A stretch of DNA of 64,000 bases from the NCBI GenBank assembly GCA_000004985.1, contig GG738897.1; one strand, given 5' to 3'. Position 1 is the stretch's first letter, and every line of letters starts with the position of its first letter. This document shows positions 1 to 64,000 of the stretch, one piece after another. The notes below the pieces were generated by a model, which did no database searches, had not been told where the DNA came from, and saw only the letters and a program-made list of their open reading frames with translations. The position numbers were made by a program, and so were the translations under genes. The DNA is from Naegleria gruberi. Its lineage: Eukaryota.

Positions 1-233
1 ACCAAACCCAAACCCAAACCCAAACCCAAACCCAAACCCAAACCCAAACCCAAACCCAAACCCAAACCCAAACCCAAACCCAAACCCAAACCCAAACCCA
101 AACCCAAACCCAAACCCAAACCCAAACCCAAACCCAAACCCAAACCCAAACCCAAACCCAAACCCAAACCCAAACCCAAACCCAAACCCAAACCCAAACC
201 CAAACCCAAACCCAAACCCAAACCCAAACCCAA
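1..233. repeat. Telomeric hexamer array (CCCAAA)n, about 39 perfect tandem copies; G-strand repeat is TTTGGG
   Basis: Perfect 6-bp periodicity from base 1 to 233, C-rich strand 5'->3' at the left end of the window as expected for a left telomere; the repeat stops abruptly at 'cccaattctaaaaatag'. Confidence 0.9.
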
Positions 234-300
234 TTCTAAAAATAGAATTCTTCTAAACCCAACGTTCAAACCCTAGCCCAAAATTATAAACTTATTCAAA
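234..300. repeat. Degenerate telomere-associated transition zone (variant units CTAAACCC, CAAACCCTAGCCC)
   Basis: Directly read: 'ttctaaacccaacgttcaaaccctagcccaaaa' carries C3A3-like and CCCTA(A/G)-like variants immediately internal to the perfect array. Confidence 0.4.
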
Positions 301-935
301 TATCATTAAATTTTATATCATTCGATAGCCAATGATGAGTAGAACAACGTGTTATATTTAGTTTTTCAATTTATAAAATATTAACTTTGTAAATAGTGTC
401 AGATTAAAATTTGTAAAATGAAACTATAGGAAGAATGATAATTTCAAAATCCTTTAATGAGATTATATAGTATATATCATCATTAACAACATCTATAATC
501 ACTCTCATATCAAATTTCAAAAGTTCAAGTCTGTAGATATAAAAGTATAGAGGGAAAAGGGAAGTTGTGAGGTACAATAGGTCAACAATAACTTTTGAGT
601 TTCTCATCAAAACATATTGAATCCTGACATGAAAATGTTCCATTTGATGAGTATACATCGAATATCAAATTTATTTTGACTTTCATATTTAAAGATTTCT
701 TCCCTCAACCATCATATGGTCAACTAGGTATGAAAAGGATAAAATCTTGAAAAAGAACCACTATTGAAACTTTACCAACATGATGTAGATGATCTATAAT
801 GATGTAGAGTTCAATATCATATCATAAAAATCAGAAATGGTACCGTAGGAAGATAATGGTTGACTTTATAAGGTTGACTTTAAGGAAATACAAGTCAGAC
901 CAAGTCTATCAAATACATCACTTCAATCAGCAAAA

Positions 936-3900
936 NNNNNNNNNNNNNNNNNNNNNNNNNNNNNNNNNNNNNNNNNNNNNNNNNNNNNNNNNNNNNNNNN
1001 NNNNNNNNNNNNNNNNNNNNNNNNNNNNNNNNNNNNNNNNNNNNNNNNNNNNNNNNNNNNNNNNNNNNNNNNNNNNNNNNNNNNNNNNNNNNNNNNNNNN
1101 NNNNNNNNNNNNNNNNNNNNNNNNNNNNNNNNNNNNNNNNNNNNNNNNNNNNNNNNNNNNNNNNNNNNNNNNNNNNNNNNNNNNNNNNNNNNNNNNNNNN
1201 NNNNNNNNNNNNNNNNNNNNNNNNNNNNNNNNNNNNNNNNNNNNNNNNNNNNNNNNNNNNNNNNNNNNNNNNNNNNNNNNNNNNNNNNNNNNNNNNNNNN
1301 NNNNNNNNNNNNNNNNNNNNNNNNNNNNNNNNNNNNNNNNNNNNNNNNNNNNNNNNNNNNNNNNNNNNNNNNNNNNNNNNNNNNNNNNNNNNNNNNNNNN
1401 NNNNNNNNNNNNNNNNNNNNNNNNNNNNNNNNNNNNNNNNNNNNNNNNNNNNNNNNNNNNNNNNNNNNNNNNNNNNNNNNNNNNNNNNNNNNNNNNNNNN
1501 NNNNNNNNNNNNNNNNNNNNNNNNNNNNNNNNNNNNNNNNNNNNNNNNNNNNNNNNNNNNNNNNNNNNNNNNNNNNNNNNNNNNNNNNNNNNNNNNNNNN
1601 NNNNNNNNNNNNNNNNNNNNNNNNNNNNNNNNNNNNNNNNNNNNNNNNNNNNNNNNNNNNNNNNNNNNNNNNNNNNNNNNNNNNNNNNNNNNNNNNNNNN
1701 NNNNNNNNNNNNNNNNNNNNNNNNNNNNNNNNNNNNNNNNNNNNNNNNNNNNNNNNNNNNNNNNNNNNNNNNNNNNNNNNNNNNNNNNNNNNNNNNNNNN
1801 NNNNNNNNNNNNNNNNNNNNNNNNNNNNNNNNNNNNNNNNNNNNNNNNNNNNNNNNNNNNNNNNNNNNNNNNNNNNNNNNNNNNNNNNNNNNNNNNNNNN
1901 NNNNNNNNNNNNNNNNNNNNNNNNNNNNNNNNNNNNNNNNNNNNNNNNNNNNNNNNNNNNNNNNNNNNNNNNNNNNNNNNNNNNNNNNNNNNNNNNNNNN
2001 NNNNNNNNNNNNNNNNNNNNNNNNNNNNNNNNNNNNNNNNNNNNNNNNNNNNNNNNNNNNNNNNNNNNNNNNNNNNNNNNNNNNNNNNNNNNNNNNNNNN
2101 NNNNNNNNNNNNNNNNNNNNNNNNNNNNNNNNNNNNNNNNNNNNNNNNNNNNNNNNNNNNNNNNNNNNNNNNNNNNNNNNNNNNNNNNNNNNNNNNNNNN
2201 NNNNNNNNNNNNNNNNNNNNNNNNNNNNNNNNNNNNNNNNNNNNNNNNNNNNNNNNNNNNNNNNNNNNNNNNNNNNNNNNNNNNNNNNNNNNNNNNNNNN
2301 NNNNNNNNNNNNNNNNNNNNNNNNNNNNNNNNNNNNNNNNNNNNNNNNNNNNNNNNNNNNNNNNNNNNNNNNNNNNNNNNNNNNNNNNNNNNNNNNNNNN
2401 NNNNNNNNNNNNNNNNNNNNNNNNNNNNNNNNNNNNNNNNNNNNNNNNNNNNNNNNNNNNNNNNNNNNNNNNNNNNNNNNNNNNNNNNNNNNNNNNNNNN
2501 NNNNNNNNNNNNNNNNNNNNNNNNNNNNNNNNNNNNNNNNNNNNNNNNNNNNNNNNNNNNNNNNNNNNNNNNNNNNNNNNNNNNNNNNNNNNNNNNNNNN
2601 NNNNNNNNNNNNNNNNNNNNNNNNNNNNNNNNNNNNNNNNNNNNNNNNNNNNNNNNNNNNNNNNNNNNNNNNNNNNNNNNNNNNNNNNNNNNNNNNNNNN
2701 NNNNNNNNNNNNNNNNNNNNNNNNNNNNNNNNNNNNNNNNNNNNNNNNNNNNNNNNNNNNNNNNNNNNNNNNNNNNNNNNNNNNNNNNNNNNNNNNNNNN
2801 NNNNNNNNNNNNNNNNNNNNNNNNNNNNNNNNNNNNNNNNNNNNNNNNNNNNNNNNNNNNNNNNNNNNNNNNNNNNNNNNNNNNNNNNNNNNNNNNNNNN
2901 NNNNNNNNNNNNNNNNNNNNNNNNNNNNNNNNNNNNNNNNNNNNNNNNNNNNNNNNNNNNNNNNNNNNNNNNNNNNNNNNNNNNNNNNNNNNNNNNNNNN
3001 NNNNNNNNNNNNNNNNNNNNNNNNNNNNNNNNNNNNNNNNNNNNNNNNNNNNNNNNNNNNNNNNNNNNNNNNNNNNNNNNNNNNNNNNNNNNNNNNNNNN
3101 NNNNNNNNNNNNNNNNNNNNNNNNNNNNNNNNNNNNNNNNNNNNNNNNNNNNNNNNNNNNNNNNNNNNNNNNNNNNNNNNNNNNNNNNNNNNNNNNNNNN
3201 NNNNNNNNNNNNNNNNNNNNNNNNNNNNNNNNNNNNNNNNNNNNNNNNNNNNNNNNNNNNNNNNNNNNNNNNNNNNNNNNNNNNNNNNNNNNNNNNNNNN
3301 NNNNNNNNNNNNNNNNNNNNNNNNNNNNNNNNNNNNNNNNNNNNNNNNNNNNNNNNNNNNNNNNNNNNNNNNNNNNNNNNNNNNNNNNNNNNNNNNNNNN
3401 NNNNNNNNNNNNNNNNNNNNNNNNNNNNNNNNNNNNNNNNNNNNNNNNNNNNNNNNNNNNNNNNNNNNNNNNNNNNNNNNNNNNNNNNNNNNNNNNNNNN
3501 NNNNNNNNNNNNNNNNNNNNNNNNNNNNNNNNNNNNNNNNNNNNNNNNNNNNNNNNNNNNNNNNNNNNNNNNNNNNNNNNNNNNNNNNNNNNNNNNNNNN
3601 NNNNNNNNNNNNNNNNNNNNNNNNNNNNNNNNNNNNNNNNNNNNNNNNNNNNNNNNNNNNNNNNNNNNNNNNNNNNNNNNNNNNNNNNNNNNNNNNNNNN
3701 NNNNNNNNNNNNNNNNNNNNNNNNNNNNNNNNNNNNNNNNNNNNNNNNNNNNNNNNNNNNNNNNNNNNNNNNNNNNNNNNNNNNNNNNNNNNNNNNNNNN
3801 NNNNNNNNNNNNNNNNNNNNNNNNNNNNNNNNNNNNNNNNNNNNNNNNNNNNNNNNNNNNNNNNNNNNNNNNNNNNNNNNNNNNNNNNNNNNNNNNNNNN

Positions 3901-3965
3901 NNNNNNNNNNNNNNNNNNNNNNNNNNNNNNNNNNNNNNNNNNNNNNNNNNNNNNNNNNNNNNNNN
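936..3965. other. Assembly gap (3,030 N)
   Basis: Uninterrupted run of n; the 1145-aa, 1036-aa and 1015-aa ORFs crossing it in the ORF track are translation artefacts (poly-X). Confidence 1.
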
Positions 3966-4293
3966 ATTATCCAATAATAATAATTTAAATAATTATGCAA
4001 ATAATAATTATAATAATTGTAACAACAATACAAACAATGGTCCTATTAACCTCCATAACAACACGATGATGAGTGTGTTGCATCATGTCAATAATATGAT
4101 CGACAATGAAATGGATTTCGAATTAAAAATGATGATTAACAAATTAATGGATAAATTAAACCAAACAGAGGAAAAAAACACTTTATTGAAATTAATTGGT
4201 TCAACCAGGAATTTACATTATAGAACCCCAGGTAATTCCGAGAAAAACTCAAAATTGAAAGAATTACTATTCAAACTTCTTAATGATGAATAA
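3966..4293 (+). CDS. 3' end of a gene truncated by the gap; Asn-rich low-complexity protein, C-terminal about 108 aa
   Basis: Open frame entering from the N-run and ending at TAA 4291-4293 (…NNTMMSVLHHVNNMIDNEMDFELKMMINKLMDKLNQTEEK…); AT-rich 3' flank. No recognisable domain. Confidence 0.4.
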
Positions 4294-5742
4294 TTAATTT
4301 TTTAATAAAAAATTTCGTAAAAATGTGATTTTTTGCCTGACGATTTTTACCAAATTTTTGTTTAAATGTAAGGTAATGGATTTGTAAAATCTATATTGCC
4401 TAAAATATGATCAGAAGCCATGGTTTGAACCATGTAATGTACAGGAGAAAGTTCAGAAGCAATGAATGAAAATACATTATCACTGACTTTGGAAACTAAA
4501 CTGGCAGAATTCATTAATTGCTTGATTGGATCCAATGTAAGAAGCTAACCAAACTGAAACAGAACAACAAACTATCAAACAAATCATGATGAATATGATT
4601 AAAATTCTCAATGAGCAACATCCTGAACAGCATGTCTTTCTTCTTGTTTTACCCTCAAGCAAAACCTTTCAAAATTCAGCTTAGTTTTACTATTATTCTA
4701 AACTAAACTTACCTGCTTGTCATTATCTGTTGGTTGGATTTTGTTCATATTTTTTTTGTCTTTAGATAATAAATTTCATACTAAAACATAGAGAATTGAC
4801 TTGCTTGATATCTTGTGAAGTCTGTAATCTACAAAGAGATATTTGAAAACCAACTCAATAGTCTGCCTCATTACAATAAGTTAGCATCGGCAGTTGAAAT
4901 GACACTTAACAACTTATTGAAATATACAATGCCATGAACAATCATTAAATTATTAAATAAGGAAGATGACAGACCATATTTAGATTGAATGAAACATCAG
5001 CTGAAATCAAATGTTTCCTCTTTTTCATCATTTTCATCTCCATAGTAAAATATTTTCTAAATACTTATCCAATGTCAAAACTCCTCCACCTCCAAGCATT
5101 ATTCTCAAGAATAGCTCAAATTGAATATTCCCCTTAATGAGAAATAATAAATCATCTATAAATTCTAATCAATTGAAGGATTTTTTGTTGTCCACCAGTG
5201 GAATGAAGAATCCGTCAATAGTAGAATAGTAATTTTATTAATCATCAAGTAAATTTCAAATCAACAAACACATCTCGGGTGTTGTTAGAACAGGTTAGTT
5301 TGATGTTCTAATAGTATTTAAATAGTATTCCTCAAGTTTACTCTTTGAAATTATTTTTAATTTGGCTCAAAGTTGATTTTTCATCAAAACCATCAAAATC
5401 GGCACATCTACTTGGTCATCACAAAAACCATCAATTTGAGATTGTTCAGAATGGTCAATAGTATGTGTGTGGTGAATCTTGGAGATTGGATTTTTGTCTT
5501 CATCGGAATTCAGTGCCGATTCCAAGATTATTTTCGACCATACCTCATCAGTACTTTACCAAATCAAAAAGTTTTATATACCATCTTTCAATAGTATGTC
5601 ATTGTCATGGTGGAGTTTCGTCGTCAATAACCACACATGACATGGAAATGCTCCAATAGGTTCGGAGAATCATCCCAGGTTTTATACCTTAATAAAAGTA
5701 TTCTTTTCACCTCTAACACTTTTTTAAAAAAAATTCTCCAAA

Positions 5743-6809
5743 TGTCTTTACTTGAAGAAGGGGCATCATGTGGTGCCGTTAGGAATAGTATTAGTTGTTT
5801 ACCCTTCGAAATGGTTCTTAACATCTTGAAATATTGGCACATAGTTGAGGCGCTTCCTAAGAAACAAGTTTGCAAATCATGGAATAGTATAATTGATGAA
5901 ATATTCACTTTTTATCCAACATCAAGACACCCTTATGGTCTTTCCATTAAAAATCATTTTCTAATGTTGGATCTCGAGGAAGAAGATAGAAAGGATTTTT
6001 CTTGGGATCGAATGATCCTTAATTTTCTAGAACATGTCGTTCCAAAAGATTGTGGTGTTCTAACAATTGTATTAAGGGTAGAAGAGGGTGAGGTTCTTTG
6101 TGAAGGTTTCCAAACTCAAATGTCAAGAGCAGCTAAGGAGTATGATGTGAGAGGGTACATCCAAACATCCTATCACGATATTACAAATAATGATTGTAAG
6201 AAAGTGTTTGATGTTTGTTGCCAAGGAATACCAACAGTGCTTGTTTATCTCTTGGAATGCATTCATGGAATTCAAGGGGTGCTATTAATTGATTGTAATT
6301 TTGTTTACAGATCAACAATCAGTTCTAAATTTATTATCAAACCAACACTAATGACCGATATTACAACATGCAAGAGAGAAGTCATATCAGTGAATGATGA
6401 TGGGCCAGTATGCAACGAAACCGTTATTACTTCAATTGAATCAGTATTCTCTTTAAATACTTTTACTATTTCTAAGGCTAATCTTGCTCACATTAAGGTG
6501 GAAGGTATGCTCCCAGTATTTCTTCTCACAGTTATAAATACACGCAATTGTCCACCACTTATCATTCAAGTACTTTCTTTATATATGTATCAGGAATTCA
6601 GAGCATCAGTATGTGAAATCATTTGTGATATAGCTTTTACAAGTTTTCCTAAATTATTACTCCCAGTTCTTAACAACCCAAAAAGAGGTGCTGAACCTAG
6701 TAAGTCATCTGAAGAAACTTTTTGGAGCGAGTTTATAGAGGTTTGTTCCAGGTTTTTGCAAAATAATCAAAGAGCTAGACATATAGTTCTTTGCTCCTCT
6801 ATTAAATAA
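5743..6809 (+). CDS. F-box domain protein
   Basis: Motif LPFEMVLNILKYWHIVEALPKKQVCKSWNSII near the N-terminus fits the F-box consensus (LPxEil..Il.yL…VCk.W). The ORF track starts at 5637, but the stretch before 5743 reads through a T8/A8 tract typical of 5' UTR, so ATG 5743 (MSLLEEG…) is preferred. Stop at 6807-6809. Confidence 0.5.
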
Positions 6810-7052
6810 TGTGATGAAAGACATTTTACAAGAACCATGCCTCTTGTGTTATCATATAGTGGAAGCATCATCCTCAAGTTGATCCAATAAATATTATTTC
6901 CGTTCAGAATTAATTTACATGAAGTGTTATCAGCTTTTTCAAATGACCTATAAGTTTCACTCCTTTAGATGTAATAGTGCCATGGTAGATATTGAGGTGT
7001 TGCAATTCTGTTAATTGAATGATGCTTTCTAATTGCTCATCGTCAATGGAAT

Positions 7053-7814
7053 TTAAATTATTAATTTACAAATTGCTTGAACTCCTTCTAAATCAATGGT
7101 ATTATTATGAATATCTAAAGTTCTCAAATTTCTCAACCCATTTCCAATAAATTTGGCTCCTAATGAACTAATATTATTTTGTCCAATAGAAAGAAAAGTC
7201 AGCGAATCCATACTACTTATTAATTGAGCTCCTTCCGCTGTTATATCATTCAGAGTTGCTAATCCAATTGGCTCCTTCACCACCAATGGTATTTGGTTAA
7301 TAAATAATTCAGGTAAATTGTGTAATTCACTGATATATTGAGCACCCTCCATGGTAATATAATTACATCTTAAATCAAGAGCCGTTAATTGTTTCATTTC
7401 GCTGAGAGCCTTCGTCTCGGCTGTGCCAATTTTGTTTGGACCAATACCCAAATTGGTTATATTTTTCATTGATACTAGAGATTTGATTCCTTCAAGATTG
7501 AAATCATTAGCAAAGCATCTCAATTTTGTTAAATTTTTCATCCCACTAATTATTTTAATTCGATTATTATCAATCGAGTTGAAACTTATATCAAGTGCTA
7601 TTAATTGATCCATTTCATCATTTCCATGATTTCTATTAAAGCAAATGTCCAAACCAGTCAAATTTCTCATCATTTTCAAACATTTCCAATAATTTTCAAC
7701 CGAAACTTGTTCCGTACGAATTAATAACCTCACAATTCGTCCCAGAAATCTACTATTCATCAATAAACAAATCTTTTCATCATTGTTTTTTAAACTTGAT
7801 AGACAATTCTGCAC
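7053..7814 (-). CDS. Leucine-rich-repeat protein, probably the LRR part of an F-box/LRR protein (upstream F-box-like mini-ORF 7957..7841 is out of frame by 1 nt)
   Basis: At least 8 tandem about 24-residue LRR units (LTxLdIxxNxIgxeGaxxIsxlxxL). Upstream minus-strand ATG at 7957 encodes MSNKKEGWNSIQIFSDDICYEICSFLNSWFILNNLSLI* with an F-box-like pattern; it overlaps the start of the LRR frame across a homopolymer-rich stretch (aataatttatctttaatttaaaac). This implies a 1-nt frameshift (sequence error or pseudogene) or a non-canonical intron. Confidence 0.5.
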   Translation of the reverse strand: MQNCLSSLKNNDEKICLLMNSRFLGRIVRLLIRTEQVSVENYWKCLKMMRNLTGLDICFNRNHGNDEMDQLIALDISFNSIDNNRIKIISGMKNLTKLRCFANDFNLEGIKSLVSMKNITNLGIGPNKIGTAETKALSEMKQLTALDLRCNYITMEGAQYISELHNLPELFINQIPLVVKEPIGLATLNDITAEGAQLISSMDSLTFLSIGQNNISSLGAKFIGNGLRNLRTLDIHNNTIDLEGVQAICKLII

Positions 7815-8541
7815 GTTCCGAAATAATTTGCAAAATTGTTTTAAATTAAAGATAAATTATTCAAAATAAACCAAGAATTTAGAAATGAACAAATTTCGTA
7901 ACAAATATCATCAGAAAATATTTGAATAGAATTCCATCCCTCCTTCTTGTTGCTCATTTTTTTTTAATAAATTAATAAATTACAAAATATCACAAAATAT
8001 GAAAGATTATTTAATACCTTCTCATACCCAAATTTAACAACTATTCGATCATTCCGATAATAATTAATCTAACTATTCAAACTCTAATAACAATTTCCAG
8101 AAAAAATCACAACCTTCTCAACCAAGTAACTTCTTCTTCCGACATAAAAAACCAACATCAATTCATTAATCCTCCAAAAAAGCTGACCTACCACCACATA
8201 ATAGTCCACGGTCGTGCAATCATTCAATTTTTTGATTATTATAAATGTAATTCATTTCTCATCATTTGATCTGAATGTTCCATTTCAATCATGTTTTGGC
8301 GCCAAAACGGAAATGACTTTCTGAAAAAAAATAGGACCATGAAACAGAGCTTAGATGATGCGCCACTAGAACCACACCAAGAGTCCATCATTGAATTTGT
8401 GATTGTCAAAGGAGCCTTTTTTGAAAAAATTAAGACAACATCAAATAGACTGTGTAACCATTCATCTTTTTGCATCACTTGGTGATTCTACACAAGCAAT
8501 ATTTAACAATAAGCAAGGAATAATAATAATTAACAATAATA

Positions 8542-10080
8542 ATGGATGTGTCTTCACCGCCAATGAGTGGCAACAATCTAATAGATCATAATCATACTAA
8601 CACTAACACCAATCAAACAGCTAGTTTTCAAACAACTTCTACCTCTCCAATTACACAACCAGTAGCATCACCCGAAAATCAAACAATTACTTCATCAACA
8701 GGAACCAAGAAAGTCACCATAACATCACCAGCACTAACTACAACAAAACAATCTCAGCAGCAGCATGGTTTTGCCCCAAGTGAAAGTGGAAAATCAGGAA
8801 GTTCGTTTAGTCATAGTAAACTAATGTTACGAACATGTTGTGGTGTGGTAGAGTTGACTTCAATGAAATTAGCATGTTTAGCCGGAATGGTGGTAACAGT
8901 GTTTGGTTTGTTGGTTTTAGCAGCTATTTCTATTGCTTCTTTCGTTATGGCCACAAATAAGTCAACAGATATTTTAATTAATATTGGACGTGCAAGCTAT
9001 CTCTTTGAAAGTTCAAATGCTTTTGTTGTAAAGTATGTCTTTACTAGTACTCCAAATAATGGGGCTAAGTTTGTTGAAGCTCAGCTTTTGTACTATAATT
9101 TCACTAATGAAATGGGGGATATTGTGGCGGATATTGTAGGACAGTTGAATGAACCATCTCTGAAATCTTTAATTAATGCCACATCCGTTGAAGCAATTAA
9201 ACTTTTACAAAAGGAGAATTCTCAAATATTAGTCCAGTTCAATTTAGGACAAGCACAAGATGTATATGCTAGATTGAACTCTGACACTTACAATGACATT
9301 CTCTCCAAGTTCAAGAGTGGATTGGATGGTTTAGTTTCTTTTATTCAGGATAAGGAAAAGGAAAAGGATACTCAAGTGTTGGCAATTACATCTGTTCAAT
9401 TGATTGTTATTGTAATATCACTATTTGTAGTATTACCCATCATTGTATTTGTATTTACCTTTGCTATTAATCGTGACTCATTATATTTGGAAAAGATCCG
9501 TCGTGCCAATGCTATCATGTTAATAGACACAATGGAAGATGATGGACTGAGAGCTGTATTCAAGATACATTGTGAAAAGGAAAAGTCTAGTGAAAATTAT
9601 TTGCTTCTGGAAAAGATTCAATATTATAGATCATTGTGTGAACGTTCCTTAGAACTGCAAGCAAAACTATTCCGAGACGATCCAAACAGCGATAGTTCAA
9701 GTGATATTTCAGAATCAGCTCATCCTGCAAAGAAAAAGAAGGAATCTTCTCTCGAAAGAGAATATAATGAATTGGAAGTTAAAAAGTATGAAGTTGCTTT
9801 TGAAATATTTACTGAATTCTTGGAAGTTACTGGCGTTATGTCAGTAAATATTTCACACTTGCTGGTTAATGCTGTTAAGGATAAATTGGACAAGTATAAT
9901 GATAAGCAAATTGATAGTCTTCCAGAGGATATGTTCAATGTTTTGGAAAAGGAAACATGTCTTGTAATGATGGATACTCACCACAGATTCAAGCAATCTC
10001 TTGCTTTCCAACGTGAAATGAAGATTGACAAGATTAAAATTGACCAGCTCAAGAAGAAGAAGGAAACAGACGATTTTTAA
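8542..10080 (+). CDS. Two-pass membrane protein with a C-terminal RGS (regulator of G-protein signalling) domain
   Basis: Two hydrophobic helices (LACLAGMVVTVFGLLVLAAISIASFVMA; LAITSVQLIVIVISLFVVLPIIVFVFTFAI), then LRAVFKIHCEKEKSSENYLLLEKIQYYRS … YEVAFEIFTEFLEVTGVMSVNISHLLVNAVKDKL … MFNVLEKETCLVMMDTHHRFKQSLAF. This matches the RGS consensus (F..FL..E.s.EN..F……Y… I…fl……vNi……f…a…vy.lm…..rF..S). Confidence 0.55.
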   Translation: MDVSSPPMSGNNLIDHNHTNTNTNQTASFQTTSTSPITQPVASPENQTITSSTGTKKVTITSPALTTTKQSQQQHGFAPSESGKSGSSFSHSKLMLRTCCGVVELTSMKLACLAGMVVTVFGLLVLAAISIASFVMATNKSTDILINIGRASYLFESSNAFVVKYVFTSTPNNGAKFVEAQLLYYNFTNEMGDIVADIVGQLNEPSLKSLINATSVEAIKLLQKENSQILVQFNLGQAQDVYARLNSDTYNDILSKFKSGLDGLVSFIQDKEKEKDTQVLAITSVQLIVIVISLFVVLPIIVFVFTFAINRDSLYLEKIRRANAIMLIDTMEDDGLRAVFKIHCEKEKSSENYLLLEKIQYYRSLCERSLELQAKLFRDDPNSDSSSDISESAHPAKKKKESSLEREYNELEVKKYEVAFEIFTEFLEVTGVMSVNISHLLVNAVKDKLDKYNDKQIDSLPEDMFNVLEKETCLVMMDTHHRFKQSLAFQREMKIDKIKIDQLKKKKETDDF

Positions 10081-10198
10081 ATCTGTGTAGATAGATTTGT
10101 TGCATTACATTACCAATTATTCAAATCGGATTTGAATAAACTCTGAACAAGTCAAGTATTGACTTTCCAATAATTTTAACATTTTACAATTTAAAAAA

Positions 10199-11848
10199 AT
10201 GTTAACACAACGAGCACGAAATATTCTCATCACAATATTACTTTTAAATTTCATCTTTCTTCTCACATACTCTATATACCTTTCTAAAAAGCAGTCCAAG
10301 TTTAAACTTTCGAATAATAATACGAAATTAATGACATACTCGGAGGCAGGAATATCAGAAGTATTGTGTTTTACCACACATACTCATAGACGAATAGAAT
10401 ACTTTGCACCCGATGAATTGGATATAATTACACCAAACTCTCCACAATCTCTCATAGCTGACCCTTACAAAATTTGTATTGTTTCTAATATGTGTATTGA
10501 CAGTAGTGGAAAGGTCCATGTTTTTCTTCCTGACACAAGTGATGTTCCCAATTTACATGCAAGCAATCCATTCTTCACTTCTGATAGAGATTTTATTCGA
10601 AAGCTACTAATGGACCATCCAATTAATGGAGTTCCACGTTTTCCAATACCAAGTCGTGTAGAAGTTAGAGATATTACATTGAACGAATTTCAAAACTTGG
10701 AAACCAAGAAATCAAATCATCAGTTTCGAATGACTTCCAAGTGGATTTCTCTTCATGCTCCACTTTTTTGGTCGAATTATTATCACACAATTATTGATGG
10801 ATTTTACAAAGTTTTTGTGTTATTGAGACAGGTTTCACATGTGATGGAATATGTCTCGAGTTTTGGAGCCAAATCAACTAGAGTTTCTCCAACGTTTTCC
10901 TATGATTCAATGGCTGATATTCTCACAAAGAAAGATTATGAATTATTCATCTTGACAAAGAGTCCTAAATTTCCAAATTGGGTCAACCGAGTTGTAAATA
11001 CTACTGAGAAGGCATTTGTTCAACCAGTGATTGCGGATATTGGAAATGGAGAGGATTCATATACATGCTCATCGAAAGGAGTTATTGGAATTTCATTTTC
11101 ACATTATAGAAATTTATTTTACACATTTGAATCACGTGTTGTTCCAAGACCTCCAAAGGAAGCCATCTTAATGACCAATCAATACTTTTCATTTATCAAA
11201 CAATCATATGGATATTCGAATGAAAAGAGAAAGAATCCGAAACTTAATATTTTACTGATTCGTAGAGTGAAAAACAGAGTCATTACAAATTTGGATGAAA
11301 TTTACAAAACATTGAAAATTAATTATGGAGATGTTTGTGAAATACAAATTAGGGAAAATTTCAAACATTCATTTGATGAACAAATTGCTTACCATCAATG
11401 GGCAGATGTCATTATTGTTTCACATGGAGCTGATGAGACGAATACTTTCTTGACAAGAGAAGGAACAGTAATAATTGAAGTAGAAAGTCCTCAGCATTAT
11501 GAGCCATACTTTCCAGTTTATGCTCATTTATTGAAATTGAGACATTACATGTTCAGAGGAAGTGGAGGAGATAAGAATTCGAATAGAATAGTAGATATTG
11601 ATGCATTTGTTAAATTTTTTGAAGCTGCATTATGTTATGGAGATTCATTTATTGGAAATGAGAGGATAAAACAAAATTCTGTTGATTCTGGATTTTGTAA
11701 ACGAATCAAATTGGAAAACAAATACAGTGAAACAGATGTGAAAGAATTATTATCAAATAGAATGAACATTTTTGAGAGATTTGACACAGATCAAAGTTTA
11801 ACTGAAATTAAGGGAGAATATTTGATTGGATGTTGTCTAAATGAATAA
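10199..11848 (+). CDS. Type II membrane glycosyltransferase, GT61/DUF563-like
   Basis: N-terminal signal anchor (ILITILLLNFIFLLTYSIYL). C-terminal motif ADVIIVSHGADETNTFLTREGTVIIEV resembles the GT61 (EOGT/xylosyltransferase) block x-HGAGLTN-x-F-x-x-G-x-vvEl. Luminal domain of about 500 aa. Confidence 0.45.
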   Translation: MLTQRARNILITILLLNFIFLLTYSIYLSKKQSKFKLSNNNTKLMTYSEAGISEVLCFTTHTHRRIEYFAPDELDIITPNSPQSLIADPYKICIVSNMCIDSSGKVHVFLPDTSDVPNLHASNPFFTSDRDFIRKLLMDHPINGVPRFPIPSRVEVRDITLNEFQNLETKKSNHQFRMTSKWISLHAPLFWSNYYHTIIDGFYKVFVLLRQVSHVMEYVSSFGAKSTRVSPTFSYDSMADILTKKDYELFILTKSPKFPNWVNRVVNTTEKAFVQPVIADIGNGEDSYTCSSKGVIGISFSHYRNLFYTFESRVVPRPPKEAILMTNQYFSFIKQSYGYSNEKRKNPKLNILLIRRVKNRVITNLDEIYKTLKINYGDVCEIQIRENFKHSFDEQIAYHQWADVIIVSHGADETNTFLTREGTVIIEVESPQHYEPYFPVYAHLLKLRHYMFRGSGGDKNSNRIVDIDAFVKFFEAALCYGDSFIGNERIKQNSVDSGFCKRIKLENKYSETDVKELLSNRMNIFERFDTDQSLTEIKGEYLIGCCLNE

Positions 11849-11905
11849 TCTACTATTGGAGACATCATAAGATTAAAGTTGCCATTTTGGAAGAAATCAA
11901 ACTAT

Positions 11906-12583
11906 TTAATTATCATAATTATCAATAAACTTTGCTCTCATATCAGCACGTGCCAACCATCCCTTCAAAAACTTATTATTATCAGTTCCTGGTCTACCCC
12001 AATACAAATAATCCTTTCTATGTCTTTCATTCAATTGTCTAGCAAACTTCTTAGCATCTTGTCCATTATATCCACCCAATTCATTCAAATATTGACGAGA
12101 TCTACCAACTCCAGAATTCACAGCAATATCAGCACAGATATAATAGGCAGGCATTGGAATTCCAGAACATTTTCCTTGATCGAAATATTTAGTCTTGTAC
12201 AATTGAGCAGCAGCTGCCTTGTATGCTTCAGTGTCCTTATTATAGGCATAGTAACAGAAATCTGCTGGATGACCTTTGAATCCACTCAATAATTCACCAC
12301 CAAATAAGGAATTCCTTTGTTCCCAACATTCTTGTGGAATAACTCCCATACATGTGTAACCAATTTTTCCTTGATATTTGTTTCCTGCATCTGAGGCCCA
12401 GTTTTGACATTTGCCTTCACTTTTAAAGATTTGGACGAGGGATTCTTCGGCAGATTCGTCATCGTCTGTGTCCATGGCTGAGGAATCGGCAAATTCTTGA
12501 GCTATACGATTTCTAAAGTGGGAGAGGAGAGCTTGACTGGAGGAGAATGATGCTTGGGCAGAGATGGCCAAACAGCATAACAA
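11906..12583 (-). CDS. Secreted lysozyme-like protein, bacterial/phage GH108 family with C-terminal PG_binding_3 module; ATG start out of frame by 1 nt
   Basis: Hydrophobic leader …FSCFIIVVALVLLCCLAISAQA|SFSS (AxA cleavage site). IFKSEGKCQNWASDAGNKYQGKIGYTCMGV resembles the GH108 N-terminal EGG…D.GG.T.yGI block. LYKTKYFDQGKCSGIPMPAYYICADIAVNSGVGRSRQYLNELGG resembles the GH108 core (Y..YW……lp…a….fD.aVNsG.gra.k.LQ..lG). YLYWGRPGTDNNKFLKGWLARADMR resembles PG_binding_3 (…f.kGWlnR). The ORF frame has no ATG ahead of the leader; the nearest ATG (12624..12622) is +1 out of frame across a T4 run. Confidence 0.5.
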   Translation of the reverse strand: MLCCLAISAQASFSSSQALLSHFRNRIAQEFADSSAMDTDDDESAEESLVQIFKSEGKCQNWASDAGNKYQGKIGYTCMGVIPQECWEQRNSLFGGELLSGFKGHPADFCYYAYNKDTEAYKAAAAQLYKTKYFDQGKCSGIPMPAYYICADIAVNSGVGRSRQYLNELGGYNGQDAKKFARQLNERHRKDYLYWGRPGTDNNKFLKGWLARADMRAKFIDNYDN

Positions 12584-13277
12584 GACAAGTGCAACAACAA
12601 TTATAAAACATGAAAATAAGTCATTTTTTTAAAGATGAATAGTTCACTTTCTGAAAGTTTCGTAATTGCTTACTGTTTCGAATAGTTACAATAACCGCGT
12701 GATTATAAAGAATGTAATCTCAGTGTACTTGTCCAATTTCAGTTCCATCAAAGGCAGGTGAGTGAATAGATCGATTTTTTACAAAACAAATCAACGTTAC
12801 AATTGTTATTACAATAAAAATAACAATTTTAAATCTTCTATCAGAAACCCTAATGAAAAAGAAATGATTTCACAAGTTTGATTTCTTCAAATAATTTCAA
12901 ACCTGCAAAATACTATTCATTTACTGTAGACGAAAGTGAGTTAAGTGTTCAGTTCCTTGAGGTAATTCTTTCCAATGTTGACTAAACTCCATAACTCTGC
13001 GTTGTAGACTAAACTAGAATGCAACTATTCGAAAGATAGAAATACATTCCAGAACCAAACATACAATGCGAATGAATGGTCCAGATGCATCAGCAGCGGT
13101 TATTCTCTAACAAACTATCAAAACGAATCTGCTGAAATATCGCCGCCATCTTTGGCAATCATTGCAAACAAGTTCATCAAAAAATTGATAATATTTCTAT
13201 TATCTAACACCTTGCAAACATTTCTGGGCCACAAATCTATATTGTATTCTCATCCATCAAAATAATGCCTTCCTTAT

Positions 13278-15364
13278 TTGGATTTGAGGAAATTTTGGTT
13301 GAATGAAAGAATGACGAATGCTCGTGTGTGCTTTGGACTCCTGAACATATCAAAAAAAAGAATGAAAAGTGTTGAGGGGAGTGTCGTTTTGTGTTTTCTG
13401 TTTGTTTGCATGATAATCTCTTCCGTGTGTGGAGAGTTTGTTTCGTTTAGTTCAGTTTCGTTTCCTTCGCTTAATGCAAACATTTTCAAACCAACCCAGG
13501 TCAAGAATTATGTGTTTATTCCGCCATTTGATCCACCATTGGTTGATTTCTGTGGAGACTTTTCGACTGACCCCAAACTAAACACCACTGTCAAATATTT
13601 AGTTTCAAAAACTTCCAGAACTTCATTTCCAACTGTAAACATTTTGCAAATCGATTGTATGAGATACTTTTGTACTAATAGTAATGAAACCGAGTATTTA
13701 CATTACAATGCAACTGCGAGATTTGTCAAAGATGAAAAGTACAGAGCCGAGGTAAGTTTAGTTTCGAATAAGTTTGTAAAATTGTAATTGAATCAATGAA
13801 ATAGCTTTCCTTTGTAGCAAATCATTGTTTCTTGTGCAATTCTGCATCAGGTAAACAGTTCAGGAATGCAATTTCATCAGACGAAAGGCCAACCTGTCCA
13901 GAGTTTCCATCCACTTTCGGACAAATCGTCTCACTCATGAACGACCATTGCATAACTGGTGCCGGATTGAACACAGCAACCAATCTAACCTCTTCATCAT
14001 CAGATTATTCCTCCGATTTCAAAAACGTTCATTTTGGCATTCTGGATGGCAAATTCTTTGATAGTGGAACTATTTATGCTGCTATCCTAACAAAATCAGT
14101 TCCAAAGATTCCATCTACTGACAATCTATCTTACTTGTTGACTACTATCTTTCCTTTGAAAGCTTCAGGTGGTTCTGTATTCAAATCGGGTGAAATTCCA
14201 ATGTACTGTCATTGTGGAAATACGTATGATTATTCCTTCAGATGTTATGACATCAATCACATGTTCTTGACTCCATTGAGATATTATGCAGCTCCTATTG
14301 TGTTTCTTACAATTGCACTCATCAGTGGTGCTGTTTTCTTCATTGGAGTTGTCATTCCAAAGGTGAAAGTCATGTGGTCAATTCTGACAAAGCAACCAGA
14401 ATATAAGAAGGACGAAAACTTTTACTTTGGACCAGAATCCACTCATGTAGTAGTGAGCTATATGCGTGCTATCTATCTTCTAACCCTTGGTGATATCAAG
14501 ATCCACTCAATATTTTGGAACATTTTACTGATCTGCTTCATTAGTTTGGTGGAAATTACCTATTTTGCAAGAAACTTTACAATGCCAATTTTAAACTTTG
14601 CTATTGATGATGTTGGAGGTACAATCAGATCTGCTGCGTTTGTCTGTATGGCCCTTTGTTTCTGTTCAATGATTGTCCACTGGAGCCATACTTTGGATTT
14701 AGTCAAGAGAGGAAAATCAAAAGGTTGTCTTTCCATATTGAATACCTCAATTACCATTAGTTTCTACTTGTTCATGATTGCATTTCTAGTTATTGGATTG
14801 ATTGTTGCATTGGTGACTAACAACTTGGTGATTTTCTTCTTTTTCTTTGCATTGCTTTACACTTCCTTGTCACTAATCTTTTGTATTGGATTCACAATTG
14901 TTGGTGTGACCATTCTATTGAGATTGAGAAAGGGTAAAACCAATGTCATTAGTGTAAAATTGACCAAATCAACCATGGCTATCAATGCTGTTAATTTTGC
15001 CTTGGTAATTGTTGCTGGAATTTCAATGCCAACCTTCTTTGTTGGTTGGGACATGTACACAGTTGAGCTAGGTCTGTTAAGAGGTCCTGCTTATGATGTG
15101 TGTATCCTTTTGGGACTCAATTGTGTCACTTACATTTTGTTCACACCATTGGAAAGTAAAACTGTGTATGGTGAAAGTTGTTCTGAAGCAGTGCATAGAA
15201 TTTTGAATTGTGAAATAGGATGTCTTGCACGAAAGGAAGAAGAATCTACAAACACTGAAACTAATCATCCATCTAGCTCACATAATTCTAGGAAAACTAA
15301 AGCTTTCCAACACATTGAAAGTACAAATGAATTGAGTGAAAGTGCTCCTAGAGAAACAATCTAA
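13278..15364 (+). CDS. Seven-transmembrane receptor-like protein with cleavable signal peptide and a Cys-containing ectodomain of about 300 aa; 2 exons (13278..13751, 13805..15364)
   Basis: Exon 1 ends GAG|GTAAGT at 13751/13752. The acceptor aaatag| at 13803-13804 joins the 13832 ORF frame in phase 0, giving a 53-nt intron. Signal peptide VVLCFLFVCMIISSVCGEF. Seven or eight hydrophobic helices between residues about 310 and 620 (AAPIVFLTIALISGAVFFIGVVI … YDVCILLGLNCVTYILFTPL), then a cytoplasmic tail. Confidence 0.5.
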
Positions 15365-15452
15365 TATACTTGTAATTTTAAATTGTAAATAAATTTTAAA
15401 TATTAAATTCATAATAAACGTCTCATTCGAATAACATTTAAATTCAAAAAAA

Positions 15453-16704
15453 ATGACTTCTATCAATCATAAATCGGATCGTGAGGAGGAAACCGTCTCA
15501 TTGTTATCCACATCATCATCCACAACAACACGATTCTCATGGGTTGCCAACAACAAGAAACAACTCTTGTTCATCATTTCTCTCATTCTCGTTCTTTCCA
15601 TTCACTTCATCTACATGATTTTGGCAACCAACAATAAGAAAACCTACGACAATAATTTTCACATTGGCATGTTTCGTCCAACCTTTTCCAAAATTACTTC
15701 ATTCTTTAGAAAATATGTCTTTTCCGAACATCCTTTAAATTTTCTGAGTTTTAGAAAAACTGTTCCACATACACATCCATTTGCTTCTGATTATTATTTG
15801 GATAATCAAAACTCAATGAGAAGATTGACTCTTGAAGTGATGGATAAGAATATTCAAAATCCTGGAGTGGTAATTGTGAGTCAGTTATTTGGCAGGAATA
15901 GACAGGGAGAACATTATCATGATATGTTGACGTGTATTCAAATTAACTTGTTGAATCCATTCATTTCAGAATACCATTTGTTACAGGAAGATGATTTCAA
16001 TAATGATGATTTGATGAATTTGATAAATGCCAAGGAGAAGATCAAGATTTCAATTCTTGGTCGTCGTTTAATGTCTGCTGATTTTATGGAATATTCTAAT
16101 GTGCATTTGAAGAATAGAGTTGTCATATTGACAAATACTGACATTTACTTTGACCACACCTTGGTTCATGCAAGTAAATTGAAATATGACACTTCATTAA
16201 TTTTGTCTAGAAAGCAAACTTTCATTACAGATTATTTGGAAGGTGAAAATAGAGATCACTGTATTGGTGGTTATGTGGTAAGTATTATTTAATATTATGA
16301 TTATTAGAAATGTTAATTTACATTTAAATAATTCATTCCTATAATAATGATATTTGATAAATAATTGGAAATTAATCATCATTGCAATTTTCGGAATAAT
16401 TATCTGAATAATAATTAATAATTATTAGGGATCACATGATGTTTTCATGTTTAGAACAGAAAGACCATTCCCTCAAGATGCCATCAACAAATTGAGAAAA
16501 GTTCCACTCGGATACTATGGTTCTGAAAATGTCATTATTCACCATGTGGCTAATAATAATGATTTCAAATACAAGGTCAGGAATGCATGTGAAACCATTT
16601 TCGTATGGCATTTACACGAAAAGAGAGGTGGAAATGGAGGACCACCACCAAGAATCAATGATGACACCAATACTGGTATGATGAGTCCAGGAGATGTCAT
16701 TTAA
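15453..16704 (+). CDS. Type II membrane protein of unknown function, possibly Golgi transferase-like; 2 exons (15453..16277, 16429..16704)
   Basis: N-terminal anchor LLFIISLILVLSIHFIYMILA. Donor GTG|GTAAGT at 16277/16278. Acceptor ttattag| at 16427-16428 continues the 16447 ORF frame (…DHCIGGYV|GSHDVFMFRTERPF…), giving a 151-nt AT-rich intron. Confidence 0.45.
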
Positions 16705-16934
16705 ATAATTCATTATTAAATGTCTCTAATTAAAATTCAATTAAATTCTATTCGAAAGTTCTTGATATTTTCTCAAATATGTGCTGTCAATCATAATAGA
16801 ATATCGAATCTTAGTTCCCATGTTCAAATCTTGACAACCTACTTGCGCATGCCAAATTAATGAAAATGTCAAACAGCATAAAAATCCAACAGTCAAAAAT
16901 TAGACCAACAACATCCATTCGAAACTCATAAGAC

Positions 16935-19900
16935 ATGAAGATTTTGCTTTACGGAATGGCCGAGTCAGGTCTTTCCACATTATTCAACCAATTTAAATTA
17001 TTACCCAACTCTGTACCATTACTCTCTCAAAACACCACTCAAACAAATTCCAATACTTCTTCTAACAATACAAGTAATAATAATAATTCTAATTCCAATA
17101 ATAATGAATCAAATAATAATATTGATGGTAATAATCATCATCAAGAACAAATAACATCCCTAACTGAAGATACAACAATTAAACAACATGATGAAAATAA
17201 TAATAATACATTCTCATCACCCGAAGAAGATGAAACTCCATCATCATCATCAGCAATAACATTATCACCATCAACAGATACTACCAAACCAGCAGTACCA
17301 AGTCAAGCCCTCAAACCATCACTCAAAAGACCAACCATCAGTCCTCTCCAATTTACTCCTCCACCTTCAAACTCTAGAAAAACAATAACAACATTAGCAA
17401 ATCCATCATCCTCTTCAACCACCTCCCCTCAAGAAGTCTTCCAATCCAACCATCCAACCCACATTAAATTCCTCAAGAGACGTAAACAAGCCTTTAACGA
17501 ACATTTTTTGAAAAATCTCCCTAATGCCTTCCTTACACAACTCTTAATATCTTTCAAGTTGTTGATTCATCATGCGGAGAGGAGGGACTTGTTGTTTAGT
17601 ATGGATGAGAGGCTACAGGAGTTTTTGATGGAGAGAATTGTGAGGGATGCGAGGTTGGAGAGTAATTATGTGAAGAATTCTTCATCTACCTTGTTGATTG
17701 TTGCTCCTTCTTCATCATCAAGTAATAATATTAATATTAATAATAATAATAATAATTTAAATTTATTGAATGTGGTTACTTCATCATCATCTTCACAACA
17801 ACTCTCTTCATCCTATTCGGATGTTGAAACTCTGATTGTACCTCCATCATCAAGTATTAATAATAACAAATCTACTACAAATACAACAACTAACAAGAAT
17901 TCTAATACAAAGGCTATGATAGCCAAGTTTAATGGAAAGGAAATTGTTCCAGATTCATCATCATCATCATCATTAGCATCCTCTTCTTCTGCTTCTACTA
18001 CTAACAATCAAGCAAATCAACAAAATCATCACCATAATATTAAATTTGAATCCAAATACAAGGGAGTAAGAAATGATTTGGAGAAGATTCTGAAGGAACA
18101 ACAAAAGGAATTCATTGAACCTTTAAAGAAGGAGAAGCTAACCCATCCAATTCGTCAGAGAAGTTTGAGCGAGTCCTTGTTAGTGAGTCAAATTAAAAAG
18201 TTAAAGCAAAAGAGAGGAAAGGACACACATGAGGAGGAAGATTATTCACAATTGTTACCTCCTTCTACTAGTAAGAATAACAACAATACTAGTCTTACTT
18301 CACTCTTTCAACAACAAGCAACAAGTTCAACATTAACAAATATCATAGAAGAGGAAGATATTGACACTTCGTCATCAACAGATGAGAGCAGCAAACAACA
18401 CTTGCCAGCTCAATATTGTGAGCATTGCCAAAAGATGGCTCATGCAAAATTGAAGGTAAAACCTTCTTCCGAACAACAACAACTCGATGCTAAACCAAAC
18501 AAGTATCAATACATGGATTGGAAAATTGAAAACACCAAAGCTATTGTTGAGAGAATTAAAAAGATTACAGACATTAATCAGTTATTTGGTGTCAGATTGA
18601 GAAGTGAATTCTTGAAGGATTGTTGTGAATTGTGGGAGAATCATATTGGTTTGCAACATTGTTTCCACTCGTATTCAATCTTTAAATGTCCAGATGGTGG
18701 TAATATATTCTCATCCCTTCCAGCAATCATGAAATGGATTGTGAAAAAGTATCTTCTCAACATGCCAACAAAATGCTTCAATTTTGATAAGCAAGCTATC
18801 TCTAGTATGGAAATTCATGCTTCAGAGCTTGGTGAAGATATTGCCACCTCGTGTGAAAGTATTCCTCCTGAGATGGCCATCCTTCTCAATACCAATTTCA
18901 ATGTCGAGTCCAGTAATACTACAGCATCTGCAAGGGATTACAAATTCAAATTCGAGGTTCCTACATCCAATAACTTTCAAGAGTTGAAAGTTAGTGTAAC
19001 AAGCTTGATTCCATCATCACCAAACACTTCATCTTCGAATACTTCATCTCCTGTTGGCACTCCTGATTGGAATATTCTTGGTACATCCTTTACAGTTCCA
19101 AACGATGATAATTATTCCAAATCTGATTCAGAGTTGGTCTATCCAGTCAATAGTGGATTGTATGCTCTCTCCAAGTATAGAGCCTCAACTGCTATGAATA
19201 AGGATGTCATTTCAGCAATGAGACCACTCGTATTGGAAGAGAGAAAAAAGGAAGAGAGGGAAGAAAAGAAGAGTTCAATGAGTCCACGTAGATTATTAAG
19301 CTTTTTCAAATCAACAGAAAGTGCCAACAGTGAACAAGGAGCACCACCAGTTAAACCTGAAAAAAAGACCAAGAGGATTAAAAGGCAAGATACCTTTTCA
19401 GTATTCAGCGTCATTACAATGGTAAGTAGTTAATTATAGGGTTTTAATTTATATACATTTTTATTTAGGGAGGAATCTCACCAAAGGTATCATTCTTAAA
19501 GAATGAATGGATAATGTGTTGCTATGCTTCAAATATGGTTGTCTTTGCCGTGAATTTGTGTGACTATCTCAAAAGTATTTTGGTTAAGGTTGAATACAGT
19601 GACAAATTGATGGAAAAGAAAAAGATTAGCTACAGCTTGGAAAAATTTGAACAGTGCGCGAATGGAAAGTACTTTTCTGAACTTCCAATAGTTTTGTGCT
19701 TTACCTTTGTTGATGTTTTTGAACAAGGTCAACACTATAATCCACTAACAGAACAACAAAAATCAGATATTGAACAAATTGTACAACAGCTCAATCCAGC
19801 ATCTTATGGACAAAAGAAGACAGAAAATGCTCCTCTTAATGTTCATACCAAACTTGATCAAAAGAGAAAACCTTGGCATGATTCTTGTGAATTTATCATT

Positions 19901-20440
19901 CAACAATACATTCACTTGGCAACAGCAGAACAAAGAAGAAAGCAAGTAAGAGAGTCATTCGTCGTATTGAATTGTATTGACAGTAGAAGAACAGCCCAAG
20001 TATTGGTGAATGATATTTTATTCAATGAAGATCTTCTTGCTAATGAATTGGAAACTGAAACATCTCAAACTGCTACCAAGGGTAATGATGGTTCAAAGAG
20101 TGACAGATCTCACTATAAAAAACCTGTGGATAATGGAAAGGCAACTCAACCTGACTATACCCAATACTATTTGAGAAGATGCAAGACAAGCACTACAGCC
20201 AAAGATCAACCAACCAAAATATCCAAGCAACGAAAGAGTATCAATAGAAAGGGAGGAGAAAAACTCAAACAAGAATTGAACAGAAACAAGAGATTGAGTT
20301 GGTCAAACAATGGCAGTATCAAATTGAAAAAACCACAGGAAAATATTGTCGTTCTCGATGAATACGCCAATGAAGATGAAGAAATTGAGGAAACTCCAAG
20401 AAGAAGACGTAAGAACAGCTATCAATGTTCTCTTCAATAA
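16935..20440 (+). CDS. Large Asn/Ser-rich low-complexity protein of about 1150 aa; 2 exons (16935..19421, 19469..20440)
   Basis: ATG|GTAAGT donor at 19421/19422 and tttatttag| acceptor at 19467-19468 (47-nt intron) join in phase 0 to the 19514 ORF frame (…ITM|GGISPKVSFLKNEWIMCCYAS…). Long poly-N/S tracts; no recognisable catalytic domain; the Cys/His cluster HCFHSYSIFKCPDGG is unassigned. Confidence 0.45.
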
Positions 20441-20582
20441 TACCCACCTACACTTCAGATCCTTAATTATGACCCATTAAATCCATCATAGCTATCATCA
20501 CTATACTTAAAAAGAGATTATCTCTCTCAAATGTAAAACAGTAAATTTTTCATGAACTTGAAAAACAAAGAAAAAAAAATTC

Positions 20583-22109
20583 ATGACCTTCATTTCCCTC
20601 AGCAATCATCAAGACAATAGTACGTATGGTTATAGTTTGCTTCGTCTCTGTGGAGCCATTAAGGGACACTCCAAGACCAACACATCAAACGGTGCACAAA
20701 ATCAATGGCTTTTAATTACTCAACAGCCAGCCAATAAAACTACACGATGGGAAGTAAGGGAGAGCTCGTTCAAGGCACTAATTTTACTCTCCGAAGGAGT
20801 TAATACATTGCAATTAAAATTGGAATCAAATCCGAATGAAATTTTAGGGAATTTTACATTTACCTACGATGCATCATTGATTAATAATTGGAATAGGGAA
20901 AATAAGATGATTAAGAGAGTGATTCCAGTGCATTTCGTTTGTAGTGATCATGATGGATCGTTTCAGTCAATTGAAGGATGTCAAACTGCAGAGATTGCTA
21001 GACAAAAGCTTGGAGTTGCTGCATTAATGTATCAAACTTTCTGTGCTGAAGCTTTGAAGCATAACAAGACGTTTGGATTGGAGATGGAAAGTGACAGAAC
21101 TAATATGCCACATGTCATGACATTTAAATCAAAAAAGTGGACCAGAAGTGCTTTGGAAGCTCTTGGAGATCACTGGAACGATGGAGGATGTGCTGGTTGG
21201 TCAGCAATCTATGAAGAATTAGAGGAACATGACATGCACAACCCAAATTTCATTTACTTTTGTGTTTTGGCGGGAAGCAAATATAACACAACAACTCACA
21301 AGACACAAATGGGAACTGCACTTGGTGGAGGTAAGCTTGCCTTATGGACAGACTGTACCTTGTATTCCTATGCCAAAAATGTTGATGAAATTGTCAAATG
21401 TTTGCTAGATAACAGAAAAGTCGATGTCAACAAATTACCAGATGACAGCTGTTACAGAGGAAGTTACTGGGCTAATTATTCTACTGGACTAGGAGCTGCA
21501 ATGCACGAATTGGGGCATTGCTTTGGTTGTCCACATACCCCTGGAGGAATCATGGCCAGAGGATTCGATGATTTCAATCGTTTCTTTATGATTTCAGAAC
21601 CTGGAGACAACCAAGCAATTATTACAAAAACTCACGAGTTGGGAGCTTTTTGGGAGGATTCTTCGATTGCTATTATTTTGAAACATCCAGTGGTTGGGTC
21701 AAAGAGTGAGTGTGTGATTATACCAGGGAAATCAGTGGTGCAAGTGCCAGTTGTCAAAAGCAATGTTAGTTCTGTAAATACAAATTCAATGATGGATTGT
21801 CACTATTACGTTTGTGGAAAGAGTTTTGAGAATGATTCTAGTTTTGAGCATGAATCTAAAACTACTTGGCTTGAAAGACATGGCGAAGTTCCTTTTGCTT
21901 CCTTTATTGAAACTGCCAGAAATCAAGAAGAAATAATATTATTCGACAATGGACGAAACATGGAACTGAAGCTGACCAAAGCACAAGCTTTTTGGAAAAT
22001 GGCGGATGCTACCAATTGGTATTTATTAGCAAATGGAAAACCTTTATTTTCGCACATTCAGGAAGATAGGAAACTATTAGAAAAGCATGGATGTGAAATA
22101 AAGTATTAG
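20583..22109 (+). CDS. Metzincin-type zinc metalloprotease (HExxHxxGxxH plus Met-turn)
   Basis: AAMHELGHCFGCPHTPGGIMARG is an exact HExxHxxGxxH zinc-binding motif followed by a Met-containing turn. 508 aa, single exon. Confidence 0.5.
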   Translation: MTFISLSNHQDNSTYGYSLLRLCGAIKGHSKTNTSNGAQNQWLLITQQPANKTTRWEVRESSFKALILLSEGVNTLQLKLESNPNEILGNFTFTYDASLINNWNRENKMIKRVIPVHFVCSDHDGSFQSIEGCQTAEIARQKLGVAALMYQTFCAEALKHNKTFGLEMESDRTNMPHVMTFKSKKWTRSALEALGDHWNDGGCAGWSAIYEELEEHDMHNPNFIYFCVLAGSKYNTTTHKTQMGTALGGGKLALWTDCTLYSYAKNVDEIVKCLLDNRKVDVNKLPDDSCYRGSYWANYSTGLGAAMHELGHCFGCPHTPGGIMARGFDDFNRFFMISEPGDNQAIITKTHELGAFWEDSSIAIILKHPVVGSKSECVIIPGKSVVQVPVVKSNVSSVNTNSMMDCHYYVCGKSFENDSSFEHESKTTWLERHGEVPFASFIETARNQEEIILFDNGRNMELKLTKAQAFWKMADATNWYLLANGKPLFSHIQEDRKLLEKHGCEIKY

Positions 22110-22135
22110 TTTAAATCTTGAAGAAGGTGATATAT

Positions 22136-23443
22136 TTAACGAATTTTGACAAAATCAAAAGCTTTGAAAAGAGTATTTCTACATCTGTCATCGTGTCCTG
22201 TTCGATTCATGAATTTCCAACTAAATTGTGCCAAGACAAGATAGATCATTAATTTACTTTCCACAAAAAGTTGAATCACTACATATCCTAAGAGAATTAC
22301 AAAATACCAGACAAATTCTATTAGCCCTAAACCTTTCGCCCTTCTCCAATAAACCATTCCAATTGACATTCCAATAAATGTCGTTAAATCTATCGGAAAG
22401 TTAACCAATGTCATTAATAATCCAAACCAAAAACATGAATTTTCATGAAATTCCTCTCCAAACTCATACAGCAAATAAGGAAACACTCCACTACTAAATA
22501 TCCTAATCAACATCCAAAAATGTGTAAACATTGGTCCAAACATTATCATTAGCTCAATTAATAATAAGCAAATCATGAAAATATAATTTGTCATTTCCTT
22601 ATAGGCAGAAAATAAGCAAATAACACCAAATATTACAAGTGGAAGACCTAGGCAACATAGATAAATGGTTAATGGTAGTTTGGTTTCTTGTAAATTAGTT
22701 TTGGAATTCCAATAAAAGTAAATCGAATCTTGTTCAGAATTATTTGCCAAAAAATTGAGGAATAATTTCACAAACGGAAATACCAATTCATGATACATCC
22801 AATAGGAAAATATTAATAATAGAAATGGAATAAATTCATTTTTAAACTTTCCATTTTTGAATTGAATTCTAAATTCATTTAAATTTTCCTTTTTTGTTAA
22901 TAATAAAAAATCCAGAAAAATTCCAATCAAAATTATTGAAATTCCAAGTGAAAAGGAAGACTCCACTAAATACAATAGAATGATTACAATAAATTCAGGT
23001 AGAAAGTAACGAATCCAAATTCTTTCCGAAATTAAATTTTGAATTTCCGAAAGTTTTTCTTGATTTTCAAGTTTTGCTTGAAATGAAAGTATTTTGTTAA
23101 TGTTTCTAAAGTGTTTACCATCCTTAGTATCATCAAATAATAAATTGGTAGCTCTATTGCTCAAATCACCAAGTTTCGTTTGAACTTTAGTTTCGAATAA
23201 TTCTTCAGGTTCGAATGGAATGATATTGGAAATATTTCGGATGGAAATTTGTTCCCGAATCTCCTTTAAACCTTTAGAAACTCCTCTTTTCTCAACCTTC
23301 CTTCCGAGAACTTGTTTAAAACATAAATTGATTTTTGCATTGTTTACAATTGATTCGAAAGTATGTGGAAGAAACGAAACTATTTTATCAGCAACCACAT
23401 CCGACATGAATGGATTAATTCTTTCCCTGTGATGATCAGCCAT
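22136..23443 (-). CDS. Multi-pass membrane protein (about 8 TM) of unknown function
   Basis: Soluble N-terminal region of about 150 aa, then repeated 20-25-residue hydrophobic segments (FIVIILLYLV…, ISIILIGIFLDFLLL, FIPFLLLIFSYWMY…, LPLTIYLCCLGLPLVIFGVICLF…). Convergent with the metzincin gene, 26 bp apart. Confidence 0.45.
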   Translation of the reverse strand: MADHHRERINPFMSDVVADKIVSFLPHTFESIVNNAKINLCFKQVLGRKVEKRGVSKGLKEIREQISIRNISNIIPFEPEELFETKVQTKLGDLSNRATNLLFDDTKDGKHFRNINKILSFQAKLENQEKLSEIQNLISERIWIRYFLPEFIVIILLYLVESSFSLGISIILIGIFLDFLLLTKKENLNEFRIQFKNGKFKNEFIPFLLLIFSYWMYHELVFPFVKLFLNFLANNSEQDSIYFYWNSKTNLQETKLPLTIYLCCLGLPLVIFGVICLFSAYKEMTNYIFMICLLLIELMIMFGPMFTHFWMLIRIFSSGVFPYLLYEFGEEFHENSCFWFGLLMTLVNFPIDLTTFIGMSIGMVYWRRAKGLGLIEFVWYFVILLGYVVIQLFVESKLMIYLVLAQFSWKFMNRTGHDDRCRNTLFKAFDFVKIR

Positions 23444-23544
23444 TTTTTTTTATCTTGTCAATTTTTACTTTACAAAAATGTCAAAATGTCAAGTTCTCTA
23501 ATCCTGAATTGACACATTCAAAAAAAACAACATTTGATAAATAT

Positions 23545-24789
23545 TTACATGTGTAGTTTATAAAATAATTCAGTATTTTTCACAGGAGGTGAATTTGCAG
23601 CAGCCAAAGCTCCTGTTGGAGACAAGGCAACTGGCATGGTAGGTGAAGGAGGAATGATAATTTGGAGATGAGTAGCAGATCCAGTCTTTTTCAATTGTCT
23701 AGATTCTGCCAGTTGAGATTTCAGTTCAGCAAGTTGATCATTTAAGGAAATAACGACTGACTTGAGTTTTGAAATTTCACCATTTCTATCTGACAGCGTC
23801 CTTAATAAAGTCTCATTCGATTCATTGGATAGTTTTCTTTGAGTTTCGTATCTGTCTTGCAATTGTTTCAATTCCTTTTTTAGTGAAATTATTTGAGTTT
23901 CGTAAAAAACTTTTTGTTTCGTCAAGTCGTCGTCGGTGTCCACATAATGTTGTGGAAGGAAACTCTGTTGCATTTCTGAAACTTTACCTAGTTGATTCTT
24001 ATATTCTTCCCTTAATTTTTGAATTGAACTTTCGTATTCTTTCTTACTCTTTACACTTTCCATTTGCAGTTGACTTACCAAATTAGTCAATTTTGCAAGT
24101 TCTTTCAAATTTTGCTTAACCTTATTTTGCAATTGTTGTGATTTCACATCTAACTGTTGATTTTCTAATAATTGTTTCTTATATAATTCCATAATTGACC
24201 CTTCACGTTCTGTTAATTCTTTACAAAGAATTGAGAATTGATCGGTGAGCGAGTGGATGACTGAATCTTTCATTTTAATCATTTCTGTCATGGAATGATC
24301 TAGTTCTTCTATTTTACATTCGAGTTTTACATTTTTTTTCACGGTGGAATCATTTTCGTATTTTACAGACGAAAGGTTTCGTTCATTTTCGGTTAACCTT
24401 ATTTGCATTTCTTCAATTCTGGTTCTCAGCACGAGATTCTCCATTTTAATCTTTTCAATTTCTTCATCTTTTTGTTTCATTTCCTTCTTGACATGTTCAA
24501 CGTCACTTTTCATTAAATATTTCACCTTTTCATTGTCAGATAAATATTTCGTTATTCTTCCTTGAAAATTATCTAAACAAGCAAATGCATTTCTTTCAAA
24601 AGTATCTGCCAAACTCACTGCTCGTTTTCTAATGTCACTTGTCGGCGAGCCATTTGCAACCATTGTGGCGACAGCAAAAGGACTTTTAACTGTAGTTGGA
24701 TTATTATTTGGTGATGAGGATGATGATTGACCAGCATCAGAAGCACAAGAATGGTATTGTTGATGAATGCCCGTACTTTCCATTTTCAC
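23545..24789 (-). CDS. Coiled-coil protein
   Basis: About 300 residues of heptad-like E/K/Q/L-rich sequence (…LVLRTRIEEMQIRLTENERNLSSVKYE… LQMESVKSKKEYESSIQKLREEYKNQLGKV…). N-terminal region is Ser/Pro-rich. Confidence 0.45.
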   Translation of the reverse strand: MKMESTGIHQQYHSCASDAGQSSSSSPNNNPTTVKSPFAVATMVANGSPTSDIRKRAVSLADTFERNAFACLDNFQGRITKYLSDNEKVKYLMKSDVEHVKKEMKQKDEEIEKIKMENLVLRTRIEEMQIRLTENERNLSSVKYENDSTVKKNVKLECKIEELDHSMTEMIKMKDSVIHSLTDQFSILCKELTEREGSIMELYKKQLLENQQLDVKSQQLQNKVKQNLKELAKLTNLVSQLQMESVKSKKEYESSIQKLREEYKNQLGKVSEMQQSFLPQHYVDTDDDLTKQKVFYETQIISLKKELKQLQDRYETQRKLSNESNETLLRTLSDRNGEISKLKSVVISLNDQLAELKSQLAESRQLKKTGSATHLQIIIPPSPTMPVALSPTGALAAANSPPVKNTELFYKLHM

Positions 24790-25458
24790 TTTAGTTTACT
24801 TTCTTTTACTTTCTAATATTTTTCTCTCTTAACTGACAATAAATGCACCTATCAATGTGCTAATAGAATGTGTTTGCTTATTTTTTTAGAATATGAAATT
24901 GTGGTTGAATATATTGCTTGATAGCTTTTGAGGTTTTTTCAAAATTTCCCTTAATGGAATTTCGGCTTACTATTTTGGTGTTATCTCTCGGTAGTGGATT
25001 CAAAAAAACCTTATTAGAAATTATGCAAGTCGTTATAATGAATCTGGTGGTTGGTAACCCTTATAAGGTTGTATAGTTGAAAGTTTATTTGATGTTTCGA
25101 ATAATATCTCTTGGAAGAATATACGAAATAAAAGGAAGGTGAAAACTTGGTTTGAGTGCCATGTCGAAAATCGAGATTATGACTAAGATTGAGTTTGTCA
25201 GGTCCAATTATTTGCCATCTTTCAATTTTCTCGATAGAAAGCTGTTGTGAAAAATTTGGATTGTTATTCGAAATTTGGAATAATAATAACGAGATGTTTC
25301 GAATAATAACACATCAACATATGTAAAAGTAAGTTAATATCAATCTAACCTTACGAGAACTTAAAGATGTGTTTCTAATCTTCATTTTAGAACAAAAACA
25401 ACACATCCGTTCTAAAAAAACAATTCGAAACTTTGTAAATAAACGAATTTTATACAAT

Positions 25459-27853
25459 TTAAGCAATAATACAATGCTTATTCTTCTTTTCCTTAGGTGT
25501 AACAACTTTCTCCTTCTTTCTTCCAAGTAAAAAGTCAACAATACTAACTTCCTTCTTCTTGAAAGTTTTCTTATTCCAAATAGCAGAAGCTCTTCCTCTA
25601 CCAAAGAGTTTCTTTTTGGTTGGAGAGGAATCTTCTGAGGATTTTGGAGAAACTTCCTTAGTAATGACCTTATTGGCATTCTCACACAAATGAGCAGTTC
25701 TAGAGAATTTGGAGAATAGAGCAGCAATTGGACAATTGTTTTCTTTTGCTTTCTTTGGAAGTAAAAGTTCACCAGCAGCTGGAATTTGAACTTGGAATTC
25801 GTTAATGATTGATTGTTGGAATTCTTCATTGAAAACAGTGAACCAGTTAGGTGGATTAACGTCGTATTTCTTGTAGGTGTATTTGGTCTTGTTAACAATT
25901 TCGTGTTTACCTCCAGCAAGTTCAGGATGATAAGTTTCCATCAAATAGTCCAAAACATTCTTACGAATGTCAGCTTCTGCTGAAGTGATGGATCGTGAGG
26001 TGGAAACATCTGACAAGGATGAAGAATCGATTGATTGTCTGGATTCCAATGAGGTCAATGATTGTGCGCTAGAGTTGAATGAAGCAGTTGACAAGTTATT
26101 GACAGTCTTGATAACAGTTGTAACATCACTCTTCCAAAAGTTCTTCAATTCACACTTGTGTTCTTTCAATTGACTTGGAAGGGCAATTTCCAAAAGTTCA
26201 GTTGGATGTTGATCAGATGGCAATACTTGAACATAACGATCAAAGTAATCCTTAGTATTCTCCTTCAACTTATCCAACAAACTGGTTGGCTCATAAATTC
26301 TGAGTTTTGGTGAATACTTGGTCATGTTAATCAAACCAAAGTAAACTTCAGGGAAGGTCTTATTTGGAATATTGGCCTTTCTAGCATCATTCTTCTTGAA
26401 TGCCTTACCATAGATTAAACACTTCATTTGATTACATTGTAAAATACCATTGAAAATGTCTTGAAGGGAATATTCTTGACCTCCCAAATTGTATCTGACC
26501 TTTCTGTAAAAGATAATATTAGTAACTTCAACTTGTGGCATTGAACCAGAAACGAGCAAGGCGTGTAAAAGCAACAAATTGTAAGCATTGATAAAGAAGG
26601 TCAACTTTTCTTCGTCTGACTTTAACAATGACAAGTCACAATGAGCCAAATCAAAGGTTTCATGTTGGAATTTTTCATACTTGTTACAACAAGTTTCAGA
26701 TTTACCCAAATCATCAAAATTCAATTCAACAACTGCTTCAGATTCATTGGATTCACAACTTGTCTTTCTGAAATATTTAATATCTGCTTGAATGACATTC
26801 AATAAACTTTCCAACAATTGTGTAATCTTTGTAATTGGGTGAACAACTTGCAAATCTCCCATTGTCTTTCCAATAATTGACAAGTATCCTTCAGGTTGAT
26901 TCAAAACAACACCTTCTCCCTTATTGGCATTCAAAACTCTTTCACGATGATAAGTATCATCTCCTTGGGAGGATAAAAACAAGGCCATACATTCGTACAT
27001 TTCATCAGAGGACATGAATCTTTGGAATGGATCACTCAAATTATGTAACAAGTCAGTTTTCAATTCTTCCAAAACAGTTTGAATCTTTTCAAGATTCGAA
27101 TGCATCTTGTTGAGTGTTTCTTCAATCATTTGTGAACAAGAATTTGTACTAATTGAATCGTCGTCGGTTTTTTGAGTGTGAGAAATAAAATCTTGAACTT
27201 CCTTGGTGAAAGAAATAGATTCTAATACTTTCTTTTTCATTGTGGAGGAAATGTTAATTTCGAATAATGAACTGGCATCGAAATAGGTCTTTTTGAATTG
27301 TTGAATACGTTTGAAACATTCTCTAATTTCATCAACACTTGTTGTGTTTACGTATTTAATGGATTGTTCTGAATTTGTATTGGAAATGAAGGAACTATTA
27401 GCTGAGGAAATAGACGAAACATCAGAAATATCATCACGATAGACATCAGAAGTATCAATGACCCAGTCCATCTTCTTTTTGGAATATAAGAGGTAATCTA
27501 TCAAGGATTTTAATTCATAATATGCAAGAATATTCTAATTTGTTGTTAGAAAAATATTAGAAACAAGACGAAACTTACTTCCTTGTTAAATTCTTCTGAG
27601 AGAAATTTGTAAAAATACGAAACTCCAAGTGGACAAGAAAGAATATTCTCCACACTAAAGTTTCCTGTTTGTGCATAGGCATCAATTTTATCCTTGTATG
27701 CTATTTAGTATTTTTGTAAATTTTTGTTATTATTCGAAACTTACTAACAATTAATTTATCCAACTCTAAACGTTCACTTTCAAAACCTTGCAAATTGAAG
27801 GAATTATCTGAGAGACCACCAAGAGATGAAGATCTTGAGAGAGTTTTTGACAT
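25459..27853 (-). CDS. RGS-domain protein of about 768 aa; 3 exons (27853..27745, 27700..27579, 27534..25459)
   Basis: ATG at 27853. Donors A|GTAAGT (27744) and GAA|GTAAGT (27578). Acceptors aaatag| and caaattag| give two 44-nt introns and restore a continuous frame. Exons 2-3 encode …NFSVENILSCPLGVSYFYKFLSEEFNKE|NILAYYELKSLIDYLLYSK…, which matches the RGS N-terminal block. The ORF track shows only exon 3 (with a TTG start). Confidence 0.5.
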
Positions 27854-28370
27854 TTTTTTTATTACCTAGTGATTAGTGACAGGGTCGTTATCAACTTTTT
27901 TTTTGAGTTGGATGATGTGCTTGACAGGTCTAGAGCAAGAGATACAAGTAATAAAACAAAGATTAGTTTCTTTGAAAATACGTCCGCACATTCCGATAAG
28001 CAGCTGGAAATCGTTTAGAATACATTCTGAAAATTAGATGAAACTTTAGAGAGCACGCAAAGCGCACGTTAAAACAAAATTACTCCTTCCTTATTATTAT
28101 TAATATCACAAACATTCAATGAGAAACTGATATCCTCGCATAAATTGAAATATTGGAAAATGGATGAATTAAAAATAGTTTTTTATTTGAAATTGAACAC
28201 GTTTCAAAAACTGTAGTTCTCTAATTTCACCTTCTACAGTTTTTCACACTCGAAACTCAATTGACCTCTTCCAGTATACTAAACTTTAAACTCCCAATTC
28301 AACCATTGACAAAAAATTTCCTTATTGGTCCTCATCGTAAAGCTCCTCAAAATAACAAACAAGAAAAAAA

Positions 28371-29853
28371 ATGCACAAAAATTCCGCTTCCTCCTCCAAG
28401 AAGAACACACCGCTCATGATGAAGTTGTTGTTCTCTAAAAGTTGTTTTCTTTTTGTTGTTGTATTTTTGTTATTCGCATTAGAATGTGTTGTTCACGGAT
28501 TTAATATTGTGAATCCAATGAAGCAGCCGCAACAACAAAAACAACAAACACTTGTTGGAGCTGATCAAATTCCGTATTTTGAAACATCGTGTGGGTAGGT
28601 TCTTGTTGTTTGTTGGTTATTGATTGATTGAATAATTTTCGGAATTGATGATGATCGAAATTTGGATGAAAATATTTTGTGGATTATTTGATCATGATGA
28701 TGAAATAATTAAATTGGATAAAATTGTGTAAATCAGAACACATTATCAAATCGGGTACGAAATTGGAAATCACTTTAAGGATCGAATTCAAAGAATGCTT
28801 TATAATCAATCTTTGCCTTTCCAACAAGTAATTCTTCCATTTTCAAAGAAGGCTCCGGAAATTGTGGAAAATCTTCGTAAATTAAATTCACTATACTTCC
28901 CAGAGTATTTTGAGGAAATTAGAGGAATTGCTGATGGAGCTAATCTTCCAACAGAGTGGATCTTTTTATTAAATGTTGGAGTGGAATTGGAAAATTATGC
29001 AACTGGACCAAGTGGAAAGGGTGATAAGCAATGTTCTGATGTGTTTGTTTCATTGAAGAATTTTAGAACTAGAACTGCAATTTTGGGACACAATGAAGAT
29101 GCAGATCCTTACACACAAGATTATGATTACCTTGTTAAGAGTTGTATTAAGACTAATGATCAAGCTGAACCATTTGTTTTTGTTGCCTATCACTATGCTG
29201 GACAATTGCCTGGAAATGCATTTGCTTGGACTAAATATTTGGCCCTCTCCACCAATGCTCAATTCCCACTCGTTTTACCAAAGGCAGGTTATGGACTTGG
29301 TAGAAACTTTGTCAATAGAAAAGTTTACGAATCAAAGACTATTGCACAAGTTACTGAAACATTGAGCAAGTTTTCAGGAATGTTAGCCAGTGGATTTGCC
29401 TCCAATGTCGCTCCACTCTATGACACTCAATCCTCAGCCCTCTATGAAATGAGATCTTTCGAGAATGCACCAAGAGTCAATAATAGTATTGCCATGTCCA
29501 TGCACTCCATTCTTCCTTTCAATGTTCTCTCCTCAAGTGGACAAAGTTTTTATTTCCATGTGAACATGTATAGAAATTTGAGTGTTCCTGAATTTTTGGA
29601 TCCAAGTAGTGTTCACAGAACAGCCAGATTCAATCAATTCACCAAAATTGAAACTGAAGAGCAAGTTCTTGCACTCCTTGGTGATACCTACGATAAGGAA
29701 TTCCCAATCTACAGACAACCAACCAAAACAGATGATGCCTCAACAGTAGCCACAGTTTTGTTCAATCTCATCACTAGAAAAGTTACTGTCTATAACAAGA
29801 ATCCAAAGACCAGCCAACCAATCCATCATTTCAATTGGTTAACTCGTCAATAA
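28371..29853 (+). CDS. Secreted peptidase C45 / isopenicillin-N-acyltransferase-like Ntn hydrolase; 2 exons (28371..28594, 28737..29853)
   Basis: Signal peptide LLFSKSCFLFVVVFLLFALECVVHG. Donor GG|GTAGGT at 28594/28595 and acceptor aatcag| at 28735-28736 (142-nt intron) join …IPYFETSCG|THYQIGYEIGNHFKDRIQRMLYNQ…. Blocks YQIGYEIG, YFEEIRGIADGANLPTEWIFLLNVGVEL and GDKQCSDVFV…ILGHNEDAD are co-linear with fungal IAT ([43 protein letters not shown]…LQGQNWD), including the nucleophile Cys. Confidence 0.55.
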
Positions 29854-29996
29854 ACCAATTTTCAACAAACCTTAATTTGAATAGGAAGTGGACTGAGAAA
29901 ACTGCTTTTGGTGATGTACATTTTGAATTGCATAATTCAATATTGAAATTAATTTGTTAGAATTCCAAAATAATTAAATTTTAAAATCAAAAAAAA

Positions 29997-31193
29997 ATGC
30001 TCCACTCCAACGAAGGAAATCACGTTCAATTTTTTCTTTGTGATTTTAAACATTCCGAAAATTTGGTTAATTGTCAATTATTTAATTTATTAAAATTAAA
30101 ATTAGGTTTTTGTAAAGTAGGATCACCAATTACTTCCAATGTATTAAATGGAATTAAATTATTAGGAATTGATGAACCATCACACATGTTACCAAAAATG
30201 TTATCAAAACATTTAGAAAATTACCTGTTTGAATGTTGTGTTGGAACTGATCGATTGGTTTCTTATTCGATTGCCATTGTGGAAAGAATGAAGAAAGAGG
30301 AAACTAGAAAGAAAAAGACCATTGTGATTGGGAATGGTAAAATGTGGTTCTATACAGTTGGATACTTGTTAAAAACCTTTGGAGGAGATGAAATTAAGGT
30401 TTGCAATTTGGTGGAAGATCAAACGTACAACCAGGAAAATATAATTCTTGGAACTCCTGATAAAATTAATGAACTATTGGAAAGTGGAAATGTTAATTGT
30501 ACAGATATTAATCTATTGGTGGTTGATCAACCAGATGAACTGTCTAGATTCGATTTATCAATGCATGCCATTTTGAGGAATGTTAATTGTCAAATATTTT
30601 GGTTCAGCTCTAAGAGAAATGATTTCACCAATGAAATTTATCTGAAATCTCCCATTGTTATCGAACCACTCCAAGATGAAAAGTCTACCAATCAGAATTT
30701 GGGATATATTTACTCCAAACATTTTTACATTGACGTAGAAAAGGAAAGCTACAAACCTGAAACTCTGCCTGATTTACTGGACTACATCTCAGCACAATGT
30801 GCAATTTATTGTAATACTTATGAACGTGCGATTGAAATTTCAAGAGCTCTGGAGCGTGAGCATCACACAGCCCATTGTCTACACAATGAAATGTCAGACT
30901 CAGAAATTGAACAAAAAATCAATGATTTCAGAAATGCAATTGTCCAAAACTTGATAATTTCCAATTACAAATTCCCCAAATTGAATTTCAATCCTAAAAT
31001 TACCGTCAATTACGATCTACCTTGGCAAAATGACAAGTATGTCAAATGTTGTTGTTTGAGATCAAAATATGAGCCCAGAAGTATTCATATTAGTTTCGTT
31101 AGAAATGAGGATAAGCTCAAGTTGAAAGAACTTGAAAGATACTATTCTCTTTCTATTGATGAATGCCCCATGGACATTATCGAGATGATTTGA
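29997..31193 (+). CDS. eIF4A-derived DEAD-box-like protein with all catalytic motifs degenerate (pseudo-helicase), copy 1
   Basis: Co-linear with eIF4A: Q-motif-like GIDEPSHMLPKML; motif I region VGTDRLVS (not GTGKT); Ib ILGTPDKINELL (TPGR-like); motif II LVVDQPDE (not DEAD); motif III FSSK (not SAT); helicase-C block CAIYCNTYERAIEISRALE…; C-terminus YYSLSIDECPMDIIEMI versus eIF4A FYNTSIEEMPLNVADLI. No HRIGRxGR. Confidence 0.55.
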   Translation: MLHSNEGNHVQFFLCDFKHSENLVNCQLFNLLKLKLGFCKVGSPITSNVLNGIKLLGIDEPSHMLPKMLSKHLENYLFECCVGTDRLVSYSIAIVERMKKEETRKKKTIVIGNGKMWFYTVGYLLKTFGGDEIKVCNLVEDQTYNQENIILGTPDKINELLESGNVNCTDINLLVVDQPDELSRFDLSMHAILRNVNCQIFWFSSKRNDFTNEIYLKSPIVIEPLQDEKSTNQNLGYIYSKHFYIDVEKESYKPETLPDLLDYISAQCAIYCNTYERAIEISRALEREHHTAHCLHNEMSDSEIEQKINDFRNAIVQNLIISNYKFPKLNFNPKITVNYDLPWQNDKYVKCCCLRSKYEPRSIHISFVRNEDKLKLKELERYYSLSIDECPMDIIEMI

Positions 31194-31213
31194 AAGTAAT
31201 TTTACAAAAAAAA

Positions 31214-32437
31214 ATGGTCAACTCGAAAGGAGCTTTCGTTCAAATTATTCTCCACGATTTTACTTGCTCTTCAGAAAGTAATAACGAAGATAGATTATTT
31301 AATTTGTTAAAATTAAAATTGGGTCATCAGCAGTTTCAATGTTGGTCAGTTTATGCTTCATTTGAAGAGTACAAACTTTCCGATATTACATTAGAAAGAA
31401 TTTATTTGATGGGATTTGATGAACCATCTACGGGTCATAGACAATGCATTTTTCCAATGATAAATTCACAAAATACATTGGTAAATTTCCTATTCGAACG
31501 TGTGGAAGGAACTGATCGAATGGTTTCTTATTCAATTGCAATTGTGGAACGATTTAGGAATGAGGAAATTAAAAAGAATATCACAATTGTTATTGGAAAG
31601 GGCTATATGTGGTTCCATACAGTTCGACACTTGCTAAAAACCTTTGGAGGTGATGAAATCAAGGTTTTTTGTTTGGAAGAAACTAAAGTAAAATATCAAG
31701 GAAATTATGACGTCTTGATTGGAACTCCTGAGAAAATTAAAGACCTATTGGAAAGTGGAATTGTTAATTGTAAAGATATAAGCTTATTGGTAGTTGATCA
31801 ATTAGATGAATGGAATGAATTCAATTTAAATATGCATGAAATTTTGAGGAATGTTAATTGTCAAATATTTTGGTGTAGTAATGGAAAGAGAAATGATTTC
31901 ACCAATGAAATTTATTTGAAATCTCCCATTGTTATTGAATCCAAAGATGTAGAGAAGAATAATATGGTATTGAACTGCAGTTCTCGACATTTTAATATTG
32001 GCGTGGAAAAGGAGATTTACAAACTTGAGGTTCTTGAAGCATTATTAGAAACTATTCCCATCAATACTGTAATTTATTGTAATTCTGATAATGTTGCCAA
32101 TGGTATTTCAAATTACCTTCAAGCACATAATTTAGCAGTTTCATGTCTAAGCAAAGACATGTCAGAATTAGAAATTGAACAAAAAACCAATGAATTCAGA
32201 GAAGGAAATGTCCAACTCCACTTGATTCTTGCAAATCTAAAAGTTTCCCGATTGAAATTCAATCCTCGAGTAGTTATCAATTTCAATCTCCCTTGGCAGA
32301 ATGATAAGTATACATATTGGACTCCTTGCTTTAGTCTAATAACGAATGAAGATAGAATCAAGTTGAAAGAAATTGAAAAGATTTATTCAATAGAAATACA
32401 AGACAAAGAGCTACGAAAATACAGTATTTGGAATTGA
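31214..32437 (+). CDS. eIF4A-derived pseudo-helicase, copy 2 (tandem paralog of the 29997..31193 gene)
   Basis: Same architecture and degenerate motifs (LIGTPEKIKDLL, LVVDQLDE, FWCSNGK), about 45% identical to copy 1 by eye. ATG 31214 (MVNSKGAFVQIILHDF) parallels MLHSNEGNHVQFFLCDF of copy 1; the ORF-track start at 31163 overlaps copy 1 and is probably spurious. Confidence 0.55.
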   Translation: MVNSKGAFVQIILHDFTCSSESNNEDRLFNLLKLKLGHQQFQCWSVYASFEEYKLSDITLERIYLMGFDEPSTGHRQCIFPMINSQNTLVNFLFERVEGTDRMVSYSIAIVERFRNEEIKKNITIVIGKGYMWFHTVRHLLKTFGGDEIKVFCLEETKVKYQGNYDVLIGTPEKIKDLLESGIVNCKDISLLVVDQLDEWNEFNLNMHEILRNVNCQIFWCSNGKRNDFTNEIYLKSPIVIESKDVEKNNMVLNCSSRHFNIGVEKEIYKLEVLEALLETIPINTVIYCNSDNVANGISNYLQAHNLAVSCLSKDMSELEIEQKTNEFREGNVQLHLILANLKVSRLKFNPRVVINFNLPWQNDKYTYWTPCFSLITNEDRIKLKEIEKIYSIEIQDKELRKYSIWN

Positions 32438-32663
32438 TTGATTTTATCAAAATTTTCACACGTTTACTGGAAAGCTACTGTAAAATATACGGAAATTGAA
32501 TGGTGCATGACGGTCTAGACTAAGCTTACCAAAAATATGTCCATCTTTGGAAATGCTTTACAGAGTTTACAGTATGATGTACTGTTTCTTTCACAGCCAA
32601 TTCAAAGCGTGTTGTGTGTGTTGATGACTCAAACAACAAAAAAACAAATCCATTCAACTCAGA

Positions 32664-33146
32664 ATGAAGTCCCTCATGTTTATTTTAGCTCTGGTCTTGT
32701 TCTTGGCCTTGAGTGTGCATGGATCTATCTATCAATACAGATATTTCAGTGATGCCAAGTGTACAACTACCCCTTACTTGACTAGATATTGGAATTATGA
32801 TTCATGTGAACCAGTAGCAAATAATTGTACTTTTGGAGGTGAATCACGAACTTGTCTTTCCAAATTGCCAGAAATTACCCCTAGTTCCAATACCATTTCG
32901 ATTTATAGTTTTAATTTTGGTTCTTGCTATGGTTGGAATGATGTTTATACATTTGCTACAGATAAATGTATTCCTTACTCAATGGAATCAGGTAGTATAA
33001 TCAAATACCAATCCATGAAGACAGACGGATGCGATAAGATCACCTACTATTATGGAACTGATTGTACTAGGGAAGGAAAAACAACAACAATTTCTGGCAC
33101 GAACTTGTCTTTCCAAATTGCCAGAAATTACCACTTCATGTGTTGA
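32664..33146 (+). CDS. Small secreted Cys-containing protein; C-terminal part continues in another frame (33052..33318) after a 35-bp direct repeat; possibly frameshifted or rearranged
   Basis: Signal peptide MKSLMFILALVLFLALSVHG. Identical 35-mer cacgaacttgtctttccaaattgccagaaattacc at 32847-32881 and 33103-33137, 256 bp (3n+1) apart. The second ORF ends in a hydrophobic GPI-like tail APTITLVLISMLAKII. Confidence 0.35.
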   Translation: MKSLMFILALVLFLALSVHGSIYQYRYFSDAKCTTTPYLTRYWNYDSCEPVANNCTFGGESRTCLSKLPEITPSSNTISIYSFNFGSCYGWNDVYTFATDKCIPYSMESGSIIKYQSMKTDGCDKITYYYGTDCTREGKTTTISGTNLSFQIARNYHFMC

Positions 33147-33325
33147 CCAAACATTCAAGTTTGTCTGTCAAGCAGATCCAAAACCAGCCAAGTCAGTACT
33201 TCCATCGAGTGCTTTTGCCTTACAAGCTCCAACAATTACTTTGGTTTTAATTTCAATGTTGGCAAAAATAATCAAGAACATTGTCAAGAATCTTAATAAA
33301 ACAAATAAAGTCTTTTAAAAATAGA

Positions 33326-33398
33326 TGCTGACGGACGGGATCGAACCGGCGACCAATGGCTTATTAGACCAACGCTCTACCTACTTAACTACGCCAGC
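33326..33398 (-). tRNA. tRNA-Ile (anticodon AAU)
   Basis: Reverse complement GCTGGCG-TA-GTTA-AGTAGGTA-GAGC-G-TTGGT-CTAATAA-GCCAT-TGGTC-GCCGG-TTCGATC-CCGTC-CGTCAGC-A. Acceptor stem 7/7 paired (one G·U), T-arm GGTTCGATCC, anticodon loop CT-AAT-AA; near-identical core to metazoan tRNA-Ile(AAT). Confidence 0.8.
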
Positions 33399-33563
33399 AT
33401 TACATCTATTAATTTTACAAATACCATCTAAAATCTTTATCATCCTTAATTCCTTATTTCCCCATCTACATTTTTGAAAAAACCACATGAAAAGATGTCA
33501 CCTATTTTATTTCCACTTTAAAATCTAAGGAAGCCTAAAATTATTTGTTTCTCAAAACAAAAA

Positions 33564-35219
33564 ATGCCCACAAACAACCATCACAATTCCTATCACCCAT
33601 ATCAACAACAGAGAAACTCCGACTCTGATCATCAACATCATCGACAACACTCTCGGAATCATCACCATCATCATCATCATCACCATCATCAGCGAAATAA
33701 TAACTACAATCATAGAGGAAATTATGATGAATATCAAAATAATAATCCAACAATGAGAGAAAATTCAAATCATCATCATCAATATAATATTCCGTATTCA
33801 CATTCTTCTGCTACATCTCAGCAGGGTGGAAGATATTTCGAGCAATTAAATAATAATAATAATCGTCATCAACAACAATACAGAGGAGGAAATCAATCAT
33901 CATCAAATCAAGTTAGATTTTCAATACCATCCTCATCGTCATCAAGTAATTCCTCAAGAATTGAAAAGAATCGAGAACCTGAAAGTCATTCGGCTAAATG
34001 TGACATCTGTAGAGAATATAAACAAAGTGGAATGATGAAATGTATATCTTGTGATGATTGCTACAGACATGTTGATTGTGATGTCGCAAGAAATCCAAAA
34101 TCAAAGCCTAATTCAGAATCTAAATATATCAATTTCATGTGTGAAAATTGTTTTGAAGTTAAGGTCAAGATTGAGGGAGATGACTTTCGAATTTTTGCCC
34201 TCAACAAGGTTACTACAACACCAATTGAAAATGATTTGGATAAAATGGATGATAGTGAAACTTCTTCAGTAATGTGCCCACTTTGTAATCAATTAATTGC
34301 TGGACATTCTAGGGAAATATTTAATAATCATTTAAGGTTTAAATTCAAAGATGCTCTAATTGAAAAGTTTCTACTCACTGGTACTATTCCAATTCCAATT
34401 ACTTCGAGAAAAAGTGGAGTATCCATTGAACACTCATTTAAACCCAATGATTTTAACTCCCTATCAACCTGTTTCTTTGTGCTGGGATTCAAAAAGGATC
34501 AGTTAGAAGAGTACATGGTCAAGAATTGCCCTATTGAATATAATGACATTAGAAATTTCTTAGAAATTGACAGGAATTCATCTATTTGTATCATTTCATG
34601 TTGGACTGTACGAGGTGCCTTCATTTTAGCATGCAAGTTGAGATGTGCAGTGATTGAAACTGCTCATCCAATGATTTACTTTATCAAATCAACAAGATCA
34701 CTCAAAGTATTCCAAAAAATTTGCTCCATTCAAGAATTTACTGGACTTAACAAAGACATTCAATCCATTAAGAATATGGAAATTACAAGTCTTGTTTCAA
34801 GTGAGGGAAAGAATGAGACAATTGTCCACTTTAAAGATGATTTTGATTGTATTAAATGGATGTGGACTTGCCACAAATCTGCCACCACAAGACTTCCCAA
34901 GATTGAATTTCATGATGACCATTTAATTGACACAACGACTATATGTCATATTAAAAATTTACCAACCAAAGACATTACTTTGAGTGAGCTGTGGAAAGAT
35001 ATCAAGAGGAGCTTCAAGCAGAGACTGACTTTCCTCTCCAATCGAGAACAATCAAAGATCAAGTATTATGTCTCTGATTGGTTCTATGATGTTGGTAATC
35101 ATATTATTAGAGTTGAATTTCATCATTCCAAGTTTTGTGAATTATTTAAATTATTGCTTGATGGTTTGGAATTACTTGATGTAAAATTATCAATCACAAT
35201 TCCAAGTTCTACTAGTTAA
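33564..35219 (+). CDS. PHD-finger protein with His/Asn/Gln-rich N-terminus
   Basis: CDICREYKQSGMMKCISCDDCYRHVDCDV…(25)…FMCENC fits C-x2-C-x10-C-x2-C-x5-H-x2-C-x25-C-x2-C (C4HC3). N-terminal run HHHHHHHHHHQ. Confidence 0.5.
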   Translation: MPTNNHHNSYHPYQQQRNSDSDHQHHRQHSRNHHHHHHHHHHQRNNNYNHRGNYDEYQNNNPTMRENSNHHHQYNIPYSHSSATSQQGGRYFEQLNNNNNRHQQQYRGGNQSSSNQVRFSIPSSSSSSNSSRIEKNREPESHSAKCDICREYKQSGMMKCISCDDCYRHVDCDVARNPKSKPNSESKYINFMCENCFEVKVKIEGDDFRIFALNKVTTTPIENDLDKMDDSETSSVMCPLCNQLIAGHSREIFNNHLRFKFKDALIEKFLLTGTIPIPITSRKSGVSIEHSFKPNDFNSLSTCFFVLGFKKDQLEEYMVKNCPIEYNDIRNFLEIDRNSSICIISCWTVRGAFILACKLRCAVIETAHPMIYFIKSTRSLKVFQKICSIQEFTGLNKDIQSIKNMEITSLVSSEGKNETIVHFKDDFDCIKWMWTCHKSATTRLPKIEFHDDHLIDTTTICHIKNLPTKDITLSELWKDIKRSFKQRLTFLSNREQSKIKYYVSDWFYDVGNHIIRVEFHHSKFCELFKLLLDGLELLDVKLSITIPSSTS

Positions 35220-35351
35220 TAAATTATTTTCACCTCCTTATTGATAAGAAATTGAGAAATAACATTGTTTTAATTGTTTTTTTAAATTAATTTTATTTAC
35301 AAAATTTCAAGTAAAGTGGACTTAATCACTTCACTGTCTCTCGATCTAAAT

Positions 35352-36749
<1,398 letters not shown>

Positions 36750-37053
36750 TTATTCGGGTTTTGGTGATTTTATTTATTTAATTTTGTAGTTTTGTATTTT
36801 GGCGGCAAAACGAATATACAACTCGATTACAACTACTGTTAAATTTTAAAAAGGAGGGAATATTTTGGCGCCAGTGTATTTTGAATCGAAAATTGTTGAA
36901 GGATGATGAGACTGAAATAAATACAAGAATTGGTGCGAATAATTACAAAGAAAGATTATAAATCATTGAAAGAAGAATGCCTTAATATAACGAGCAACCT
37001 AGTCCATTTTGAAGATCATTTCTCAGATTGGATATTTTAAAGAGAAAATCATT

Positions 37054-39111
37054 TTATTCAAAAGCTTCTCCTATTGAAGAAACTCTTCTTGCTCTCTCTG
37101 TGAAATCGTTCAATGTATCAATTTGACGATTGGTTTGTTCGGAAGTTAATTGTATATTGGTGAGTCTTCTTCTTGATGTAATTGTCTTTGTTAGACCATT
37201 GTAGAATGCCTGACCACGAGAGGACAGAACCTTGTTACGTAAAGCTCGTGGCACCTTTCCTCCAAAATCATTGTAAAATATGGAGGTGTATTTAACAAAG
37301 TTGGCATCAATTTCTTCTAACAAAATTCCTCCTAAAATTTGCCCCTTTACATTGCCCTTCTCAAGTGGAGCATCCTTATTGTCAATGCTCTTCTTGATAA
37401 TGACATAATCTCTACTCTCTGTGCCATCCTCATTAATTTCTCTTCTCACAGTTGTTCCTATACAGTATTCTCTCTTTGAGAGAGGCCACATTAGTTTGTG
37501 TACCTCTTTCTGATAGCTCACTGAGTATTCGTCATTCTTGATATATTCAATAAATTTACAATCTTTCAAATTTGGATCAATGATTTGTGAGTATCTGGTG
37601 TCTAAAAGTGCATCCAACAATTCATCAGTTGTTCCATTCACAATACCAACCTCCTTAATGAGCTTCTTACCATTTGGTTTGTTCTTTTTCTTTTTAGATG
37701 ATGACGTTTGAACTTTTTGAGCGTTGATTTGAGTAGCATTGAACTTGTACTGAGATGAGCTCAAATTTGATACCTTCTTGGATCCCAATTCAGAGTTGAA
37801 AAAGTTAGGATGACTCTCTGCCATTCTCAAATTCTCAAATGATTCATCTGGTTGCTCTATTTGAGAGCCTGTACTAAATCTCTGCTCACTTTCAAATGAT
37901 GAATACTCTTCATTTTGAGAGAGCACTTTCCAAGCATCACTTTTTAACCATAACAATTCATGGAATACATCGAAAAATCTCTCATCAATATTCTTATTAT
38001 CCCTCTCTCTGAGTAATTCTTCGAATCTGTCCTTGATTAGAACTGGTTCATTATCGGTAGAGTGAGAGATGATATCAGAAATGACCTCAGCATGGTTGGT
38101 AGGACACGAATGGCTATGAGTGAATTGAGGAGCAGAGAGTGAGAAGGAAGAGGTCATGCTTAGTGATTGAATTCTAGAACGTCTATTATTTCTAGTACCG
38201 ACGGAGGAAAATAGTGAGACGAGGCACTTTTTCACCGATTCTACATTGGTGGAGCCGACAATATTTGGCAACTCCTTCTTGACATGATTCACTGAATAGG
38301 AAATAAATTGATTACTGGTAATAAATCTTGAAAAGCTATCAGTCTTGAGTGAAATGGTCACCTCAGTCATAGCCTGATCAAACAAGTTAGTTGGGGTATT
38401 GGAAGGAGTGCATTCATCCTCAAATTGATTCACAATTTGGTCTTTGAGAGCGTTAGGTAAATTGAGTTGTTTATCACTAGTGAGTGAGTCATCGACAAAG
38501 GTTTCTACAATATATTTGGCTTGTTGATATCTTTCATTTGAATTGGAAATTTCTCTATAGGTTGGAATGAGTTGAAGAAATTCCAGTGGTGCGCTATTCC
38601 TCTCATACTGAAGAAATTCCCTAAATGCTTCCAAAAAGTCTCCTCCAACATTCATAAATGCATCAAAAACTATTGTAAAATGTTTCATATTTTCCAAAAC
38701 GAGAGATTTAAGAGCAGTCTCATCGATTGAGGCTTGTTTTGTTCCAATAAGTCTGGCTCCTAAATTAATAGGACTATTTGGACCACTTCCATTAGGAAAG
38801 AAGGATCCAGGAGAGTTTGGCATTGATCGTGAGGATGGTATATTACTATTTCCAACAGACAATAAGTTATTACTATTGTTAGAAGAATGATCTGGCACAA
38901 TTCCTAAAGCACTCCACGGAGACATTGGTGATGTTGAAAGCAAACTAGAAGTTGGTGAGCAGGGAGAAACCATACTATTTCCTGAAGGATTATGAGTTGA
39001 CCTCTTGAGAGAAGATGAGGTTGACGAAGTTGGAGAAGTTGCTCTATTATTCATGTTATTATTGCTGTTAGACGAAGATGACGATTTCTGATTTACAAGT
39101 AACATTTTCAA
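37054..39111 (-). CDS. RGS domain plus C-terminal START (StAR-related lipid-transfer) domain protein, paralog A
   Basis: RGS block: FDAFMNVGGDFLEAFREFLQYERNSAPLEFLQLIPTYREI…AKYIVETFV…NLFDQAMTEVTISLKTDSFSRFITSNQF. START block: LIKEVGIVNGTTDELLDALLDTRYSQIIDPNLKDCKFIEYI…LMWPLSKREYCIGTTVRR…VIIKKSIDNKDAPLEKGNVKGQILGGILLEE…FGGKVPRALRNKVLS. Ser/Asn-rich linker. Confidence 0.6.
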   Translation of the reverse strand: MKMLLVNQKSSSSSNSNNNMNNRATSPTSSTSSSLKRSTHNPSGNSMVSPCSPTSSLLSTSPMSPWSALGIVPDHSSNNSNNLLSVGNSNIPSSRSMPNSPGSFFPNGSGPNSPINLGARLIGTKQASIDETALKSLVLENMKHFTIVFDAFMNVGGDFLEAFREFLQYERNSAPLEFLQLIPTYREISNSNERYQQAKYIVETFVDDSLTSDKQLNLPNALKDQIVNQFEDECTPSNTPTNLFDQAMTEVTISLKTDSFSRFITSNQFISYSVNHVKKELPNIVGSTNVESVKKCLVSLFSSVGTRNNRRSRIQSLSMTSSFSLSAPQFTHSHSCPTNHAEVISDIISHSTDNEPVLIKDRFEELLRERDNKNIDERFFDVFHELLWLKSDAWKVLSQNEEYSSFESEQRFSTGSQIEQPDESFENLRMAESHPNFFNSELGSKKVSNLSSSQYKFNATQINAQKVQTSSSKKKKNKPNGKKLIKEVGIVNGTTDELLDALLDTRYSQIIDPNLKDCKFIEYIKNDEYSVSYQKEVHKLMWPLSKREYCIGTTVRREINEDGTESRDYVIIKKSIDNKDAPLEKGNVKGQILGGILLEEIDANFVKYTSIFYNDFGGKVPRALRNKVLSSRGQAFYNGLTKTITSRRRLTNIQLTSEQTNRQIDTLNDFTERARRVSSIGEAFE

Positions 39112-39942
39112 AGTTGTAGTCTATATTGATTAATAGCAAGTGTTCTATGAAATGTTCTGATTCGTGGGTCTGTTCAGGGACACTCTCTCGATATCTATTG
39201 AAAGGTTTTTTTTACAGTAAACAATTCCTTTGGCGCCTTTCAATTGTAGCTAATCACCTCACGTTGTTGTTTGGAAGTGATTGTGTGATGCCGAGAAAGA
39301 AAAAACAAGCCTTGACAAAAAGAGCTTTGTAAATATTTACGGGAAAATTGTTGTATGTTGATGTCAATTAATAAATCAACTAATACGTGTGGTGTGTTGT
39401 TGAAAAAATATTGCTTCTTATTGTATGTGGTGCTGATGAAATATTTGGAACAACTAGCAACACGGGCAATTTCGAATAATAGATCTGAAAGAAAGAAGAA
39501 GGTGTTGTTGAAATGATGAGGTTTTTTTGCAAAGTGCATGCAAAGATTTGTTGCTGCTTGTTGAAAAAAGGATCGTATTAAACCTTTTCAGTTTTCATCA
39601 ATGTTCAAAATAAGATTGGAAAGCAAAAACCGAAATAGTGGGAAACTTTCTCTTTTCGGCTAGTAAAGAACAAATTGAAATGCAAGTCATGGTTAATTGA
39701 GTAGCCAATAATTTACTTGTAATCAAGAAATACAACAACTTTGAAAGAGATTCGAAACAGATGTGATCGTATTGCCTCTTGGAAAGGACTGTTCGTTGAG
39801 GTTACAAGAATGGTTTTACTGGGTCTGTAAGTAGAATAAGTTTATTGTCGTATTTGAGAGAGACAGAAAAAATGATGTTGGTTGACTAATGATATTCCTT
39901 ATTAGCTCAATAAGAGATTCTCATTTCCAGATTGAATCATTT

Positions 39943-41493
39943 TCAATTGGTCATTTCATTAATTTTACCAGTGAATAAAATAGTATTGGTTGGCAAGTGT
40001 TGCAAAATAAATACAAATGGTCGATCAGCAATGAATTGATAGGAAGGAGTAAATTTTTTCATGGCTCTTCCACCACCTCTACCGCCCATTGCAGTAGCTG
40101 CAGCTGCAACTGTTCCAGATTCATCAACTTGAATGAAGGCCTTATGAATAACATTGCTAATGTGTACTTGATCGTTAGAATTGGCCAACATGCTTGAAAA
40201 ATCAGCTTGTGAAGAGAAAATATTCTTGATATTGAATGGATCTTCTCTAAATGATTGCACTAAATTTGGGAGTGTGGCTTGAAATTTGAATTTTGGAATT
40301 TCAATTCTGTCAACCTTTACAAAGGTATTTGGTTGGAGTTGAGTAACATCTTGGAGTTTTTCAATGATCCATTGATTGAAATCATTCTCAGTTTCTTCGT
40401 TGAGTGTGACATTTTCATTTGGTTTAATAAATGTCATGCAGTAATCTTCATCAGAGTAAGGCAATTGCAACAATTGATATTCATCCAAATTGGCATAACA
40501 AAATTTCTTATCAGAAGACATGTGCATCATATCACACTTGTCTCCACCACTTGGATTGGAAATAGTTCTGAAACTCTTCTTGAAGGTGGACCTATTTTTG
40601 AATTGATATTTCCACTTGCCATTGAAATAAATGGCATTCACAAGAACCATAATGGTTTGCCTATTTATATCTGTATCTGAAAGTAAATCTCTAATGTACT
40701 TTCTAGTTTTGTCTTCAACCCACTTGTTGATTAATCTGACTTGAGCAGAGGGCTTATTCATAAAGTCAACTCTCTCTGCTTGGGAATCGAACTTGCTTTC
40801 CAATTCTTGTAAGAATGGCTCTTTAATTTGAACAGTCTCTTGAAGATAAATTCTATTGGCAATGGAGAGTGTATCATTGGTTTGAATCAAGATCTTTATC
40901 ATGTTGGTATACTTTTCAAGTTCAGTTTTCTTCCAATTTTCAAACTTTTCCTTCAAAGTATTGAAATTTCCAACGCTATCATAACTCTTGCTCAAGAATA
41001 ATCCATCAATAATCTCAGTAAGAGATTCATTATTTGTACCCACCATACAATTCAAAAAGCAAATAAAAATTGAGAAGGGAGACATGACAACATTCTCCTT
41101 CAACCCAACTTTTATGCTAAACAAGGCAGATGAAAATTCATTCTCTGCCAATGACATGTTTGTTTGAGAAGTTGACACTCTTCTCTTTCCCCATGACGGT
41201 CTTGTTTGTTTTTGATCATCATTCTCATCAATCATGGCATTATCATCAATTTTACGATTTTTGCCATCATTGAATGAGAGACGATCAGTGTATTGATGAG
41301 TGGCCACTCTTCCACCTCTTGGAGATCCTCCTCTTCTATTGTGATTTCCACCACGATGGCTGGTTGTTGTGGATCGTTCAGAAGGAGGAGTAGATTGACC
41401 AATACCAATAGAAATGGAAGTTGTTGCTTCGGTGGTTGTCTTTTCTAATTGGCCGGTGAGTGGATTATTAGTAAATTTGGTGTGCTTTGGCAT
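39943..41493 (-). CDS. Serpin (serine protease inhibitor), inhibitory-type hinge
   Basis: NAIYFNGKWKYQF, hinge ESGTVAAAATAMGG, signature FIADRPFVFILQH; glycine/arginine-rich reactive loop MGGRGGGRAMKKF. The ORF track starts at 41553, but the A-rich leader suggests the ATG at 41493 (MPKHTKF…). Confidence 0.8.
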   Translation of the reverse strand: MPKHTKFTNNPLTGQLEKTTTEATTSISIGIGQSTPPSERSTTTSHRGGNHNRRGGSPRGGRVATHQYTDRLSFNDGKNRKIDDNAMIDENDDQKQTRPSWGKRRVSTSQTNMSLAENEFSSALFSIKVGLKENVVMSPFSIFICFLNCMVGTNNESLTEIIDGLFLSKSYDSVGNFNTLKEKFENWKKTELEKYTNMIKILIQTNDTLSIANRIYLQETVQIKEPFLQELESKFDSQAERVDFMNKPSAQVRLINKWVEDKTRKYIRDLLSDTDINRQTIMVLVNAIYFNGKWKYQFKNRSTFKKSFRTISNPSGGDKCDMMHMSSDKKFCYANLDEYQLLQLPYSDEDYCMTFIKPNENVTLNEETENDFNQWIIEKLQDVTQLQPNTFVKVDRIEIPKFKFQATLPNLVQSFREDPFNIKNIFSSQADFSSMLANSNDQVHISNVIHKAFIQVDESGTVAAAATAMGGRGGGRAMKKFTPSYQFIADRPFVFILQHLPTNTILFTGKINEMTN

Positions 41494-41649
41494 TGTGTGT
41501 TGTGTTTGAATAAATAATATTTTTTTTTGATTGTTTTTACAATCATTGATCAAGCTATTAATAATTGTTGTTGGAACATGTAGTGAAAATTATTGAACAT
41601 CCTTAAACGGTGTTACACAATAGGTGATTTGATTGTTAAAATAGCATGC

Positions 41650-41943
41650 TTAACAAGCTCCATGATATGAAGTTCCCTCTACTGATTTTGTTGTTGGTTT
41701 AAAAATCGTCTCACCCAAACCAATCTTGTTCGATTTCTTTTCAACCTTCTCGGCATTTGGTTTTCTTTCCTCTCCAACAACAATAGCAGGAAGCTTTTCT
41801 TTGGCTACTGTCTTGGTTCTCTTCTCCACTGTTTTGCTATCTACTTCCACAACCTCGGATGTTGTTTTTTTGGTTGTTTTCGAGACTCTTTGCGATTGGT
41901 TTTTTACCATTTTTTTTTGATCTTGAATGAAAGAGTTATCCAA
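41650..41943 (-). CDS. Small Lys-rich protein (97 aa), hypothetical
   Basis: ORF only; very basic (K/T/V-rich) with no recognisable domain; may be non-coding. Confidence 0.2.
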   Translation of the reverse strand: MDNSFIQDQKKMVKNQSQRVSKTTKKTTSEVVEVDSKTVEKRTKTVAKEKLPAIVVGEERKPNAEKVEKKSNKIGLGETIFKPTTKSVEGTSYHGAC

Positions 41944-42718
41944 TTTAAAGAAGAAATTGTAAACAAGTTAAGAATTGTTCCGTTACCTCCAACAAACTGA
42001 TGATGAAATTGCTTGATGATGTAATGGAACTTACATTTCACTAATCATTCAATGATTTTCAATATAATATTGTTGTTAGAAAACACCATTTCTCAAAGAA
42101 CCAATCGTATGCTAACTCTCACAACAGAATCCATCCAATACTAGTGACAGCAACAAATCGGTACTTCGAGCGTGATGAATCATCAACACCACATATTGAA
42201 ATGGTAGTTGTCAACCTCGTTTAGTTTTTGACAATGTGGATTAATTGGAAAAACAATAACAAAAATCGTAACTGTTCTTTTACTGTTTGGTTATTTTTGC
42301 ATCTGTGAGTCTTTTTCGACAAGTAAAAAAACGCAACACAACTCTTCTCTTGTGAACAAAGTTTTCGTTTCTTCTTCTTTCTAACACTTTCTGTTAGAAA
42401 CAAAACGATTCCTTTGCTTCTTCATCATTGAACAACTTTACACAAAGGGAAGATAATAATAGGGAAACCTTTTGCCATATTTCATCAACCTCTCAAAAAT
42501 TCTGAGCCTTTCACAAGTTGTTTCTCATACTGTTAGAAACCCCAAAAAAAAACACAACCAAACACTTCAACAACAAGTGCAGTAACAAGACACAGCACTA
42601 TATCGACAGTCATTAAGTTTCACATAGGTATTAAATAACAACAACAACAAGAAGGTCAACAACAGTTGTGAAAAACAATTTACGAAACATTATACGAAAC
42701 TAGACTGAAGAAACGGAA

Positions 42719-44563
42719 ATGCGACTTCCTTCTTCACACAACAATAATTATCAAGAAAATCTTTCACATGCCATCCAAGAAACTTTTAAAAAGTATAATG
42801 TACATTTAGAAATGTGTCTTGGCGATGGTTTCATCATGAATGGTTTTTTGGATTTTCTCAAGAATGAACTAAATGCCAGTTCTTTGGAATTTCTTGTTAA
42901 AATTGATGAATATTCGAATAGTCATAATTCGTCTACTTTCTATTCGAATGGCAGTAGTGTCAATAATGTAAATTCACCAGCAGGATTGCTTCCTTCAATT
43001 CAGACATCTACAACAACAATATCAACAATTAGTATTGGTTCTCCGTTGTCTCCATCAGTTTCGTCCACTAGTTTCACCTCACCAGGAAGAAAGGTTCAAA
43101 GAAAGGATTCTCTGAAGGATTTAACAGAACATAATTCAATTTTTTCACAACCCTTCAACAATAACAAGATAAGTAGAAAGGCCAAAGCTAAGGAAATTAT
43201 CGACAAATTTCTCAACGATCATTCAGCACATCAAGTCAACTTGTCCAGTCAAATAAGAGATGCTGTATTGAGAAATTATGAAAAGGAATGTTCTAGAGGA
43301 GGTGGTGAAAATGATATTAATCCACATTTATTTGATGAAGCCAGAACAGAAGTTAGTTTACAATTGAAATGCGACAGTTTCGTCAGATTTTTGAAGAGTC
43401 ATTCTTTTTTCAATTTGATTGTGAGTAAGGTAGAGAAGGAAGTTACCTCAAAGAATTTGGATGCCATTTACAAGTTTTTGAATATCTACTTTTCCAAGAT
43501 TGGAGAGACAAAGAAAAATCAAGTTTCTCAATTTATTACAAATAAGTCGAATAGAGCTCTTTCTCCTGCTTCACCTGCTTCTGGTTCTGGTTCAGGTTCT
43601 GGATCTCCATTGGGATTGGTTTCACCATTGGCTGATCTTTCAAGTGATGATGGTTCCATTGACTCGGTTGAATCAATTACTCATGTCAATCATGTTCAAA
43701 CAATGCTTTCCCTTCATACCCTTTCTCCAAATGGAATAGAAACAAAAATATTGGATAATGTTATGGATATTAGAGAAAAATTCACCAAATCTATTGCTGA
43801 ATTGGTAGATGATATTGTTACTGAGCAACAATTTGATTTACTTATCGAATTGGTCAATAACGAAAGTTTGTGGTTGAAAGTTCACGAAGATTCTGAATCC
43901 TCATGCTTTGTTTCAGAAAACAAATTCTATCACAACAGTAGAGGATTGAAAATTTATAAGGAAGTGGGAATTATTGAATCATCTCCTGAGGAAGTACTCT
44001 TTGCATTGACAGATATGAGAATCTTGAATATCATTGACGATACCATGTCCAATGTGAAATTTGAAAGATTTGTCAAAGGACCTACCTATGCAGTCAGCTA
44101 TTTGAGCAGTAAAATGAAAATGGCTTGGCCAATGAGTGATAGACAATTCCTGATTGGAACTTCCATTAGAGACGAAACATTTGATTCCTACAATGGATAT
44201 ACCATCTTGAGAAGAAGTCACGATTGCAAAGAGGTTCCACTCAGTAAGGGATGCATCAAGGGTATCTTTCTAGGAGGCGTTGTTATTGAGAAATTGAGTG
44301 AAAAACACACAAGATTCACAGCTTCAGGATTTGTTGACATGGGTGGCAAATTCCCACTTTCTCTCTTTAACAAGATTCTTTCACTAAGACAATCAAAAGG
44401 TGTTGAAAATGTCAAGAAGGGAATTTCAAAGAGAAGAAACATGCCACTTACAGAACAACAAGTCAACTCTGAAAATTCATTCTACTTGTTGGATACTCTC
44501 TTCTACTCGAGAGAACACAAAACTCAACCAAACAGTAGCAGCTCTCACACTCCTTCATTTTAA
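42719..44563 (+). CDS. RGS domain plus C-terminal START domain protein, paralog B (head-to-head with paralog A across the serpin)
   Basis: RGS block: GFIMNGFLDFLKNELNASSLEFLVKIDEYS…KAKEIIDKFL…HLFDEARTEVSLQLKCDSFVRFLKSHSF. START block: LKIYKEVGIIESSPEEVLFALTDMRILNIIDDTMSNVKFERFV…MAWPMSDRQFLIGTSIRD…GIFLGGVVIEKL…FVDMGGKFPLSLFNKILS. Confidence 0.6.
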   Translation: MRLPSSHNNNYQENLSHAIQETFKKYNVHLEMCLGDGFIMNGFLDFLKNELNASSLEFLVKIDEYSNSHNSSTFYSNGSSVNNVNSPAGLLPSIQTSTTTISTISIGSPLSPSVSSTSFTSPGRKVQRKDSLKDLTEHNSIFSQPFNNNKISRKAKAKEIIDKFLNDHSAHQVNLSSQIRDAVLRNYEKECSRGGGENDINPHLFDEARTEVSLQLKCDSFVRFLKSHSFFNLIVSKVEKEVTSKNLDAIYKFLNIYFSKIGETKKNQVSQFITNKSNRALSPASPASGSGSGSGSPLGLVSPLADLSSDDGSIDSVESITHVNHVQTMLSLHTLSPNGIETKILDNVMDIREKFTKSIAELVDDIVTEQQFDLLIELVNNESLWLKVHEDSESSCFVSENKFYHNSRGLKIYKEVGIIESSPEEVLFALTDMRILNIIDDTMSNVKFERFVKGPTYAVSYLSSKMKMAWPMSDRQFLIGTSIRDETFDSYNGYTILRRSHDCKEVPLSKGCIKGIFLGGVVIEKLSEKHTRFTASGFVDMGGKFPLSLFNKILSLRQSKGVENVKKGISKRRNMPLTEQQVNSENSFYLLDTLFYSREHKTQPNSSSSHTPSF

Positions 44564-45853
44564 TTCACTAATGAATTTTACAAATAGAGAAGATGATTAT
44601 ACGAATCATCTTCATTAATATGATTTGAAAACAAATCTGAATGCTTAGTCAAGCATCTATTGAGTTTACAATTTATTTGACATTATTTACATATCGAGAA
44701 CTTTTTATTTAGAAAGTCAAGTATTATTCTAGCCAAATAAGATGACCACTATCAACTGTAGTCAAGTAAAGTGTCAATCAACACTGTGAAAACTCAACAA
44801 GGCTACTTGACACCTTTGGCCAAAAGACGAAAACAAATCCAACACGTTTCAACTGGTCACTTTTCCAATATCTTAATGCCTAATTGATGTGTTGGTTTTA
44901 AAGATGTTTGATAGAAAGCATTATTTGAGGTTGAATTTAACATTTATAATTCGTCGGATTTATTAATTCCGAGTCACCTAGTTTCGTTAATACAACCAAA
45001 TATGAACTATGGTTGCAAAGTATATTGTAAAAGTGGTTGGTAAAATATCTTGGTGGTCTGTTGGTCAGTTATTCAAATACATTGATGGTCATACGTTTTC
45101 AATGGTACCATGAAGTTTCGAATAACATTTTCAGCCTCTTCTGACCAAAAACACAACATTATCCGAAATATGTTGAAGAAAGAGAAACCACTTTACGAAT
45201 TCGAGAATTGAATAATAGTATTGGTAACAATTAAAATAGCCTGATCTTCACGAATAAACTCATTAGAAAATCACCTTCATGTCAATTTTACTTTCGTCTA
45301 CTTTCTTCTATTCAATAATTCTCAATTTACCTCTCAAAAACACCAAATATCATCAGAGATTCCTTCTCCATTCAAGTCAAAACTCAAATATTTCACAACC
45401 CAAACCTTGCCATCACATCTCTCACATTTCCCTCACCAACCTCAATACCAGTGTACACAAAACCAACGTCACTTGCCATCAACAAAAAAGCGGATCTTCA
45501 TTTGACTGTTTGAAAATGGCTTCGTTCCCGCTCAAAATAGATTGCTATCATCGCGTCGAGTCTTTTTTCGTATTTCACGTAAAATGAAAGCGTTCATCAC
45601 ATCAGATCTTTTCTTCGATGAGAAACAGTTAGCACAGCGACCTGCCCGTTCTTCAGGCGTGAATTAAAACAAAAAATCATTTTCCATACAATTTCACGTT
45701 TGTTTATCGATAATCGCATCTATTAGCTCGACGCTTATACGATATACACCCAGCGACCCACTAAACAAAAGTAATTGCACAACAACGAGCAAAACAAAAA
45801 GGAAGACTGGAAAAGAAAATCTCGAGTCTATCCATTAATAGAAGAACAACATT

Positions 45854-47692
45854 ATGAGTGTTATTGAGAATTATTCTAATATTCAATCTACTACTACCTC
45901 TGCTAACAATAAGAGCAATTTTACAAGTTTAACCACATCAACAATGATATCGAATCAAACACCACCTCAACAAGGTGTTGTCAATACTCAAACACCAACT
46001 CTACGTACCCAACAAGAAATTAAAGCAGATTTGTATCAAGCAGTCATAAAAGGTATGATCAGCAGGGTACAAGAATGTTTGGAAGAGTTGTTGTCACTCG
46101 CTCATATTACTCAAAATACTGCCAATTCAACTGGTCAACTGTCATCTCCAGTTATTGGAAATGTATTGTATTCAACCTCACCTACTTCCCCTACTCACGT
46201 TAGTACCAACGGATTGGTTACAACACCAACATCAGATTTAGTCAACTCTGTAGAAGAATCAATTACCAATAATCATCCAGTTTCCTCCCCAAATAATTCA
46301 GTATCCTCTTCATCTTCATCTTTAATGATTGGTAGCCCAAATAATCATCTTTCAACTCACCTCTCAACAAGTGGATCACAAAAATTAATAACTATGGATC
46401 AAATAATACTGAAAACAACATTCCCTGAAGAATTTGATATGAATGTTGTTCATCTGTCGGCAAAACATGCACAAGCAGATATTCTCCAACACGTTATTTC
46501 ATCTGCTTGTTGTGATGAAAAGTGTTCGAATACAAATGGTGGTCCAAACGCCAATCACTCAAATGAATGTCAAAGAAAAACAAATGCTCTCCTATCAAGT
46601 GTGGATAAGCAAAATGCCACTCCAATTTTCTATGCTGTACAATCAGGATCAAATGGAATTTGTGCATTTTTATGTAGTTTTAAAATTGTACAGGATCAGT
46701 TAAATTTGCATGCTGATCGATATGGTTTCTTACCTGTTCACTGGGCTTTGAAGAGAAAACAATTCGAAATTAGTGATACATTACAATTATTTGGTGCAAA
46801 ACTCGATACCACTGTTGGTATCGGTGTTGGTCTTGGAGAATCTGTACTTCATATTGCTGTCAGAGAAAAATCTATGGAAAGCATTGAATATTTGGCAAAG
46901 ACAAAACCTGGTATCCTTTTAAAGAAAAATTCACAAGAAGAAAATGCTCTCTTTGTATGTTTGACTGATTTCAGAGGAACCAGAATTAAGAGGATTGAAG
47001 AATCTTTCCTCACCAAGCTTCTCCCAACTGGAGGTGATTTGTTTGGAAATGATGCATTCGAAAGAGCAATTCTTCAAAAGAATGGTCATGGTAGAAATAT
47101 CTTGATGGAATCTATTGCAAAGAATGACATGTCTTCCTTCTATGCTATCTTACAATATCTCTATCATGAAAAGAATTCAACAAAACAAAGATTAATTCCA
47201 ATTCTTTTCAACGAAGTTGATTCTCAACAAAAGAATTTGATGCACTTGTGTGTTCAATCAGTATTTTTGACAGGTATGGCCTTTGATCCTGATACAGATG
47301 AAGCTTCTCTTGATTGGATGAATGCTCTCGAATGGACTCATGATTTTATTGAAACTGTCAGTCCAGTATTGAAACTCAGCAAGATGGCTCACTTATTCCT
47401 TGCCAAGGATAAATATGGTGACACTCCAAAAGAAAGTTGTAATCAATTCTATGATGCCACCAGTGATGCACAAGAACCTTTAATTATTGCAGAATCCATT
47501 TCCGAGTCTCTTTTGGAAGCAGCCACCAGTTGGGCTTCTGGAAAAAAGCGAAAATCAAAGAAGGGTGGAAGAAAAACACTTAACTTTTCTGATACTGACG
47601 AAAATCAAAATGCCAAAGCTCCAAGAGCCTCGTCGCTCCATCAAGTTATGGATTTCATTGGTATTACTGTCAAGAGAGGTTTCAAGAAATAA
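45854..47692 (+). CDS. Ankyrin-repeat-containing protein
   Basis: Several 33-residue ANK-like units (TPIFYAVQSGSNGICAFL…; GFLPVHWALKRKQFEISDTL…; ESVLHIAVREKSMESIEYL…; RNILMESIAKNDMSSFYAIL). N-terminal Ser/Thr/Asn-rich region. Confidence 0.45.
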   Translation: MSVIENYSNIQSTTTSANNKSNFTSLTTSTMISNQTPPQQGVVNTQTPTLRTQQEIKADLYQAVIKGMISRVQECLEELLSLAHITQNTANSTGQLSSPVIGNVLYSTSPTSPTHVSTNGLVTTPTSDLVNSVEESITNNHPVSSPNNSVSSSSSSLMIGSPNNHLSTHLSTSGSQKLITMDQIILKTTFPEEFDMNVVHLSAKHAQADILQHVISSACCDEKCSNTNGGPNANHSNECQRKTNALLSSVDKQNATPIFYAVQSGSNGICAFLCSFKIVQDQLNLHADRYGFLPVHWALKRKQFEISDTLQLFGAKLDTTVGIGVGLGESVLHIAVREKSMESIEYLAKTKPGILLKKNSQEENALFVCLTDFRGTRIKRIEESFLTKLLPTGGDLFGNDAFERAILQKNGHGRNILMESIAKNDMSSFYAILQYLYHEKNSTKQRLIPILFNEVDSQQKNLMHLCVQSVFLTGMAFDPDTDEASLDWMNALEWTHDFIETVSPVLKLSKMAHLFLAKDKYGDTPKESCNQFYDATSDAQEPLIIAESISESLLEAATSWASGKKRKSKKGGRKTLNFSDTDENQNAKAPRASSLHQVMDFIGITVKRGFKK

Positions 47693-47877
47693 AAACATAA
47701 TAAAATTCCAAAAACATTTAAAAATTTTGTATTTTAAATAGATCAAGTCAATTATTGTAAAGTTAGTTTGGAGACTTGACACCCAAAAGTAAGTTCAAAT
47801 AAACTTCAAGTTCAAATATTTTCACAAAATGTAACACGTGAACTTGCTGATTTGTTCGAAATTGTTTATTGAAGATC

Positions 47878-48945
47878 TCATAAAAATTCCTCAACAAAAG
47901 ATTGATCAAGTTTGGGAGACACTTTTGGAGATGTAATCATAGGCTCATCACTCAGTACTGTAAATGAATTGGTTGGGGAAATACCATCGCTCAATATCAT
48001 TGATTCATTGTTCTCATCACCAACTCTTCTTCTCTTGTCTCCATTACTTATTGATGAATGTTTGGATTTGAGAGGTTGTACGAAAAAGAGGCCCTCATTG
48101 GAGGTCAGTTTGAGTGGCTTTCCTCTGTGGAGCTGATTCTTTTCCTGATTATTCTTGGGTGAAATATTCTTGGAGAGTGCTGGACTAGTGAGTTTAGTGG
48201 ACTCGTTCAATAGTAAAATTCTATCAAGGGGAGTCTCGTAGGTAGTAGTGGCATTATTATGTACATTGGTTGAAAAAGTTGTTGAATTATTGGAATAGTC
48301 TACAGATGAGGTAGTCAAACAGTTAGTCATATAGCAGGTATTGGAAGTAATTGGTTTATCCACAATATTGAAATCAAAATCCAATTCTATCGAATTGTTT
48401 CTATCGAGTTTGGAAATATTTTGTTCAATCAATTGATTACTCGTAGTAGTAATATTTAAACCAACAAATTGTGAATGGTTGTGATCAATTGTTGAAGTGT
48501 TGTTATTACTTCCTTTAAAGAAGTGAAAGATATCAAGTTTGTTTTGCTTTTTCAACTTTCTCTTCTTTTCCTTCTTCTTTTCGTTAGCATTCTTATCGTT
48601 AGTGGAGGAAACAATTTGGGAAGGAATTATAATTGGATGATTAGTCATGGAAAATCTTCTCTTATTATTGGAATTTAACATGGTAAAGGAGGAAATTACA
48701 CTCGATGAGGATGGTAAATTATCTTCAATGGTTTCTTCTTCCTTCTTTTGTTCTATCATTTCATAAAGTTGATGACAGTTACAGGTTTCGTATTTCTCTT
48801 CAGTAGAATGATGATGATGGTGATGATGATGATCTTTCGAGAGTCGAAATAATCTTTTGAAAGGATTAGACGAAACTACTCCAATGTTATTAGTGTTGTT
48901 TGTTGTTGTGTTATTATTATTTGAATGATGAATATTGGTGACCAT
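47878..48945 (-). CDS. Low-complexity Asn/Ser/Thr-rich protein with His8 run and basic KKKEKKRKLKK patch; unknown function
   Basis: 355-aa ORF, compositionally typical of this genome's coding DNA; no domain recognised. Confidence 0.35.
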   Translation of the reverse strand: MVTNIHHSNNNNTTTNNTNNIGVVSSNPFKRLFRLSKDHHHHHHHHSTEEKYETCNCHQLYEMIEQKKEEETIEDNLPSSSSVISSFTMLNSNNKRRFSMTNHPIIIPSQIVSSTNDKNANEKKKEKKRKLKKQNKLDIFHFFKGSNNNTSTIDHNHSQFVGLNITTTSNQLIEQNISKLDRNNSIELDFDFNIVDKPITSNTCYMTNCLTTSSVDYSNNSTTFSTNVHNNATTTYETPLDRILLLNESTKLTSPALSKNISPKNNQEKNQLHRGKPLKLTSNEGLFFVQPLKSKHSSISNGDKRRRVGDENNESMILSDGISPTNSFTVLSDEPMITSPKVSPKLDQSFVEEFL

Positions 48946-50132
48946 TTTGCTATTTGTGAATGAGTCAGACGAAACTACTGATGATGGAGATTGGAAACTC
49001 TTGGGTGATTAGGTTTCTTTCACTGCTTGTCTTATTGGATACTATTCAAGTCTTTGAAGGCTAAAATAGATTAGGCAGTGTCAGTCTGGAGAGATAGGTC
49101 GGTTGAGTACGTTTTTTTTAAATATTAATTTAACTCTTACATTTAGTTTCGAATACATCGACCACGAAATAGAACGAAGAATTGTATGAAGTCAAACAAA
49201 TGAGACTATGAAACTACAACAGGAAGTTTAAGGAAGTAGTAGCAGCAATTTGGACAATTATTTAATTGCTAATATTGTCATTCTCATCAACATGTCATTG
49301 AATAACACAGATTCCTTCCAAAAGGACATGTTGTGTATCAATTTAAAACAATAAAGGTGGGAATTGGCAAAGCTATATTCGCTTGACTCATTCATTGTCA
49401 GTGGTAAAATTGCTGAGTAAAGATCGGAATGAATAGTCTAGCTTTGGTGATAAATAGATGACTAGATCATTGCATGATGGTGAATTAATAATTGCTATTC
49501 GCCACATTAATAATTTTGTTAATTGATGAAATTACAATCGTCATCATGTTCTTATTCTTCCGTAAGAAGCAGCACCGTTGATAAAAGGCAGTGGATGGAT
49601 TTAGAACTCTGCAATAGGCAACTTGGATTACTAAATTTCTTTTTGAAAGACTACAATTAATTGTTCTTCCATCCTCTTTCTTCTTTGTTCCTCTTCATTG
49701 TTGTGCTTCCTCACATGCTTATTTTGTATTAAGGAATTTTTTTTGAGGCTTTTTGTGTTTGACGCTGTGAAGATGAAGGCTTTGATTTTTCTTAATAAAA
49801 AAAATTACGGAAAATAGGCTTTTGAAAATTTATTTTAATGATGATTTTAGAAATATTATTATTGTATTCGTAACTATAATTATACTTGTAACTGTATTAG
49901 TTGAATGAAAAGGTGATATGGAGAAGATTGGAAAGAGAGTTTGAATTATATCGGAAGGAATGAATAACCAATTTTTATTTAAATAATGATAATTATTAAT
50001 ATTAAAAAAATCAATCATCTTTATTGAATAATTAATAATGAATGAATAATAATAATACACAATAATAGCTTGAACACTAATGAACTAATACAACTAATAG
50101 AATCAATTTAGAAAGCAAAAATCATCAAAAAA

Positions 50133-51449
50133 ATGTCTTCAAATTATCCACCTCCTTTCAATCCTTCTCTGAATACACCAACCTCATCAGGGGCACAACA
50201 ACAAAATAATCAACAAGTGCCCCAAGAACAAGAAGGAGATCAAGGATTTGCTCTTCATCCATATATTAGACAATTTGCTAACGTTAATAATACCAACACA
50301 TTATCATCAGCTGATGCACCAACAGTTTTATCATCCGGATCATTGTCTACTAAACAGAGTCTTGATAGTGAAAGTTATAATCCAAATGTTGTTGGTAGTA
50401 GTGGTTCTTCTCCTCTGATCCAATCATCCTCCTCACCAATAACATCTCCACAACAAGTAATTCCACAGGGATATTCTGTAAATAACAATACATTCCTTCC
50501 ACCACAACAAGCCTATTACACAAACTCTGGCATCTTTAGAAATGTTCCTAGTCATAATGGGTTATTATCTGATGGAAATATCGAACCAGTTCTAAACAAA
50601 GGAGAAGGCCCACAATTTCAATATTTTGGAATTGGTCCTTGTTGTTGTTGGGAAGTATTAGTTTGGATCTTGTCAAAGATGACATTTGGTATTGTGGAGG
50701 CCTTCTTTGCTATTCCAATGGCCAATAGTCAAATTAGTGAAATGATTGTTGGAGGAAGAAGACTCAAATTTGATACTCATGATCCATGGCTAAAGGTTCC
50801 AATACTTTGCATTATTAATAACTTTATCAATTCATCAACATTTGGATTGTGGTACTTGTCTGGAATGATGCACATCTTTTACTATTCTGAGCTTGATAGA
50901 CGTATTTCTTGGGGAGAAGTCGTAGATCCTGATGCTGAAAATAATATAGTGTGGCATCCAATTGATGATGGAAGAGAAAAGTTCAAAATCTTGTCTGCCT
51001 TCCCAGGAGTAACCACTGAAATTGTTACTTGGGGAGCAAGATTGTTTTCTGTTACATTCTTATTGGGATTTGCTGAACCTTGGATTAAATCATATTACTA
51101 TTCAAGATTGATGCCAAAGATGGAATTTGGAGGTGTTGGACAATTTTACTATGCCAACAAAAACCCAACAACCTATGGAAGAGACAAACTCAAGGTAGTG
51201 TTTAATGCAAGAGGTCATCAAATTTTCTTCCGTTGGTTGCAAGGTCACATTATTGTATTGGCCTCGTGTGGAATGTTTTTGTGCTGCTTTGGAAATTGGA
51301 TTGATGCCTTCATGAACAGATACCTTCATGTTGACGAAACAGTTACCACCACATTGAGTCCATTCATAATTTCTGAAGAGTCACTCTCTGTTGCTCAATC
51401 TCCAAGCGAGCCAAGCACATACAATTACCGAATTCCAACCAATGTTTAA
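50133..51449 (+). CDS. Membrane protein of unknown function with Pro/Gln/Ser-rich N-terminus (parent of the fragment at 53442..53871)
   Basis: 438-aa ORF; hydrophobic segments CCCWEVLVWILSKMTFGIVEAFFAIPMA and FGLWYLSGMMHIFYY; conserved block …WGEVVDPDAENNIVWHPIDDGREKFKILSAFPG…GFAEPWIKSYYYSRLMPKMEFGGVGQFYY… is shared with the downstream fragment. Confidence 0.5.
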   Translation: MSSNYPPPFNPSLNTPTSSGAQQQNNQQVPQEQEGDQGFALHPYIRQFANVNNTNTLSSADAPTVLSSGSLSTKQSLDSESYNPNVVGSSGSSPLIQSSSSPITSPQQVIPQGYSVNNNTFLPPQQAYYTNSGIFRNVPSHNGLLSDGNIEPVLNKGEGPQFQYFGIGPCCCWEVLVWILSKMTFGIVEAFFAIPMANSQISEMIVGGRRLKFDTHDPWLKVPILCIINNFINSSTFGLWYLSGMMHIFYYSELDRRISWGEVVDPDAENNIVWHPIDDGREKFKILSAFPGVTTEIVTWGARLFSVTFLLGFAEPWIKSYYYSRLMPKMEFGGVGQFYYANKNPTTYGRDKLKVVFNARGHQIFFRWLQGHIIVLASCGMFLCCFGNWIDAFMNRYLHVDETVTTTLSPFIISEESLSVAQSPSEPSTYNYRIPTNV

Positions 51450-51929
51450 TGTTGTTATCATAAACAAGCATTTATGTTAACAAGTTCCAATAACATAACA
51501 ACATTTGATTTATCGATTCAATTAGAAAGTAAAACCAAATAATGTCAACAATGTGTCATGATAATGAAAATTCATCTGTATTATTAAGATGGTCACAATG
51601 CCTAGGTGCAGCCAAATTACTAATCCAACAGTCACTTCATGGACGCATCATGGACAATAATGCTCCCTAATAGTATCTTGCTTTCAGAGAATCATCATAA
51701 CCTTTCGGCCCGCATAGCGTTGATATTCGGTAGTTGTCTTGGAATGTCAAAATGAAGCACCACTCCTCCAACATTGTTAACGAAACATAACTTGTCATGT
51801 GCCTAGATGGGCCAACGTACCTTTTAAAAAGTGACAAAGAAATTCATGCAACCCAATCGTATTTAATAAGGATATTATTTACCACTTCTTAAATTGTGAA
51901 GGAGTCAAGATTTTCTCTTTACACAAGAG

Positions 51930-52991
51930 ATGAAAAACGCATTTTCACACACGAACAAAAAACCTCAACTCCTTCCATTGCAGAAACTTGACCCACTACT
52001 ACTAACAACATCAATGATGAAGAAATATTTGTCACTGACACTGCTCATCTCCATAGCATTGTTACTTTTAACCATTTATCCAAGCTATCAATTATCTCTT
52101 CGCTACGGATTGCAAAGTGTCAGCAATTCTACAATTGCAACAAAAGGTTGGCAATTCCCTCAAGCCATTGATGCAGCCACAGGTGTTTATATCAGGACAC
52201 AAGAATGGAGAACTTATTTGAATACTTTCACTAATTCATTCCCAGTGCCAGATTGTGAACCTCCTTCATTTCCTTCAGTTTTCAATTTTTCATCAACTGT
52301 TTTGAATTTATGTTATGAAAGCAATGCATTGTATCCTTGGAATTTAATACACATCAAGGCAGGTAATATGCTTGTTGATACATTGAAAAAACATTATGGT
52401 ATTGAATTGACAGCCAATTTTGTGTTAATTAATACGCAAACTGGCTATTTCACTTCATTAAAGAAGGCAGTTGATGATGGAAGCTGTGACGTTGCCATTG
52501 CTTCAACAAATATTGACAGTACCAGAACAACTCAAGCTCACTTCCAATGTGCCTACGGTTCTTCATATAATGCCTATATCAGATCCGAGCTTGATCCTAA
52601 TATTCGTGTTGAAAATGAAACTGGTCTTAATCAACCTGGAATTAAAGTTGCAGTTTACAAGACAACAACATACGATGCTTGGGCAACTGCGAATTTACCA
52701 CTTGCAACCATTATTAGATTTTCAGGTGGTTATTACGAAGCATGGCCAATGATTCTCGATAAACAGGTCCATGCAGTCATTACAGATGCTGTGGATTTGC
52801 TTTCTTGGCTTTCTACAAATAAGGGAAATTGCTCAACATGCAAAGTTGGACTCTTTGGAGATGTCTTTACTTATGGAAGCTTTGTGTCGAATCAATATGA
52901 TGTTAGAATTTCTGGAACTATTTCATTGTTGGAAATGCAAAATGCATTGCTCTTTATTCTCTCATGTTTAGCAACAATATTCCTGTTGTAA
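51930..52991 (+). CDS. Periplasmic-binding-protein type 2-like (SBP_bac_3 / glutamate-receptor ligand-binding-like) extracellular protein with N-terminal signal anchor and hydrophobic C-terminal tail
   Basis: …LKKAVDDGSCDVAIASTNIDSTRTTQAHFQCAYGSSYNAYIR… and …HAVITDAVDLLSWLSTNKGNCSTCKVGLFGDVF… resemble the two lobes of PBP2 domains (D.aia..tit..R…F..py; …a.v.d…..y). N-terminal hydrophobic LSLTLLISIALLLLTIY, C-terminal LLFILSCLATIFLL (GPI-like). Moderate-to-low certainty. Confidence 0.4.
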   Translation: MKNAFSHTNKKPQLLPLQKLDPLLLTTSMMKKYLSLTLLISIALLLLTIYPSYQLSLRYGLQSVSNSTIATKGWQFPQAIDAATGVYIRTQEWRTYLNTFTNSFPVPDCEPPSFPSVFNFSSTVLNLCYESNALYPWNLIHIKAGNMLVDTLKKHYGIELTANFVLINTQTGYFTSLKKAVDDGSCDVAIASTNIDSTRTTQAHFQCAYGSSYNAYIRSELDPNIRVENETGLNQPGIKVAVYKTTTYDAWATANLPLATIIRFSGGYYEAWPMILDKQVHAVITDAVDLLSWLSTNKGNCSTCKVGLFGDVFTYGSFVSNQYDVRISGTISLLEMQNALLFILSCLATIFLL

Positions 52992-53441
52992 ATACATTAA
53001 TTAACTAATACATTGATTCTTTTAAATTCCTCAACCAATTTACAATAAACCTTCCAATTCACATTGTAGTGGTTGTATTCTCCTATCTTCCACAGTAAAC
53101 TGATCGACCAAACATAGTAATGCTGTAAATGCCAACAACTTTAAAGCTCCACCCTTTTCAAGCACCAACACAAAGCTCTGCATACAAGTGGCCCACATTT
53201 ACAATTTTTCATTTTGTGAAAAAAACAACAACAACAAACCTTAATAGAAGTGAACAAGAGCAGTCATGCCATCATTATCATCTGTGGATTCATCAACACT
53301 ATTGGACAAGAAGAAGAAGAACAACAAACACGAGCTATCAACAACATTGACCTTCGATGAACAAGTTAAAAACATTCAGGTTCGCTACTTTGGAGTCTCA
53401 CTATCTCAATATTTGGTGGCGAGCTCTCTACATGTTGTTGA

Positions 53442-53871
53442 ACATTTGGATTAATTGATTCGTTCACACTATGGTCGAGAGCAGATTGGGGAGATGTTGA
53501 AAATCCAGAACAATCCAGATTAGTTTGGTTTCCAAACGATGATGGAAAGGGAGAATTCAAGATTTTCACAGCTTATGCAGGTTTATTTTATGAAATTTTC
53601 ATTTACTTGGCAAGATTGGTTTCTGGATTTTGTTTAGGATTTGGAGAACCATGGATTCTTTCATATGAATATTCCCTCATCTTTCCAAATATGAAATTTG
53701 GAGGATTAGGTCAATTCCAATATATCAAACACCAATTCGAAAGGAAACGATACTTTACAATACAAATTTGAAGTTACTGGTTTACATATTATGGTTAATT
53801 GGTTGTTTGGTAATAAGATTAGAATGGGAGGTGTTGATAGTAGTGAATATTACGAAAAATCAATGGTTTAA
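53442..53871 (+). pseudogene. Truncated, frameshifted paralog fragment of the 50133..51449 gene (C-terminal about 40% only)
   Basis: Open frame from 53442 reads …LWSRADWGDVENPEQSRLVWFPNDDGKGEFKIFTAYAGLFYEIFIYLARLVSGFCLGFGEPWILSYEYSLIFPNMKFGGLGQFQYIKHQFERKRYFTIQI*. It aligns with parent …LDRRISWGEVVDPDAENNIVWHPIDDGREKFKILSAFPGV…GFAEPWIKSYYYSRLMPKMEFGGVGQFYY…. Similarity resumes in another frame (KFEVTGLHIMVNWLFGNKI vs KVVFNARGHQIFFRWLQGHI). No start codon, no N-terminal half. Confidence 0.5.
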
Positions 53872-53990
53872 AAGAATTTAATTTTATTACAATATATTGT
53901 TTAATATTTTCAAATTCTCCTTATTTGTAAATTTTTGAAATTTTAAAAAATATTTAATTTTATTTTTAATTGTAAGATTTTAGGTCTTTT

Positions 53991-56900
53991 CTATTTGAAA
54001 TATTTAAGAGAAAGTAATTGAGATGCTGAAGGTCTTTGATTTGCATCTTTTTCTAACATTTTCAAAACTATTTCAATCAATTCGTCCGAATATTCGCAAT
54101 GAGCAGATTCTTTCATTTGATTCTTCAATATTTTGATTGCATTCTCCGCTTGATTTCCCATTAGCAAGTTACTAATCGAAGTTGCCAAGTCATTGGTCAT
54201 GATTTGATAAATTGAAATACCCAATGAGAAAATATCCGTATTATATGAATATGAACTTCCAAGTGCAACTTCAGGACTCATATCTGAATAGTTTAGTTTA
54301 GTTTGGGTAATGAAAAATTATAATACTTACAAAGTGGAGTTCCAGCATAGGATTGACCTGTCATTTCTTGATACTTTTTGGCTAATCCAAAATCTGCCAA
54401 TACAATGTCAATATTGTCGCTTGTCATTTTCTTAATAAAAATATTTGTTTGCTTAATATCTCTGTGAATAATGTGCATTTCTTCATGTACATATTTCAAT
54501 GCATTCAACATTTGTTTCAATATTTGCTTGACAATCTTTTCACTGCAATTTTCTTGTTTCAATTTTGTTAAATCTCCCAATTCAAAATAATCCATGTCAA
54601 TAATCAATAAATTGTCATTTGTAATGAAATAATCATTAATTTTGATAATATTGGAATGGTTGATATGATTCAATTGAGATGCTTCTTTCATAATTGTATT
54701 CAAATCTGTCAATGTTTCAAATTTAACAAGTTTGATTGCTTTCAATTTGTTTTTCTTTAAATCTGTCACTTTGTAAACACTTCCAAATGCTCCTTGTCCA
54801 ATTCTTGTAATGTTTGAATATCTGGAGAATGGATTTATCATATCTGAGCCAACAGAAGATCCAGCAGATGAGGAAATAATCATTGAACTAGACGAAAGGA
54901 AAGTTGTTTCGGATAATTCAACATTTCCTGTGTCCAATTTAGCAATTTCAAAGTCCTTCTTTTTCTTTTTTGAGAAACACACGACTATTACAATAATTAA
55001 TATCACAACTATTAGTAAAATCAATAAAACCCCAACAATCGGTATCACAATAGCTACTATCAAAACTGTAGAATCAATTATTGACTGACTTTTGAGTTCA
55101 CAAAATTGACCTTCAAATCCAATCTTACATTGACAAACATCAATATCAGAACATTGTCCATTTCCATTACAAACATTTTCACTTGATGCCAATGTTCCAT
55201 TACAACTCAATTTGGAATCACATGTACTATTCCAAGAATTGTAAGTGTAGTTTCTTCCACAATATGGAATAATCTTTCGAATATAAGCTCTAGCATCAAT
55301 GAAAAAGATTTCACCCGTACTTTCATCGTAATCCACTTGTCTTGCAAACGTTGAAAAGATTGAATAAGTTCCAAATCCATCTCCATTGAATTTTGGGGAT
55401 GCAACTCTTGATCCAGCAATATCCAGCAATAAACCGCTCCGTTTCTGATACATTCGAACAAGAGAAGTTCCACTACCATCCAAAATAATTATATCTCCAT
55501 TCTTTTTCACATAGAAAGCAGAGGGATTATCGATCGATGATTGGAGGGCTGGTAGTTTATCACCTGAATAGCCCTGAATTGAATTTCCAACCAAAGTTCT
55601 TAAATAATAGGTGCCTTCAGATAGTTTTTCAATTCTTCTAATGGTAGCTTGTGTACTTAAATATATGTAACCACTATCATAGAAAATATTTGATATTACA
55701 CCTGGAAATGTCACATTACTCATGATTCCATCATCAGAAATGAGACCATTGTTTGAAAATGTAATATCTATTGACATTGTTTTAGTTGTTTGGCTGTATC
55801 TGTAAATTGCTGAATCCAAGGCGATTAGCAAATCACCAGTCGTATCCTCAACTGTCAATCCATTAATTAAATTAAATTGTGGACATGGAGAATCAACTGC
55901 ATTAATTCCAGTCACGAATGATCCACACACTGTTGATCCAATAACAGTTTCATAATTCATAGTGTCTGGATCGATTCGAATAAATCTACATGTATCCTTA
56001 ATATAGATTTTTCTATCAAATTTTGAGAACACTCCTTGAGCCTTTGCGGTGCCGAGTTGTGCATTGAAAGTAAAATAGGGTGATTTAACTGAAGCAAGTG
56101 GAGTTGTTAACAGTGAGCTACTTAAGGTGGTAGACTTGCCAGTAGTTTCATCAAATTTCTTCAAAGTTCTCATATCCATATAGTAGCTCACTTTCTTTGA
56201 TGCATCTCTCATTAACATTAACGGAGTTAAAGTTCTTGAAGCTGGACTTAGTCCTGCAATTGTGGAAACTCTTCCATTCGAAATTTCACTCAAATGATAT
56301 TGGTTTGTCACAAGAATTCTGGAATCTTGTTTGACAGCTCTTGGTAAATATCTACAGTTCCATCATTAAGGCAGGAATTATTCGAATTTTCCCGAATATT
56401 AAAAGAATTATACTTACAGAGCTGAGCTTTCGACTGGAATATTCTCACCATTGAATCCATAAACATAGACGATTGTGTTTGAAACATTAAGATGATCCAA
56501 TCCTCCAATTTTCTTCAATGTAAAACTTTCTAATTGAAAATCATAAAGTTGACCCATATTAAAAAAAAACAAATTTCTATCATTTTTTTGAAATCCATTA
56601 AATGTCAAAGATGTTGGCATTGGCGTGCTGAAAACTAACATTGATCCATTCTTAAAGTCAACATACTCATACAGAGTATTCAATGAACCTGAATATAAAA
56701 ATAAGGAATTAGAATCAGGATATCTGATATTTGGAATAGCAACAATTTGATCAAGATATCCATTTGGAATTGGAATTATTAATTGGTATAAAACTGTAGA
56801 TTTTTGTAAAATACTGATTAGATACTCAGAAGTTCTTAAATAAATTGTAGAATTGTCGAAAGAATCACCAAGTACATCAATCGCACTTGAATAAATTGGA

Positions 56901-58376
56901 GATTTGATTATTAAAGTCAAGTTTTGAGTTTCCACATTGAAATTGTAAAGTGATGTATCTAAATTAGTGAAAATCAAAACATCACCATTTCCAATATGGA
57001 TTGAATTGGCGACTAGCATGTAAAAACGCTGTGGAATGTTGGCCGTGTATTTGATTAATCTTTCACAACCCAATAAAGTGGTCATTTTTCCATTTGAAAC
57101 CTTTCGTAAATAATATGCTCTGTCAATAAAGTACAAGTCATTCTTATAGTAGAATGGGAATAAAACACTTCCTGTTGAATACATTTGGAGAGGTGAAATG
57201 TTTTCACCATTTGGATGATTAATTATTCCACCAGATAATGTGGAAACCATCTTGGTTTGTAAATCAATCTTTCGAATACAACTATTCGATTTATCTGCCA
57301 CTATTATCGCATTCTGAGTGATAATTAAAGAAGATGGTTCATAAAACTTGGTATTTAAAGAATCGAATAATTGATTATCACCATCGTATCCTTCTGAACC
57401 TCCAATAAGGATTTTAGTTTCATCTGAATTCAACAATTTCATTTGTATGAAATTATTACTTTGAGATGAAGTGTAAATTTCACCTCCATTCGAAACATAG
57501 ATACCATATCTTTCGTATAATTATTAAACAAATCATTCAATTATTCACTTACAAATTAGATTGAGCCACTCCTCCATCCACAATTCTATACATTCCATTT
57601 CCATCAATTGACTTGACTCTTTCTGCATCTGTAAAATAGACAATATCCTTATTTCCATTAGAAACAACGAATATATTCTTTGGAGATTGTAATTTCAAAA
57701 GCTTGGCATCTACACCATCATAATCACCATTTAAATAACCACCTCCTCCAATAATGGAAGTTTGTTTTGTGGAAATTTCGTATTTCTTGATTAGATTATT
57801 ATCTGTATCTGAAATGTAGGCAAATCCATTGGAAGAAACATAAACACCTCTTGGATTATTAAACGCATGTGCTATAGATGATGTTGTTCTTGTTCTATTC
57901 GAAACTATTCTAATCTTATTATTGAGTGAATCAGCAATAAACAAATCACCATTCAATGGATTCACAGATATAGCTGTCGGTGTATTCAATAATGTACCCA
58001 CAGCCTTCAATCCATCTCCATTGAATCCAGAAGTCACATATCCTGCATAAACTTCTGCATATTTATACATGTCAAAAATCCTAAAAACTACATGTCTATC
58101 AGCATCTGCAACAAAGACATCTCCATTCAAACCAGCACTCAAACCAGTAGGAGACAACATGTAGGCATATTTAGCCTCCACAATATCAAAATTATTGTTG
58201 AAACCTTCAAGTGTCTGTGTATAATAATTGACAGGTGTTGAAGATAGCGATTCCACAACCACCACCACCCCTGTAGACAACAACGCCATGAATACAAGCG
58301 CAAGGTATAAACATTGAATCCTCCTTGTTGTGCATAACATATTCTGACATCCATTGCTCAACCCACTTGTTACCAT
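53991..58376 (-). CDS. Receptor-like protein kinase of about 1409 aa: signal peptide, NHL-type beta-propeller repeats, EGF-like module, single TM, Ser/Thr-type kinase domain. 4 exons (58376..57553, 57509..56418, 56351..54331, 54283..53991)
   Basis: Four ORF-track segments join through GTAAGT donors at 57552, 56417 and 54330. Acceptors (tacgaaag|, aactgtag|, ctattcag|) give introns of 43, 66 and 41 nt, and the phases 2/2/1 reconcile exactly. Signal peptide CLYLALVFMALLSTGVVVVV. Repeated NHL-like units (…GDVFVADADRHVVFRI…; …GDLFIADSLNNKIRIV…; …AYISDTDNNLIKKY…). EGF-like CNGNGQCSDIDVCQCKIGFEGQFCE. TM LIVAIVIPIVGVLLILLIVVILIIVIVVCF. Kinase motifs GQGAFGSVYKV, AIK, HRDIKQTNIF, DFGLAK, GTPLYMSPEV (last split by intron 3). 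Confidence 0.6.
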
Positions 58377-58673
58377 TTTTTTTCAGTGTTTGTTGAAATC
58401 CGCCAGAAATATTCGTTCACTGTCCAGTGAGAAATTTGTGGATTGGTGTAACACAACAAGAACACATTTCCAGCCAAGAAACGTAGAAAAATTTATTGCC
58501 TTGTTTAGAAAAAAAGTTCCACCTATGGCGCAAATTGATTCGTTCCTATGAAATTGGTTTAGCTATGGGGGAAAATGGTTTGCCTGTTGTTTGCCTTCTT
58601 GGTGTGTCTTCAAGCTATTCCTTTTTGCTTAAATTTTTATCAAAACCGGGCACGATAATGCAAAAAGGTGAAT

Positions 58674-58759
58674 ACCCAATGCCAGGAATTGAACCTGGAT
58701 CACGTGAATACTGGATTTTACTCCAAGGAGACACTTGTCTTTCATTAGACGACACTGGG
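58674..58759 (-). pseudogene. tRNA-like remnant (intact acceptor stem and T-arm, degenerate D and anticodon arms), about 150 bp 3' of tRNA-Gly
   Basis: Reverse complement CCCAGTG-TC-GTCT-AATGAA-AGAC-…-CCAGG-TTCAATT-CCTGG-CATTGGG-T. Acceptor stem pairs 7/7 (one G·U), D-stem GTCT/AGAC, perfect T-arm with B-box-like GGTTCAATTCC. No D-loop GG and no 5-bp anticodon stem can be formed; 86 nt. Confidence 0.4.
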
Positions 58760-58904
58760 TTGATATTTAGAAAAAATTGGAATGACCTATTTCTAATAAC
58801 AATCGGATATTGTTCATATTTTTGGTTTGCAATAATCAATCAATAGGCAAAAATGCAGTTTTGAAACTTCATTAAAATCTAACCTTAACAAACTAAAAGC
58901 GATA

Positions 58905-58975
58905 TGCATTAGCCGGGAGTCGAACCCGGGTCACCAGCTTGGAAGGCTGGTATGATACCGTTACACTACTAATGC
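58905..58975 (-). tRNA. tRNA-Gly (anticodon UCC)
   Basis: Reverse complement GCATTAG-…-CCAGC-CTTCCAA-GCTGG-TGAC-CCGGG-TTCGACT-CCCGG-CTAATGC-A. Acceptor 7/7, anticodon stem 5/5 with loop CT-TCC-AA, T-arm GGGTTCGACTCCCGG. 3' half near-identical to metazoan tRNA-Gly(TCC). The D-arm is atypical (short, poor stem), as in many Gly tRNAs. Confidence 0.75.
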
Positions 58976-59089
58976 TTCCTTTCTATATCTTATATTATGA
59001 GTATTGTATATTATATTTGACATGCTGTCTTATGTGATGAGAATGTAAAATTAATTTCAATAATTGAGTGTATTTCTTGCCAACAAGCC

Positions 59090-60439
59090 CTAACAATAAT
59101 CTTGTAAAGTAAATGAGTATTGGTTCTGGAAATTGGATCTAGCTAGTTTAGGAGCCATTAGCCTCAAGCTTTCCAATAATGATTGTCTCTTCTCTGTCGA
59201 AAAGGAGAAATTTCCAATTTCCAAATAATAAAGGTTTGGTAACATTCCACCACCAAACTTGACATTATCAACTTCGTCCACCAAAACTTGTCCGTATCCA
59301 CCATTCCTTCTCTCCACTCTAAAATACTCAATCTGAGTAAATTCACCTATTCTCGAATAGAAATCTCCAGATATTTGATGACAAACACCAAGGTTCAAAT
59401 GTTTCAACTTAGGAAGAGCCTTCAAGAATCCATACAATCCTTCATCATTAATAGAAACTCCTATATATCCATAGCCATGATCAACGTCAATAGAAATTTT
59501 TTCAAGATTAGGGCACATTCTAGTTATGTACATTAGTATATTTACATCACAATAGTTATGAAAAAATATTTCAAGATCCAACAAATTAGGTGTCAACTTG
59601 AGAATGTCAATAACAAATTTTTGAGATTGTACATCATCCAAAATACATCCAGACACAATTCTCAAGTTTTTCAATGAGGTCAGTAGGGGACACTCGTAGA
59701 AATCTTCATATTTTTCATCTGAAACAGAATCTCCAAAGCTGATCTCCAAATTCTCCACCAAATGACAAAATCTCAACACATAATACATATCACTCAATAA
59801 ATGCTCGAAATACAATTTTAAATTCTTCATAAAGAAACCAAGTGGGATTGTTATAATTTCCTTTTCCTTAACTATTCGTTTCTCCTCAATTGTTGACTCT
59901 CCCTCATTGCTAAAATTAAAGCCAACAGTTGGTTGCAACACAACAAATGGAATTTTTCTTTTTTCATAAATGGAATCAAAATTTTTAACCTCCATTTCGA
60001 AATAAACCTTAGCATTAACAAAATTAAAGAAATTAAATTCCAATTCTTCTGAAAGAAGCTTTAAATTTCCTCTATATTGTTCGGCTATTTTCGTGAACAA
60101 TGCAAAATTAAATGTACTAGCATCAATAACCACATTTTTGCAAATTCTCAATATTGTTGCAATTGACCAATATTCATGTTGATTTTGTACATATTCAACA
60201 GCCATTGGATACATGATCGAAATCCAATCACGAATGATTGAATAATTTCTCTGACAAGTCATTGAATAATTTATCAATCCACCAAACGTCAGAAATTTAA
60301 ACATGTAATTTAATTCATCACTCGCCAATCGATCGAGAATGATCTCGGAATGATCATTTGCAATTTTTGTTTTTTTAGCCATTTCCATATTTTTCAATGA
60401 AAAATCGGAAAGAGTTCCACTATGGGTGCGTTTCAACAT
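59090..60439 (-). CDS. F-box-like / LRR (FBXL-type) protein
   Basis: N-terminal SEIILDRLASDELNYMFKFLTFGGLINYSMTCQRNYSIIRDW fits an F-box loosely. C-terminal irregular Leu-rich repeats (…LKNLRIVSGCILDDVQ…LKLTPNLLDLEIFF…LKALPKLKHLNLGVCHQISGDFYSRIGEFTQIEYF…LPNLYYLEIGNFSF…). 449 aa, single exon. Confidence 0.4.
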   Translation of the reverse strand: MLKRTHSGTLSDFSLKNMEMAKKTKIANDHSEIILDRLASDELNYMFKFLTFGGLINYSMTCQRNYSIIRDWISIMYPMAVEYVQNQHEYWSIATILRICKNVVIDASTFNFALFTKIAEQYRGNLKLLSEELEFNFFNFVNAKVYFEMEVKNFDSIYEKRKIPFVVLQPTVGFNFSNEGESTIEEKRIVKEKEIITIPLGFFMKNLKLYFEHLLSDMYYVLRFCHLVENLEISFGDSVSDEKYEDFYECPLLTSLKNLRIVSGCILDDVQSQKFVIDILKLTPNLLDLEIFFHNYCDVNILMYITRMCPNLEKISIDVDHGYGYIGVSINDEGLYGFLKALPKLKHLNLGVCHQISGDFYSRIGEFTQIEYFRVERRNGGYGQVLVDEVDNVKFGGGMLPNLYYLEIGNFSFSTEKRQSLLESLRLMAPKLARSNFQNQYSFTLQDYC

Positions 60440-60691
60440 TTTTTTTAATATTGATTTGCTTTCCGAATTTTTACAACAAGAAAATTTCCACTAATTTCTA
60501 TGAAATACGAATTTATTGTGTTAAAAATAAAATCAAAAAATTACATCTAGAGCAAACATCACAACAACATCCGAGAGCAGGAACACAAACTTAATGTTTC
60601 CCATCATGAGATGATCATTGTCATTTTGCAAATAATTAGAAAGGAGTATTCTTCAGGCTCCTCTTTCTATAGGATAGAATTCTAGTACAAA

Positions 60692-61801
60692 TTAATCTTC
60701 CATGATATCAACCTTTTCATTCAAGGCAGCATCAGAGGCAAGGGATTGCTCAACAAGTTCTTGACTTTCTGAAGGAGCAACTGTGGTTGTTTCTTCTTCT
60801 TCTTCTTGAGATGGAGCAGAACTTTCCTTTTGAGCAGTTTCTTCTTCTTCAGTTTCTTTAACAAGTCTGTGTCTCTTCAAATTGGACAAGTATTTGGATA
60901 AACTCATTGTGAAAACCATTTCTTCTTCATCTTCAGTAGCATCAAAGATAATGTAAACCTTAAAATCATTCTTAGCTTCACTCTTCTTACAAGCAATAAT
61001 ACCACTTTCACCTTCACCAATAATTACATAATCTTCATTCTTCTTCATCCACTCTGGACAATCATCATCGTTCAAGATAAAGATTTCATGCTTGATGAGA
61101 CCAAAGGAATGACCGCCAACATGCTTCTTAGTAATGGTGAACTTGATATCCTCTGGGAATTTAGCAGAGACGAAAGCATTAATTTCCTCTGGAATTGGTT
61201 CTTCATCTCTGTAGGCACGCTTTGGGAGATTGAGCTTAATAGTGGCACCCAACTTTTTCATCAATTCGAAATTCTTCTTAGATAATGGATAGGTCCATTC
61301 TTCCTTTTGCTTATTGGTAGTCTTCTTTTCAGCGGCAACATCTTCATCAGCCATTTGATTTTCAACATTTTCCTTATCTTCAGTTTCCTTCTTAGCAGCA
61401 GCCTTCTTCTTGTTCATCTTTTCAGTGAGTTTACTTCTCTTATCGAAGGAATTCTTACTTGCAGGCTTGGATGCCTTTTCTTCCAAGCTCTTATAATTGA
61501 CGTTCTTTCTTCTTCTGGTACCAGCAACAATGTTGGAAGAATCGAATTCACCACCAACTTTGACCATTCTCTTGGAACGATCCTTTTCCTTGGTTTTGAA
61601 ACCAGTCAAGAGCAAGACTCTCTTACCATTCTCATCTTCCACGAGTTTGGCTCCTGTAATCTTTTCCTTAAAATCACGAGTGCAGACTTGGAATTCTTTG
61701 GCAAGTTCTTTGACTGGAGCAAGTTCTTCATCAATTTCAGTTTCGTCGATTGGATTGTATCTCTTTTTACCGACGCTGATTACTTTAGTGGCCTTTGGCA
61801 T
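60692..61801 (-). CDS. Basic N-terminus / acidic C-terminal-tail protein, probably nuclear (possible PH-like histone-chaperone fold), function uncertain
   Basis: 369-aa ORF; K/R-rich N-terminal third, central …KKHVGGHSFGLIKHEIFILNDDDCPEWMKKNEDYVIIGEGESGIIACKK…VYIIFDATEDEEEMVFTMS block, then Glu/Thr-rich acidic tail (…ETEEEETAQKESSAPSQEEEEETTTV…). Antisense ORFs 61307..61859 on the plus strand are spurious. Confidence 0.4.
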   Translation of the reverse strand: MPKATKVISVGKKRYNPIDETEIDEELAPVKELAKEFQVCTRDFKEKITGAKLVEDENGKRVLLLTGFKTKEKDRSKRMVKVGGEFDSSNIVAGTRRRKNVNYKSLEEKASKPASKNSFDKRSKLTEKMNKKKAAAKKETEDKENVENQMADEDVAAEKKTTNKQKEEWTYPLSKKNFELMKKLGATIKLNLPKRAYRDEEPIPEEINAFVSAKFPEDIKFTITKKHVGGHSFGLIKHEIFILNDDDCPEWMKKNEDYVIIGEGESGIIACKKSEAKNDFKVYIIFDATEDEEEMVFTMSLSKYLSNLKRHRLVKETEEEETAQKESSAPSQEEEEETTTVAPSESQELVEQSLASDAALNEKVDIMED

Positions 61802-62426
61802 TTTTGTGTTAGCTAGATTTGTTGGATTTTTTTTGTTGTTTTGTGTGAAGAGAAGGTGAACAAGAGGTGAGGGCTTTTATTTTGAATTTGATCGTGTAAC
61901 GGTTTTTGAATGGCGGGAAATCAACAAATCCAACGATTTGAATTTCCACTTTTCTATGGAAAGACGCAACCAGAAACACAGCAATAAAACATTCGGATAC
62001 AATAGACGTTACATTTAAATTGTGTGAGTTTGTTGCCAGCTGTAATTCACTATTGGCGCCAATTCTTGGTACTAATGGCTTGATGTTGCCAAAGAAGGCA
62101 AGCAAGAGAAAACAACAAAAGATTTCGAAGAAACAACAATTATCATCAATACGTAATGTAACATGATGAAAGTAATGCAAACAATTAAATAATAATCAGA
62201 ATTTACATGTTAAAGATCATGATATTGTTATCCTTACAATAAAGGTGAATGCTGTTTTAATCAATAAATTGCTGCTGTCATCCGTCCTTGATTAAAAATA
62301 AATCTCTTAACCTTCCCATAGTAAGAGAAAGACATTCATAAAAAAACAAGATTATTCACATATATCTCTTCATGTTAATAATTCAATTCGACTTATTATT
62401 CGATTCCAAATTTTAAACGAAACACA

Positions 62427-64000
62427 ATGAATGATCCCTCTAATACTTTCCCAGCAGCGAGCCAGCCTTCCACTACTGATGACAATAATCATGGTGATGA
62501 TGAAGTTGTGGTGAATAACAGTTCATCAACTACTCTCTTTCCAACTTTCCCTCCTTCTCTATCATCAACAATCAATAACACTTCATCATTACTTATTAAC
62601 AACAATAATTCTCTATTTTCATTCCAGCCTCTGCAATCAAACCCACCAATACCATCATCATCATTCTTTAACACTTCCAGCAACAATAATTCTTCTTCTT
62701 CCTTCTTTCATCACAATGATAATAATTCAAACAAAACAAATTTCTTTTCCTCCTCAACTTTTGAAATTAAAAACAATAACAACACGCAACTACGAGCCGC
62801 AACGAAAGAAGAGCAACATCAACAACATGTAATTACATCACCATTATCACCGATAAGCCTACGGCTTACATCTGCTAGTAATAATAATAATAATAACTGT
62901 ACTGGAATTAATAATAACATGAATATTAACAATAATGAATCAACGGAGAGGAGTCTAACAATTTTCAAAGCATTGAATAATAATAATAATAATACTAATA
63001 ACAATTTTAATCACATTAATAATAATAATATTAACAATAAGGAGGCTAGATCATCATCGGAACGAATTGGAAGACAAAATGTAAATAACATCTTCTCTAG
63101 CCCTTCTCATGCTAATAGCAACAATATTCATAACAATAATACCTCTCCATTATTTTCTCTACAAAGTAATAGTAATAATAGAGAAATGGAAATAGATACC
63201 TCAGGATTACTTGATTCTGAGAGGGTTTCATTTAGTATTAGTACATCAACAACAAGTAATCCCATCAATTCACTTCCAATTCCATACCAAACAGGAGTAG
63301 CTGATTCAACTCTTCATATTGCTACTGAAAGCTCATATTCAGAAAATTCACACAATTTACTGAATAATAGTTATGATAATATAAATCCCTCCGAGGAAGT
63401 TATTAGAAAAACAAGACACCAAATTGAAACAGTTGAAAATTGGGTACGACGTGCAAGTTTTTATTATCTAGTGAAGGGATTATCAATAGGATTATTGATT
63501 TTCCTCTTTTTATCCTTATTTGTGGCAGTTCTTGTTGGCCTTGCTACATTTGCCTTGGAAGAAATGAGAACCAAGAGCATTAGAGAAACGGCCAAGTACA
63601 ATTGCTTTATGGCAGATAGTGCAATCAAGAAAAGAATCGAGGTGACTATCACTGCTCTAGATAATATTCGAGAGACAGTCATCTCTTGGGATTACAATGT
63701 AGATCCTGACAAGTTTGACGAGTTTGCTATGAAAACAAGTCAATACCAATACTTTAACATCATTCACACATTTGGAATGACAAGGAATTATACACTAACA
63801 GAGGTGTATCCAATGAATGTTTTGAAGAGTCTTGTAGGACAAGAGATTGGAATTGAACCCAATCATAGGGAACAATTACAGATTGCAATAGAAACAAATA
63901 GTACTACTATTTATGGACCATTCCTTACTATCAATAATCAATACAGCTTGATGGCTCAACAGCCAATCCTTGATTTCAATTTAAATTTCTGGGGATTTTC
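62427..64000 (+). CDS. 5' part of a membrane sensor protein with extracellular CHASE-like domain (probable hybrid histidine kinase or similar receptor); runs off the window end
   Basis: ATG at 62427; open to 64000 with no stop (absent from the ORF track for that reason). N-terminal about 350 aa Asn/Ser-rich, TM helix GLSIGLLIFLFLSLFVAVLVGLATFAL. Then …ITALDNIRETVISWDYNVDPDKFDEFAMKTSQYQYFNIIHTFGMTRNYTLTEVYPMNVLKSLVGQEIGIEPNHREQLQIAIETNSTTIYGPFLTINNQYSLMAQQPI, which follows the CHASE pattern (…F..y….f…..t..vaya..V……..G.di……R..il.A..tG…lt.PF.L…….g..a..Piy). Confidence 0.45.
   Translation, partial: MNDPSNTFPAASQPSTTDDNNHGDDEVVVNNSSSTTLFPTFPPSLSSTINNTSSLLINNNNSLFSFQPLQSNPPIPSSSFFNTSSNNNSSSSFFHHNDNNSNKTNFFSSSTFEIKNNNNTQLRAATKEEQHQQHVITSPLSPISLRLTSASNNNNNNCTGINNNMNINNNESTERSLTIFKALNNNNNNTNNNFNHINNNNINNKEARSSSERIGRQNVNNIFSSPSHANSNNIHNNNTSPLFSLQSNSNNREMEIDTSGLLDSERVSFSISTSTTSNPINSLPIPYQTGVADSTLHIATESSYSENSHNLLNNSYDNINPSEEVIRKTRHQIETVENWVRRASFYYLVKGLSIGLLIFLFLSLFVAVLVGLATFALEEMRTKSIRETAKYNCFMADSAIKKRIEVTITALDNIRETVISWDYNVDPDKFDEFAMKTSQYQYFNIIHTFGMTRNYTLTEVYPMNVLKSLVGQEIGIEPNHREQLQIAIETNSTTIYGPFLTINNQYSLMAQQPILDFNLNFWGF

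Follow-up and report, generated by a model that had tools for sequence, protein, structure and literature searches.

Terminal TTTGGG repeat array on a Naegleria gruberi scaffold, a probable telomere of the type already proposed for this species

Analysis of a 64-kb window (the whole stretch of Naegleria gruberi DNA considered here) showed the presence of an array of CCCAAA hexamers at its first 233 bases. The array is very probably a telomere made by telomerase at one end of an N. gruberi nuclear scaffold. A chromosome terminus with a TTTGGG/CCCAAA telomere had been proposed in the first-pass annotation of this DNA, and this proposal is borne out by the position of the array and its canonical strand orientation.

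N. gruberi had been assigned TTTGGG as its candidate telomeric repeat in an in silico survey of the published genome (Fulneckova et al. 2013, Genome Biol Evol 5:468; PMC3622300), the introduction of which describes telomere information for this species as previously nonexistent. According to the survey, its candidates were assessed by where they lie and how they are oriented with respect to the neighbouring sequence, and terminal position still requires experimental confirmation. The array in the window shares organism, unit, terminal position and orientation with that candidate, was likewise read from N. gruberi genome sequence, shows no substantive difference from it, and represents one instance of it. 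Accordingly, TTTGGG as the candidate telomere of N. gruberi is already known, the array being one instance of a published observation, and the novelty implied in the first-pass annotation falls away. We infer from the same paper that TTTGGG is used at all chromosome ends of N. gruberi. In the literature searched, no reports were found on Naegleria TERT, telomerase RNA, telomerase activity or proof by Bal31 or TRAP, nor any on Naegleria telomeres later than the 2013 survey. The array confirms, for one scaffold end, a candidate telomere already published for N. gruberi, a free-living model excavate; this is of little import beyond bookkeeping. It was a wrong taxonomic guess, now corrected, that had made the repeat seem surprising.

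Repeat array and its inner border

The array opens with ACCAAA at bases 1–6, which has one mismatch against the unit, continues with 37 perfect CCCAAA hexamers at bases 7–228, and closes with a partial CCCAA at bases 229–233, as read from the sequence and by regular expression search. Tandem Repeats Finder delimited it at 2–233, with period 6, 38.7 copies, 100% matches, 0 indels and a score of 464. With 37 units perfect and two imperfect or partial, the earlier figure of about 39 perfect hexamers, counted from base 1, is off by no more than two. The probe (CCCAAA)3, with at most one mismatch allowed, gave 37 matches, all of them inside 1–234, while the mean for 100 dinucleotide-preserving shuffles was 0.00.

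The C-rich strand of the array is the plus strand, and (TTTGGG)n is carried by the minus strand. Since the C-rich strand lies at the 5' end of the plus strand, the G-rich (TTTGGG)n points 5' to 3' toward the left end. On its inner side the array passes into a junction region with degenerate telomere-like pieces, namely, CTAAACCCAA (also written CTAAACCC(AA)) at 253–262 and CAAACCCTAGCCCAAAA at 267–283; degenerate variants following the array had been described earlier, and they are indeed present. A 7-bp palindrome, AATTCTA/TAGAATT, is located at 232–249. The anatomy of the array, in particular its orientation and its one-sided decay inward, is that of a telomere.

Judging from general telomere biology, telomerase would copy a short stretch of its RNA that is complementary to TTTGGG; this template would probably hold the CCCAAA unit about 1.5 times, as in CAAACCCAAAC. 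The end would carry a G-rich 3' overhang, and the array, together with protective telomere-binding proteins, would cap it against degradation and fusion. Bases 234–300 would represent the decayed repeats usual at the inner border, and the AT-rich unique DNA beyond them would be the subtelomere. That 37 of 37 complete units are identical is in keeping with accurate synthesis from a template, and not with the mixed C4A2/C3A3 repeats of Paramecium.

Table 1. Features of the 64-kb window and of metagenomic contigs with TTTGGG arrays (a full stop in the strand column marks features given as unstranded).
Sequence	Feature	Coordinates	Strand	Basis or remark
Window	Putative telomeric repeat array	1–233	-	38.7 copies, 100% matches, begins at window base 1
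Window	Putative telomere–subtelomere junction with degenerate telomere-like pieces	234–300	.	Direct reading of sequence
Window	Unique AT-rich, putatively subtelomeric DNA without long ORF	301–935	.	Self-BLAST, composition
Window	Scaffold gap, 3,030 N	936–3965	.	Parts the 935-bp telomere contig from the gene-bearing scaffold
Window	First coding-like sequence, 3' end of an ORF starting in the gap	3966–4293	+	Asparagine-rich
Window	First complete ORF, 390 aa, weak F-box-like domain	5637–6809	+	ORF list and domain scan
Window	LRR ORF	7053–7814	-	After the first complete ORF
Window	RGS ORF	8542–10080		Between the LRR and GT61 ORFs
Window	Glycosyltransferase 61 (GT61) ORF	10199–11848		After the RGS ORF
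Window	Glyco_hydro_108 ORF, 225 aa	11906–12583	-	Pfam, E 1.6e-10
Window	ORF with degenerate G-alpha-like P-loop, 832 aa	16935–19433	+	
Window	ORF matching the C-terminal half of G-alpha	19514–20440	+	Pfam, below curated cut-off
Window	tRNA-Ile(AAT)	33324–33399	-	Rfam, gathering threshold
Window	tRNA-Gly(TCC)	58905–58975	-	Rfam, gathering threshold
L043	Ty3/gypsy-like RT-RNaseH-integrase ORF directly adjoining the telomere array	1–3762	+	
L043	Subtelomeric PPR protein with DYW deaminase domain	5671–8631	-	Pfam
L043	PPR-like ORF	8705–11509	-	Similar C-terminus
L109	Subtelomeric PPR protein with DYW deaminase domain	3557–7603	+	Pfam

Subtelomere, scaffold gap and gene content

The flank of the array at 234–935 (702 bp) has a GC content of 0.275, a value within the bottom 2% for windows of its size. 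Its trinucleotide correlation with the rest of the window is 0.87, the 5th percentile for segments of the window being 0.84. This composition is compatible with Naegleria non-coding DNA, short of proof. No further copy of the flank is present within the window, since self-BLAST returned the flank itself alone.

Bases 1–935 are joined to the remaining sequence only through the 3,030 N of the scaffold gap, so the link from telomere to genes hangs on mate pairs, and the true adjacency of the array and the genes past the gap is presumed from this scaffolding. The first genes had been placed 4–5 kb from the end. Coding-like sequence, for which no Pfam match was found, begins immediately after the gap; farther inside lies the first ORF that is complete (Table 1). 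The earlier figure retains its value as a scaffolding estimate, as does any distance from gene to end, because the gap bases are N.

The dependence of the join on the N gap, together with a flank that is unique and has nothing in common with the rest of the window, leaves room for a different reading, in which a genuine N. gruberi telomere on the 935-bp contig was scaffolded onto the wrong end and the genes listed are not its true neighbours. The compositional agreement of the flank with the window speaks against such an error, no sign of a wrong join was seen, and this reading is considered unlikely.

It is less probable still, and by a good measure, that the array is an interstitial telomere-like satellite, or that the left edge of the window falls within an internal block, and that no chromosome end is present. 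Many genomes contain internal telomeric blocks as well, according to the survey's treatment of its candidates (PMC3622300), and the 64 kb considered here are not enough to establish base 1 as the end of the scaffold. Against this, the array starts at base 1 itself, its first unit being imperfect and its orientation telomeric; no bases precede it within the window, and the two-sided flanking by unique DNA that characterizes an interstitial array was not found. The variant units are confined to its inner side, and a regular expression search across the 64-kb window revealed neither a second tandem CCCAAA/TTTGGG array nor one of the plant type, CCCTAAA/TTTAGGG. A telomere at the scaffold end is the preferred reading of bases 1–233.

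Other features of the window include two tRNA genes, which are its sole Rfam matches at the gathering threshold. The Glyco_hydro_108 ORF is located about 12 kb from the telomere. Glyco_hydro_108 is a lysozyme-like family associated with bacteria and phages, and it is possible that this ORF was acquired horizontally. The 832-aa ORF opens with the degenerate G-alpha-like P-loop GMAESGLST and contains long low-complexity inserts. Taken as a pair, this ORF and the following one, with its match to the C-terminal half of G-alpha, resemble a single G-alpha-like gene of unusual size that is interrupted by an intron.

Organism and type of telomere

Over 92% of its length, the GT61 ORF of the window matches a predicted protein of N. 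gruberi with 100% identity (EFC39682.1 / XP_002672426.1 / NAEGRDRAFT_52159; scaffold of 326,913 bp), and the GC content of the window is about 33% throughout. The genome is that of the heterolobosean N. gruberi, not of a dictyostelid, and the description of it as dictyostelid-like in the first-pass annotation is ruled out by these data. Heterolobosea are grouped with the euglenozoans in Discoba in the literature; N. gruberi is therefore unrelated to social amoebae. The standard genetic code, deduced earlier from in-frame stops, is in agreement with the long standard-code ORFs of the window, one of which is identical to the N. gruberi protein.

What gave the dictyostelid impression was AT-richness together with low-complexity proteins rich in asparagine and serine, features in which the window and Dictyostelium discoideum are superficially alike. 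D. discoideum is far more AT-rich than the 33% GC found here, and its chromosome ends are rDNA-derived. It belongs to another supergroup. The window has a simple repeat as its cap and contains no rDNA; no rRNA was matched in the 64 kb. With an N. gruberi genome and no rRNA in the window, comparison with the rDNA-derived ends of Dictyostelium is irrelevant. A dictyostelid chromosome end was rejected on the same two grounds, namely, the complete protein identity and the absence of rRNA matches from the window.

The array resembles the canonical TnAmGo telomeres (TTAGGG, TTTAGGG and TTGGGG) in its short G/T-rich unit, its homogeneous tandem organization, the 3' orientation of the G-strand toward the end, and the degeneracy of the inner repeats. 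Its unit lacks the A of TTAGGG and TTTAGGG, and it is T3G3, in contrast to the T2G4 of Tetrahymena (TTGGGG). Macronuclear telomeres of Paramecium are mixed TTGGGG/TTTGGG (C4A2/C3A3 on the other strand) and thus have TTTGGG units in common with the array; the array of N. gruberi differs from them in being pure C3A3, in its standard code, and in the ordinary subtelomeric DNA that follows the end. A telomere of the Paramecium ciliate type was rejected because the array is pure C3A3, the ORFs follow the standard code and the protein identity is to N. gruberi.

The TTTGGG units of Paramecium and the position of the join in an N gap are all that favours contamination, in which foreign DNA (from a ciliate whose telomeres contain TTTGGG, for instance) would have been wrongly joined to the Naegleria scaffold, and with 37 of 37 complete units being C3A3, none C4A2, and the trinucleotide profile of the flank fitting the window, this origin is the most improbable of all those considered. 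The survey had moreover singled out TTTGGG as the candidate telomere of this very species (PMC3622300).

TTTGGG arrays in metagenomic contigs

When metagenome contigs were scanned for runs of eight CCCAAA units, at least 120 loci were obtained. Among the matches listed, 68 arrays are internal, many of them on GC-rich contigs, and 52 are contig-terminal, that is, located at most 30 bp from the contig end; of the terminal arrays, 41 are oriented as in a telomere and 11 the other way round. Many GC-rich contigs (L006, L023, L030, L047, L068 and L072, among others; GC 0.60–0.71) carry internal (CCCAAA)8–16 arrays, which are clearly not telomeres.

Correctly oriented TTTGGG arrays terminate all 20 contigs among the matches listed that come from JAESGV01, a metagenome assembly, and derive from an uncultured eukaryote (L004, L013, L014, L020, L039, L040, L042, L043, L051, L058, L060, L065, L070, L081, L086, L088, L089, L094, L102 and L109). 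The arrays comprise 8–18 perfect units each, and every one gives way abruptly to a different unique sequence. The contigs are AT-rich (GC 0.20–0.39) and contain standard-code ORFs of 1,000–1,350 aa. TTTGGG arrays cap contig ends, accordingly, in at least one other standard-code eukaryote. The scan thereby provides independent support for TTTGGG arrays as telomeres in standard-code eukaryotes, and the JAESGV01 result is not directly relevant to N. gruberi.

Comparison of the 120 metagenome loci listed with the window by tBLASTx gave no match, and BLASTN of the 702-bp subtelomere against the same loci gave none either; among these loci there is, therefore, no close relative of Naegleria and no shared subtelomeric element. 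Logan contig L001, which carries a GT61 homologue with 46% identity, was rejected as a counterpart locus, having no telomere repeat and synteny limited to GT61.

The AFG1-like ATPase of the JAESGV01 contig L086 has 37–43% identity to proteins of named taxa, and in a neighbour-joining tree it groups with that of the heterolobosean Acrasis kona (480 of 500 bootstraps, 26-taxon subset). On this single gene, the JAESGV01 organism is possibly a heterolobosean. A search with the DYW domain of JAESGV01 returned environmental proteins and distant plant matches, with no close named relative among them. We tentatively suggest, with rather more doubt than confidence, that TTTGGG may serve as telomere more widely within Heterolobosea and not be peculiar to N. 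gruberi. If this is true, the T3G3 template would be an old lineage character, and the contig ends of JAESGV01 would aid the hunt for heterolobosean telomerase RNA. For following this type of repeat through Heterolobosea, the metagenomic contigs ending in TTTGGG offer a modest starting point.

Subtelomeric genes of JAESGV01 are represented by the ORFs of L043 and L109 (Table 1), and at least two of these encode PPR proteins of the DYW type. Just inside the array of L042, the sequence (C-strand first) is CCCCAACCCCAACCCACCCAAACCCAACCCCAAG, in which C4A2 and C3A3 units are mixed; in the JAESGV01 organism, then, the template would seem to slip now and then, or variant repeats to occur.

Follow-up and report, generated by a model that had tools for sequence, protein, structure and literature searches.

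The GH108 locus and its surroundings

The window analysed here is a stretch of 64,000 nucleotides from contig GG738897.1 of the Naegleria gruberi assembly GCA_000004985.1. Its GC content is about 31-38% and it contains a run of N at about 1000-4000; the scaffold, of 326,913 bp, is of draft quality. Three long open reading frames (ORFs) in the window are identical to the N. gruberi NEG-M proteins XP_002672425, XP_002672430 and XP_002672435. The host is hence the heterolobosean N. gruberi NEG-M and not a dictyostelid, as an earlier note on this DNA had assumed.

The minus-strand ORF described in that note is present. It runs from 12619 to a TAA stop codon, is open throughout its 237 codons and is intronless. 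One neighbour is a convergent GT61 gene (PF04577, E=6e-14), and the product of the other has about seven hydrophobic segments, in agreement with the GT61 transferase and seven-transmembrane receptor named earlier. Neither an SH3b remnant nor a second GH108 copy was found within the window. The features of the locus are as follows.

10199..11848, plus strand: GT61 gene (PF04577), the convergent neighbour
12619 to 11906, minus strand: GH108-type ORF of 237 codons, ending with TAA 11908..11906
11906..11908, minus strand: TAA stop codon of this ORF, 57 nt from the stop of the GT61 gene
11915..12109, minus strand: C-terminal helical lobe, putative equivalent of PG_binding_3 and of the SagA C-terminal domain
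11971..11969, 11959..11957 and 11950..11948, minus strand: Phe217, Trp221 and Arg224 of the FLKGWLAR motif
12110..12433, minus strand: GH108 catalytic lobe (PF05838), aa 63-170, from Pfam and alignments
12118..12116, minus strand: Asn168, equivalent to SagA His92 by alignment
12355..12353, minus strand: Thr89, by alignment to SagA
12391..12389, minus strand: Asp77, by alignment to SagA
12418..12416, minus strand: Glu68, the predicted catalytic residue, by alignment to SagA
12446..12550, minus strand: Ser-rich, then acidic linker or pro-region, aa 24-58, by protein alignment, with the first in-frame ATG at 12475..12473
12551..12619, minus strand: signal-peptide h- and c-regions LFSCFIIVVALVLLCCLAISAQA, from hydropathy and protein alignment
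12602..12621, minus strand: 20-nt replacement block ACTTATTTTCATGTTTTATA, in place of the relatives' 12 nt TCAAAACTCAGT
12622..12624, minus strand: ancestral ATG start, directly after an A7 run and, as assembled, not in frame with the ORF
12650..12641, minus strand: second conserved upstream block AAAGTGAACT, alignment A1
12691..12726, minus strand: conserved upstream non-coding block ACACTGAGATTACATTCTTTATAATCACGCGGTTAT, alignment A1 with relatives
12708..12702, minus strand: TATA-like TTTATAAT inside the preceding block, about 80 nt before the ATG

Two related loci were used for comparison: L001, an independent metagenome contig with a coding sequence about 99% identical to that of the window, and the more distant L002 (86% identical). 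Both upstream blocks are kept even in L002, whose homology to the window begins in blastn at window position 12740, just 5' of the block at 12691..12726. Together, the blocks probably represent the promoter.

Family assignment and predicted fold

The protein belongs to glycoside hydrolase family 108, as had been claimed. Its match to Glyco_hydro_108 (PF05838) scores 41.6 bits (E=1.9e-10), above the cut-off of 21.2, and aligns aa 63-170 with positions 3-85 of the 85 in the profile; the endolysin group PHROG 315 matches at 8e-12. No NCBIfam model matched. The partner module PG_binding_3, also named in the earlier note, is not detected by its Pfam model: PF09374 did not match the full protein at E<=1 or the isolated C-terminal 74 residues at E<=10, and the relative P0006 scores 15.4 bits, below the cut-off of 24.6. 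What holds of that claim is the presence of a corresponding lobe, seen by remote homology.

Searching the PDB with the single sequence gave nothing. A profile built from the protein and its homologues matches Brucella SagA (7dnp_A, E=4e-15) over the whole mature region, as well as the NMB1012-type (2ikb, 2is5) and TtsA-type (6v3z, 6v40) structures. Profile-profile comparison with canonical proteins containing both GH108 and PG_binding_3 gives a probability of 99.35% over columns 8-180. Within the C-terminal part, F217, G220, W221 and R224 are invariant and align with SagA and with the PF09374-positive part of the canonical protein P0012 (aa 100-136). This remote homology suggests that the PG_binding_3 part forms the second lobe of the enzyme and lies below the detection level of the Pfam model. 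The FLKGW motif highlighted earlier would, from its alignment to SagA, be the MurNAc-binding helix. The predicted fold is the two-lobe, lysozyme-like fold of the solved GH108 structures, and the ORF can be described as a putative GH108-type muramidase of the SagA/TtsA kind, i.e., a member of a known enzyme family.

Active site and subfamily features

In the structure of SagA, Glu17, Asp26 and Thr31 are catalytic, the Asp and the Thr belonging to the alpha1-alpha2 loop, while His92, Phe151 and Trp155 contact MurNAc, with the substrate held between the two lobes (PMC8334348). The catalytic residues align with E68, D77 and T89, which are invariant in alignments A2 and A4, and the contact residues align with N168, F217 and W221, which are also invariant in the alignments. 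The FLKGWLARADMR motif is present in the translation, and the catalytic motif reads EGKC, compared with EGGY in canonical GH108.

Further differences from canonical GH108 define a subfamily. It has a 7-residue insertion in the catalytic loop, between the Asp and the Thr, and a second insertion of about 20 residues. Four Cys are invariant across the subfamily, with two additional ones in Naegleria. The substrate or the mechanism could differ in detail from canonical GH108, because of the catalytic-loop insertion and the EGKC motif. The subfamily is rare, with 98 matches among 1.84 billion cluster representatives at E<=1e-3 and 46 at E<=1e-10.

Signal peptide and the start-codon lesion

The N-terminus of the translated ORF is a hydrophobic, signal-peptide-like stretch that ends in AQA, where the cleavage site was placed by the AxA rule. 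From IVVALV onward this region is identical to that of the relative P0001 (MSKLSIVVALVLLCCLAISAQA, with SF following the cleavage site). In the relatives, an in-frame ATG is followed by the signal peptide MSKLSIVVALVLLCCLAISAQA, cut before S, while the window keeps the h- and c-regions and has its ATG out of frame. The signal peptide that had been called typical of eukaryotes is therefore predicted in full for the orthologues, but is cut off from its start codon in the window. An intact product of the window gene would be expected to be secreted, and the proposal that a bacteriolytic enzyme makes sense in a bacterivore fits the typical signal peptides predicted for the orthologues.

The ATG at 12624..12622 is indeed out of frame, and its TG together with the next A forms an in-frame TGA (12622..12620). 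It had further been stated that the frame contains no ATG; this is true 5' of the signal peptide, but an in-frame ATG lies at 12475..12473, corresponding to Met49 of the 237-aa translation. In alignment A1, both relatives read AAAAAAATG-TCAAAACTCAGT-ATTGTTGTT, encoding MSKLS-IVV, where TCAAAACTCAGT represents codons 2-5 (SKLS). The window instead reads AAAAAAATG-ACTTATTTTCATGTTTTATA-ATTGTTGTT, i.e., 20 unrelated nucleotides in place of 12 conserved ones, a net gain of 8. As AAAAAAATG is common to the window, L001 and L002, the window ATG is positionally homologous to theirs. The block creates the in-frame TGA, a 7-codon upstream ORF (MTYFHVL and a stop, ending at 12601) and a second out-of-frame ATG at 12611..12609. 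It also holds both T4 runs, 12616..12613 and 12608..12605.

Several ways to rescue the start, or to explain the block, were considered and rejected. The out-of-frame ATGs at 12611 and 12578 share one frame, which closes after 32 codons, and a start at Met49 would give a product without a signal peptide. From the TGA to about codon 21 the sequence lacks any AG, therefore no intron could rescue the frame; the sole GT...AG pair (12609 to about 12555) is not in frame and would also take out the conserved signal peptide. A micro-inversion was proposed because the block looks like the ancestral 12-mer in reverse complement with 7 nt inserted, but this likeness scores weakly (p~0.03 by shuffling in a related comparison). 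No source of the block in the form of a 12-mer was found elsewhere in the window.

Could the gene be intact in NEG-M? The earlier note had placed the frame break across a T4 homopolymer, and reading the sequence with one extra T in either run indeed rejoins the ATG to the ORF, giving back a plausible signal peptide (MTYFSCFIIVVALV... or MTYFHVFIIVVALV...). The other 231 codons are flawless, the differences to L001 are five synonymous and one non-synonymous, and none of the 23 window ORFs has a higher CAI-like index than this one (0.774). Moreover, Naegleria is a heterozygous diploid (PMC9928731), so that the sequence as assembled could represent a single haplotype or a mosaic consensus of two, and the scaffold, with its N-run, is of draft quality. 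However, a one-base error leaves unexplained a 20-nt block that is unrelated to the 12 nt conserved in both relatives, including the one whose coding sequence is about 99% identical. Both a real complex indel and an error inside the same 20 nt would be required, and no second, independent sequence with the NEG-M block was found, a scan of JGI metagenomes yielding only one distant locus. The lesion thus does not resemble a single homopolymer miscall, although a miscall could have been added to a real 21-nt replacement. We regard an artefact of sequencing or consensus, with the gene intact, as a serious but clearly less probable explanation than a real, very young frame-disrupting allele, which we favour by a modest preference; what probability remains falls to unusual initiation or other explanations.

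One such explanation is that NEG-M makes a product from Met49, or by AUA/AUU initiation (12604..12599) after the upstream ORF, lacking the signal peptide and having a cytosolic or otherwise altered role. The ATG at 12475 is in frame, and the short upstream ORF could permit re-initiation. However, the out-of-frame ATGs lie in between, the six conserved Cys point to an oxidising compartment, and all relatives start at the upstream ATG and continue into a signal peptide, making such a product improbable. Proteins starting at Met49 or at a TTG are absent from the protein collection.

Even less can be said for an old, decaying pseudogene. It would agree with the missing in-frame start 5' of the signal peptide and the missing NEG-M gene model, but the frame is open over all 237 codons, the catalytic and binding residues are all intact and the promoter blocks are conserved. 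Furthermore, dN/dS is 0.12 in comparison with L002 and 0.05 in comparison with L001, values that indicate purifying selection on the gene.

We therefore return to a real and very young allele as the preferred reading of the lesion. As assembled, the NEG-M haplotype most likely makes no secreted enzyme, because the replacement of 12 nt by 20 nt puts the ATG out of frame. NEG-M is an axenically grown derivative, so that selection on a prey-digesting enzyme would be relaxed. Protein searches found no N. gruberi protein among the homologues, hence NEG-M appears to have no annotation for this gene, probably due to the start defect.

Eukaryotic residence and distribution

The gene is a genuine resident of the N. 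gruberi genome. It lies mid-scaffold between N. gruberi genes, and its GC3 of 0.298 is close to the window mean of 0.291. In L001 the same convergent GT61 neighbour is found. The N. lovaniensis orthologues contain spliceosomal introns and are set among ordinary eukaryotic genes; one of them has two introns around a 10-nt micro-exon, and for the gene of P0005 the GT..AG intron ends were checked. The homologue in Hydractinia is split by about 1.1 kb of non-coding sequence and is located on a 37-Mb chromosome.

Contamination, which the earlier note had considered unlikely, is refuted: GC3 and codon usage are native, GT61 is likewise the neighbour in L001, and the N. lovaniensis orthologues have introns. 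Accordingly, although GH108 is overwhelmingly a bacterial and phage family and the gene is intronless, bacterial or phage contamination or a very recent acquisition specific to N. gruberi has a negligible probability, given the residence described above, the homologues in N. fowleri and Percolomonas and the lack of tblastn matches in the phage (INPHARED, 50,697 records at E<=1e-5) and plasmid (PLSDB) collections.

The description of the family as essentially bacterial and phage does not extend to this subfamily, which is as much eukaryotic as bacterial. Its eukaryotic members come from the heteroloboseans N. lovaniensis (two genes), N. fowleri and Percolomonas cosmopolitus, from the anaerobic gut fungi Anaeromyces robustus and Piromyces finnis, and from the cnidarian Hydractinia symbiolongicarpus. 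Few bacterial members came to light, namely in Phormidium nigroviride, at two loci of a Kamptonema MAG and in a single MAG with the label Actinomycetota. Among 185,579 prokaryotic species genomes, only three subfamily loci were found. By larger groups, the eukaryotes are Heterolobosea, Neocallimastigomycota and Hydractinia, and the bacterial side consists of a few Oscillatoriales-type mobile-element genes.

In a neighbour-joining bootstrap tree the Naegleria clade has 100% support, and a long branch parts the subfamily from canonical GH108 of the bacterial and phage type. The deep nodes, which bear on the donor and on how many transfers took place, are unsupported. The homologues of N. fowleri, N. 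lovaniensis and Percolomonas carry an SH3b domain (PF08239) at the position of the linker, which the N. gruberi-type protein lacks. The horizontal acquisition proposed earlier can thus be kept in a modified form: the sequences support a bacterial ultimate ancestry of the ORF, and the acquisition appears to be old, because N. fowleri, N. lovaniensis and Percolomonas all have orthologues or paralogues of the gene.

Comparison with known GH108 proteins and other lysozymes

The founder of GH108 is the N-acetylmuramidase of coliphage N4. The phage GH108 endolysins of PHROG 315 belong to the same family by HMM but are remote from the Naegleria protein. Characterised GH108 muramidases are Brucella abortus SagA (7DNP) and Salmonella TtsA/Sen1395 (6V40, 6V3Z), which have about 18% identity to the Naegleria protein. 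Compared with these, the Naegleria protein has both insertions, the EGKC motif, four to six conserved Cys and a C-terminal lobe that is shortened and falls below PF09374 scoring. Its predicted signal peptide is of the eukaryotic type, and nothing connects it with a type IV secretion system or with the export of a toxin.

Members of the subfamily from other Naegleria species are N. lovaniensis C9374_002860 and C9374_004067 and N. fowleri FDP41_007159 / CAG4714636, which have 63-68% identity to the window gene in the catalytic region. They show the same Cys pattern, have a signal peptide and are monophyletic with the window gene. In contrast to it they carry the SH3 domain N-terminally, spliceosomal introns (one or two per gene) interrupt both N. 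lovaniensis genes, and the proteins have been named automatically as 'TtsA-like GH108 domain-containing protein', whereas the window gene lacks an annotation and has a disrupted start.

In the gut fungi, whose members live among bacteria, Anaeromyces robustus ORX80759 and Piromyces finnis ORX50339 belong to the same insertion-bearing subfamily, with 35-39% identity. These proteins are fused to fungal Cys-rich N-terminal modules, and the Piromyces copy has lost the catalytic Glu, with KNKG in place of the Glu-Gly motif. GH108 transcripts are listed for Neocallimastix and Piromyces in a study of horizontal gene transfer in Neocallimastigomycota (10.1101/487215).

The closest bacterial relatives found are from filamentous cyanobacteria (Phormidium nigroviride P0019 and the Kamptonema MAG), with 46-52% identity. 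They share the insertions and four Cys with the Naegleria protein but have an N-terminal transmembrane anchor where the Naegleria relatives have a signal peptide. The GC content of these genes is 42-49%. The Phormidium gene shares 4 nt with the end of an M23-peptidase gene upstream of it and has a transposase, an integrase and a relaxase as neighbours, i.e., it is part of a mobile element.

Horizontally acquired lysozymes are known in other eukaryotes, the GH25 transfers being an example. They and Naegleria OG0000047 resemble the present case in that a bacterivorous or bacteria-exposed eukaryote has domesticated a peptidoglycan hydrolase from bacteria or phages, but they differ in GH family and in details of the fold. 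The Naegleria pangenome paper describes 'a large arsenal of lysozymes' and lists OG0000047 as an 'Endolysin A-like' orthogroup; its supplements contain a second 'Lysozyme' orthogroup, OG0011079, which is absent from N. gruberi (PMC9928731). In the searchable literature, we found no paper that links GH108 and Naegleria.

Proposed origin and function of the gene

We suggest, with a probability of roughly 0.75, that the locus is an intronless and unannotated N. gruberi gene for a secreted GH108-type N-acetylmuramidase, acquired by an ancient transfer, whose start has been disrupted in NEG-M. The mature enzyme of about 180 residues would adopt a T4-lysozyme-like two-lobe fold, as in Brucella SagA and Salmonella TtsA. 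Glu68 would serve as the general acid, Asp77 and Thr89 would position the attacking water, and Asn168, Phe217 and Trp221, of which the last two belong to the C-terminal lobe, would hold MurNAc firmly in the inter-lobe cleft. The four subfamily-invariant and two Naegleria-specific Cys presumably form disulfides, which would suit a secretory or phagolysosomal route; there, the enzyme would break down peptidoglycan from bacterial prey.

The gene would have originated in an ancient transfer of the rare GH108 subfamily from bacteria to eukaryotes, followed by vertical inheritance and duplication in Heterolobosea under purifying selection, the N. gruberi-type copy being without the SH3b module of the other copies. 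In NEG-M, the complex replacement right after the ATG would then represent a very recent null allele, tolerable in axenic growth, with a consensus or assembly artefact as the less likely alternative.

It can be speculated further, and only tentatively, that this is an undescribed, disulfide-rich and insertion-bearing subfamily that may now be commoner in bacteria-eating or bacteria-exposed eukaryotes than in bacteria, and that the NEG-M lesion may be a genuine loss-of-function allele, owing its origin or its tolerance to long axenic growth of the strain without bacterial prey. If so, the eukaryote-rich subfamily would imply repeated spread of one antibacterial enzyme between domains or from eukaryote to eukaryote.

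The enzyme family itself is known, and only the eukaryote-rich subfamily and the start lesion are moderately novel. The N. gruberi reference annotation gains a missing gene, and its start lesion points either to an error of the reference assembly or to a gene loss in a laboratory strain. GH108 muramidases would be a conserved part of the heterolobosean bacteriolytic toolkit, including that of the pathogen N. fowleri, and are also found in gut fungi and a cnidarian. Finally, with about 180 aa and probable stabilisation by disulfides, the compact lysozymes of this subfamily may be candidates for antibacterial enzymes.

Possible further GH108 copies in Naegleria

The Naegleria-like sample SRR25266747 carries two GH108 paralogues, at L016:8001-8795 and L002:4005-4706, both of which sit in eukaryotic gene contexts. 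One protein (P0002) is of the N. gruberi type, while the other (P0219) has a Ser/Gly/Asn-rich linker. Given this pair, N. gruberi itself may hold additional unannotated copies. A published comparison (PMC9928731, supplementary table S7) lists a second orthogroup named "Lysozyme", OG0011079, which is scored as absent from N. gruberi but as present in a number of genomes of both N. fowleri and N. lovaniensis. This orthogroup could be the GH108 group, overlooked in NEG-M owing to the start defect.

Two N. fowleri models, P0128 and P0226 (CAG4714636, XP_044558485), are 947-948 aa long. Their similarity to GH108 is preceded by about 800 unrelated residues, begins only at GKIGYTCMG, i.e., past the catalytic Glu and Asp, and ends before the FLKGW helix of the C-terminal lobe. 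Both gene models have probably been merged or mis-spliced.

Subfamily members outside Naegleria

The Hydractinia symbiolongicarpus chromosome CM055238.1 contains an intron-containing gene of the same GH108 subfamily as the window gene (L012:6001-8137), with two Cys-rich repeats fused at its N-terminus. Here a bacterial-type lysozyme occurs in an animal, a cnidarian. Another member lies on JBLNEP010000210.1 (L004/L015), a contig with a GC content of 48% that is labelled "Actinomycetota bacterium MAG69". Its protein clusters with Phormidium/Kamptonema-type cyanobacterial proteins at 100% bootstrap. The Actinomycetota label looks doubtful, and the contig looks either mis-binned or part of a mobile element.

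Upstream region and a possible rearrangement

Two conserved non-coding blocks lie 5' of the GH108 ATG:

12726..12691, minus strand, conserved non-coding block 1, with TTTATAAT roughly 80 nt 5' of the ATG
12650..12641, minus strand, conserved non-coding block 2

Both are kept in a relative with a coding dS of about 0.8, and from sequence they are candidate Naegleria promoter elements.

By sequence comparison, positions 116-2225 of the independent metagenome contig L001 correspond to window 12895..10794, and positions 1-116 to window 32737..32622 (97% identical). At this junction, a segment that is about 20 kb distant in NEG-M directly abuts the sequence 5' of GH108, roughly 270 nt from the ATG. 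The junction reflects either a rearrangement in the strain or a chimeric join in the metagenome assembly.

Neighbouring ORFs and assembly quality

Two ORFs adjoin each other on the same strand:

13278..13787, plus strand, ORF
13832..15364, plus strand, ORF with about seven hydrophobic segments (aa 151-438)

The longer one has no match in Pfam. Together they may be exons of a single receptor-like gene, with a short intron between them.

Three successive 1-kb segments with a GC of 0 mark an N-run at about 1000..4000. This is an assembly gap, which marks the NEG-M scaffold as draft quality, and the long "ORFs" that span it (856..4293 and others) are artefacts.

What the first reader, a model, noticed from the sequence alone, without database searches (positions are those of the whole stretch)
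29997..32437. Tandem pair of eIF4A-derived pseudo-helicases with every catalytic motif replaced
Both genes are co-linear with eIF4A from the Q-motif region to the C-terminal ...YYSLSIDECPMDIIEMI (eIF4A: FYNTSIEEMPLNVADLI). Walker A is GTDR/GTDRM instead of GTGKT. DEAD is DQPD/DQLD. SAT is SSK/SNG. The HRIGRxGR arginine finger region is gone. Both ORFs are intact and have diverged from each other. That suggests selection on a non-catalytic, RNA- or protein-binding scaffold role (compare eIF4A-III-like or CASC3-like pseudoenzymes) rather than decaying pseudogenes.
Basis: partly seen in the sequence, partly recalled or inferred. Interest (0 to 1): 0.7.

Follow-up and report, generated by a model that had tools for sequence, protein, structure and literature searches.

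The report
Dead eIF4A-like gene pair in Naegleria
Two adjacent Naegleria gruberi genes, plus a third copy elsewhere in the genome, encode proteins that keep the fold of the translation helicase eIF4A but have lost every ATP-using motif; they are still kept as genes under weak selection, so they are uncharacterised members of an already known class, the dead "pseudohelicases".

Summary
The window is Naegleria gruberi NEG-M. Gene 1 (29997-31193, 398 aa) and gene 2 (407 aa, real start most likely 31214, not 31163) align end to end with eIF4A (E 6e-28 and 6e-22; family profile 1e-45). Q motif, Walker A (GTDR), Ia, DEAD (DQPD/DQLD), SAT, V and VI are all replaced.

AlphaFold2 predicts two RecA-like domains for both (pLDDT 80 and 79). 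A third, unlinked paralog (NAEGRDRAFT_54002) carries the same dead motifs, so inactivation predates the duplications.

They are not decaying pseudogenes. All three ORFs are open in two strains at dS of about 0.7-1.5. All indels are in frame. dN/dS is 0.08-0.76 by every method. Conserved blocks still carry synonymous changes.

Constraint is weak, though. Between strains I count 12 nonsynonymous to 5 synonymous changes, against 1:7 in the neighbouring gene.

No relative was found outside N. gruberi, although the database holds N. lovaniensis. RNA-contact motifs are also lost, so I infer a protein-binding role, possibly through the RecA2 surface that eIF4A-type proteins use for MIF4G partners. 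This is untested.

DEAD-box pseudohelicases are already known (Utp25, MUT-15), so this is a new member of a known kind. Interest is modest.

The parts
29997..31193 (+). Gene 1 (NAEGRDRAFT_72373), full ORF of 398 aa. eIF4A-derived pseudohelicase. The database gene model (331 aa) starts at internal Met68.
   Evidence: AF2 pLDDT 80.3, pTM 0.81; Foldseek top hit yeast eIF4A 2vso_A, E 6.8e-21
31194..31213 (+). 20-nt spacer between the gene 1 stop (TGA) and the gene 2 ATG. It is 10 nt in a second strain. It is the shortest same-strand gap between clearly separate genes in the window; typical gaps are 80-140 nt.
31214..32437 (+). Gene 2 (NAEGRDRAFT_72374), 407 aa from ATG 31214. The mechanical ORF from 31163 overlaps gene 1 and is probably not used. 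The database model (342 aa) is N-terminally truncated.
   Evidence: AF2 pLDDT 78.8, pTM 0.73
30078..30107 (+). Gene 1 LFNLLKLKLG, a family-specific motif in the roughly 45-residue N-terminal extension that eIF4A lacks. It is identical in gene 2 (31295-31324) with 2 synonymous differences, and reads ILNWLKIKFG in paralog 3.
30165..30191 (+). Gene 1 Q-motif remnant GIDEPSHML (eIF4A: GFEKPSAIQ). The adenine-reading Gln is lost. Gene 2 equivalent GFDEPSTGH at 31412-31438.
30243..30257 (+). Gene 1 Walker A remnant GTDRL (eIF4A: GTGKT). Gene 2 GTDRM at 31508-31522. GTDR is invariant in all three paralogs.
30330..30350 (+). Gene 1 motif Ia position, GNGKMWF instead of PTRELA. G-x-G-x-x-W is conserved in the family. 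Gene 2 GKGYMWF at 31595-31615.
30525..30536 (+). Gene 1 DEAD-box remnant DQPD. Gene 2 DQLD at 31796-31807 (DQID in the second strain). Paralog 3 has DQAN.
30606..30614 (+). Gene 1 motif III position, SSK instead of SAT. Gene 2 SNG at 31877-31885.
30759..30788 (+). Gene 1 RecA2 helix ETLPDLLDYI, aligned with eIF4A3 DTLCDLYDTL. D259 and D262 correspond to eIF4A3 D270 and D273, and D270 contacts the CWC22 MIF4G domain. Gene 2 has EVLEALLETI at 32027-32056, with Ala at the D270 position.
30960..30986 (+). Gene 1 motif V position, SNYKFPKLN instead of TDLLARGID. Gene 2 ANLKVSRLK at 32231-32257.
31017..31067 (+). Gene 1 LPWQNDKY, a family-specific invariant block that replaces eIF4A LPTNRENY. It is followed by the motif VI remnant KCCCLRSK (eIF4A: HRIGRGGR). 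In gene 2 LPWQNDKY lies at 32288-32311 and the motif VI segment is deleted (junction 32306-32326).
32381..32434 (+). Gene 2 divergent C-terminal tail IYSIEIQDKELRKYSIWN. An eIF4A-like ending (...YLELIDFI) can be read in the +2 frame across the present stop, which suggests an old terminal frameshift. This is inference.

Best explanation
Genes 1 and 2 are a tandem pair from a three-member family of eIF4A-derived pseudohelicases that appears confined to Naegleria gruberi.

**Shown**
- The proteins are full-length homologues of eIF4A and are predicted to fold into the two RecA-like domains.
- The residues needed to bind and hydrolyse ATP are replaced in all three paralogs: the Q-motif Gln, the P-loop Gly/Lys/Thr, the DEAD Glu, SAT and the motif VI arginines. 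Motifs Ia, IV and V, which contact RNA, are replaced too, and the GG doublet and motif Ib survive only in part.
- The replacements are themselves conserved: GTDR, G-x-G-x-x-W, DQxD/N and LPWQN[D/E]KY.
- The reading frames have been kept open through old duplications, with dN/dS below 1.

**Inferred**
- Catalytic death happened once, before the duplications.
- The proteins cannot work as ATP-driven RNA clamps or unwinders.
- They are kept, under weak constraint, for a non-catalytic role as a folded binding module.
- My most likely specific mechanism is protein-protein binding through the better preserved C-terminal RecA2 domain. That is the surface eIF4A-family proteins use to dock on MIF4G/HEAT partners (eIF4G, CWC22, NOM1/Sgd1, CNOT1-type). 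The family would then act as an adaptor or as a decoy that cannot be activated. I put this specific step at roughly 25% on its own.
- The 10-20 nt spacer means gene 2 is either co-transcribed with gene 1 or transcribed from a start inside gene 1.
For: **Homology**
- PDB phmmer E 5.9e-28 and 6.3e-22, full length.
- Family profile: eIF4A-I 159.6 bits, yeast eIF4A 157.8, eIF4A-III 139, DDX6 93.
- Foldseek top hits are yeast eIF4A and eIF4A3.

**Fold**
- AF2 pLDDT 80.3 with pTM 0.81, and 78.8 with pTM 0.73.

**Dead motifs shared by three paralogs**
-.
- Only 14 of 75 near-invariant eIF4A positions survive in all three.

**Selection**
- g1/g2 NG86 dN/dS 0.53, bootstrap interval 0.40-0.71, no replicate at or above 1.
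- Maximum-likelihood values 0.36, 0.17 and 0.08 for the three pairs.
- dS 0.7-1.5 by NG86.
- 10-16 gap events per pair, all in frame.
- Neutral simulation: P(ORF stays open) is 0.0005 at 0.1 substitutions per site and 0 at 0.2 or more.
- Conserved amino-acid blocks still carry synonymous differences, pS 0.33. Most of the conservation is therefore not gene conversion.
- dN to paralog 3 is equal for g1 (0.507) and g2 (0.496), so neither copy is running away.

**Second strain**
- Contig L001 is 98.9% identical. Both ORFs are intact and the locus is syntenic.

**RecA2 is better kept than RecA1**
- The eIF4A C-terminal domain alone gives 83 of 101 bits for gene 1 and 108 of 158 bits for the profile.
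- Identity to eIF4A is 28-33% in the C-terminal domain against 20-23% in the N-terminal domain.

**MIF4G lead**
- eIF4A3 D270 directly contacts CWC22 K174, and D270G weakens binding (PMC7261170).
- The aligned residue is Asp in gene 1 (D259) and in paralog 3.

**Precedent**
- MUT-15 is a dead DEAD-box-like scaffold that keeps a RecA2 partner surface.
Against: **Weak constraint**
- Between strains, gene 1 has 5 nonsynonymous and 3 synonymous changes and gene 2 has 7 and 2. This does not differ from neutral expectation (binomial p = 0.23).
- It is significantly more relaxed than the neighbouring C45/AAT gene at 1:7 (Fisher p = 0.011).

**Each copy has lost a different conserved segment**
- Gene 1 has 10- and 5-residue deletions around the Q motif.
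- Gene 2 has a 10-residue motif VI deletion and a probably frameshifted tail.

**The MIF4G idea is thin**
- It rests on a domain-level trend and one or two aligned acidic residues.
- Gene 2 has Ala at the D270-equivalent position.
- The neighbouring specificity patch (eIF4A3 REAN 298-301) differs in all three paralogs.

**Gaps in the evidence**
- No expression or protein evidence could be obtained.
- No orthologue was found in any other species, so long-term conservation across species is not demonstrated.
Confidence: 0.6

Rival explanations
1. The copies are unprocessed pseudogenes, or genes now on their way to loss. They were freed from constraint when catalysis was lost, are drifting, and the open frames are leftovers.
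For: - Between strains there are 12 nonsynonymous and 5 synonymous changes, omega 0.40 and 0.85, not distinguishable from 1 (p = 0.23).
- This is significantly more relaxed than the neighbours (Fisher p = 0.011).
- There are copy-specific deletions of conserved segments and a probable terminal frameshift in gene 2.
- No orthologue outside N. gruberi and no expression evidence.
Against: - Three ORFs of about 400 codons are open in a 33% GC genome at dS 0.7-1.5, in two strains.
- Neutral simulation gives 0.0005 or less.
- All indels are in frame.
- dN/dS is below 1 by four methods, and the bootstrap interval excludes 1.
- New family-specific motifs are invariant yet still carry synonymous differences.
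- The N:S ratio between strains (2.4) is about the same as between paralogs (2.7), so there is no sign of recent release from constraint.
Confidence: 0.12
2. The proteins are ATP-independent RNA-binding scaffolds. They would still hold RNA, through a new basic surface rather than the canonical clamp.
For: - The dead DEAD-box-like MUT-15 binds RNA with Kd 0.26 uM through a positively charged patch.
- TP[D/E]K at motif Ib keeps a basic residue in genes 1 and 2.
Against: - Motifs Ia, IV and V are replaced in all three paralogs.
- Motif Ib is lost in paralog 3 (ICNN), and the GG doublet survives only in gene 1.
- The basic RR after motif IV becomes YE, DN or DE.
- Overall pI is 5.5-5.8, with more acidic than basic residues.
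- Canonical RNA binding needs the ATP-closed cleft, which cannot form by the canonical route.
Confidence: 0.12
3. The genes are eIF4A-like genes acquired from a giant virus. Nucleocytoviricota that infect Naegleria carry eIF4A homologues, and an acquired copy could have degenerated in the host genome.
For: - The best hit in the viral structure library is Catovirus CTV1 'translation initiation factor 4A-III', E 1.2e-21, 22% identity.
- Viral insertions are reported in N. gruberi (PMC12344493, seen).
Against: - The viral hit is no better than cellular eIF4A (2vso_A E 6.8e-21, 23% identity).
- No family-specific match was found in 2.9 million viral contigs.
- GC and GC3 match the flanking genes.
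- The neighbours are ordinary cellular genes: C45/AAT peptidase, tubulin, RGS, DUF547.
- Paralog 3 is on another scaffold.
Confidence: 0.05
4. The proteins are still working NTPases or helicases that use non-canonical motifs.
For: - The first Asp of DEAD (D177) and the G-T of the P-loop are invariant in the family.
- Helicase_C passes the Pfam threshold for gene 1 and paralog 3.
Against: - P-loop Gly becomes Asp, Lys becomes Arg, and the Mg-binding Thr becomes Leu, Met or Ile.
- The catalytic Glu becomes Gln.
- The motif VI arginines are absent or deleted, and the Q-motif Gln is absent.
- From established knowledge of DEAD-box enzymes, each of these changes alone abolishes activity.
Confidence: 0.03

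Closest known systems
eIF4A (eIF4A-I / Tif1), DEAD-box translation initiation helicase
   Same: - Collinear over the whole helicase core.
- It is the best sequence and fold match.
- Same length class and the same two RecA domains.
- Shared structural blocks: FYIxVExExYK, VINYDLP, the C-terminal ...ED..L..IE..Y...I.E.P.
- Similar acidic pI.
   Different: [quoted passage not shown]
- Only 23-28 of 75 near-invariant positions are kept.
- There is an extra N-terminal extension of about 45 residues with its own conserved motif.
- Cysteine content is 3-4 times higher.
- Identity is only 20-33%.
eIF4A-III (DDX48), exon junction complex core
   Same: - Second-best family match, 139 bits.
- The acidic RecA2 helix residues D270 and D273, used for CWC22 MIF4G binding, are kept in gene 1 and paralog 3.
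   Different: - eIF4A-III is a catalytically competent ATPase whose hydrolysis is inhibited within the complex (established knowledge). Here the ATP site itself is destroyed.
- The family scores 20 bits lower against eIF4A-III than against eIF4A-I.
- The REAN specificity patch is not kept.
Utp25/Def, pseudohelicase of the SSU processome (PMC9539457)
   Same: A DEAD-box-like two-RecA protein that acts without helicase activity.
   Different: - Utp25 is an ancient, universally conserved eukaryotic protein with its own Pfam family.
- The Naegleria proteins hit only DEAD and Helicase_C weakly. They are clearly eIF4A-derived and were found in no other species.
MUT-15 of C. elegans, DEAD-box-like pseudohelicase scaffold (bioRxiv 10.64898/2026.09.04.749402)
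   Same: - The Q motif is absent and the DEAD and other ATP motifs are degenerate.
- The RecA architecture is reused as a scaffold, and a RecA2 partner-binding surface is kept.
- It is a lineage-restricted protein.
   Different: - No specific sequence relationship was tested or is expected.
- MUT-15 has demonstrated partners, RNA binding and a lack of ATPase activity. Nothing has been shown experimentally for the Naegleria proteins.
- MUT-15 has a basic RNA-binding patch, whereas these proteins are acidic overall.

Membership tests
DEAD-box RNA helicase, eIF4A subfamily | Homology to, and fold of, two tandem RecA-like domains | tested here: met
   phmmer E 5.9e-28 and 6.3e-22; profile E 1e-45. 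AF2 pLDDT about 80 and Foldseek E 7e-21 to eIF4A.
DEAD-box RNA helicase, eIF4A subfamily | Q motif (GFxxPSxIQ with upstream aromatic residue) | tested here: not met
   GIDEPSHML, GFDEPSTGH and GFEKPSYVH. The Gln is absent in all three.
DEAD-box RNA helicase, eIF4A subfamily | Motif I, Walker A AxxGxGKT | tested here: not met
   VGTDRL, EGTDRM and EGTDRI.
DEAD-box RNA helicase, eIF4A subfamily | Motif II, D-E-A-D | tested here: not met
   DQPD, DQLD (DQID in the second strain) and DQAN.
DEAD-box RNA helicase, eIF4A subfamily | Motif III (SAT) and motif VI (HRxGRxGR) | tested here: not met
   Motif III reads SSK, SNG and CLT. Motif VI reads KCCCLRSK in gene 1, is deleted in gene 2, and reads LRQIISR in paralog 3.
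DEAD-box RNA helicase, eIF4A subfamily | RNA-contact motifs Ia (PTRELA), GG, Ib (TPGR), IV and V (ARGID) | tested here: not met
   Ia becomes G-x-G-x-x-W. V becomes SNYKFPKLN, ANLKVSRLK or TDHFSKLE. Ib is partly kept as TPDK/TPEK in genes 1 and 2 and lost in paralog 3. The GG doublet aligns with GG only in gene 1.
DEAD-box RNA helicase, eIF4A subfamily | RNA-stimulated ATPase and unwinding activity | not testable with these tools
   Needs recombinant protein. The sequence predicts none.
DEAD-box RNA helicase, eIF4A subfamily | Pfam DEAD (PF00270) and Helicase_C (PF00271) above the gathering scores | tested here: inconclusive
   Gene 1: Helicase_C 26.0 (cut-off 23.5) passes, DEAD 19.3 (cut-off 26) fails. 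Gene 2: DEAD 25.0 and Helicase_C 22.2 both just fail. Paralog 3: Helicase_C 32.3 passes.
DEAD-box-derived pseudohelicases (functional class: Utp25, MUT-15) | [quoted passage not shown] | tested here: met
DEAD-box-derived pseudohelicases (functional class: Utp25, MUT-15) | Maintained as a functional gene, meaning purifying selection and expression | tested here: inconclusive
   Selection: dN/dS is below 1 among paralogs and the ORFs are intact, but the strain-level data are not significant. Expression could not be tested.
DEAD-box-derived pseudohelicases (functional class: Utp25, MUT-15) | Demonstrated lack of ATPase activity and a defined scaffold partner | not testable with these tools
   Needs biochemistry or interaction data.
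Utp25/Def orthologues | Match to the Utp25 family model | tested here: not met
   Pfam scans at E up to 1 list only DEAD, Helicase_C, Cas3-like_C_2 and CMS1 as weak hits.
Pseudogene (non-functional relic) | Disrupted reading frame (stops or frameshifts) | tested here: not met
   Three paralogs in two strains are all open. The one exception is a possible old terminal frameshift in the gene 2 tail.
Pseudogene (non-functional relic) | Neutral evolution, dN/dS about 1 | tested here: not met
   Paralog comparisons give 0.08-0.76, with bootstrap interval 0.40-0.71 for the pair. Between strains the values 0.40 and 0.85 rest on only 17 changes.

The most novel reading that the evidence does not exclude
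The trio is a Naegleria-specific set of non-activatable eIF4A mimics. They would dock on MIF4G/HEAT partners such as eIF4G and so tune translation or RNP assembly, for example during the amoeba-to-flagellate switch. Genes 1 and 2 would be expressed from one dicistronic transcript across the 10-20 nt spacer. That would be a natural dominant-negative eIF4A system, and a case of polycistronic expression in Heterolobosea.
Probability: 0.1. Interest if true: 0.6.

Novelty: new member of a known kind. Interest (0 to 1): 0.35.

Why it matters
If the proteins are made, they are a natural experiment. They show what an eIF4A fold is still good for once ATP binding, hydrolysis and canonical RNA clamping are removed.

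- They could reveal which partner surfaces of eIF4A act on their own.
- They add a protist, eIF4A-derived example to the short list of DEAD-box pseudohelicases (Utp25, MUT-15).
- For annotation, three N. gruberi "predicted proteins" can be renamed, and their truncated gene models extended at the N-terminus.
- The 10-20 nt spacing flags a possible dicistronic unit.

The family looks species-restricted and weakly constrained, and no function is shown. The general significance is therefore modest.

Tried and rejected
1. **Orthologue searches outside N. gruberi found nothing.**
   - Word-indexed search with gene 1 and with the family profile: only the three N. gruberi proteins.
   - Exhaustive HMMER against 1.84 billion representatives: after the family, only eIF4A-like proteins at 169 bits or less, some themselves degenerate.
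   - JGI metagenome contigs and IMG/VR viral contigs with family-specific peptide patterns: nothing.
   - Positive control: the neighbouring C45/AAT gene does find N. lovaniensis and other Naegleria orthologues.

2. **Synteny test found no remnant.**
   - No pseudohelicase remnant lies within 10 kb of the AAT orthologue in N. lovaniensis (L003), or within about 10 kb in a Logan contig (L004). In the 7.5-kb contig L005 the flanks reach only about 3 kb on each side. Nor is there one in the 353 nt downstream in a closer relative (L006).
   - The 385-394 aa gene that follows AAT there is unrelated.

3. **Expression could not be tested.**
   - Exact-protein look-ups for the NEG-M proteins returned nothing, and nothing for the control neighbour either. 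The test was therefore uninformative.
   - Gene and protein identifiers occur in no searchable paper or held supplement.

4. **Gene conversion as the cause of the conserved blocks: mostly rejected.** The blocks carry synonymous differences (pS 0.33). It remains possible only for residues 192-223, where pS is 0-0.19.

5. **A read-through or fused two-cassette protein: rejected.** Gene 2 is in a different frame from gene 1. The relative frame also changes in the second strain because of the 10-nt spacer indel.

6. **Giant-virus origin: no specific support**.

7. **Other dead ends.**
   - The AFDB Foldseek library was unavailable.
   - I could not retrieve N. gruberi's own eIF4A, so no rooted phylogeny was made. 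Profile bit scores were used instead.
   - A literature search for polycistronic transcription in Naegleria found nothing.

Full report
**Source and anatomy**

The window is a scaffold of Naegleria gruberi NEG-M. The two ORFs are the database entries NAEGRDRAFT_72373 and NAEGRDRAFT_72374, both named only "predicted protein" or "uncharacterized protein".

Gene 1 is the ORF 29997-31193 (398 aa). The mechanical ORF for gene 2 starts at 31163 and overlaps gene 1. The biologically sensible start is ATG 31214 (407 aa), for four reasons:
- Similarity to gene 1 begins there.
- Both ATGs, and that of the third paralog, sit directly after an A8-9 run.
- A closely related strain has a 10-nt deletion in the spacer that would break the upstream extension.
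- In that strain the gene was called from this ATG.

The database models (331 and 342 aa) start at internal methionines and omit an N-terminal region that is conserved among paralogs.

Stop and next start are 20 nt apart, or 10 nt in the other strain. Same-strand gaps between clearly separate genes elsewhere in the window are about 80-140 nt. The relative reading frame of the two genes differs between strains, so a fused or read-through product is excluded.

**Checking the observation**

Both proteins align with eIF4A over essentially their whole length. Gene 1 residues 45-396 align with yeast eIF4A 28-391 (E 5.9e-28). Gene 2 residues 63-417 of the longer ORF align with human eIF4A1 12-382 (E 6.3e-22).

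A profile of the family scores as follows:

| Target | Bits |
|---|---|
| human eIF4A-I | 159.6 |
| yeast eIF4A | 157.8 |
| eIF4A-III | 139 |
| DDX6 | 93 |
| Dbp5 | 89 |

The parent is therefore an eIF4A-type gene, more likely eIF4A-I.

AlphaFold2 models built on a 76-sequence alignment are confident for both RecA-like domains. Gene 1 gives pLDDT 80.3 and pTM 0.81. Gene 2 gives 78.8 and 0.73. Foldseek returns yeast eIF4A (2vso_A, E 6.8e-21) and eIF4A3 first.

Motif states, read from alignments to human eIF4A1:

| Motif | eIF4A | Gene 1 | Gene 2 |
|---|---|---|---|
| Q | GFEKPSAIQ | GIDEPSHML | GFDEPSTGH |
| I | GTGKT | GTDRL | GTDRM |
| Ia | PTRELA | GNGKMWF | GKGYMWF |
| Ib | TPGR | TPDK | TPEK |
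| II | DEAD | DQPD | DQLD |
| III | SAT | SSK | SNG |
| V | TDLLARGID | SNYKFPKLN | ANLKVSRLK |
| VI | HRIGRGGR | KCCCLRSK | deleted |

One exception is that the eIF4A-like C-terminus belongs to gene 1 only.

**A third paralog, and the family's own conserved motifs**

An exhaustive HMMER search of 1.84 billion representatives found one further relative at 304 bits. It is NAEGRDRAFT_54002, on another N. gruberi scaffold. Its full-length form (414 aa) comes from the second strain.

It carries EGTDRI, NGWQWA, DQAN and LPWQNEKY, which is the same pattern of dead motifs. GTDR, G-x-G-x-x-W, DQ, LPWQN[D/E]KY and an N-terminal L/I-x-N-x-LK-x-K-x-G motif are shared by all three. Only 14 of 75 positions that are at least 90% conserved in canonical eIF4As survive in all three.

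The simplest reading is a single loss of catalysis before the duplications, followed by conservation of a new sequence pattern.

**Gene or relic?**

Among paralogs:

| Pair | aa identity | dS (NG86) | dN/dS (NG86) | dN/dS (ML) |
|---|---|---|---|---|
| g1-g2 | 53% | 0.70 | 0.53 | 0.36 |
| g1-g3 | 43% | 1.13 | 0.45 | 0.17 |
| g2-g3 | 42% | 1.49 | 0.33 | 0.08 |

- The bootstrap interval for g1-g2 is 0.40-0.71, and no replicate reached 1.
- The LWL85 method gives the highest values, 0.50-0.76.
- Runs of identical amino acids still differ at synonymous sites (pS 0.33), so most conservation is selection rather than gene conversion. The stretch 192-223 has pS 0-0.19 and could be converted.
- All 10-16 gap events per pair are in frame.
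- In a neutral simulation the gene 1 ORF stays open in 1.15% of runs at 0.05 substitutions per site, 0.05% at 0.1, and never at 0.2 or more.
- dN from g3 is equal for g1 and g2 (0.507 and 0.496), so neither tandem copy is degenerating faster.

A metagenome contig from a 98.9%-identical strain (L001, ERZ929261) is syntenic: AAT, gene 1, gene 2, then the CfaA-like gene. Both ORFs are intact there. They are not.

The constraint is nevertheless weak. Between the strains, gene 1 has 5 nonsynonymous and 3 synonymous changes, and gene 2 has 7 and 2. The neighbouring C45/AAT gene has 1 and 7.
- The pooled 12:5 does not differ from the neutral site ratio (p = 0.23).
- It does differ from the neighbour (Fisher p = 0.011).
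- The N:S ratio is similar between strains (2.4) and between paralogs (2.7), so there is no sign of recent release from constraint.
- For calibration, AAT has dN/dS 0.09-0.16. Its dS is about 1.0 to a closer Naegleria relative (L006) and 2.5-3.5 to N. lovaniensis. The family's duplications are thus about as old as species-level splits within the genus.

Each copy has lost a different piece. Gene 1 has 10- and 5-residue deletions around the Q motif. Gene 2 has the motif VI segment deleted. Its last dozen or so residues look like the result of an old frameshift, because an eIF4A-like ...YLELIDFI can be read in the +2 frame across the stop.

**Distribution**

No relative was found outside N. gruberi in any of these:
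- two word-indexed searches of 5.8 billion clusters;
- the exhaustive representative search;
- JGI metagenome contigs;
- viral contigs.

The control search with the neighbouring AAT protein did recover N. lovaniensis (53% identity) and two other Naegleria-like sources. The absence is therefore not a database gap at the level of annotated proteins.

The DNA around those AAT orthologues holds no remnant of the family. That DNA spans 10 kb on each side in L003, about 10 kb in L004, about 3 kb in L005, and 353 nt downstream in L006. Unannotated copies elsewhere in those genomes could not be checked.

The representative library also contains many other degenerate eIF4A-like proteins from unidentified sources. 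Dead eIF4A derivatives as such are therefore not rare. None of them is specifically related to the Naegleria trio.

**How it most likely works**

Shown: the eIF4A fold is kept and the ATP site is destroyed. Motifs Ia, IV and V, which contact RNA, are replaced in all three paralogs. Motif Ib and the GG doublet survive only in part. The proteins are acidic (pI 5.5-5.8) and unusually rich in cysteine, with 11-17 against 4 in human eIF4A1.

From established knowledge of DEAD-box enzymes, four features each preclude ATP-driven closure and RNA clamping:
- a P-loop with Asp in place of Gly and no Lys or Thr;
- Gln in place of the catalytic Glu;
- no arginine fingers;
- no Q-motif Gln.

Inferred: the proteins act as folded binding modules. 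The C-terminal RecA2 domain is the better conserved half. It contributes 83 of 101 bits for gene 1 and 108 of 158 for the profile. Its identity to eIF4A is 28-33%, against 20-23% for the N-terminal half.

That domain is the primary anchor for eIF4G (PMC3064780). It carries the helix whose Asp270 in eIF4A3 contacts Lys174 of the CWC22 MIF4G domain (PMC7261170). The aligned residues are Asp-x-x-Asp in gene 1 (D259, D262) and paralog 3, but Ala-x-x-Glu in gene 2.

I therefore favour an adaptor or non-activatable decoy for a MIF4G/HEAT-type partner. The support is thin, and I rate that specific step at about one in four. The precedent is MUT-15, a dead DEAD-box-like protein that keeps a RecA2 partner surface and scaffolds a complex.

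**Rivals**

- Relic pseudogenes: about 0.12.
- ATP-independent RNA binder: about 0.12.
- Giant-virus origin: about 0.05. The best viral structural hit, the Catovirus eIF4A-like protein, is no closer than cellular eIF4A.
- Still-active enzyme: about 0.03.

**Comparison with known kinds, and novelty**

By descent these are members of the eIF4A branch of DEAD-box proteins. By every functional defining motif they fail membership.

They fit the already known class of DEAD-box-derived pseudohelicases: Utp25 (PMC9539457) and MUT-15. They are not orthologues of Utp25, because no such Pfam hit appears.

No paper in the searchable library mentions the three genes.

I rate this a new member of a known kind. 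A specialist would find it mildly interesting, for the clean and complete motif replacement, the new conserved motifs, the tandem pair with a 10-20 nt spacer, and the apparent species restriction. It is not very surprising, and no long-standing question becomes testable. Interest 0.35.

Noticed in passing
window 32664-33146 (+), insertion at 33096-33129: The CfaA/B/C-like secreted-protein gene downstream of gene 2 carries a 34-nt insertion in NEG-M. The insertion copies the gene's own codons for RTCLSKLPEIT and is absent from the second strain (L001). It shifts the frame, giving 160 aa against 192 aa in L001. Removing it restores a 206-aa ORF. There are no GT..AG ends, so it is not an obvious intron. 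It could be a strain-specific disruption or an assembly artefact.
   Followed up: partly
window 936-3965: A run of N marks a scaffold gap. It produces spurious long ORFs and near-zero GC in the composition profile.
   Followed up: yes
window 31194-31213: The stop-to-start spacer is only 20 nt, and 10 nt in strain L001 through deletion of AATTTTACAA. It is the shortest same-strand gap between clearly separate genes in the window. This raises the possibility of a dicistronic transcript or of a promoter inside gene 1.
   Followed up: partly
window 33564-35219 (+): A 551-aa ORF with long His, Asn and Ser homopolymer-rich N-terminal stretches and Cys-rich segments. It has no Pfam match.
   Followed up: no
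representative library hits P0023, P0025, P0026, P0037, P0060, P0140 and others: Many other eIF4A-like proteins from unidentified genomes and metagenomes have several degenerate catalytic motifs. Examples include DEAD replaced by HNVV, YEAN, DRAD, NYVD or TDLD. Dead eIF4A derivatives seem to have arisen repeatedly. Some of these may be fragments or poor gene models.
   Followed up: partly
L003 1-1471 (N. lovaniensis PYSW02000056.1): About 8.5 kb upstream of the AAT orthologue (which starts at L003 position 10001), a 1238-residue gene product carries OrfB_IS605 (weak) and Cas12f1-like_TNB Pfam hits. It is a TnpB/Fanzor-like gene in a eukaryotic contig.
   Followed up: no
window 35352-36707 (-), 37054-39111 (-), 25459-27504 (-), 20583-22109 (+): The neighbours are ordinary cellular genes: a tubulin, an RGS-domain protein, a DUF547 protein and a PF12044 metallopeptidase. 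This argues against a foreign or viral island.
   Followed up: yes

What the first reader, a model, noticed from the sequence alone, without database searches (positions are those of the whole stretch)
37054..44563. Head-to-head pair of RGS-START fusion paralogs flanking a serpin
Two paralogous genes (37054..39111 minus; 42719..44563 plus) each combine an N-terminal RGS domain with a C-terminal START lipid-binding domain. This is a domain pairing I do not recall as characterised; it would couple G-alpha GAP activity to a sterol/lipid ligand pocket. They are divergently oriented about 3.6 kb apart. A complete inhibitory-type serpin (39943..41493) and a tiny basic ORF lie between their 5' ends. 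The paralogs are diverged (roughly 30-40% identity by eye), so the duplication is old, yet the arrangement is retained.
Basis: partly seen in the sequence, partly recalled or inferred. Interest (0 to 1): 0.65.

Follow-up and report, generated by a model that had tools for sequence, protein, structure and literature searches.

The report
Naegleria RGS-START gene pair
Two neighbouring, divergently transcribed Naegleria gruberi genes each encode a G-protein "off-switch" (RGS) domain fused to a lipid-binding START domain. They belong to a large, uncharacterised family found so far only in heterolobosean amoebae, and the serpin gene between them is a species-specific neighbour, not part of a conserved unit.

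Summary

Several interpretations need correcting. The organism is Naegleria gruberi (Heterolobosea), not an amoebozoan. RGS+START combinations were already listed in a 2014 survey, though I found no functional study. The genes belong to a family in which 102 of the 151 best representative clusters share the RGS-then-START order, and every named member is heterolobosean (Naegleria, Willaertia, Acrasis).

The head-to-head A/B pair is kept in N. fowleri and N. lovaniensis, 1.1-1.5 kb apart and without any serpin. So the serpin is a lineage-specific insertion or loss.

The catalytic Asn128 equivalent is nearly invariant in the family. Asp163 and Arg167 equivalents are present in both genes, but the Glu87/Asn88 loop is altered.

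Most likely these are cytosolic G-alpha GAPs whose START domain supplies lipid-dependent targeting or regulation. That mechanism is inferred, not shown. A sister subfamily adds a BLUF light sensor, which fits a sensor-coupled-GAP reading. Interest is moderate to low.

The parts
37054..39054 (-). Gene A (NAEGRDRAFT_72378, XP_002672506.1), 666-aa RGS-START protein. The ORF extends upstream to an alternative ATG at 39105 and a TTG at 39111.
   Evidence: ORF; 100% tblastn match to P0003; Pfam RGS E=3.1e-16; START 35 bits when scanned alone; AF2 mean pLDDT 77
38200..38721 (-). Gene A RGS domain (aa 112-285 of the 666-aa model). The Asn128 equivalent is N198.
   Evidence: AF2 helices 112-285 with pLDDT >90; PDB sequence hits to RGS18/5/8/4; residue mapping
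37114..38043 (-). Gene A START domain (aa 338-647), with a disordered insert of about 68 aa (aa 394-462) in a beta-hairpin. The family-invariant Arg is R528.
   Evidence: Pfam START E=1.3e-8; Foldseek STARD4 target TM 0.85, STARD5 0.79, CERT about 0.74
39943..41493 (-). Serpin, 516 aa from ATG 41493. It has a low-complexity, RGG-rich N-terminal extension of about 135 aa and an inhibitory-type hinge. It is not part of the conserved pair.
   Evidence: Pfam Serpin E=2.9e-79; best PDB match Drosophila Spn4, E=5e-47, with RCL alignment; absent near the pair in N. fowleri and N. lovaniensis; N. gruberi paralogs at 47-49% identity elsewhere
41650..41910 (-). Small Lys-rich ORF (86 aa, pI 9.75). Its status as a gene is undecided.
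   Evidence: ORF; no Pfam hit; not on record as a called gene; no tblastn match in related loci; two ORFs of at least 86 aa in the 2-kb intergenic DNA against 0.09 expected in shuffles
42719..44563 (+). Gene B, 614-aa RGS-START protein (N. gruberi 'predicted protein', P0001)
   Evidence: ORF; 100% match; Pfam RGS E=1.5e-16 and START E=8.9e-7; AF2 mean pLDDT 79.7
42746..43501 (+). Gene B RGS domain (aa 10-261, nine helices), split by a disordered S/T/N-rich insert (aa 73-139, DNA 42935..43135) between helices 4 and 5. The Asn128 equivalent is N174.
43739..44521 (+). Gene B START domain (aa 341-601). The family-invariant Arg is R475.

Best explanation
The two genes are ordinary, single-exon, protein-coding members of a heterolobosean-specific family of soluble RGS-START proteins. 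The gene pair arose by duplication before N. gruberi split from the N. fowleri/N. lovaniensis lineage, and it has stayed head-to-head since. The serpin, and possibly a small ORF, entered or was retained in the intergenic space only in the N. gruberi lineage and is functionally unrelated.

Proposed mechanism (inferred): the R4-like RGS domain binds GTP-bound G-alpha subunits at the membrane and accelerates GTP hydrolysis. The C-terminal START domain binds a hydrophobic lipid, identity unknown. Through that lipid it either targets the GAP to membranes of a particular lipid composition or makes GAP activity depend on lipid occupancy. Some Naegleria G-alpha subunits self-activate and are rate-limited by GTP hydrolysis. 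In that setting, sensor-coupled RGS proteins would be a point where signals enter the pathway.

Shown here: domain identities, folds, conservation of key RGS residues, family distribution and synteny. Inferred: GAP activity, lipid binding, and the coupling between them.
For: Domains and folds:
- Pfam RGS and START exceed the curated cutoffs in both genes.
- AF2 models have pLDDT >90 in both domains.

RGS residues:
- The RGS4 Asn128 equivalent is kept in 97/102 family members. Asp163 is kept in 68/102 and Arg167 in 53/102. Both window genes have all three, plus Ser164.

Selection:
- Both domains are 45-61% identical between N. gruberi and N. fowleri orthologs, against 19-27% in gene B's insert and linker.

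Family:
- 102 of the 151 best representatives have RGS then START in the same order.
- Pfam finds RGS in 72/72 aligned members and START in 41/72.
- Named members are only Naegleria gruberi, N. fowleri, N. lovaniensis, Willaertia magna and Acrasis kona.
- A subfamily appends a BLUF photosensor C-terminal to START. That fits RGS as the output and the C-terminal modules as inputs.

Synteny:
- The A and B orthologs are head-to-head in N. fowleri and N. lovaniensis with no serpin.

Literature context:
- Naegleria has self-activating G-alpha subunits, and N. fowleri has about 80 RGS proteins. Its tested RGS domains use the canonical RGS/G-alpha interface (PMC9283941).
- Membrane localisation is a prerequisite for RGS GAP activity, and fungal RGS-LOV proteins couple a sensor to membrane recruitment (PMC6099885).
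Against: - No biochemical or expression data exist for any family member, and no paper names these genes.
- In both window genes the RGS4 Glu87 equivalent is Ala (A) or Ser (B), although 65/102 family members keep Glu. Asn88 is Pro or Ser, and Ser85 is Asn. From my own knowledge, charge reversal at Glu87-equivalent positions abolishes G-alpha binding in RGS4, RGS16 and AtRGS1. So G-alpha binding could be weakened or re-specified.
- The START ligand cannot be predicted. By a weak HMMER alignment (E=0.0014), the PCTP choline-cage and Arg78 positions are not conserved.
- The AF2 pTM of 0.55 and the disordered 70-aa linker give no evidence of a fixed RGS-START interface, which argues against tight allostery and mildly favours a targeting role.
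- I could not read the model coordinates, so I could not inspect the cavity.
Confidence: 0.55

Rival explanations
1. Effector model. The RGS domain mainly acts as a docking module for G-alpha-GTP, and the START domain is the output. Activated G-alpha recruits a lipid-transfer or lipid-extraction activity to a membrane, so the protein is a G-alpha effector as well as a GAP.
For: The Naegleria and Entamoeba RGS-RhoGEFs use a canonical RGS domain both as a GAP and as the effector-recruiting module (PMC9283941). The best structural matches of the START domains are genuine lipid-transfer proteins: STARD10, CERT, STARD4/5 and PCTP. A long flexible linker suits a tethered transfer domain.
Against: There is no evidence of lipid transfer. 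Relatives that add a BLUF sensor look more like multi-input regulators than transfer machines. The proteins lack the membrane-contact-site targeting motifs (PH, FFAT) that CERT uses, as far as Pfam shows.
Confidence: 0.2
2. The RGS domain is a non-catalytic RGS-homology scaffold, as in Axin, sorting nexins or GRKs. The proteins would have nothing to do with G-alpha GTP hydrolysis, and START would act as a localisation or protein-interaction module.
Against: Asn128 is nearly invariant across the family (97/102), and Asp163, Ser164 and Arg167 are present in both genes. The closest sequence matches are R4-class GAPs (RGS18/5/8/4). Rmsd to G-alpha-bound RGS4 is 1.5 A at 29% identity.
Confidence: 0.15
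3. One reading: RGS-START / serpin / RGS-START is a conserved functional block, co-regulated or functionally linked.
For: The three genes are adjacent in N. gruberi. The A/B pair stayed together through a flanking rearrangement.
Against: There is no serpin within +/-10 kb of the pair in N. fowleri or N. lovaniensis. The metagenomic B-like locus L001 has neither a serpin nor an A-like gene in the 3.7 kb of contig upstream. The serpin's nearest relatives are N. gruberi paralogs on other scaffolds, and no N. fowleri or N. lovaniensis ortholog appears among the 120 best hits. Unrelated neighbours are retained just as well (tubulin with the 551-aa gene, ankyrin with the 438-aa gene), so pair retention is ordinary microsynteny.
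Confidence: 0.05

Closest known systems
R4-class RGS proteins (RGS3, RGS4, RGS8, RGS18)
   Different: Ser85, Glu87 and Asn88 of the alpha3-alpha4 loop are replaced (N-S-A-P in gene A, N-A-S-S in gene B). Gene B has a disordered insert of about 67 aa (aa 73-139) between helices 4 and 5. A START domain is fused at the C-terminus instead of the short amphipathic N-terminal helix of R4 proteins.
DLC1/2/3 (STARD12/13/8): RhoGAP-START proteins (own knowledge for the architecture)
   Same: A GTPase-accelerating domain is followed by a C-terminal START domain. The STARD13 START domain is among the structural matches.
   Different: The GAP domain there is a RhoGAP acting on small GTPases, not an RGS acting on heterotrimeric G-alpha. 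The families are not homologous outside START and occur in animals rather than Heterolobosea.
Fungal RGS-LOV photoreceptors (BcLOV4; PMC6099885)
   Same: [quoted passage not shown] The sensor state controls binding to membrane lipids, which is proposed to gate access to G-alpha. The RGS-START-BLUF relatives found here are an especially close parallel.
   Different: The sensor there is a LOV flavin photoreceptor plus an amphipathic helix, not a START lipid pocket. There is no homology outside RGS. GAP activity was not demonstrated there either.
SNX13/14/25 (PXA-RGS-PX-PXC sorting nexins)
   Different: These are membrane-anchored and have PX/PXA lipid modules rather than START. They form an opisthokont family.
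Minimal START lipid-transfer proteins (STARD10, PCTP/STARD2, CERT START, STARD4/5)
   Different: Only 13-20% identity. The PCTP head-group residues are apparently not conserved (weak alignment). Gene A carries a disordered hairpin insert of about 68 aa. The ligand is unknown.

Membership tests
RGS domain (Pfam PF00615), canonical G-alpha GAP type | Sequence match to the RGS profile above the curated threshold | tested here: met
   A 60.3 bits and B 61.3 bits against a cutoff of 23.9. 72/72 family members match.
RGS domain (Pfam PF00615), canonical G-alpha GAP type | Nine-helix RGS bundle fold | tested here: met
RGS domain (Pfam PF00615), canonical G-alpha GAP type | Catalytic or contact Asn (RGS4 Asn128) and the alpha7-alpha8 contacts Asp163, Ser164 and Arg167 | tested here: met
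   Present in both genes (N198 and N174 for Asn128). Family conservation: Asn128 in 97/102, Asp163 in 68/102, Arg167 in 53/102.
RGS domain (Pfam PF00615), canonical G-alpha GAP type | Alpha3-alpha4 loop contacts Ser85, Glu87 and Asn88 (the 'SEEN' motif of RGS4) | tested here: not met
   Gene A has N-S-A-P and gene B has N-A-S-S. The family consensus is N-x-E-(P/S), with Glu kept in 65/102 but not in A or B.
RGS domain (Pfam PF00615), canonical G-alpha GAP type | GAP activity on, and transition-state-selective binding to, a G-alpha subunit | not testable with these tools
   Needs biochemical assays of the kind used by Bosch et al. 2022.
START domain (Pfam PF01852) | Sequence match to the START profile above the curated threshold | tested here: met
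   B scores 28.9-31.1 bits. A scores 35 bits when the C-terminus is scanned alone. The cutoff is 22. A's hit is lost in the full-length scan. 41/72 family members match at E<1e-3.
START domain (Pfam PF01852) | Helix-grip fold: N-terminal helix, nine-stranded antiparallel sheet, long C-terminal helix | tested here: met
START domain (Pfam PF01852) | A hydrophobic tunnel that holds one lipid molecule, with demonstrable lipid binding | not testable with these tools
   Model coordinates could not be inspected and no ligand assay is possible. PCTP head-group residues appear not to be conserved (weak alignment).
Inhibitory serpins (Pfam PF00079) | Full-length serpin core plus a hinge consensus (P17 E, P15 G, P14 T/S, P12-P9 small residues) that permits loop insertion | tested here: met
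   Pfam E=2.9e-79, covering profile positions 3-368 of 370. The hinge E-S-G-T-V-A-A-A-A-T-A-M aligns to the Spn4 RCL, with a probable P1 Arg. Inhibition itself was not tested.
   The A/B head-to-head pair is conserved in N. fowleri and N. lovaniensis, but there is no serpin within +/-10 kb.

The most novel reading that the evidence does not exclude
RGS-START proteins, and their RGS-START-BLUF relatives, are a heterolobosean class of ligand-gated G-alpha GAPs. In this reading, occupancy of the START pocket by a specific membrane lipid or sterol, or blue light in the BLUF subfamily, switches GAP activity or membrane recruitment. For Naegleria's self-activating G-alpha subunits the signal would then enter through a soluble RGS 'receptor' rather than through a GPCR. 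This is a cytosolic counterpart of the plant 7TM-RGS logic.
Probability: 0.2. Interest if true: 0.65.

Novelty: new variant of a known kind. Interest (0 to 1): 0.32.

Why it matters
Heterotrimeric G-protein signalling in Naegleria is unusually rich. It includes self-activating G-alpha subunits for which GTP hydrolysis, and therefore RGS proteins, is the rate-limiting control point (PMC9283941). A large, conserved family that joins a canonical-looking RGS domain to a lipid pocket, and in some members to a blue-light sensor, gives concrete candidates for how intracellular lipid state or light could feed into that control point.

The N. fowleri orthologs belong to a lethal pathogen in which this pathway has been proposed as a drug target.

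The limits are clear. The architecture has already been catalogued, both domains are ordinary, nothing is known about function, and the gene-order feature that drew attention (the serpin between the paralogs) is incidental.

Tried and rejected
1. Word-indexed homolog searches with full-length gene B and with a START-region profile returned only the query itself and one metagenomic relative. Low-complexity words presumably swamped the candidate lists. The exhaustive HMMER search was needed.
2. The look-up of encoding contigs holds no record of the N. gruberi proteins, so N. gruberi paralog loci and the loci of the serpin paralogs could not be examined.
3. The AFDB50 fold library was unavailable, so I could not survey architectures in AFDB.
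4. Anantharaman et al. 2011 (Gene 475:63) and the supplement of de Mendoza 2014, which probably show the RGS-START architectures and their taxa, are not held.
5. I tested whether A and B are exclusive sister paralogs from a local inverted duplication. This was not supported (0/100 NJ bootstraps), though resolution is low.
6. I looked for conserved intergenic or promoter DNA between N. gruberi and N. fowleri or N. lovaniensis. Nothing exceeded chance. N. fowleri and N. lovaniensis share one 199-bp segment at 73% identity.
7. I tried to infer the START ligand from PCTP and CERT residue alignment. The alignment is too weak (E=0.0014 and above), so I dropped it.
8. I considered whether the small basic ORF is a gene. 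The result is undecided.
9. I scanned the whole window for further RGS or START genes and found none.
Full report
WHAT IS THERE

The window is AT-rich eukaryotic DNA (about 34% G+C).
- a 685-codon ORF at 37054..39111 on the minus strand (gene A);
- a 614-codon ORF at 42719..44563 on the plus strand (gene B);
- between their 5' ends, a minus-strand serpin ORF (39943..41553, with ATG at 41493) and a small Lys-rich ORF (41650..41943, with ATG at 41910).

Gene B is 100% identical to an NCBI 'predicted protein' of Naegleria gruberi. Gene A is 100% identical from ATG 39054 to XP_002672506.1 / NAEGRDRAFT_72378. Both are single-exon genes.

DOMAINS

Pfam finds RGS in both proteins (E=3.1e-16 and 1.5e-16) and START in gene B (28.9 bits, cutoff 22). 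Gene A gave no START hit in the full-length scan. Its C-terminus scanned alone scores 35 bits, E=1.3e-8, so the earlier miss was presumably a filter effect of the low-complexity sequence.

The paralogs are 33% identical over aligned positions in the full-length alignment, 38% over START and 36% over RGS.

I predicted structures with AlphaFold2 on a 72-sequence family alignment.
- Gene B has mean pLDDT 79.7, with >90 in the folded parts. It shows a nine-helix bundle (aa 10-67 and 153-261) split by a disordered insert (73-139), a disordered linker (268-337), and an alpha/beta helix-grip domain (341-601).
- Gene A has mean pLDDT 77.1. RGS spans 112-285 and START spans 340-665, with a disordered hairpin insert at 394-462.

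IS THE RGS DOMAIN LIKELY TO BE A GAP?

I aligned 102 family RGS domains with RGS4. The recalled RGS4 sequence reproduces the known numbering (S85, N128, D163, R167). Results:
- The Asn128 equivalent is kept in 97/102, Asp163 in 68 and Arg167 in 53.
- Both window genes have Asn128, Asp163, Ser164 and Arg167 (N198 in A and N174 in B for Asn128).
- The alpha3-alpha4 'SEEN' loop differs. The family consensus is N-x-E-(P/S). Genes A and B have additionally lost the Glu87 equivalent (Ala in A, Ser in B).

So the fold and the central catalytic contact argue for a G-alpha-directed RGS. The altered loop leaves specificity and potency open.

THE FAMILY

An exhaustive HMMER search of 1.84 billion cluster representatives with a full-length profile gave 1146 hits at E<1e-3 and 155 at E<1e-10. 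Using sub-profiles of the two domains, 102 of the 151 best representatives have RGS followed by START in the same order. They are typically 400-700 aa long. Pfam independently finds RGS in 72/72 aligned members and START in 41/72.

Every hit that carries a source name is heterolobosean:
- N. gruberi has at least five paralogs: A, B, NAEGRDRAFT_52759, NAEGRDRAFT_68141 and NAEGRDRAFT_59196. The last is on the same scaffold as A and B.
- The others come from N. fowleri, N. lovaniensis, Willaertia magna and Acrasis kona.
- The remaining hits are unnamed metagenomic sequences.

Only 30 of the hits were looked up for names, so the taxonomic range is a lower bound.

A subfamily has a third, C-terminal BLUF blue-light sensor domain (E down to 9e-27). 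It includes Willaertia and Acrasis proteins and metagenomic relatives.

PRIOR KNOWLEDGE

de Mendoza et al. [quoted passage not shown] The pairing had therefore been catalogued. The figure showing it and Anantharaman et al. 2011 were not available to me.

I found no functional study of RGS-START and no paper naming these genes.

Bosch et al. 2022 (PMC9283941) show that N. fowleri has 79 RGS proteins beyond the 7TM-RGS class. They also show that the tested RGS domains use the canonical RGS/G-alpha interface, and that some Naegleria G-alpha subunits are self-activating and limited by GTP hydrolysis.

GENE ORDER

I fetched the loci of the N. fowleri A ortholog and the N. lovaniensis B ortholog and compared them by tblastn. 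Both species keep an A ortholog (45-46% identity) and a B ortholog (47-52%) head-to-head, 1.5 kb and 1.1 kb apart.

Neither species has a serpin within +/-10 kb. The serpin's nearest relatives are two N. gruberi paralogs on other scaffolds (47-49% identity). No N. fowleri or N. lovaniensis serpin appears among the 120 best hits. The serpin is therefore a lineage-specific occupant of the intergenic space (gained in N. gruberi or lost in the other lineage), not part of a conserved block.

The flanks differ between species:
- Reversed N. fowleri order: 536-aa gene, tubulin, 419-aa gene, 357-aa gene, ankyrin, A, B, RGS-only gene.
- N. gruberi order: 551-aa gene, tubulin, A, serpin, B, ankyrin, 355-aa gene, 438-aa gene.

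So a three-gene block has been moved and inverted around the pair while the pair's junction survived. Unrelated neighbours are retained equally well (tubulin with the 551-aa gene, ankyrin with the 438-aa gene). Retention of the pair is therefore consistent with ordinary microsynteny and does not by itself demonstrate selection for co-regulation.

A metagenomic B-like locus (L001, 52% identity) has no A-like gene and no serpin in the 3.7 kb of contig upstream. It shares the RGS-only gene downstream of B that N. fowleri and N. lovaniensis have.

An NJ tree (405 columns, 100 bootstraps) supports the B clade at 100% and the A clade at 53%. It never recovers A and B as exclusive sisters. Together with two dispersed N. 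gruberi paralog clades, they form a Naegleria-level radiation. The duplication predates the split of the three Naegleria species.

Both domains are under purifying selection. Identity between N. gruberi and N. fowleri orthologs is 45-61% in the domains, against 19-27% in gene B's insert and linker.

MECHANISM

Shown: two intact, conserved domains of known function classes, joined by a flexible linker, in a soluble protein with no Pfam-detected membrane-targeting module.

Inferred: the RGS domain acts on membrane-bound G-alpha-GTP. The START domain binds a lipid and supplies membrane targeting or lipid-dependent regulation. I favour targeting or loose regulation over rigid allostery, because the linker is long and disordered and the models give no confident interdomain packing (pTM 0.55-0.56).

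Three things make a sensor-coupled GAP the most economical reading:
- the BLUF-bearing relatives found here;
- the characterised fungal RGS-LOV photoreceptors, in which the sensor state controls membrane-lipid binding and membrane localisation is described as a prerequisite for GAP activity (PMC6099885);
- the animal RhoGAP-START (DLC) proteins (architecture from my own knowledge).

The rivals are a G-alpha effector that delivers START lipid-transfer activity, and a non-catalytic RGS scaffold. Neither is excluded. I give the favoured mechanism about even odds. The structural and evolutionary description is close to certain.

SERPIN AND SMALL ORF

The serpin has a complete core (Pfam E=2.9e-79). 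Its hinge (ESGTVAAAATAM) matches the inhibitory consensus. Alignment to Drosophila Spn4 places an Arg at the probable P1 position (GGGR|AM). It has a low-complexity, RGG-rich N-terminal extension of about 135 aa and no obvious signal peptide.

The 86-aa basic ORF has no Pfam hit, no match in the related loci, and is not on record as a gene. ORFs of this length are rarer in shuffled intergenic sequence (0.09 expected, 2 observed), so its status stays open.

VERDICT

The setting is more ordinary than proposed:
- The taxon was misidentified.
- The architecture had already been catalogued.
- The genes are two members of a large heterolobosean family.
- The serpin is incidental.

What remains of interest is the family itself: an uncharacterised, conserved coupling of a canonical-looking RGS domain to a lipid pocket, sometimes with a light sensor, in organisms where GAPs may be the main control point of G-protein signalling. 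I score interest at about 0.3.

Noticed in passing
Related proteins P0042 (Willaertia magna KAL9658754.1), P0048 and P0099 (Acrasis kona), P0064, P0070, P0085 (metagenomes); not in the window: A subfamily of the RGS-START family carries a third, C-terminal BLUF blue-light sensor domain (Pfam PF04940, E from 1e-22 to 9e-27), giving the architecture RGS-START-BLUF. A literature search for BLUF plus RGS found no description. The nearest characterised analogue is the fungal RGS-LOV group.
   Followed up: partly
L002 6712-8485 (N. fowleri GCA_008403515.1) versus L003 6703-8475 (Logan SRR29240419): The N. fowleri ortholog of gene B is split into a 327-aa RGS ORF and a 257-aa START ORF in the reference assembly. 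It is an intact 590-aa ORF in an independent assembly. This is either a frameshift or assembly error, or a strain difference.
   Followed up: partly
P0028, P0048, P0099 (Acrasis kona KAL0491886.1, KAL0486363.1, KAL0480502.1): Public names look misleading. An RGS-START protein is named 'cytochrome P450'. RGS-START-BLUF proteins are named 'photoactivated adenylate cyclase subunit alpha', presumably because of the BLUF domain alone.
   Followed up: no
window 39943-41493 (-): The serpin has a low-complexity N-terminal extension of about 135 aa with RGG-like repeats (HRGGNHNRRGGSPRGGR) and no obvious signal peptide, which suggests an intracellular, possibly nuclear or RNA-associated serpin. N. gruberi has two paralogs (47-49% identity) on other scaffolds. 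No N. fowleri or N. lovaniensis ortholog appeared among the 120 best hits.
   Followed up: partly
window 45854-51449 compared with L002 12921-17784 and L004 1394-6015: The block of ankyrin-repeat gene, 355-aa gene and 438-aa gene lies downstream of gene B in N. gruberi. In N. fowleri and N. lovaniensis it lies between gene A and beta-tubulin, in the opposite orientation. This is an inverted transposition, or two nested inversions, around the intact A/B pair.
   Followed up: yes
L002 4796-5962 (-), L004 12312-13442 (+), L001 5586-6305 (+); also L002 3-2267 and L004 13976-16567: In N. fowleri, N. lovaniensis and the metagenomic locus, an RGS-only paralog (376-388 aa) sits immediately downstream of the B ortholog. 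In N. fowleri and N. lovaniensis a distant START-containing gene (633-658 aa) lies two genes further on. This small RGS/START cluster is absent at the corresponding position in the N. gruberi window.
   Followed up: partly
window 936-3965: A run of N (an assembly gap of about 3 kb). The long ORFs listed across it (856..4293 and others) are artefacts.
   Followed up: yes
window 35352-36707 (-): An intronless beta-tubulin gene lies immediately downstream of gene A. Its protein is about 99% identical to the N. fowleri and N. lovaniensis copies, against 45-52% for the RGS-START orthologs, which shows how fast the latter evolve.
   Followed up: partly
window 42935-43135 (+), gene B aa 73-139: A disordered, Ser/Thr/Asn-rich insert of about 67 aa interrupts the RGS domain between helices 4 and 5. 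It is absent from gene A and poorly conserved in B orthologs (25-27% identity). It explains why Pfam matched only the C-terminal two-thirds of the RGS profile in gene B.
   Followed up: partly
window 39240-39539 (-): A second ATG-started ORF (99 aa, Phe-rich, low complexity) lies between the serpin stop and the start of gene A. It does not look protein-coding, but I did not test it.
   Followed up: no

What the first reader, a model, noticed from the sequence alone, without database searches (positions are those of the whole stretch)
53991..58376. Four-exon receptor kinase with extracellular NHL beta-propeller and EGF module; the ORF track fragments it into four ORFs
Splicing at three GTAAGT donors (introns 43, 66, 41 nt) yields one about 1409-aa type-I membrane protein. 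Its extracellular part has about 10 NHL-like repeats (about 900 aa, probably two 6-bladed propellers), then an EGF-like Cys module, a TM helix and an intracellular Ser/Thr-type kinase (HRDIKQTN, DFG, GTPLYMSPE). Receptor kinases with NHL ectodomains are rare outside bacteria (PknD) and a few protists. Intron 3 splits the conserved GTPxYMSPE activation-segment motif.
Basis: partly seen in the sequence, partly recalled or inferred. Interest (0 to 1): 0.6.

Follow-up and report, generated by a model that had tools for sequence, protein, structure and literature searches.

The report
Naegleria NHL-propeller receptor kinase gene
This is an ordinary, already catalogued but unstudied gene of the amoeba Naegleria gruberi that encodes a cell-surface receptor kinase with three NHL beta-propellers outside the cell.

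Summary
Four minus-strand ORFs (275, 342, 672 and 96 aa) join through three GTAAGT...AG introns into one 1409-aa protein. The window is the telomere-proximal end of a Naegleria gruberi NEG-M scaffold.

The gene is already public as EFC39765.1 / D2VTQ4 / NAEGRDRAFT_72385, a 'predicted protein' of 1374 aa. That model uses the same three introns. It also removes a fourth, in-frame 105-nt 'intron' that deletes the transmembrane helix.

From N to C terminus the protein has:
- a signal peptide;
- about 18 NHL blades forming three six-bladed propellers, not two;
- one complete EGF-like module;
- one transmembrane helix followed by KKKKK;
- a Ser-rich juxtamembrane segment;
- a catalytically complete RD Ser/Thr kinase that is not TKL-like.

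It belongs to a Naegleria-wide multigene family found in N. gruberi, N. fowleri and N. lovaniensis, so the architecture is not rare there. I found no paper describing the family. Comparison with a 97-98% identical strain shows a strongly constrained kinase (dN/dS 0.08) and a fast-evolving ectodomain. The most likely function is a ligand-activated type I receptor kinase. Interest is low to moderate.

The parts
57553..58376 (-). Exon 1 (ATG at 58376; aa 1-274 plus 2 nt). It encodes the signal peptide (aa 1 to about 43, 58248-58376) and NHL blades 1-4.
   Evidence: The public model EFC39765.1 uses the same start.
57510..57552 (-). Intron 1, 43 nt, GTAAGT...AAG, phase 2
   Evidence: The junction QSNL|YGIYV is colinear with P0001 and P0002 and identical in EFC39765.1.
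56418..57509 (-). Exon 2 (aa 275-638)
   Evidence: AF2 model of this exon is all-beta.
56352..56417 (-). Intron 2, 66 nt, GTAAGT...TAG, phase 2
   Evidence: 65 of 66 nt are identical in strain contig L001.
54331..56351 (-). Exon 3 (aa 639-1312): last blade of propeller 2, propeller 3, EGF, TM, juxtamembrane segment, and the kinase up to GTPL
54284..54330 (-). Intron 3, 47 nt (not 41), GTAAGT...CAG, phase 1. It splits the Tyr codon of GTPL|YMSPE.
   Evidence: P0002, P0174 and P0175 read GTPL(F/Y)MSPE across it. The model of P0001 reads through the same site ('GTPLCK...').
53991..54283 (-). Exon 4 (aa 1313-1409 plus stop TAG at 53991-53993): C-lobe of the kinase
   Evidence: The 96-aa ORF clusters with EFC39765.1.
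57230..58208 (-). Propeller 1 (aa about 57-368, spans intron 1): six canonical NHL blades
   Evidence: Six hits of the blade HMM at aa 66-100, 110-162, 168-200, 211-262, 273-298 and 312-357. Pfam NHL and TEN_NHL. PDB sequence hits to a teneurin-like protein, NHLRC2, SOQ1 and the PknD sensor.
56255..57163 (-). Propeller 2 (aa about 391-671, spans intron 2): six strongly diverged blades
   Evidence: AF2 gives 21 strands in exon 2 (pLDDT 52-80) plus 3 strands at the start of exon 3, which makes 24. NHL-HMM hits in homologues map to model aa 365-418, 419-473, 572-605 and 610-668. Six-bladed closure is inferred, not seen.
55268..56218 (-). Propeller 3 (aa about 684-1000): six-bladed NHL-type propeller
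55100..55261 (-). Cys-rich region (aa 1003-1056): a vestigial half-module plus one complete six-Cys EGF-like module ending CQCKIGFEGQFC
   Evidence: Regex match to C-x-C-x2-[GP]-[FYW]-x4-8-C. Pfam EGF models are below cut-off here and above it in homologues. AF2 confidence is low.
54977..55072 (-). Transmembrane helix (aa about 1066-1097) followed by KKKKK
   Evidence: It is the only internal hydrophobic segment, with a maximum Kyte-Doolittle score of 4.0. Homologues have a similar helix plus K/R stop-transfer at the same place.
54985..55089 (-). The 105-nt in-frame segment (GTCAGT...ATAG) that the public model EFC39765.1 removes as a fourth intron. It is most likely coding and encodes the TM helix.
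   Evidence: The only difference from strain L001 in this segment is a synonymous third-position change.
53997..54820 (-). Protein kinase domain (aa 1150-1408, spans intron 3). Motifs: GQGAFG 1157, K1179, E1195, HRDIKQTN 1268-1275, DFG 1292, SPE 1315.
   Evidence: Pfam Pkinase 190.5 bits against PK_Tyr_Ser-Thr 109.7 bits. Motifs. Closest solved kinases are CDPK, STK25/MST, SLK and NEK2.

Best explanation
The locus is a single functional Naegleria gruberi gene, public as NAEGRDRAFT_72385 / EFC39765.1, with four exons. It encodes a 1409-aa type I single-pass receptor Ser/Thr kinase.

Shown here:
- the exon-intron structure;
- the domain order: signal peptide, about 18 NHL blades, EGF-like module, TM helix, Ser-rich juxtamembrane segment, then a complete RD-type kinase;
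- membership of a Naegleria-wide paralogous family;
- purifying selection on the kinase.

Inferred:
- The three stacked six-bladed NHL propellers are displayed on the cell surface and bind an extracellular ligand, such as a macromolecule from prey, the environment or another cell.
- Ligand-driven clustering or dimerisation brings the cytoplasmic kinase domains together. They then trans-phosphorylate the Ser/Thr/Tyr-containing activation loop (DFGLAKKYQEMTGQSYAGTPLYMSPE) and the Ser-rich juxtamembrane segment.
- The activated kinase relays the signal to motility, phagocytosis or differentiation pathways.
- The fast-evolving faces of propellers 2 and 3 are the probable ligand-specificity surface.
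For: Gene model. The three introns restore one ORF. Their junctions are colinear with paralogues and identical to those in the public model.

Organism. Neighbouring ORFs match N. gruberi proteins EFC39693, EFC39694, EFC39767 and EFC39761 exactly.

Domains.
- Pfam finds Pkinase, NHL and TEN_NHL.
- Exon 2 is all-beta with a four-strand periodicity.
- Up to 16 NHL units in homologues map onto the model.

Topology. There are two hydrophobic segments, KKKKK follows the TM helix, and the ectodomain carries 10 N-glycosylation sequons.

Catalysis. All catalytic motifs are present.

Selection. Against a 97-98% identical strain, dN/dS is 0.08 in the kinase and in the TM plus juxtamembrane segment. It is 0.69 in propeller 2 and about 2 in the first half of propeller 3. 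The contrast gives Fisher P = 5e-4.

Family. The same architecture occurs in N. gruberi, N. lovaniensis and N. fowleri proteins.
Against: - No transcript data were available, so the junctions and the retention of the TM-coding segment rest on homology and sequence logic.
- No ligand, substrate or localisation is known for any family member.
- The six-bladed closure of propellers 1 and 2 is inferred. AF2 could only be run exon by exon, and exon 2 gave a moderate pLDDT of 65.
- The EGF module is below the Pfam cut-offs and poorly modelled.
- The high dN/dS in the ectodomain rests on one pair of sequences. It could reflect relaxed constraint or recombination rather than selection on ligand binding.
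Confidence: 0.8

Rival explanations
1. The public five-exon model is right. The 105-nt segment 55089-54985 is a real intron, and the mature protein (1374 aa) has no transmembrane helix, so it is a secreted or lumenal NHL-EGF-kinase protein.
For: The segment has GT...AG ends and its length is a multiple of three. The JGI/GenBank model EFC39765.1 removes it. JGI models of the paralogues EFC40140, P0001 and P0002 also clip this region.
Against: - The segment encodes the only internal hydrophobic stretch, and KKKKK follows it directly.
- Homologues from N. fowleri and N. lovaniensis, other N. gruberi paralogues, and uninterrupted metagenomic ORFs (P0211, P0212, P0217) all keep a TM of about 30 residues plus K/R at this place.
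- The donor is GTCAGT, unlike the three GTAAGT donors.
- The only strain difference inside the segment is synonymous.
- A signal peptide without a TM helix would put an ATP-dependent kinase outside the cell.
Confidence: 0.08
2. The protein acts mainly as an adhesion or phagocytic recognition receptor, comparable to Entamoeba transmembrane kinases such as PATMK, and not as a sensor of a soluble ligand. The NHL propellers bind surfaces of prey or particles, and the kinase couples engagement to the actin machinery.
For: - Naegleria is a bacterivorous, phagocytic amoeba (own knowledge).
- A transmembrane kinase of another phagocytic amoeba takes part in ingestion (PMC2211552, listed).
- The closest structural matches include the teneurin NHL propeller, which belongs to a cell-adhesion protein.
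- The ectodomain is large, multi-paralogue and fast-evolving.
Against: No data bear directly on the function of any family member. This is a variant of the best explanation: the same receptor-kinase mechanism with a different class of ligand.
Confidence: 0.3
3. The locus is a decaying pseudogene or four separate small genes, and the apparent spliced ORF is fortuitous.
For: A prokaryote-style ORF track shows four separate ORFs. A metagenome gene caller split the same locus in the same way.
Against: - Splicing gives 4230 nt with no stop.
- The alignment to paralogues is seamless across every junction.
- The ORFs of exons 2 to 4 have no start context of their own, and their domains are split by the breaks.
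- dN/dS is 0.08 in the kinase.
- The introns are conserved in a second strain.
Confidence: 0.02

Closest known systems
Uncharacterised Naegleria NHL-EGF-TM-kinase paralogues and orthologues. N. gruberi: EFC40140, EFC41556, EFC39508, P0001, P0002. N. lovaniensis: KAG2386590, KAG2373573, KAG2374501. N. fowleri: KAF0978328.
   Same: They share the full-length colinear architecture and have 26-53% identity over 1180-1350 aligned residues. The kinase subfamily is the same, at up to 86% identity to the kinase-only model P0174.
   Different: The window gene has lost half of the first EGF-like module. Its middle propeller is more diverged: only weak NHL HMM hits remain there. Some relatives are much longer or carry a GPS-like motif.
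Mycobacterium tuberculosis PknD, a bacterial receptor Ser/Thr kinase with an NHL beta-propeller sensor (PDB 1RWI/1RWL)
   Different: In PknD the kinase is N-terminal and the single propeller is C-terminal (own knowledge). Here the order is reversed (type I), there are three propellers and an EGF module, and the gene is eukaryotic with spliceosomal introns. No specific kinase-domain relationship was seen.
Teneurins (metazoan type II adhesion proteins with EGF repeats and an NHL propeller)
   Different: Pfam found no YD-shell, Tox-GHH or other teneurin domains. The membrane orientation and the EGF/NHL order are opposite. Teneurins have no kinase (own knowledge).
Plant RLK/Pelle receptor kinases and protist single-pass transmembrane kinases (Entamoeba TMKs; survey in PMC10463195)
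   Same: The logic is the same: a lineage-specific ectodomain, one TM helix and a cytoplasmic RD kinase, expanded as a multigene family. The survey abstract reports that most non-kinase domains of protist TMKs are grouping-specific.
   Different: The kinase here is not TKL/Pelle-like: Pkinase scores 190 bits against 110 for PK_Tyr_Ser-Thr, and the closest solved kinases belong to the CAMK, STE20 and NEK groups. The terms Naegleria and NHL do not occur in that survey.

Membership tests
Eukaryotic protein kinase superfamily (Pfam PF00069 Pkinase) | Profile score above the curated cut-off over the whole domain | tested here: met
   190.5 bits against a cut-off of 31.7, profile positions 1-263 of 263, aa 1150-1408
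Eukaryotic protein kinase superfamily (Pfam PF00069 Pkinase) | Catalytic residues present: Gly-rich loop, beta3 Lys, alphaC Glu, HRD Asp, Asn, DFG Asp, APE-type motif | tested here: met
   GQGAFG 1157, AIK with K1179, E1195, HRDIKQTN 1268-1275, DFG 1292, SPE 1315. Activity itself was not tested.
Ser/Thr-specific, non-TKL kinase | HRDxKxxN catalytic loop and a better fit to the Ser/Thr profile than to the Tyr/TKL profile | tested here: met
   HRDIKQTN is present. Pkinase scores 190.5 bits against 109.7 for PK_Tyr_Ser-Thr. The top PDB relatives are CDPK, STK25/MST, MYLK4, SLK, NEK2 and PAK.
A named kinase group (CAMK, STE, NEK and others) | Clear best affinity to one group | tested here: inconclusive
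   The best solved hits from three groups lie within 105-93 bits of each other. The GTPxYMSPE and NIFI motifs look NEK-like (own knowledge). No phylogeny was made.
NHL-repeat beta-propeller (PF01436 / PF25021) | Repeat profile above the curated cut-off | tested here: met
   NHL 59.7 bits against 20; TEN_NHL 39.3 bits against 27.1. A 57-aa blade HMM finds 11 units.
NHL-repeat beta-propeller (PF01436 / PF25021) | Six-bladed propeller fold | tested here: met
EGF-like domain | Six-cysteine pattern with the C-x-C-x2-[GP]-[FYW]-x4-8-C signature | tested here: met
   CNGTLASSENVCNGNGQCSDIDVCQCKIGFEGQFC. The regex matches aa 1045-1056.
EGF-like domain | Pfam EGF-family profile above the curated cut-off | tested here: not met
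   EGF_Teneurin 17.3 against 24.3; EGF_2 16.3 against 22.1; EGF 13.5 against 21.5. The homologous module passes in relatives: EGF_2 at 25.8, 31.3 and 38.3 bits, EGF_Teneurin at 28.6 and 47.8 bits. AF2 confidence here is low.
Type I single-pass receptor | N-terminal signal peptide, one TM helix, positive charge on the cytoplasmic side, kinase C-terminal to the TM helix | tested here: met
   Hydropathy shows only two hydrophobic segments, at aa 19-46 and about 1066-1097, followed by KKKKK. No dedicated predictor or experiment was available.
PknD-type bacterial receptor kinase | N-terminal cytoplasmic kinase, TM helix, C-terminal single NHL sensor | tested here: not met
   The domain order is reversed, there are three propellers plus an EGF module, and the gene is eukaryotic with introns. 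It works like PknD but is not a member.
Teneurin | Type II orientation, EGF repeats N-terminal to the NHL domain, YD-repeat shell and toxin-like C-terminus | tested here: not met
   Pfam gives only the NHL and EGF-type matches, with no YD or Tox-GHH families. The orientation is opposite.
Plant RLK/Pelle or animal TGF-beta-type receptor kinases (TKL group) | Kinase domain of TKL type | tested here: not met
   No TKL kinase appears among the 60 best solved relatives. The PK_Tyr_Ser-Thr profile scores 80 bits lower than Pkinase.
Naegleria NHL-EGF-TM-kinase family (uncharacterised) | Full-length colinear homology and the same Pfam architecture | tested here: met
   Alignments. Pfam of seven relatives. 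Species names.

The most novel reading that the evidence does not exclude
Heterolobosean amoebae assembled their own large family of receptor Ser/Thr kinases, independently of plants and animals. These join triple NHL propellers, or in relatives RCC1 propellers or GPS-motif ectodomains, to a lineage-specific non-TKL kinase. Their propeller faces evolve under diversifying selection because they act as pattern-recognition receptors for bacterial prey, or as self/non-self or mating recognition receptors.
Probability: 0.15. Interest if true: 0.6.

Novelty: new member of a known kind. Interest (0 to 1): 0.3.

Why it matters
For the genome, this is routine: an intron-containing eukaryotic gene that a prokaryote-style ORF track fragments, and that is already deposited as a 'predicted protein'.

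Two points have some value:
1. The public models of this gene and of several paralogues splice out the AT-rich TM-coding segment. These receptors are therefore mis-described as soluble proteins and would be missed by surveys of transmembrane kinases.
2. Naegleria, including the pathogen N. fowleri, carries an unstudied multigene family of surface receptor kinases with NHL-propeller ectodomains and a non-TKL kinase. That is another independent assembly of the receptor-kinase architecture, and a possible set of environmental or prey sensors and surface antigens.

Tried and rejected
I therefore modelled exon by exon, which cuts propellers 1 and 2.
- The exon-2 model gave only generic propeller matches with high rmsd.
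- The afdb50 fold library was not available.
- Three homology searches failed to return the locus's own annotated protein, and for a while I thought the gene was unannotated. The cause is that its 90% cluster is represented by a 96-aa metagenome ORF. The hits in each search also fell within about 0.55-1.75 times the query length. The exact look-up resolved this.
- Exact contig look-ups for P0001, P0002, P0174 and P0222 found nothing. Intron conservation in the paralogues' DNA could therefore not be checked directly.
- Contig L001 is too close (97-98% identical) to distinguish introns from exons by divergence.
- There is no paralogue inside the window.
- Literature searches found no description of the family.
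- I considered and rejected a TKL/RLK-Pelle kinase, PknD membership, teneurin membership, a pseudogene, and four separate genes.
Full report
What is in the sequence. The region 53991-58376 carries four consecutive minus-strand ORFs of 275, 342, 672 and 96 aa. The window is AT-rich (about 33% GC) and gene-dense. On the sense strand of the gene there are exactly three GTAAGT hexamers, at 57552, 56417 and 54330, and each lies at the end of an ORF. The hexamer is rare in the window, with 19 copies on both strands, so about 0.7 would be expected in 4.4 kb. Removing 43 nt (57552-57510), 66 nt (56417-56352) and 47 nt (54330-54284), all GTAAGT...AG, gives a 4230-nt reading frame without an internal stop, encoding 1409 aa. 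A 41-nt intron ends in ACT, not AG, and produces GTPLYSDMSPE. Intron 3 is phase 1 and does split the Tyr codon of the activation-segment motif.

Which organism, and is the gene known. The window starts with a (CCCAAA)n telomere-like array followed by an assembly gap at 936-3965. Several neighbouring ORFs are exact matches to Naegleria gruberi proteins on one 326,913-bp contig: EFC39693, EFC39694, EFC39767 and beta-tubulin EFC39761. Three homology searches returned only paralogues, so the locus at first looked unannotated. An exact look-up of the 96-aa exon-4 ORF then showed that its 90% cluster contains EFC39765.1 / XP_002672509.1 / UniProt D2VTQ4 / NAEGRDRAFT_72385. This is a 1374-aa 'predicted protein' on the same contig. 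The gene is therefore already public.

Comparison with the public model. The public sequence is identical to my model across all three junctions. It differs in one place: it also removes 105 nt (55089-54985, GTCAGT...ATAG, in frame). That changes ...CELK-SQSIIDSTVLIVAIVIPIVGVLLILLIVVILIIVIV-VCFSKKKKK... into ...CELKIVCFSKKKKK..., which deletes the transmembrane helix. I judge that extra intron to be an annotation artefact, for five reasons:
- The segment is the only internal hydrophobic stretch, and KKKKK follows it.
- Homologues from N. fowleri (P0362) and N. lovaniensis (P0214, P0361), other N. gruberi paralogues (P0218, P0219), and uninterrupted metagenomic ORFs (P0211, P0212, P0217) all keep a helix of about 30 residues plus a K/R cluster at that position.
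- The JGI model of paralogue EFC40140 clips the same region that its more than 90% identical metagenomic counterpart P0212 keeps.
- The single difference from a second strain inside the segment is a synonymous third-position change.
- A signal peptide without a membrane anchor would export a kinase.
Transcript data were not available to prove it.

Independent support for the splice model. The spliced protein aligns without gaps across each junction to N. gruberi paralogues: QSNL|YGIYV, ESSAL|YLPRA and GTPL|YMSPE. The deposited model of P0001 ends 'GTPLCKFLHNWSI', a read-through of a GTAAGT donor at the same site. P0002, P0174 and P0175 read GTPL(F/Y)MSPE across it. A metagenome contig (L001, ENA ERZ929261) carries the same gene at 97-98% nucleotide identity, with both covered introns intact.

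Domain anatomy. Pfam gives Pkinase at aa 1150-1408 (E 5e-56), NHL (59.7 bits, cut-off 20) and TEN_NHL (39.3 bits, cut-off 27.1). The EGF models stay below their cut-offs. Hydropathy shows an N-terminal signal-like segment (aa 19-46) and one TM helix (about 1066-1097). The ectodomain has ten N-glycosylation sequons. The Cys-rich stretch ends in a complete six-Cys EGF pattern (CQCKIGFEGQFC). Compared with the paralogues, half of a first EGF-like module (CxCLEGFYGSNC) is deleted. In relatives the homologous modules pass the Pfam EGF cut-offs.

How many blades. The true number is larger:
- AF2 of the exon-3 ectodomain (aa 640-1062) gives a confident (pLDDT 80-95) run of 6 x 4 strands at aa about 684-1000. 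Three low-confidence orphan strands precede it.
- AF2 of exon 2 (aa 276-638, pLDDT 65) shows two confident blades that complete propeller 1, a linker, and then 21 further strands. With the three orphan strands of exon 3 these make 24.
- In less diverged homologues the blade HMM finds up to 16 units, and these map through the family alignment onto model positions across the whole ectodomain. Only about aa 474-570 lacks such support.
The best reading is 18 blades in three six-bladed propellers (aa about 57-368, 391-671 and 684-1000). The closure of propellers 1 and 2 is inferred, because only per-exon models could be made.

The kinase. All catalytic motifs are present: GQGAFG, K1179, E1195, HRDIKQTN, DFG and SPE. 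This predicts an active RD-type Ser/Thr kinase. The closest solved kinases are CDPK, STK25/MST, MYLK4, SLK, NEK2 and PAK at nearly equal scores, and the Ser/Thr profile beats the Tyr/TKL profile by 80 bits. It is not a TKL/RLK-Pelle kinase, and the group assignment stays open. Beyond the family, identity drops to about 35%.

Family and distribution. The exhaustive representative search with exon 3 returned many proteins that match from the last NHL blades through EGF and TM into the kinase. The named ones come from three species:
- N. gruberi: EFC40140, EFC41556, EFC39508, EFC41150.
- N. lovaniensis: KAG2386590, KAG2373573, KAG2374501 and KAG2374519.
- N. fowleri: KAF0978328, KAF0980309.
Pfam confirms NHL...EGF...Pkinase in seven of them and in further unnamed representatives. 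Kinase-only N. gruberi models (P0174 at 86%, P0175 at 78%, P0178) are probably truncated models of more paralogues. Related kinases sit behind other ectodomains, namely RCC1 propellers (P0237/L003, P0314) and GPS-like motifs (L002, EFC41150, KAF0980309). The architecture is therefore common in Naegleria, not rare. I found no paper on it. A 2023 survey of protist transmembrane kinases does not mention Naegleria or NHL.

Selection. Against L001, dN/dS is 0.08 in the kinase and 0.08 in the TM plus juxtamembrane segment. It is 0.10 in the second half of propeller 3, 0.69 in propeller 2 and about 2 in the first half of propeller 3. The contrast between aa 366-800 and aa 801-1409 is significant (Fisher P = 5e-4). 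This rules out a pseudogene and marks the outer propellers as the fast-evolving part. With one sequence pair, relaxed constraint, diversifying selection and recombination cannot be separated. The uneven dS (0.075 against about 0.02) leaves recombination open.

Mechanism. The architecture of a type I receptor kinase is shown. The mechanism is inferred: the propellers bind an extracellular ligand, clustering activates the RD kinase by trans-phosphorylation of its activation loop, and the signal feeds into motility, phagocytosis or differentiation. The nearest functional analogues are PknD, plant RLKs and Entamoeba TMKs. It is a member of none of these, because it has the reversed domain order relative to PknD, a non-TKL kinase, and no teneurin YD shell.

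Verdict. This is a real, functional, already deposited gene and a member of an uncharacterised Naegleria receptor-kinase family. Interest is low to moderate. The useful by-product is the evidence that the public models delete the TM helix.

Noticed in passing
window 1-935 and 936-3965: The window begins with about 230 nt of (CCCAAA)n, the complement of TTTGGG. This looks like a telomere-type array at the scaffold end. An assembly gap of 3030 N follows, so the kinase gene lies about 54-58 kb from a chromosome end.
   Followed up: partly
window 54985-55089 (-); also paralogues P0359 (EFC40140), P0001, P0002: Public JGI/GenBank models of this gene and of several paralogues splice out all or part of the AT-rich TM-coding segment as an in-frame 'intron'. 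Metagenomic ORFs and N. fowleri and N. lovaniensis models keep it. This looks like a systematic annotation artefact that hides these receptors from transmembrane-kinase surveys.
   Followed up: yes
L002 3-744 and 745-1605 (ENA ERZ27315067 k141_125727); P0216 (EFC41150), P0369/P0220 (N. fowleri): Kinases of the same subfamily are preceded by a GPS-like motif (C..W..C..HLT(T/S)F(A/S)V) directly before the TM helix. This suggests that some family members have an autoproteolysis-type juxtamembrane module like those of adhesion GPCRs and polycystins. P0176 on L002 has no intron at the GTPL|YMSPE site.
   Followed up: partly
L003 640-4839 (P0237); P0314: Related kinases (about 40% identity in the kinase domain) are fused to RCC1-repeat propellers instead of NHL propellers. 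One kinase lineage is thus combined with different propeller types.
   Followed up: partly
window 56255-57163 compared with the rest of the gene, against L001: Synonymous divergence from the metagenomic strain is uneven: dS is 0.075 in propeller 2 and about 0.02 elsewhere. This hints at recombination or gene conversion among alleles or paralogues.
   Followed up: no
window 55190-55261 (-), aa about 1003-1028: The first EGF-like module found in the paralogues (NxTCxCLxGFYGxxC) has lost 10-12 residues in this gene, leaving an odd number of cysteines before the complete EGF module.
   Followed up: partly
window 35352-47692: The neighbourhood holds a beta-tubulin (35352-36707, -, = EFC39761), two RGS-domain proteins (37054-39111, -; 42719-44563, +, RGS plus START, = EFC39692), a serpin (39943-41553, -) and an ankyrin-repeat protein (45854-47692, +, = EFC39693). 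The flanking genes 51930-52991 (+) and 59090-60439 (-) have no Pfam match.
   Followed up: partly
L001 (ENA ERZ929261, PRJEB11402, contig k127_416833): An environmental metagenome contains a 3.7-kb contig that is 97-98% identical to this locus. A prokaryotic gene caller fragmented it into the same ORFs. The protein database therefore represents this Naegleria gene by a 96-aa and a 672-aa 'bacterial-style' ORF, which masked the real annotated protein in the homology searches.
   Followed up: yes
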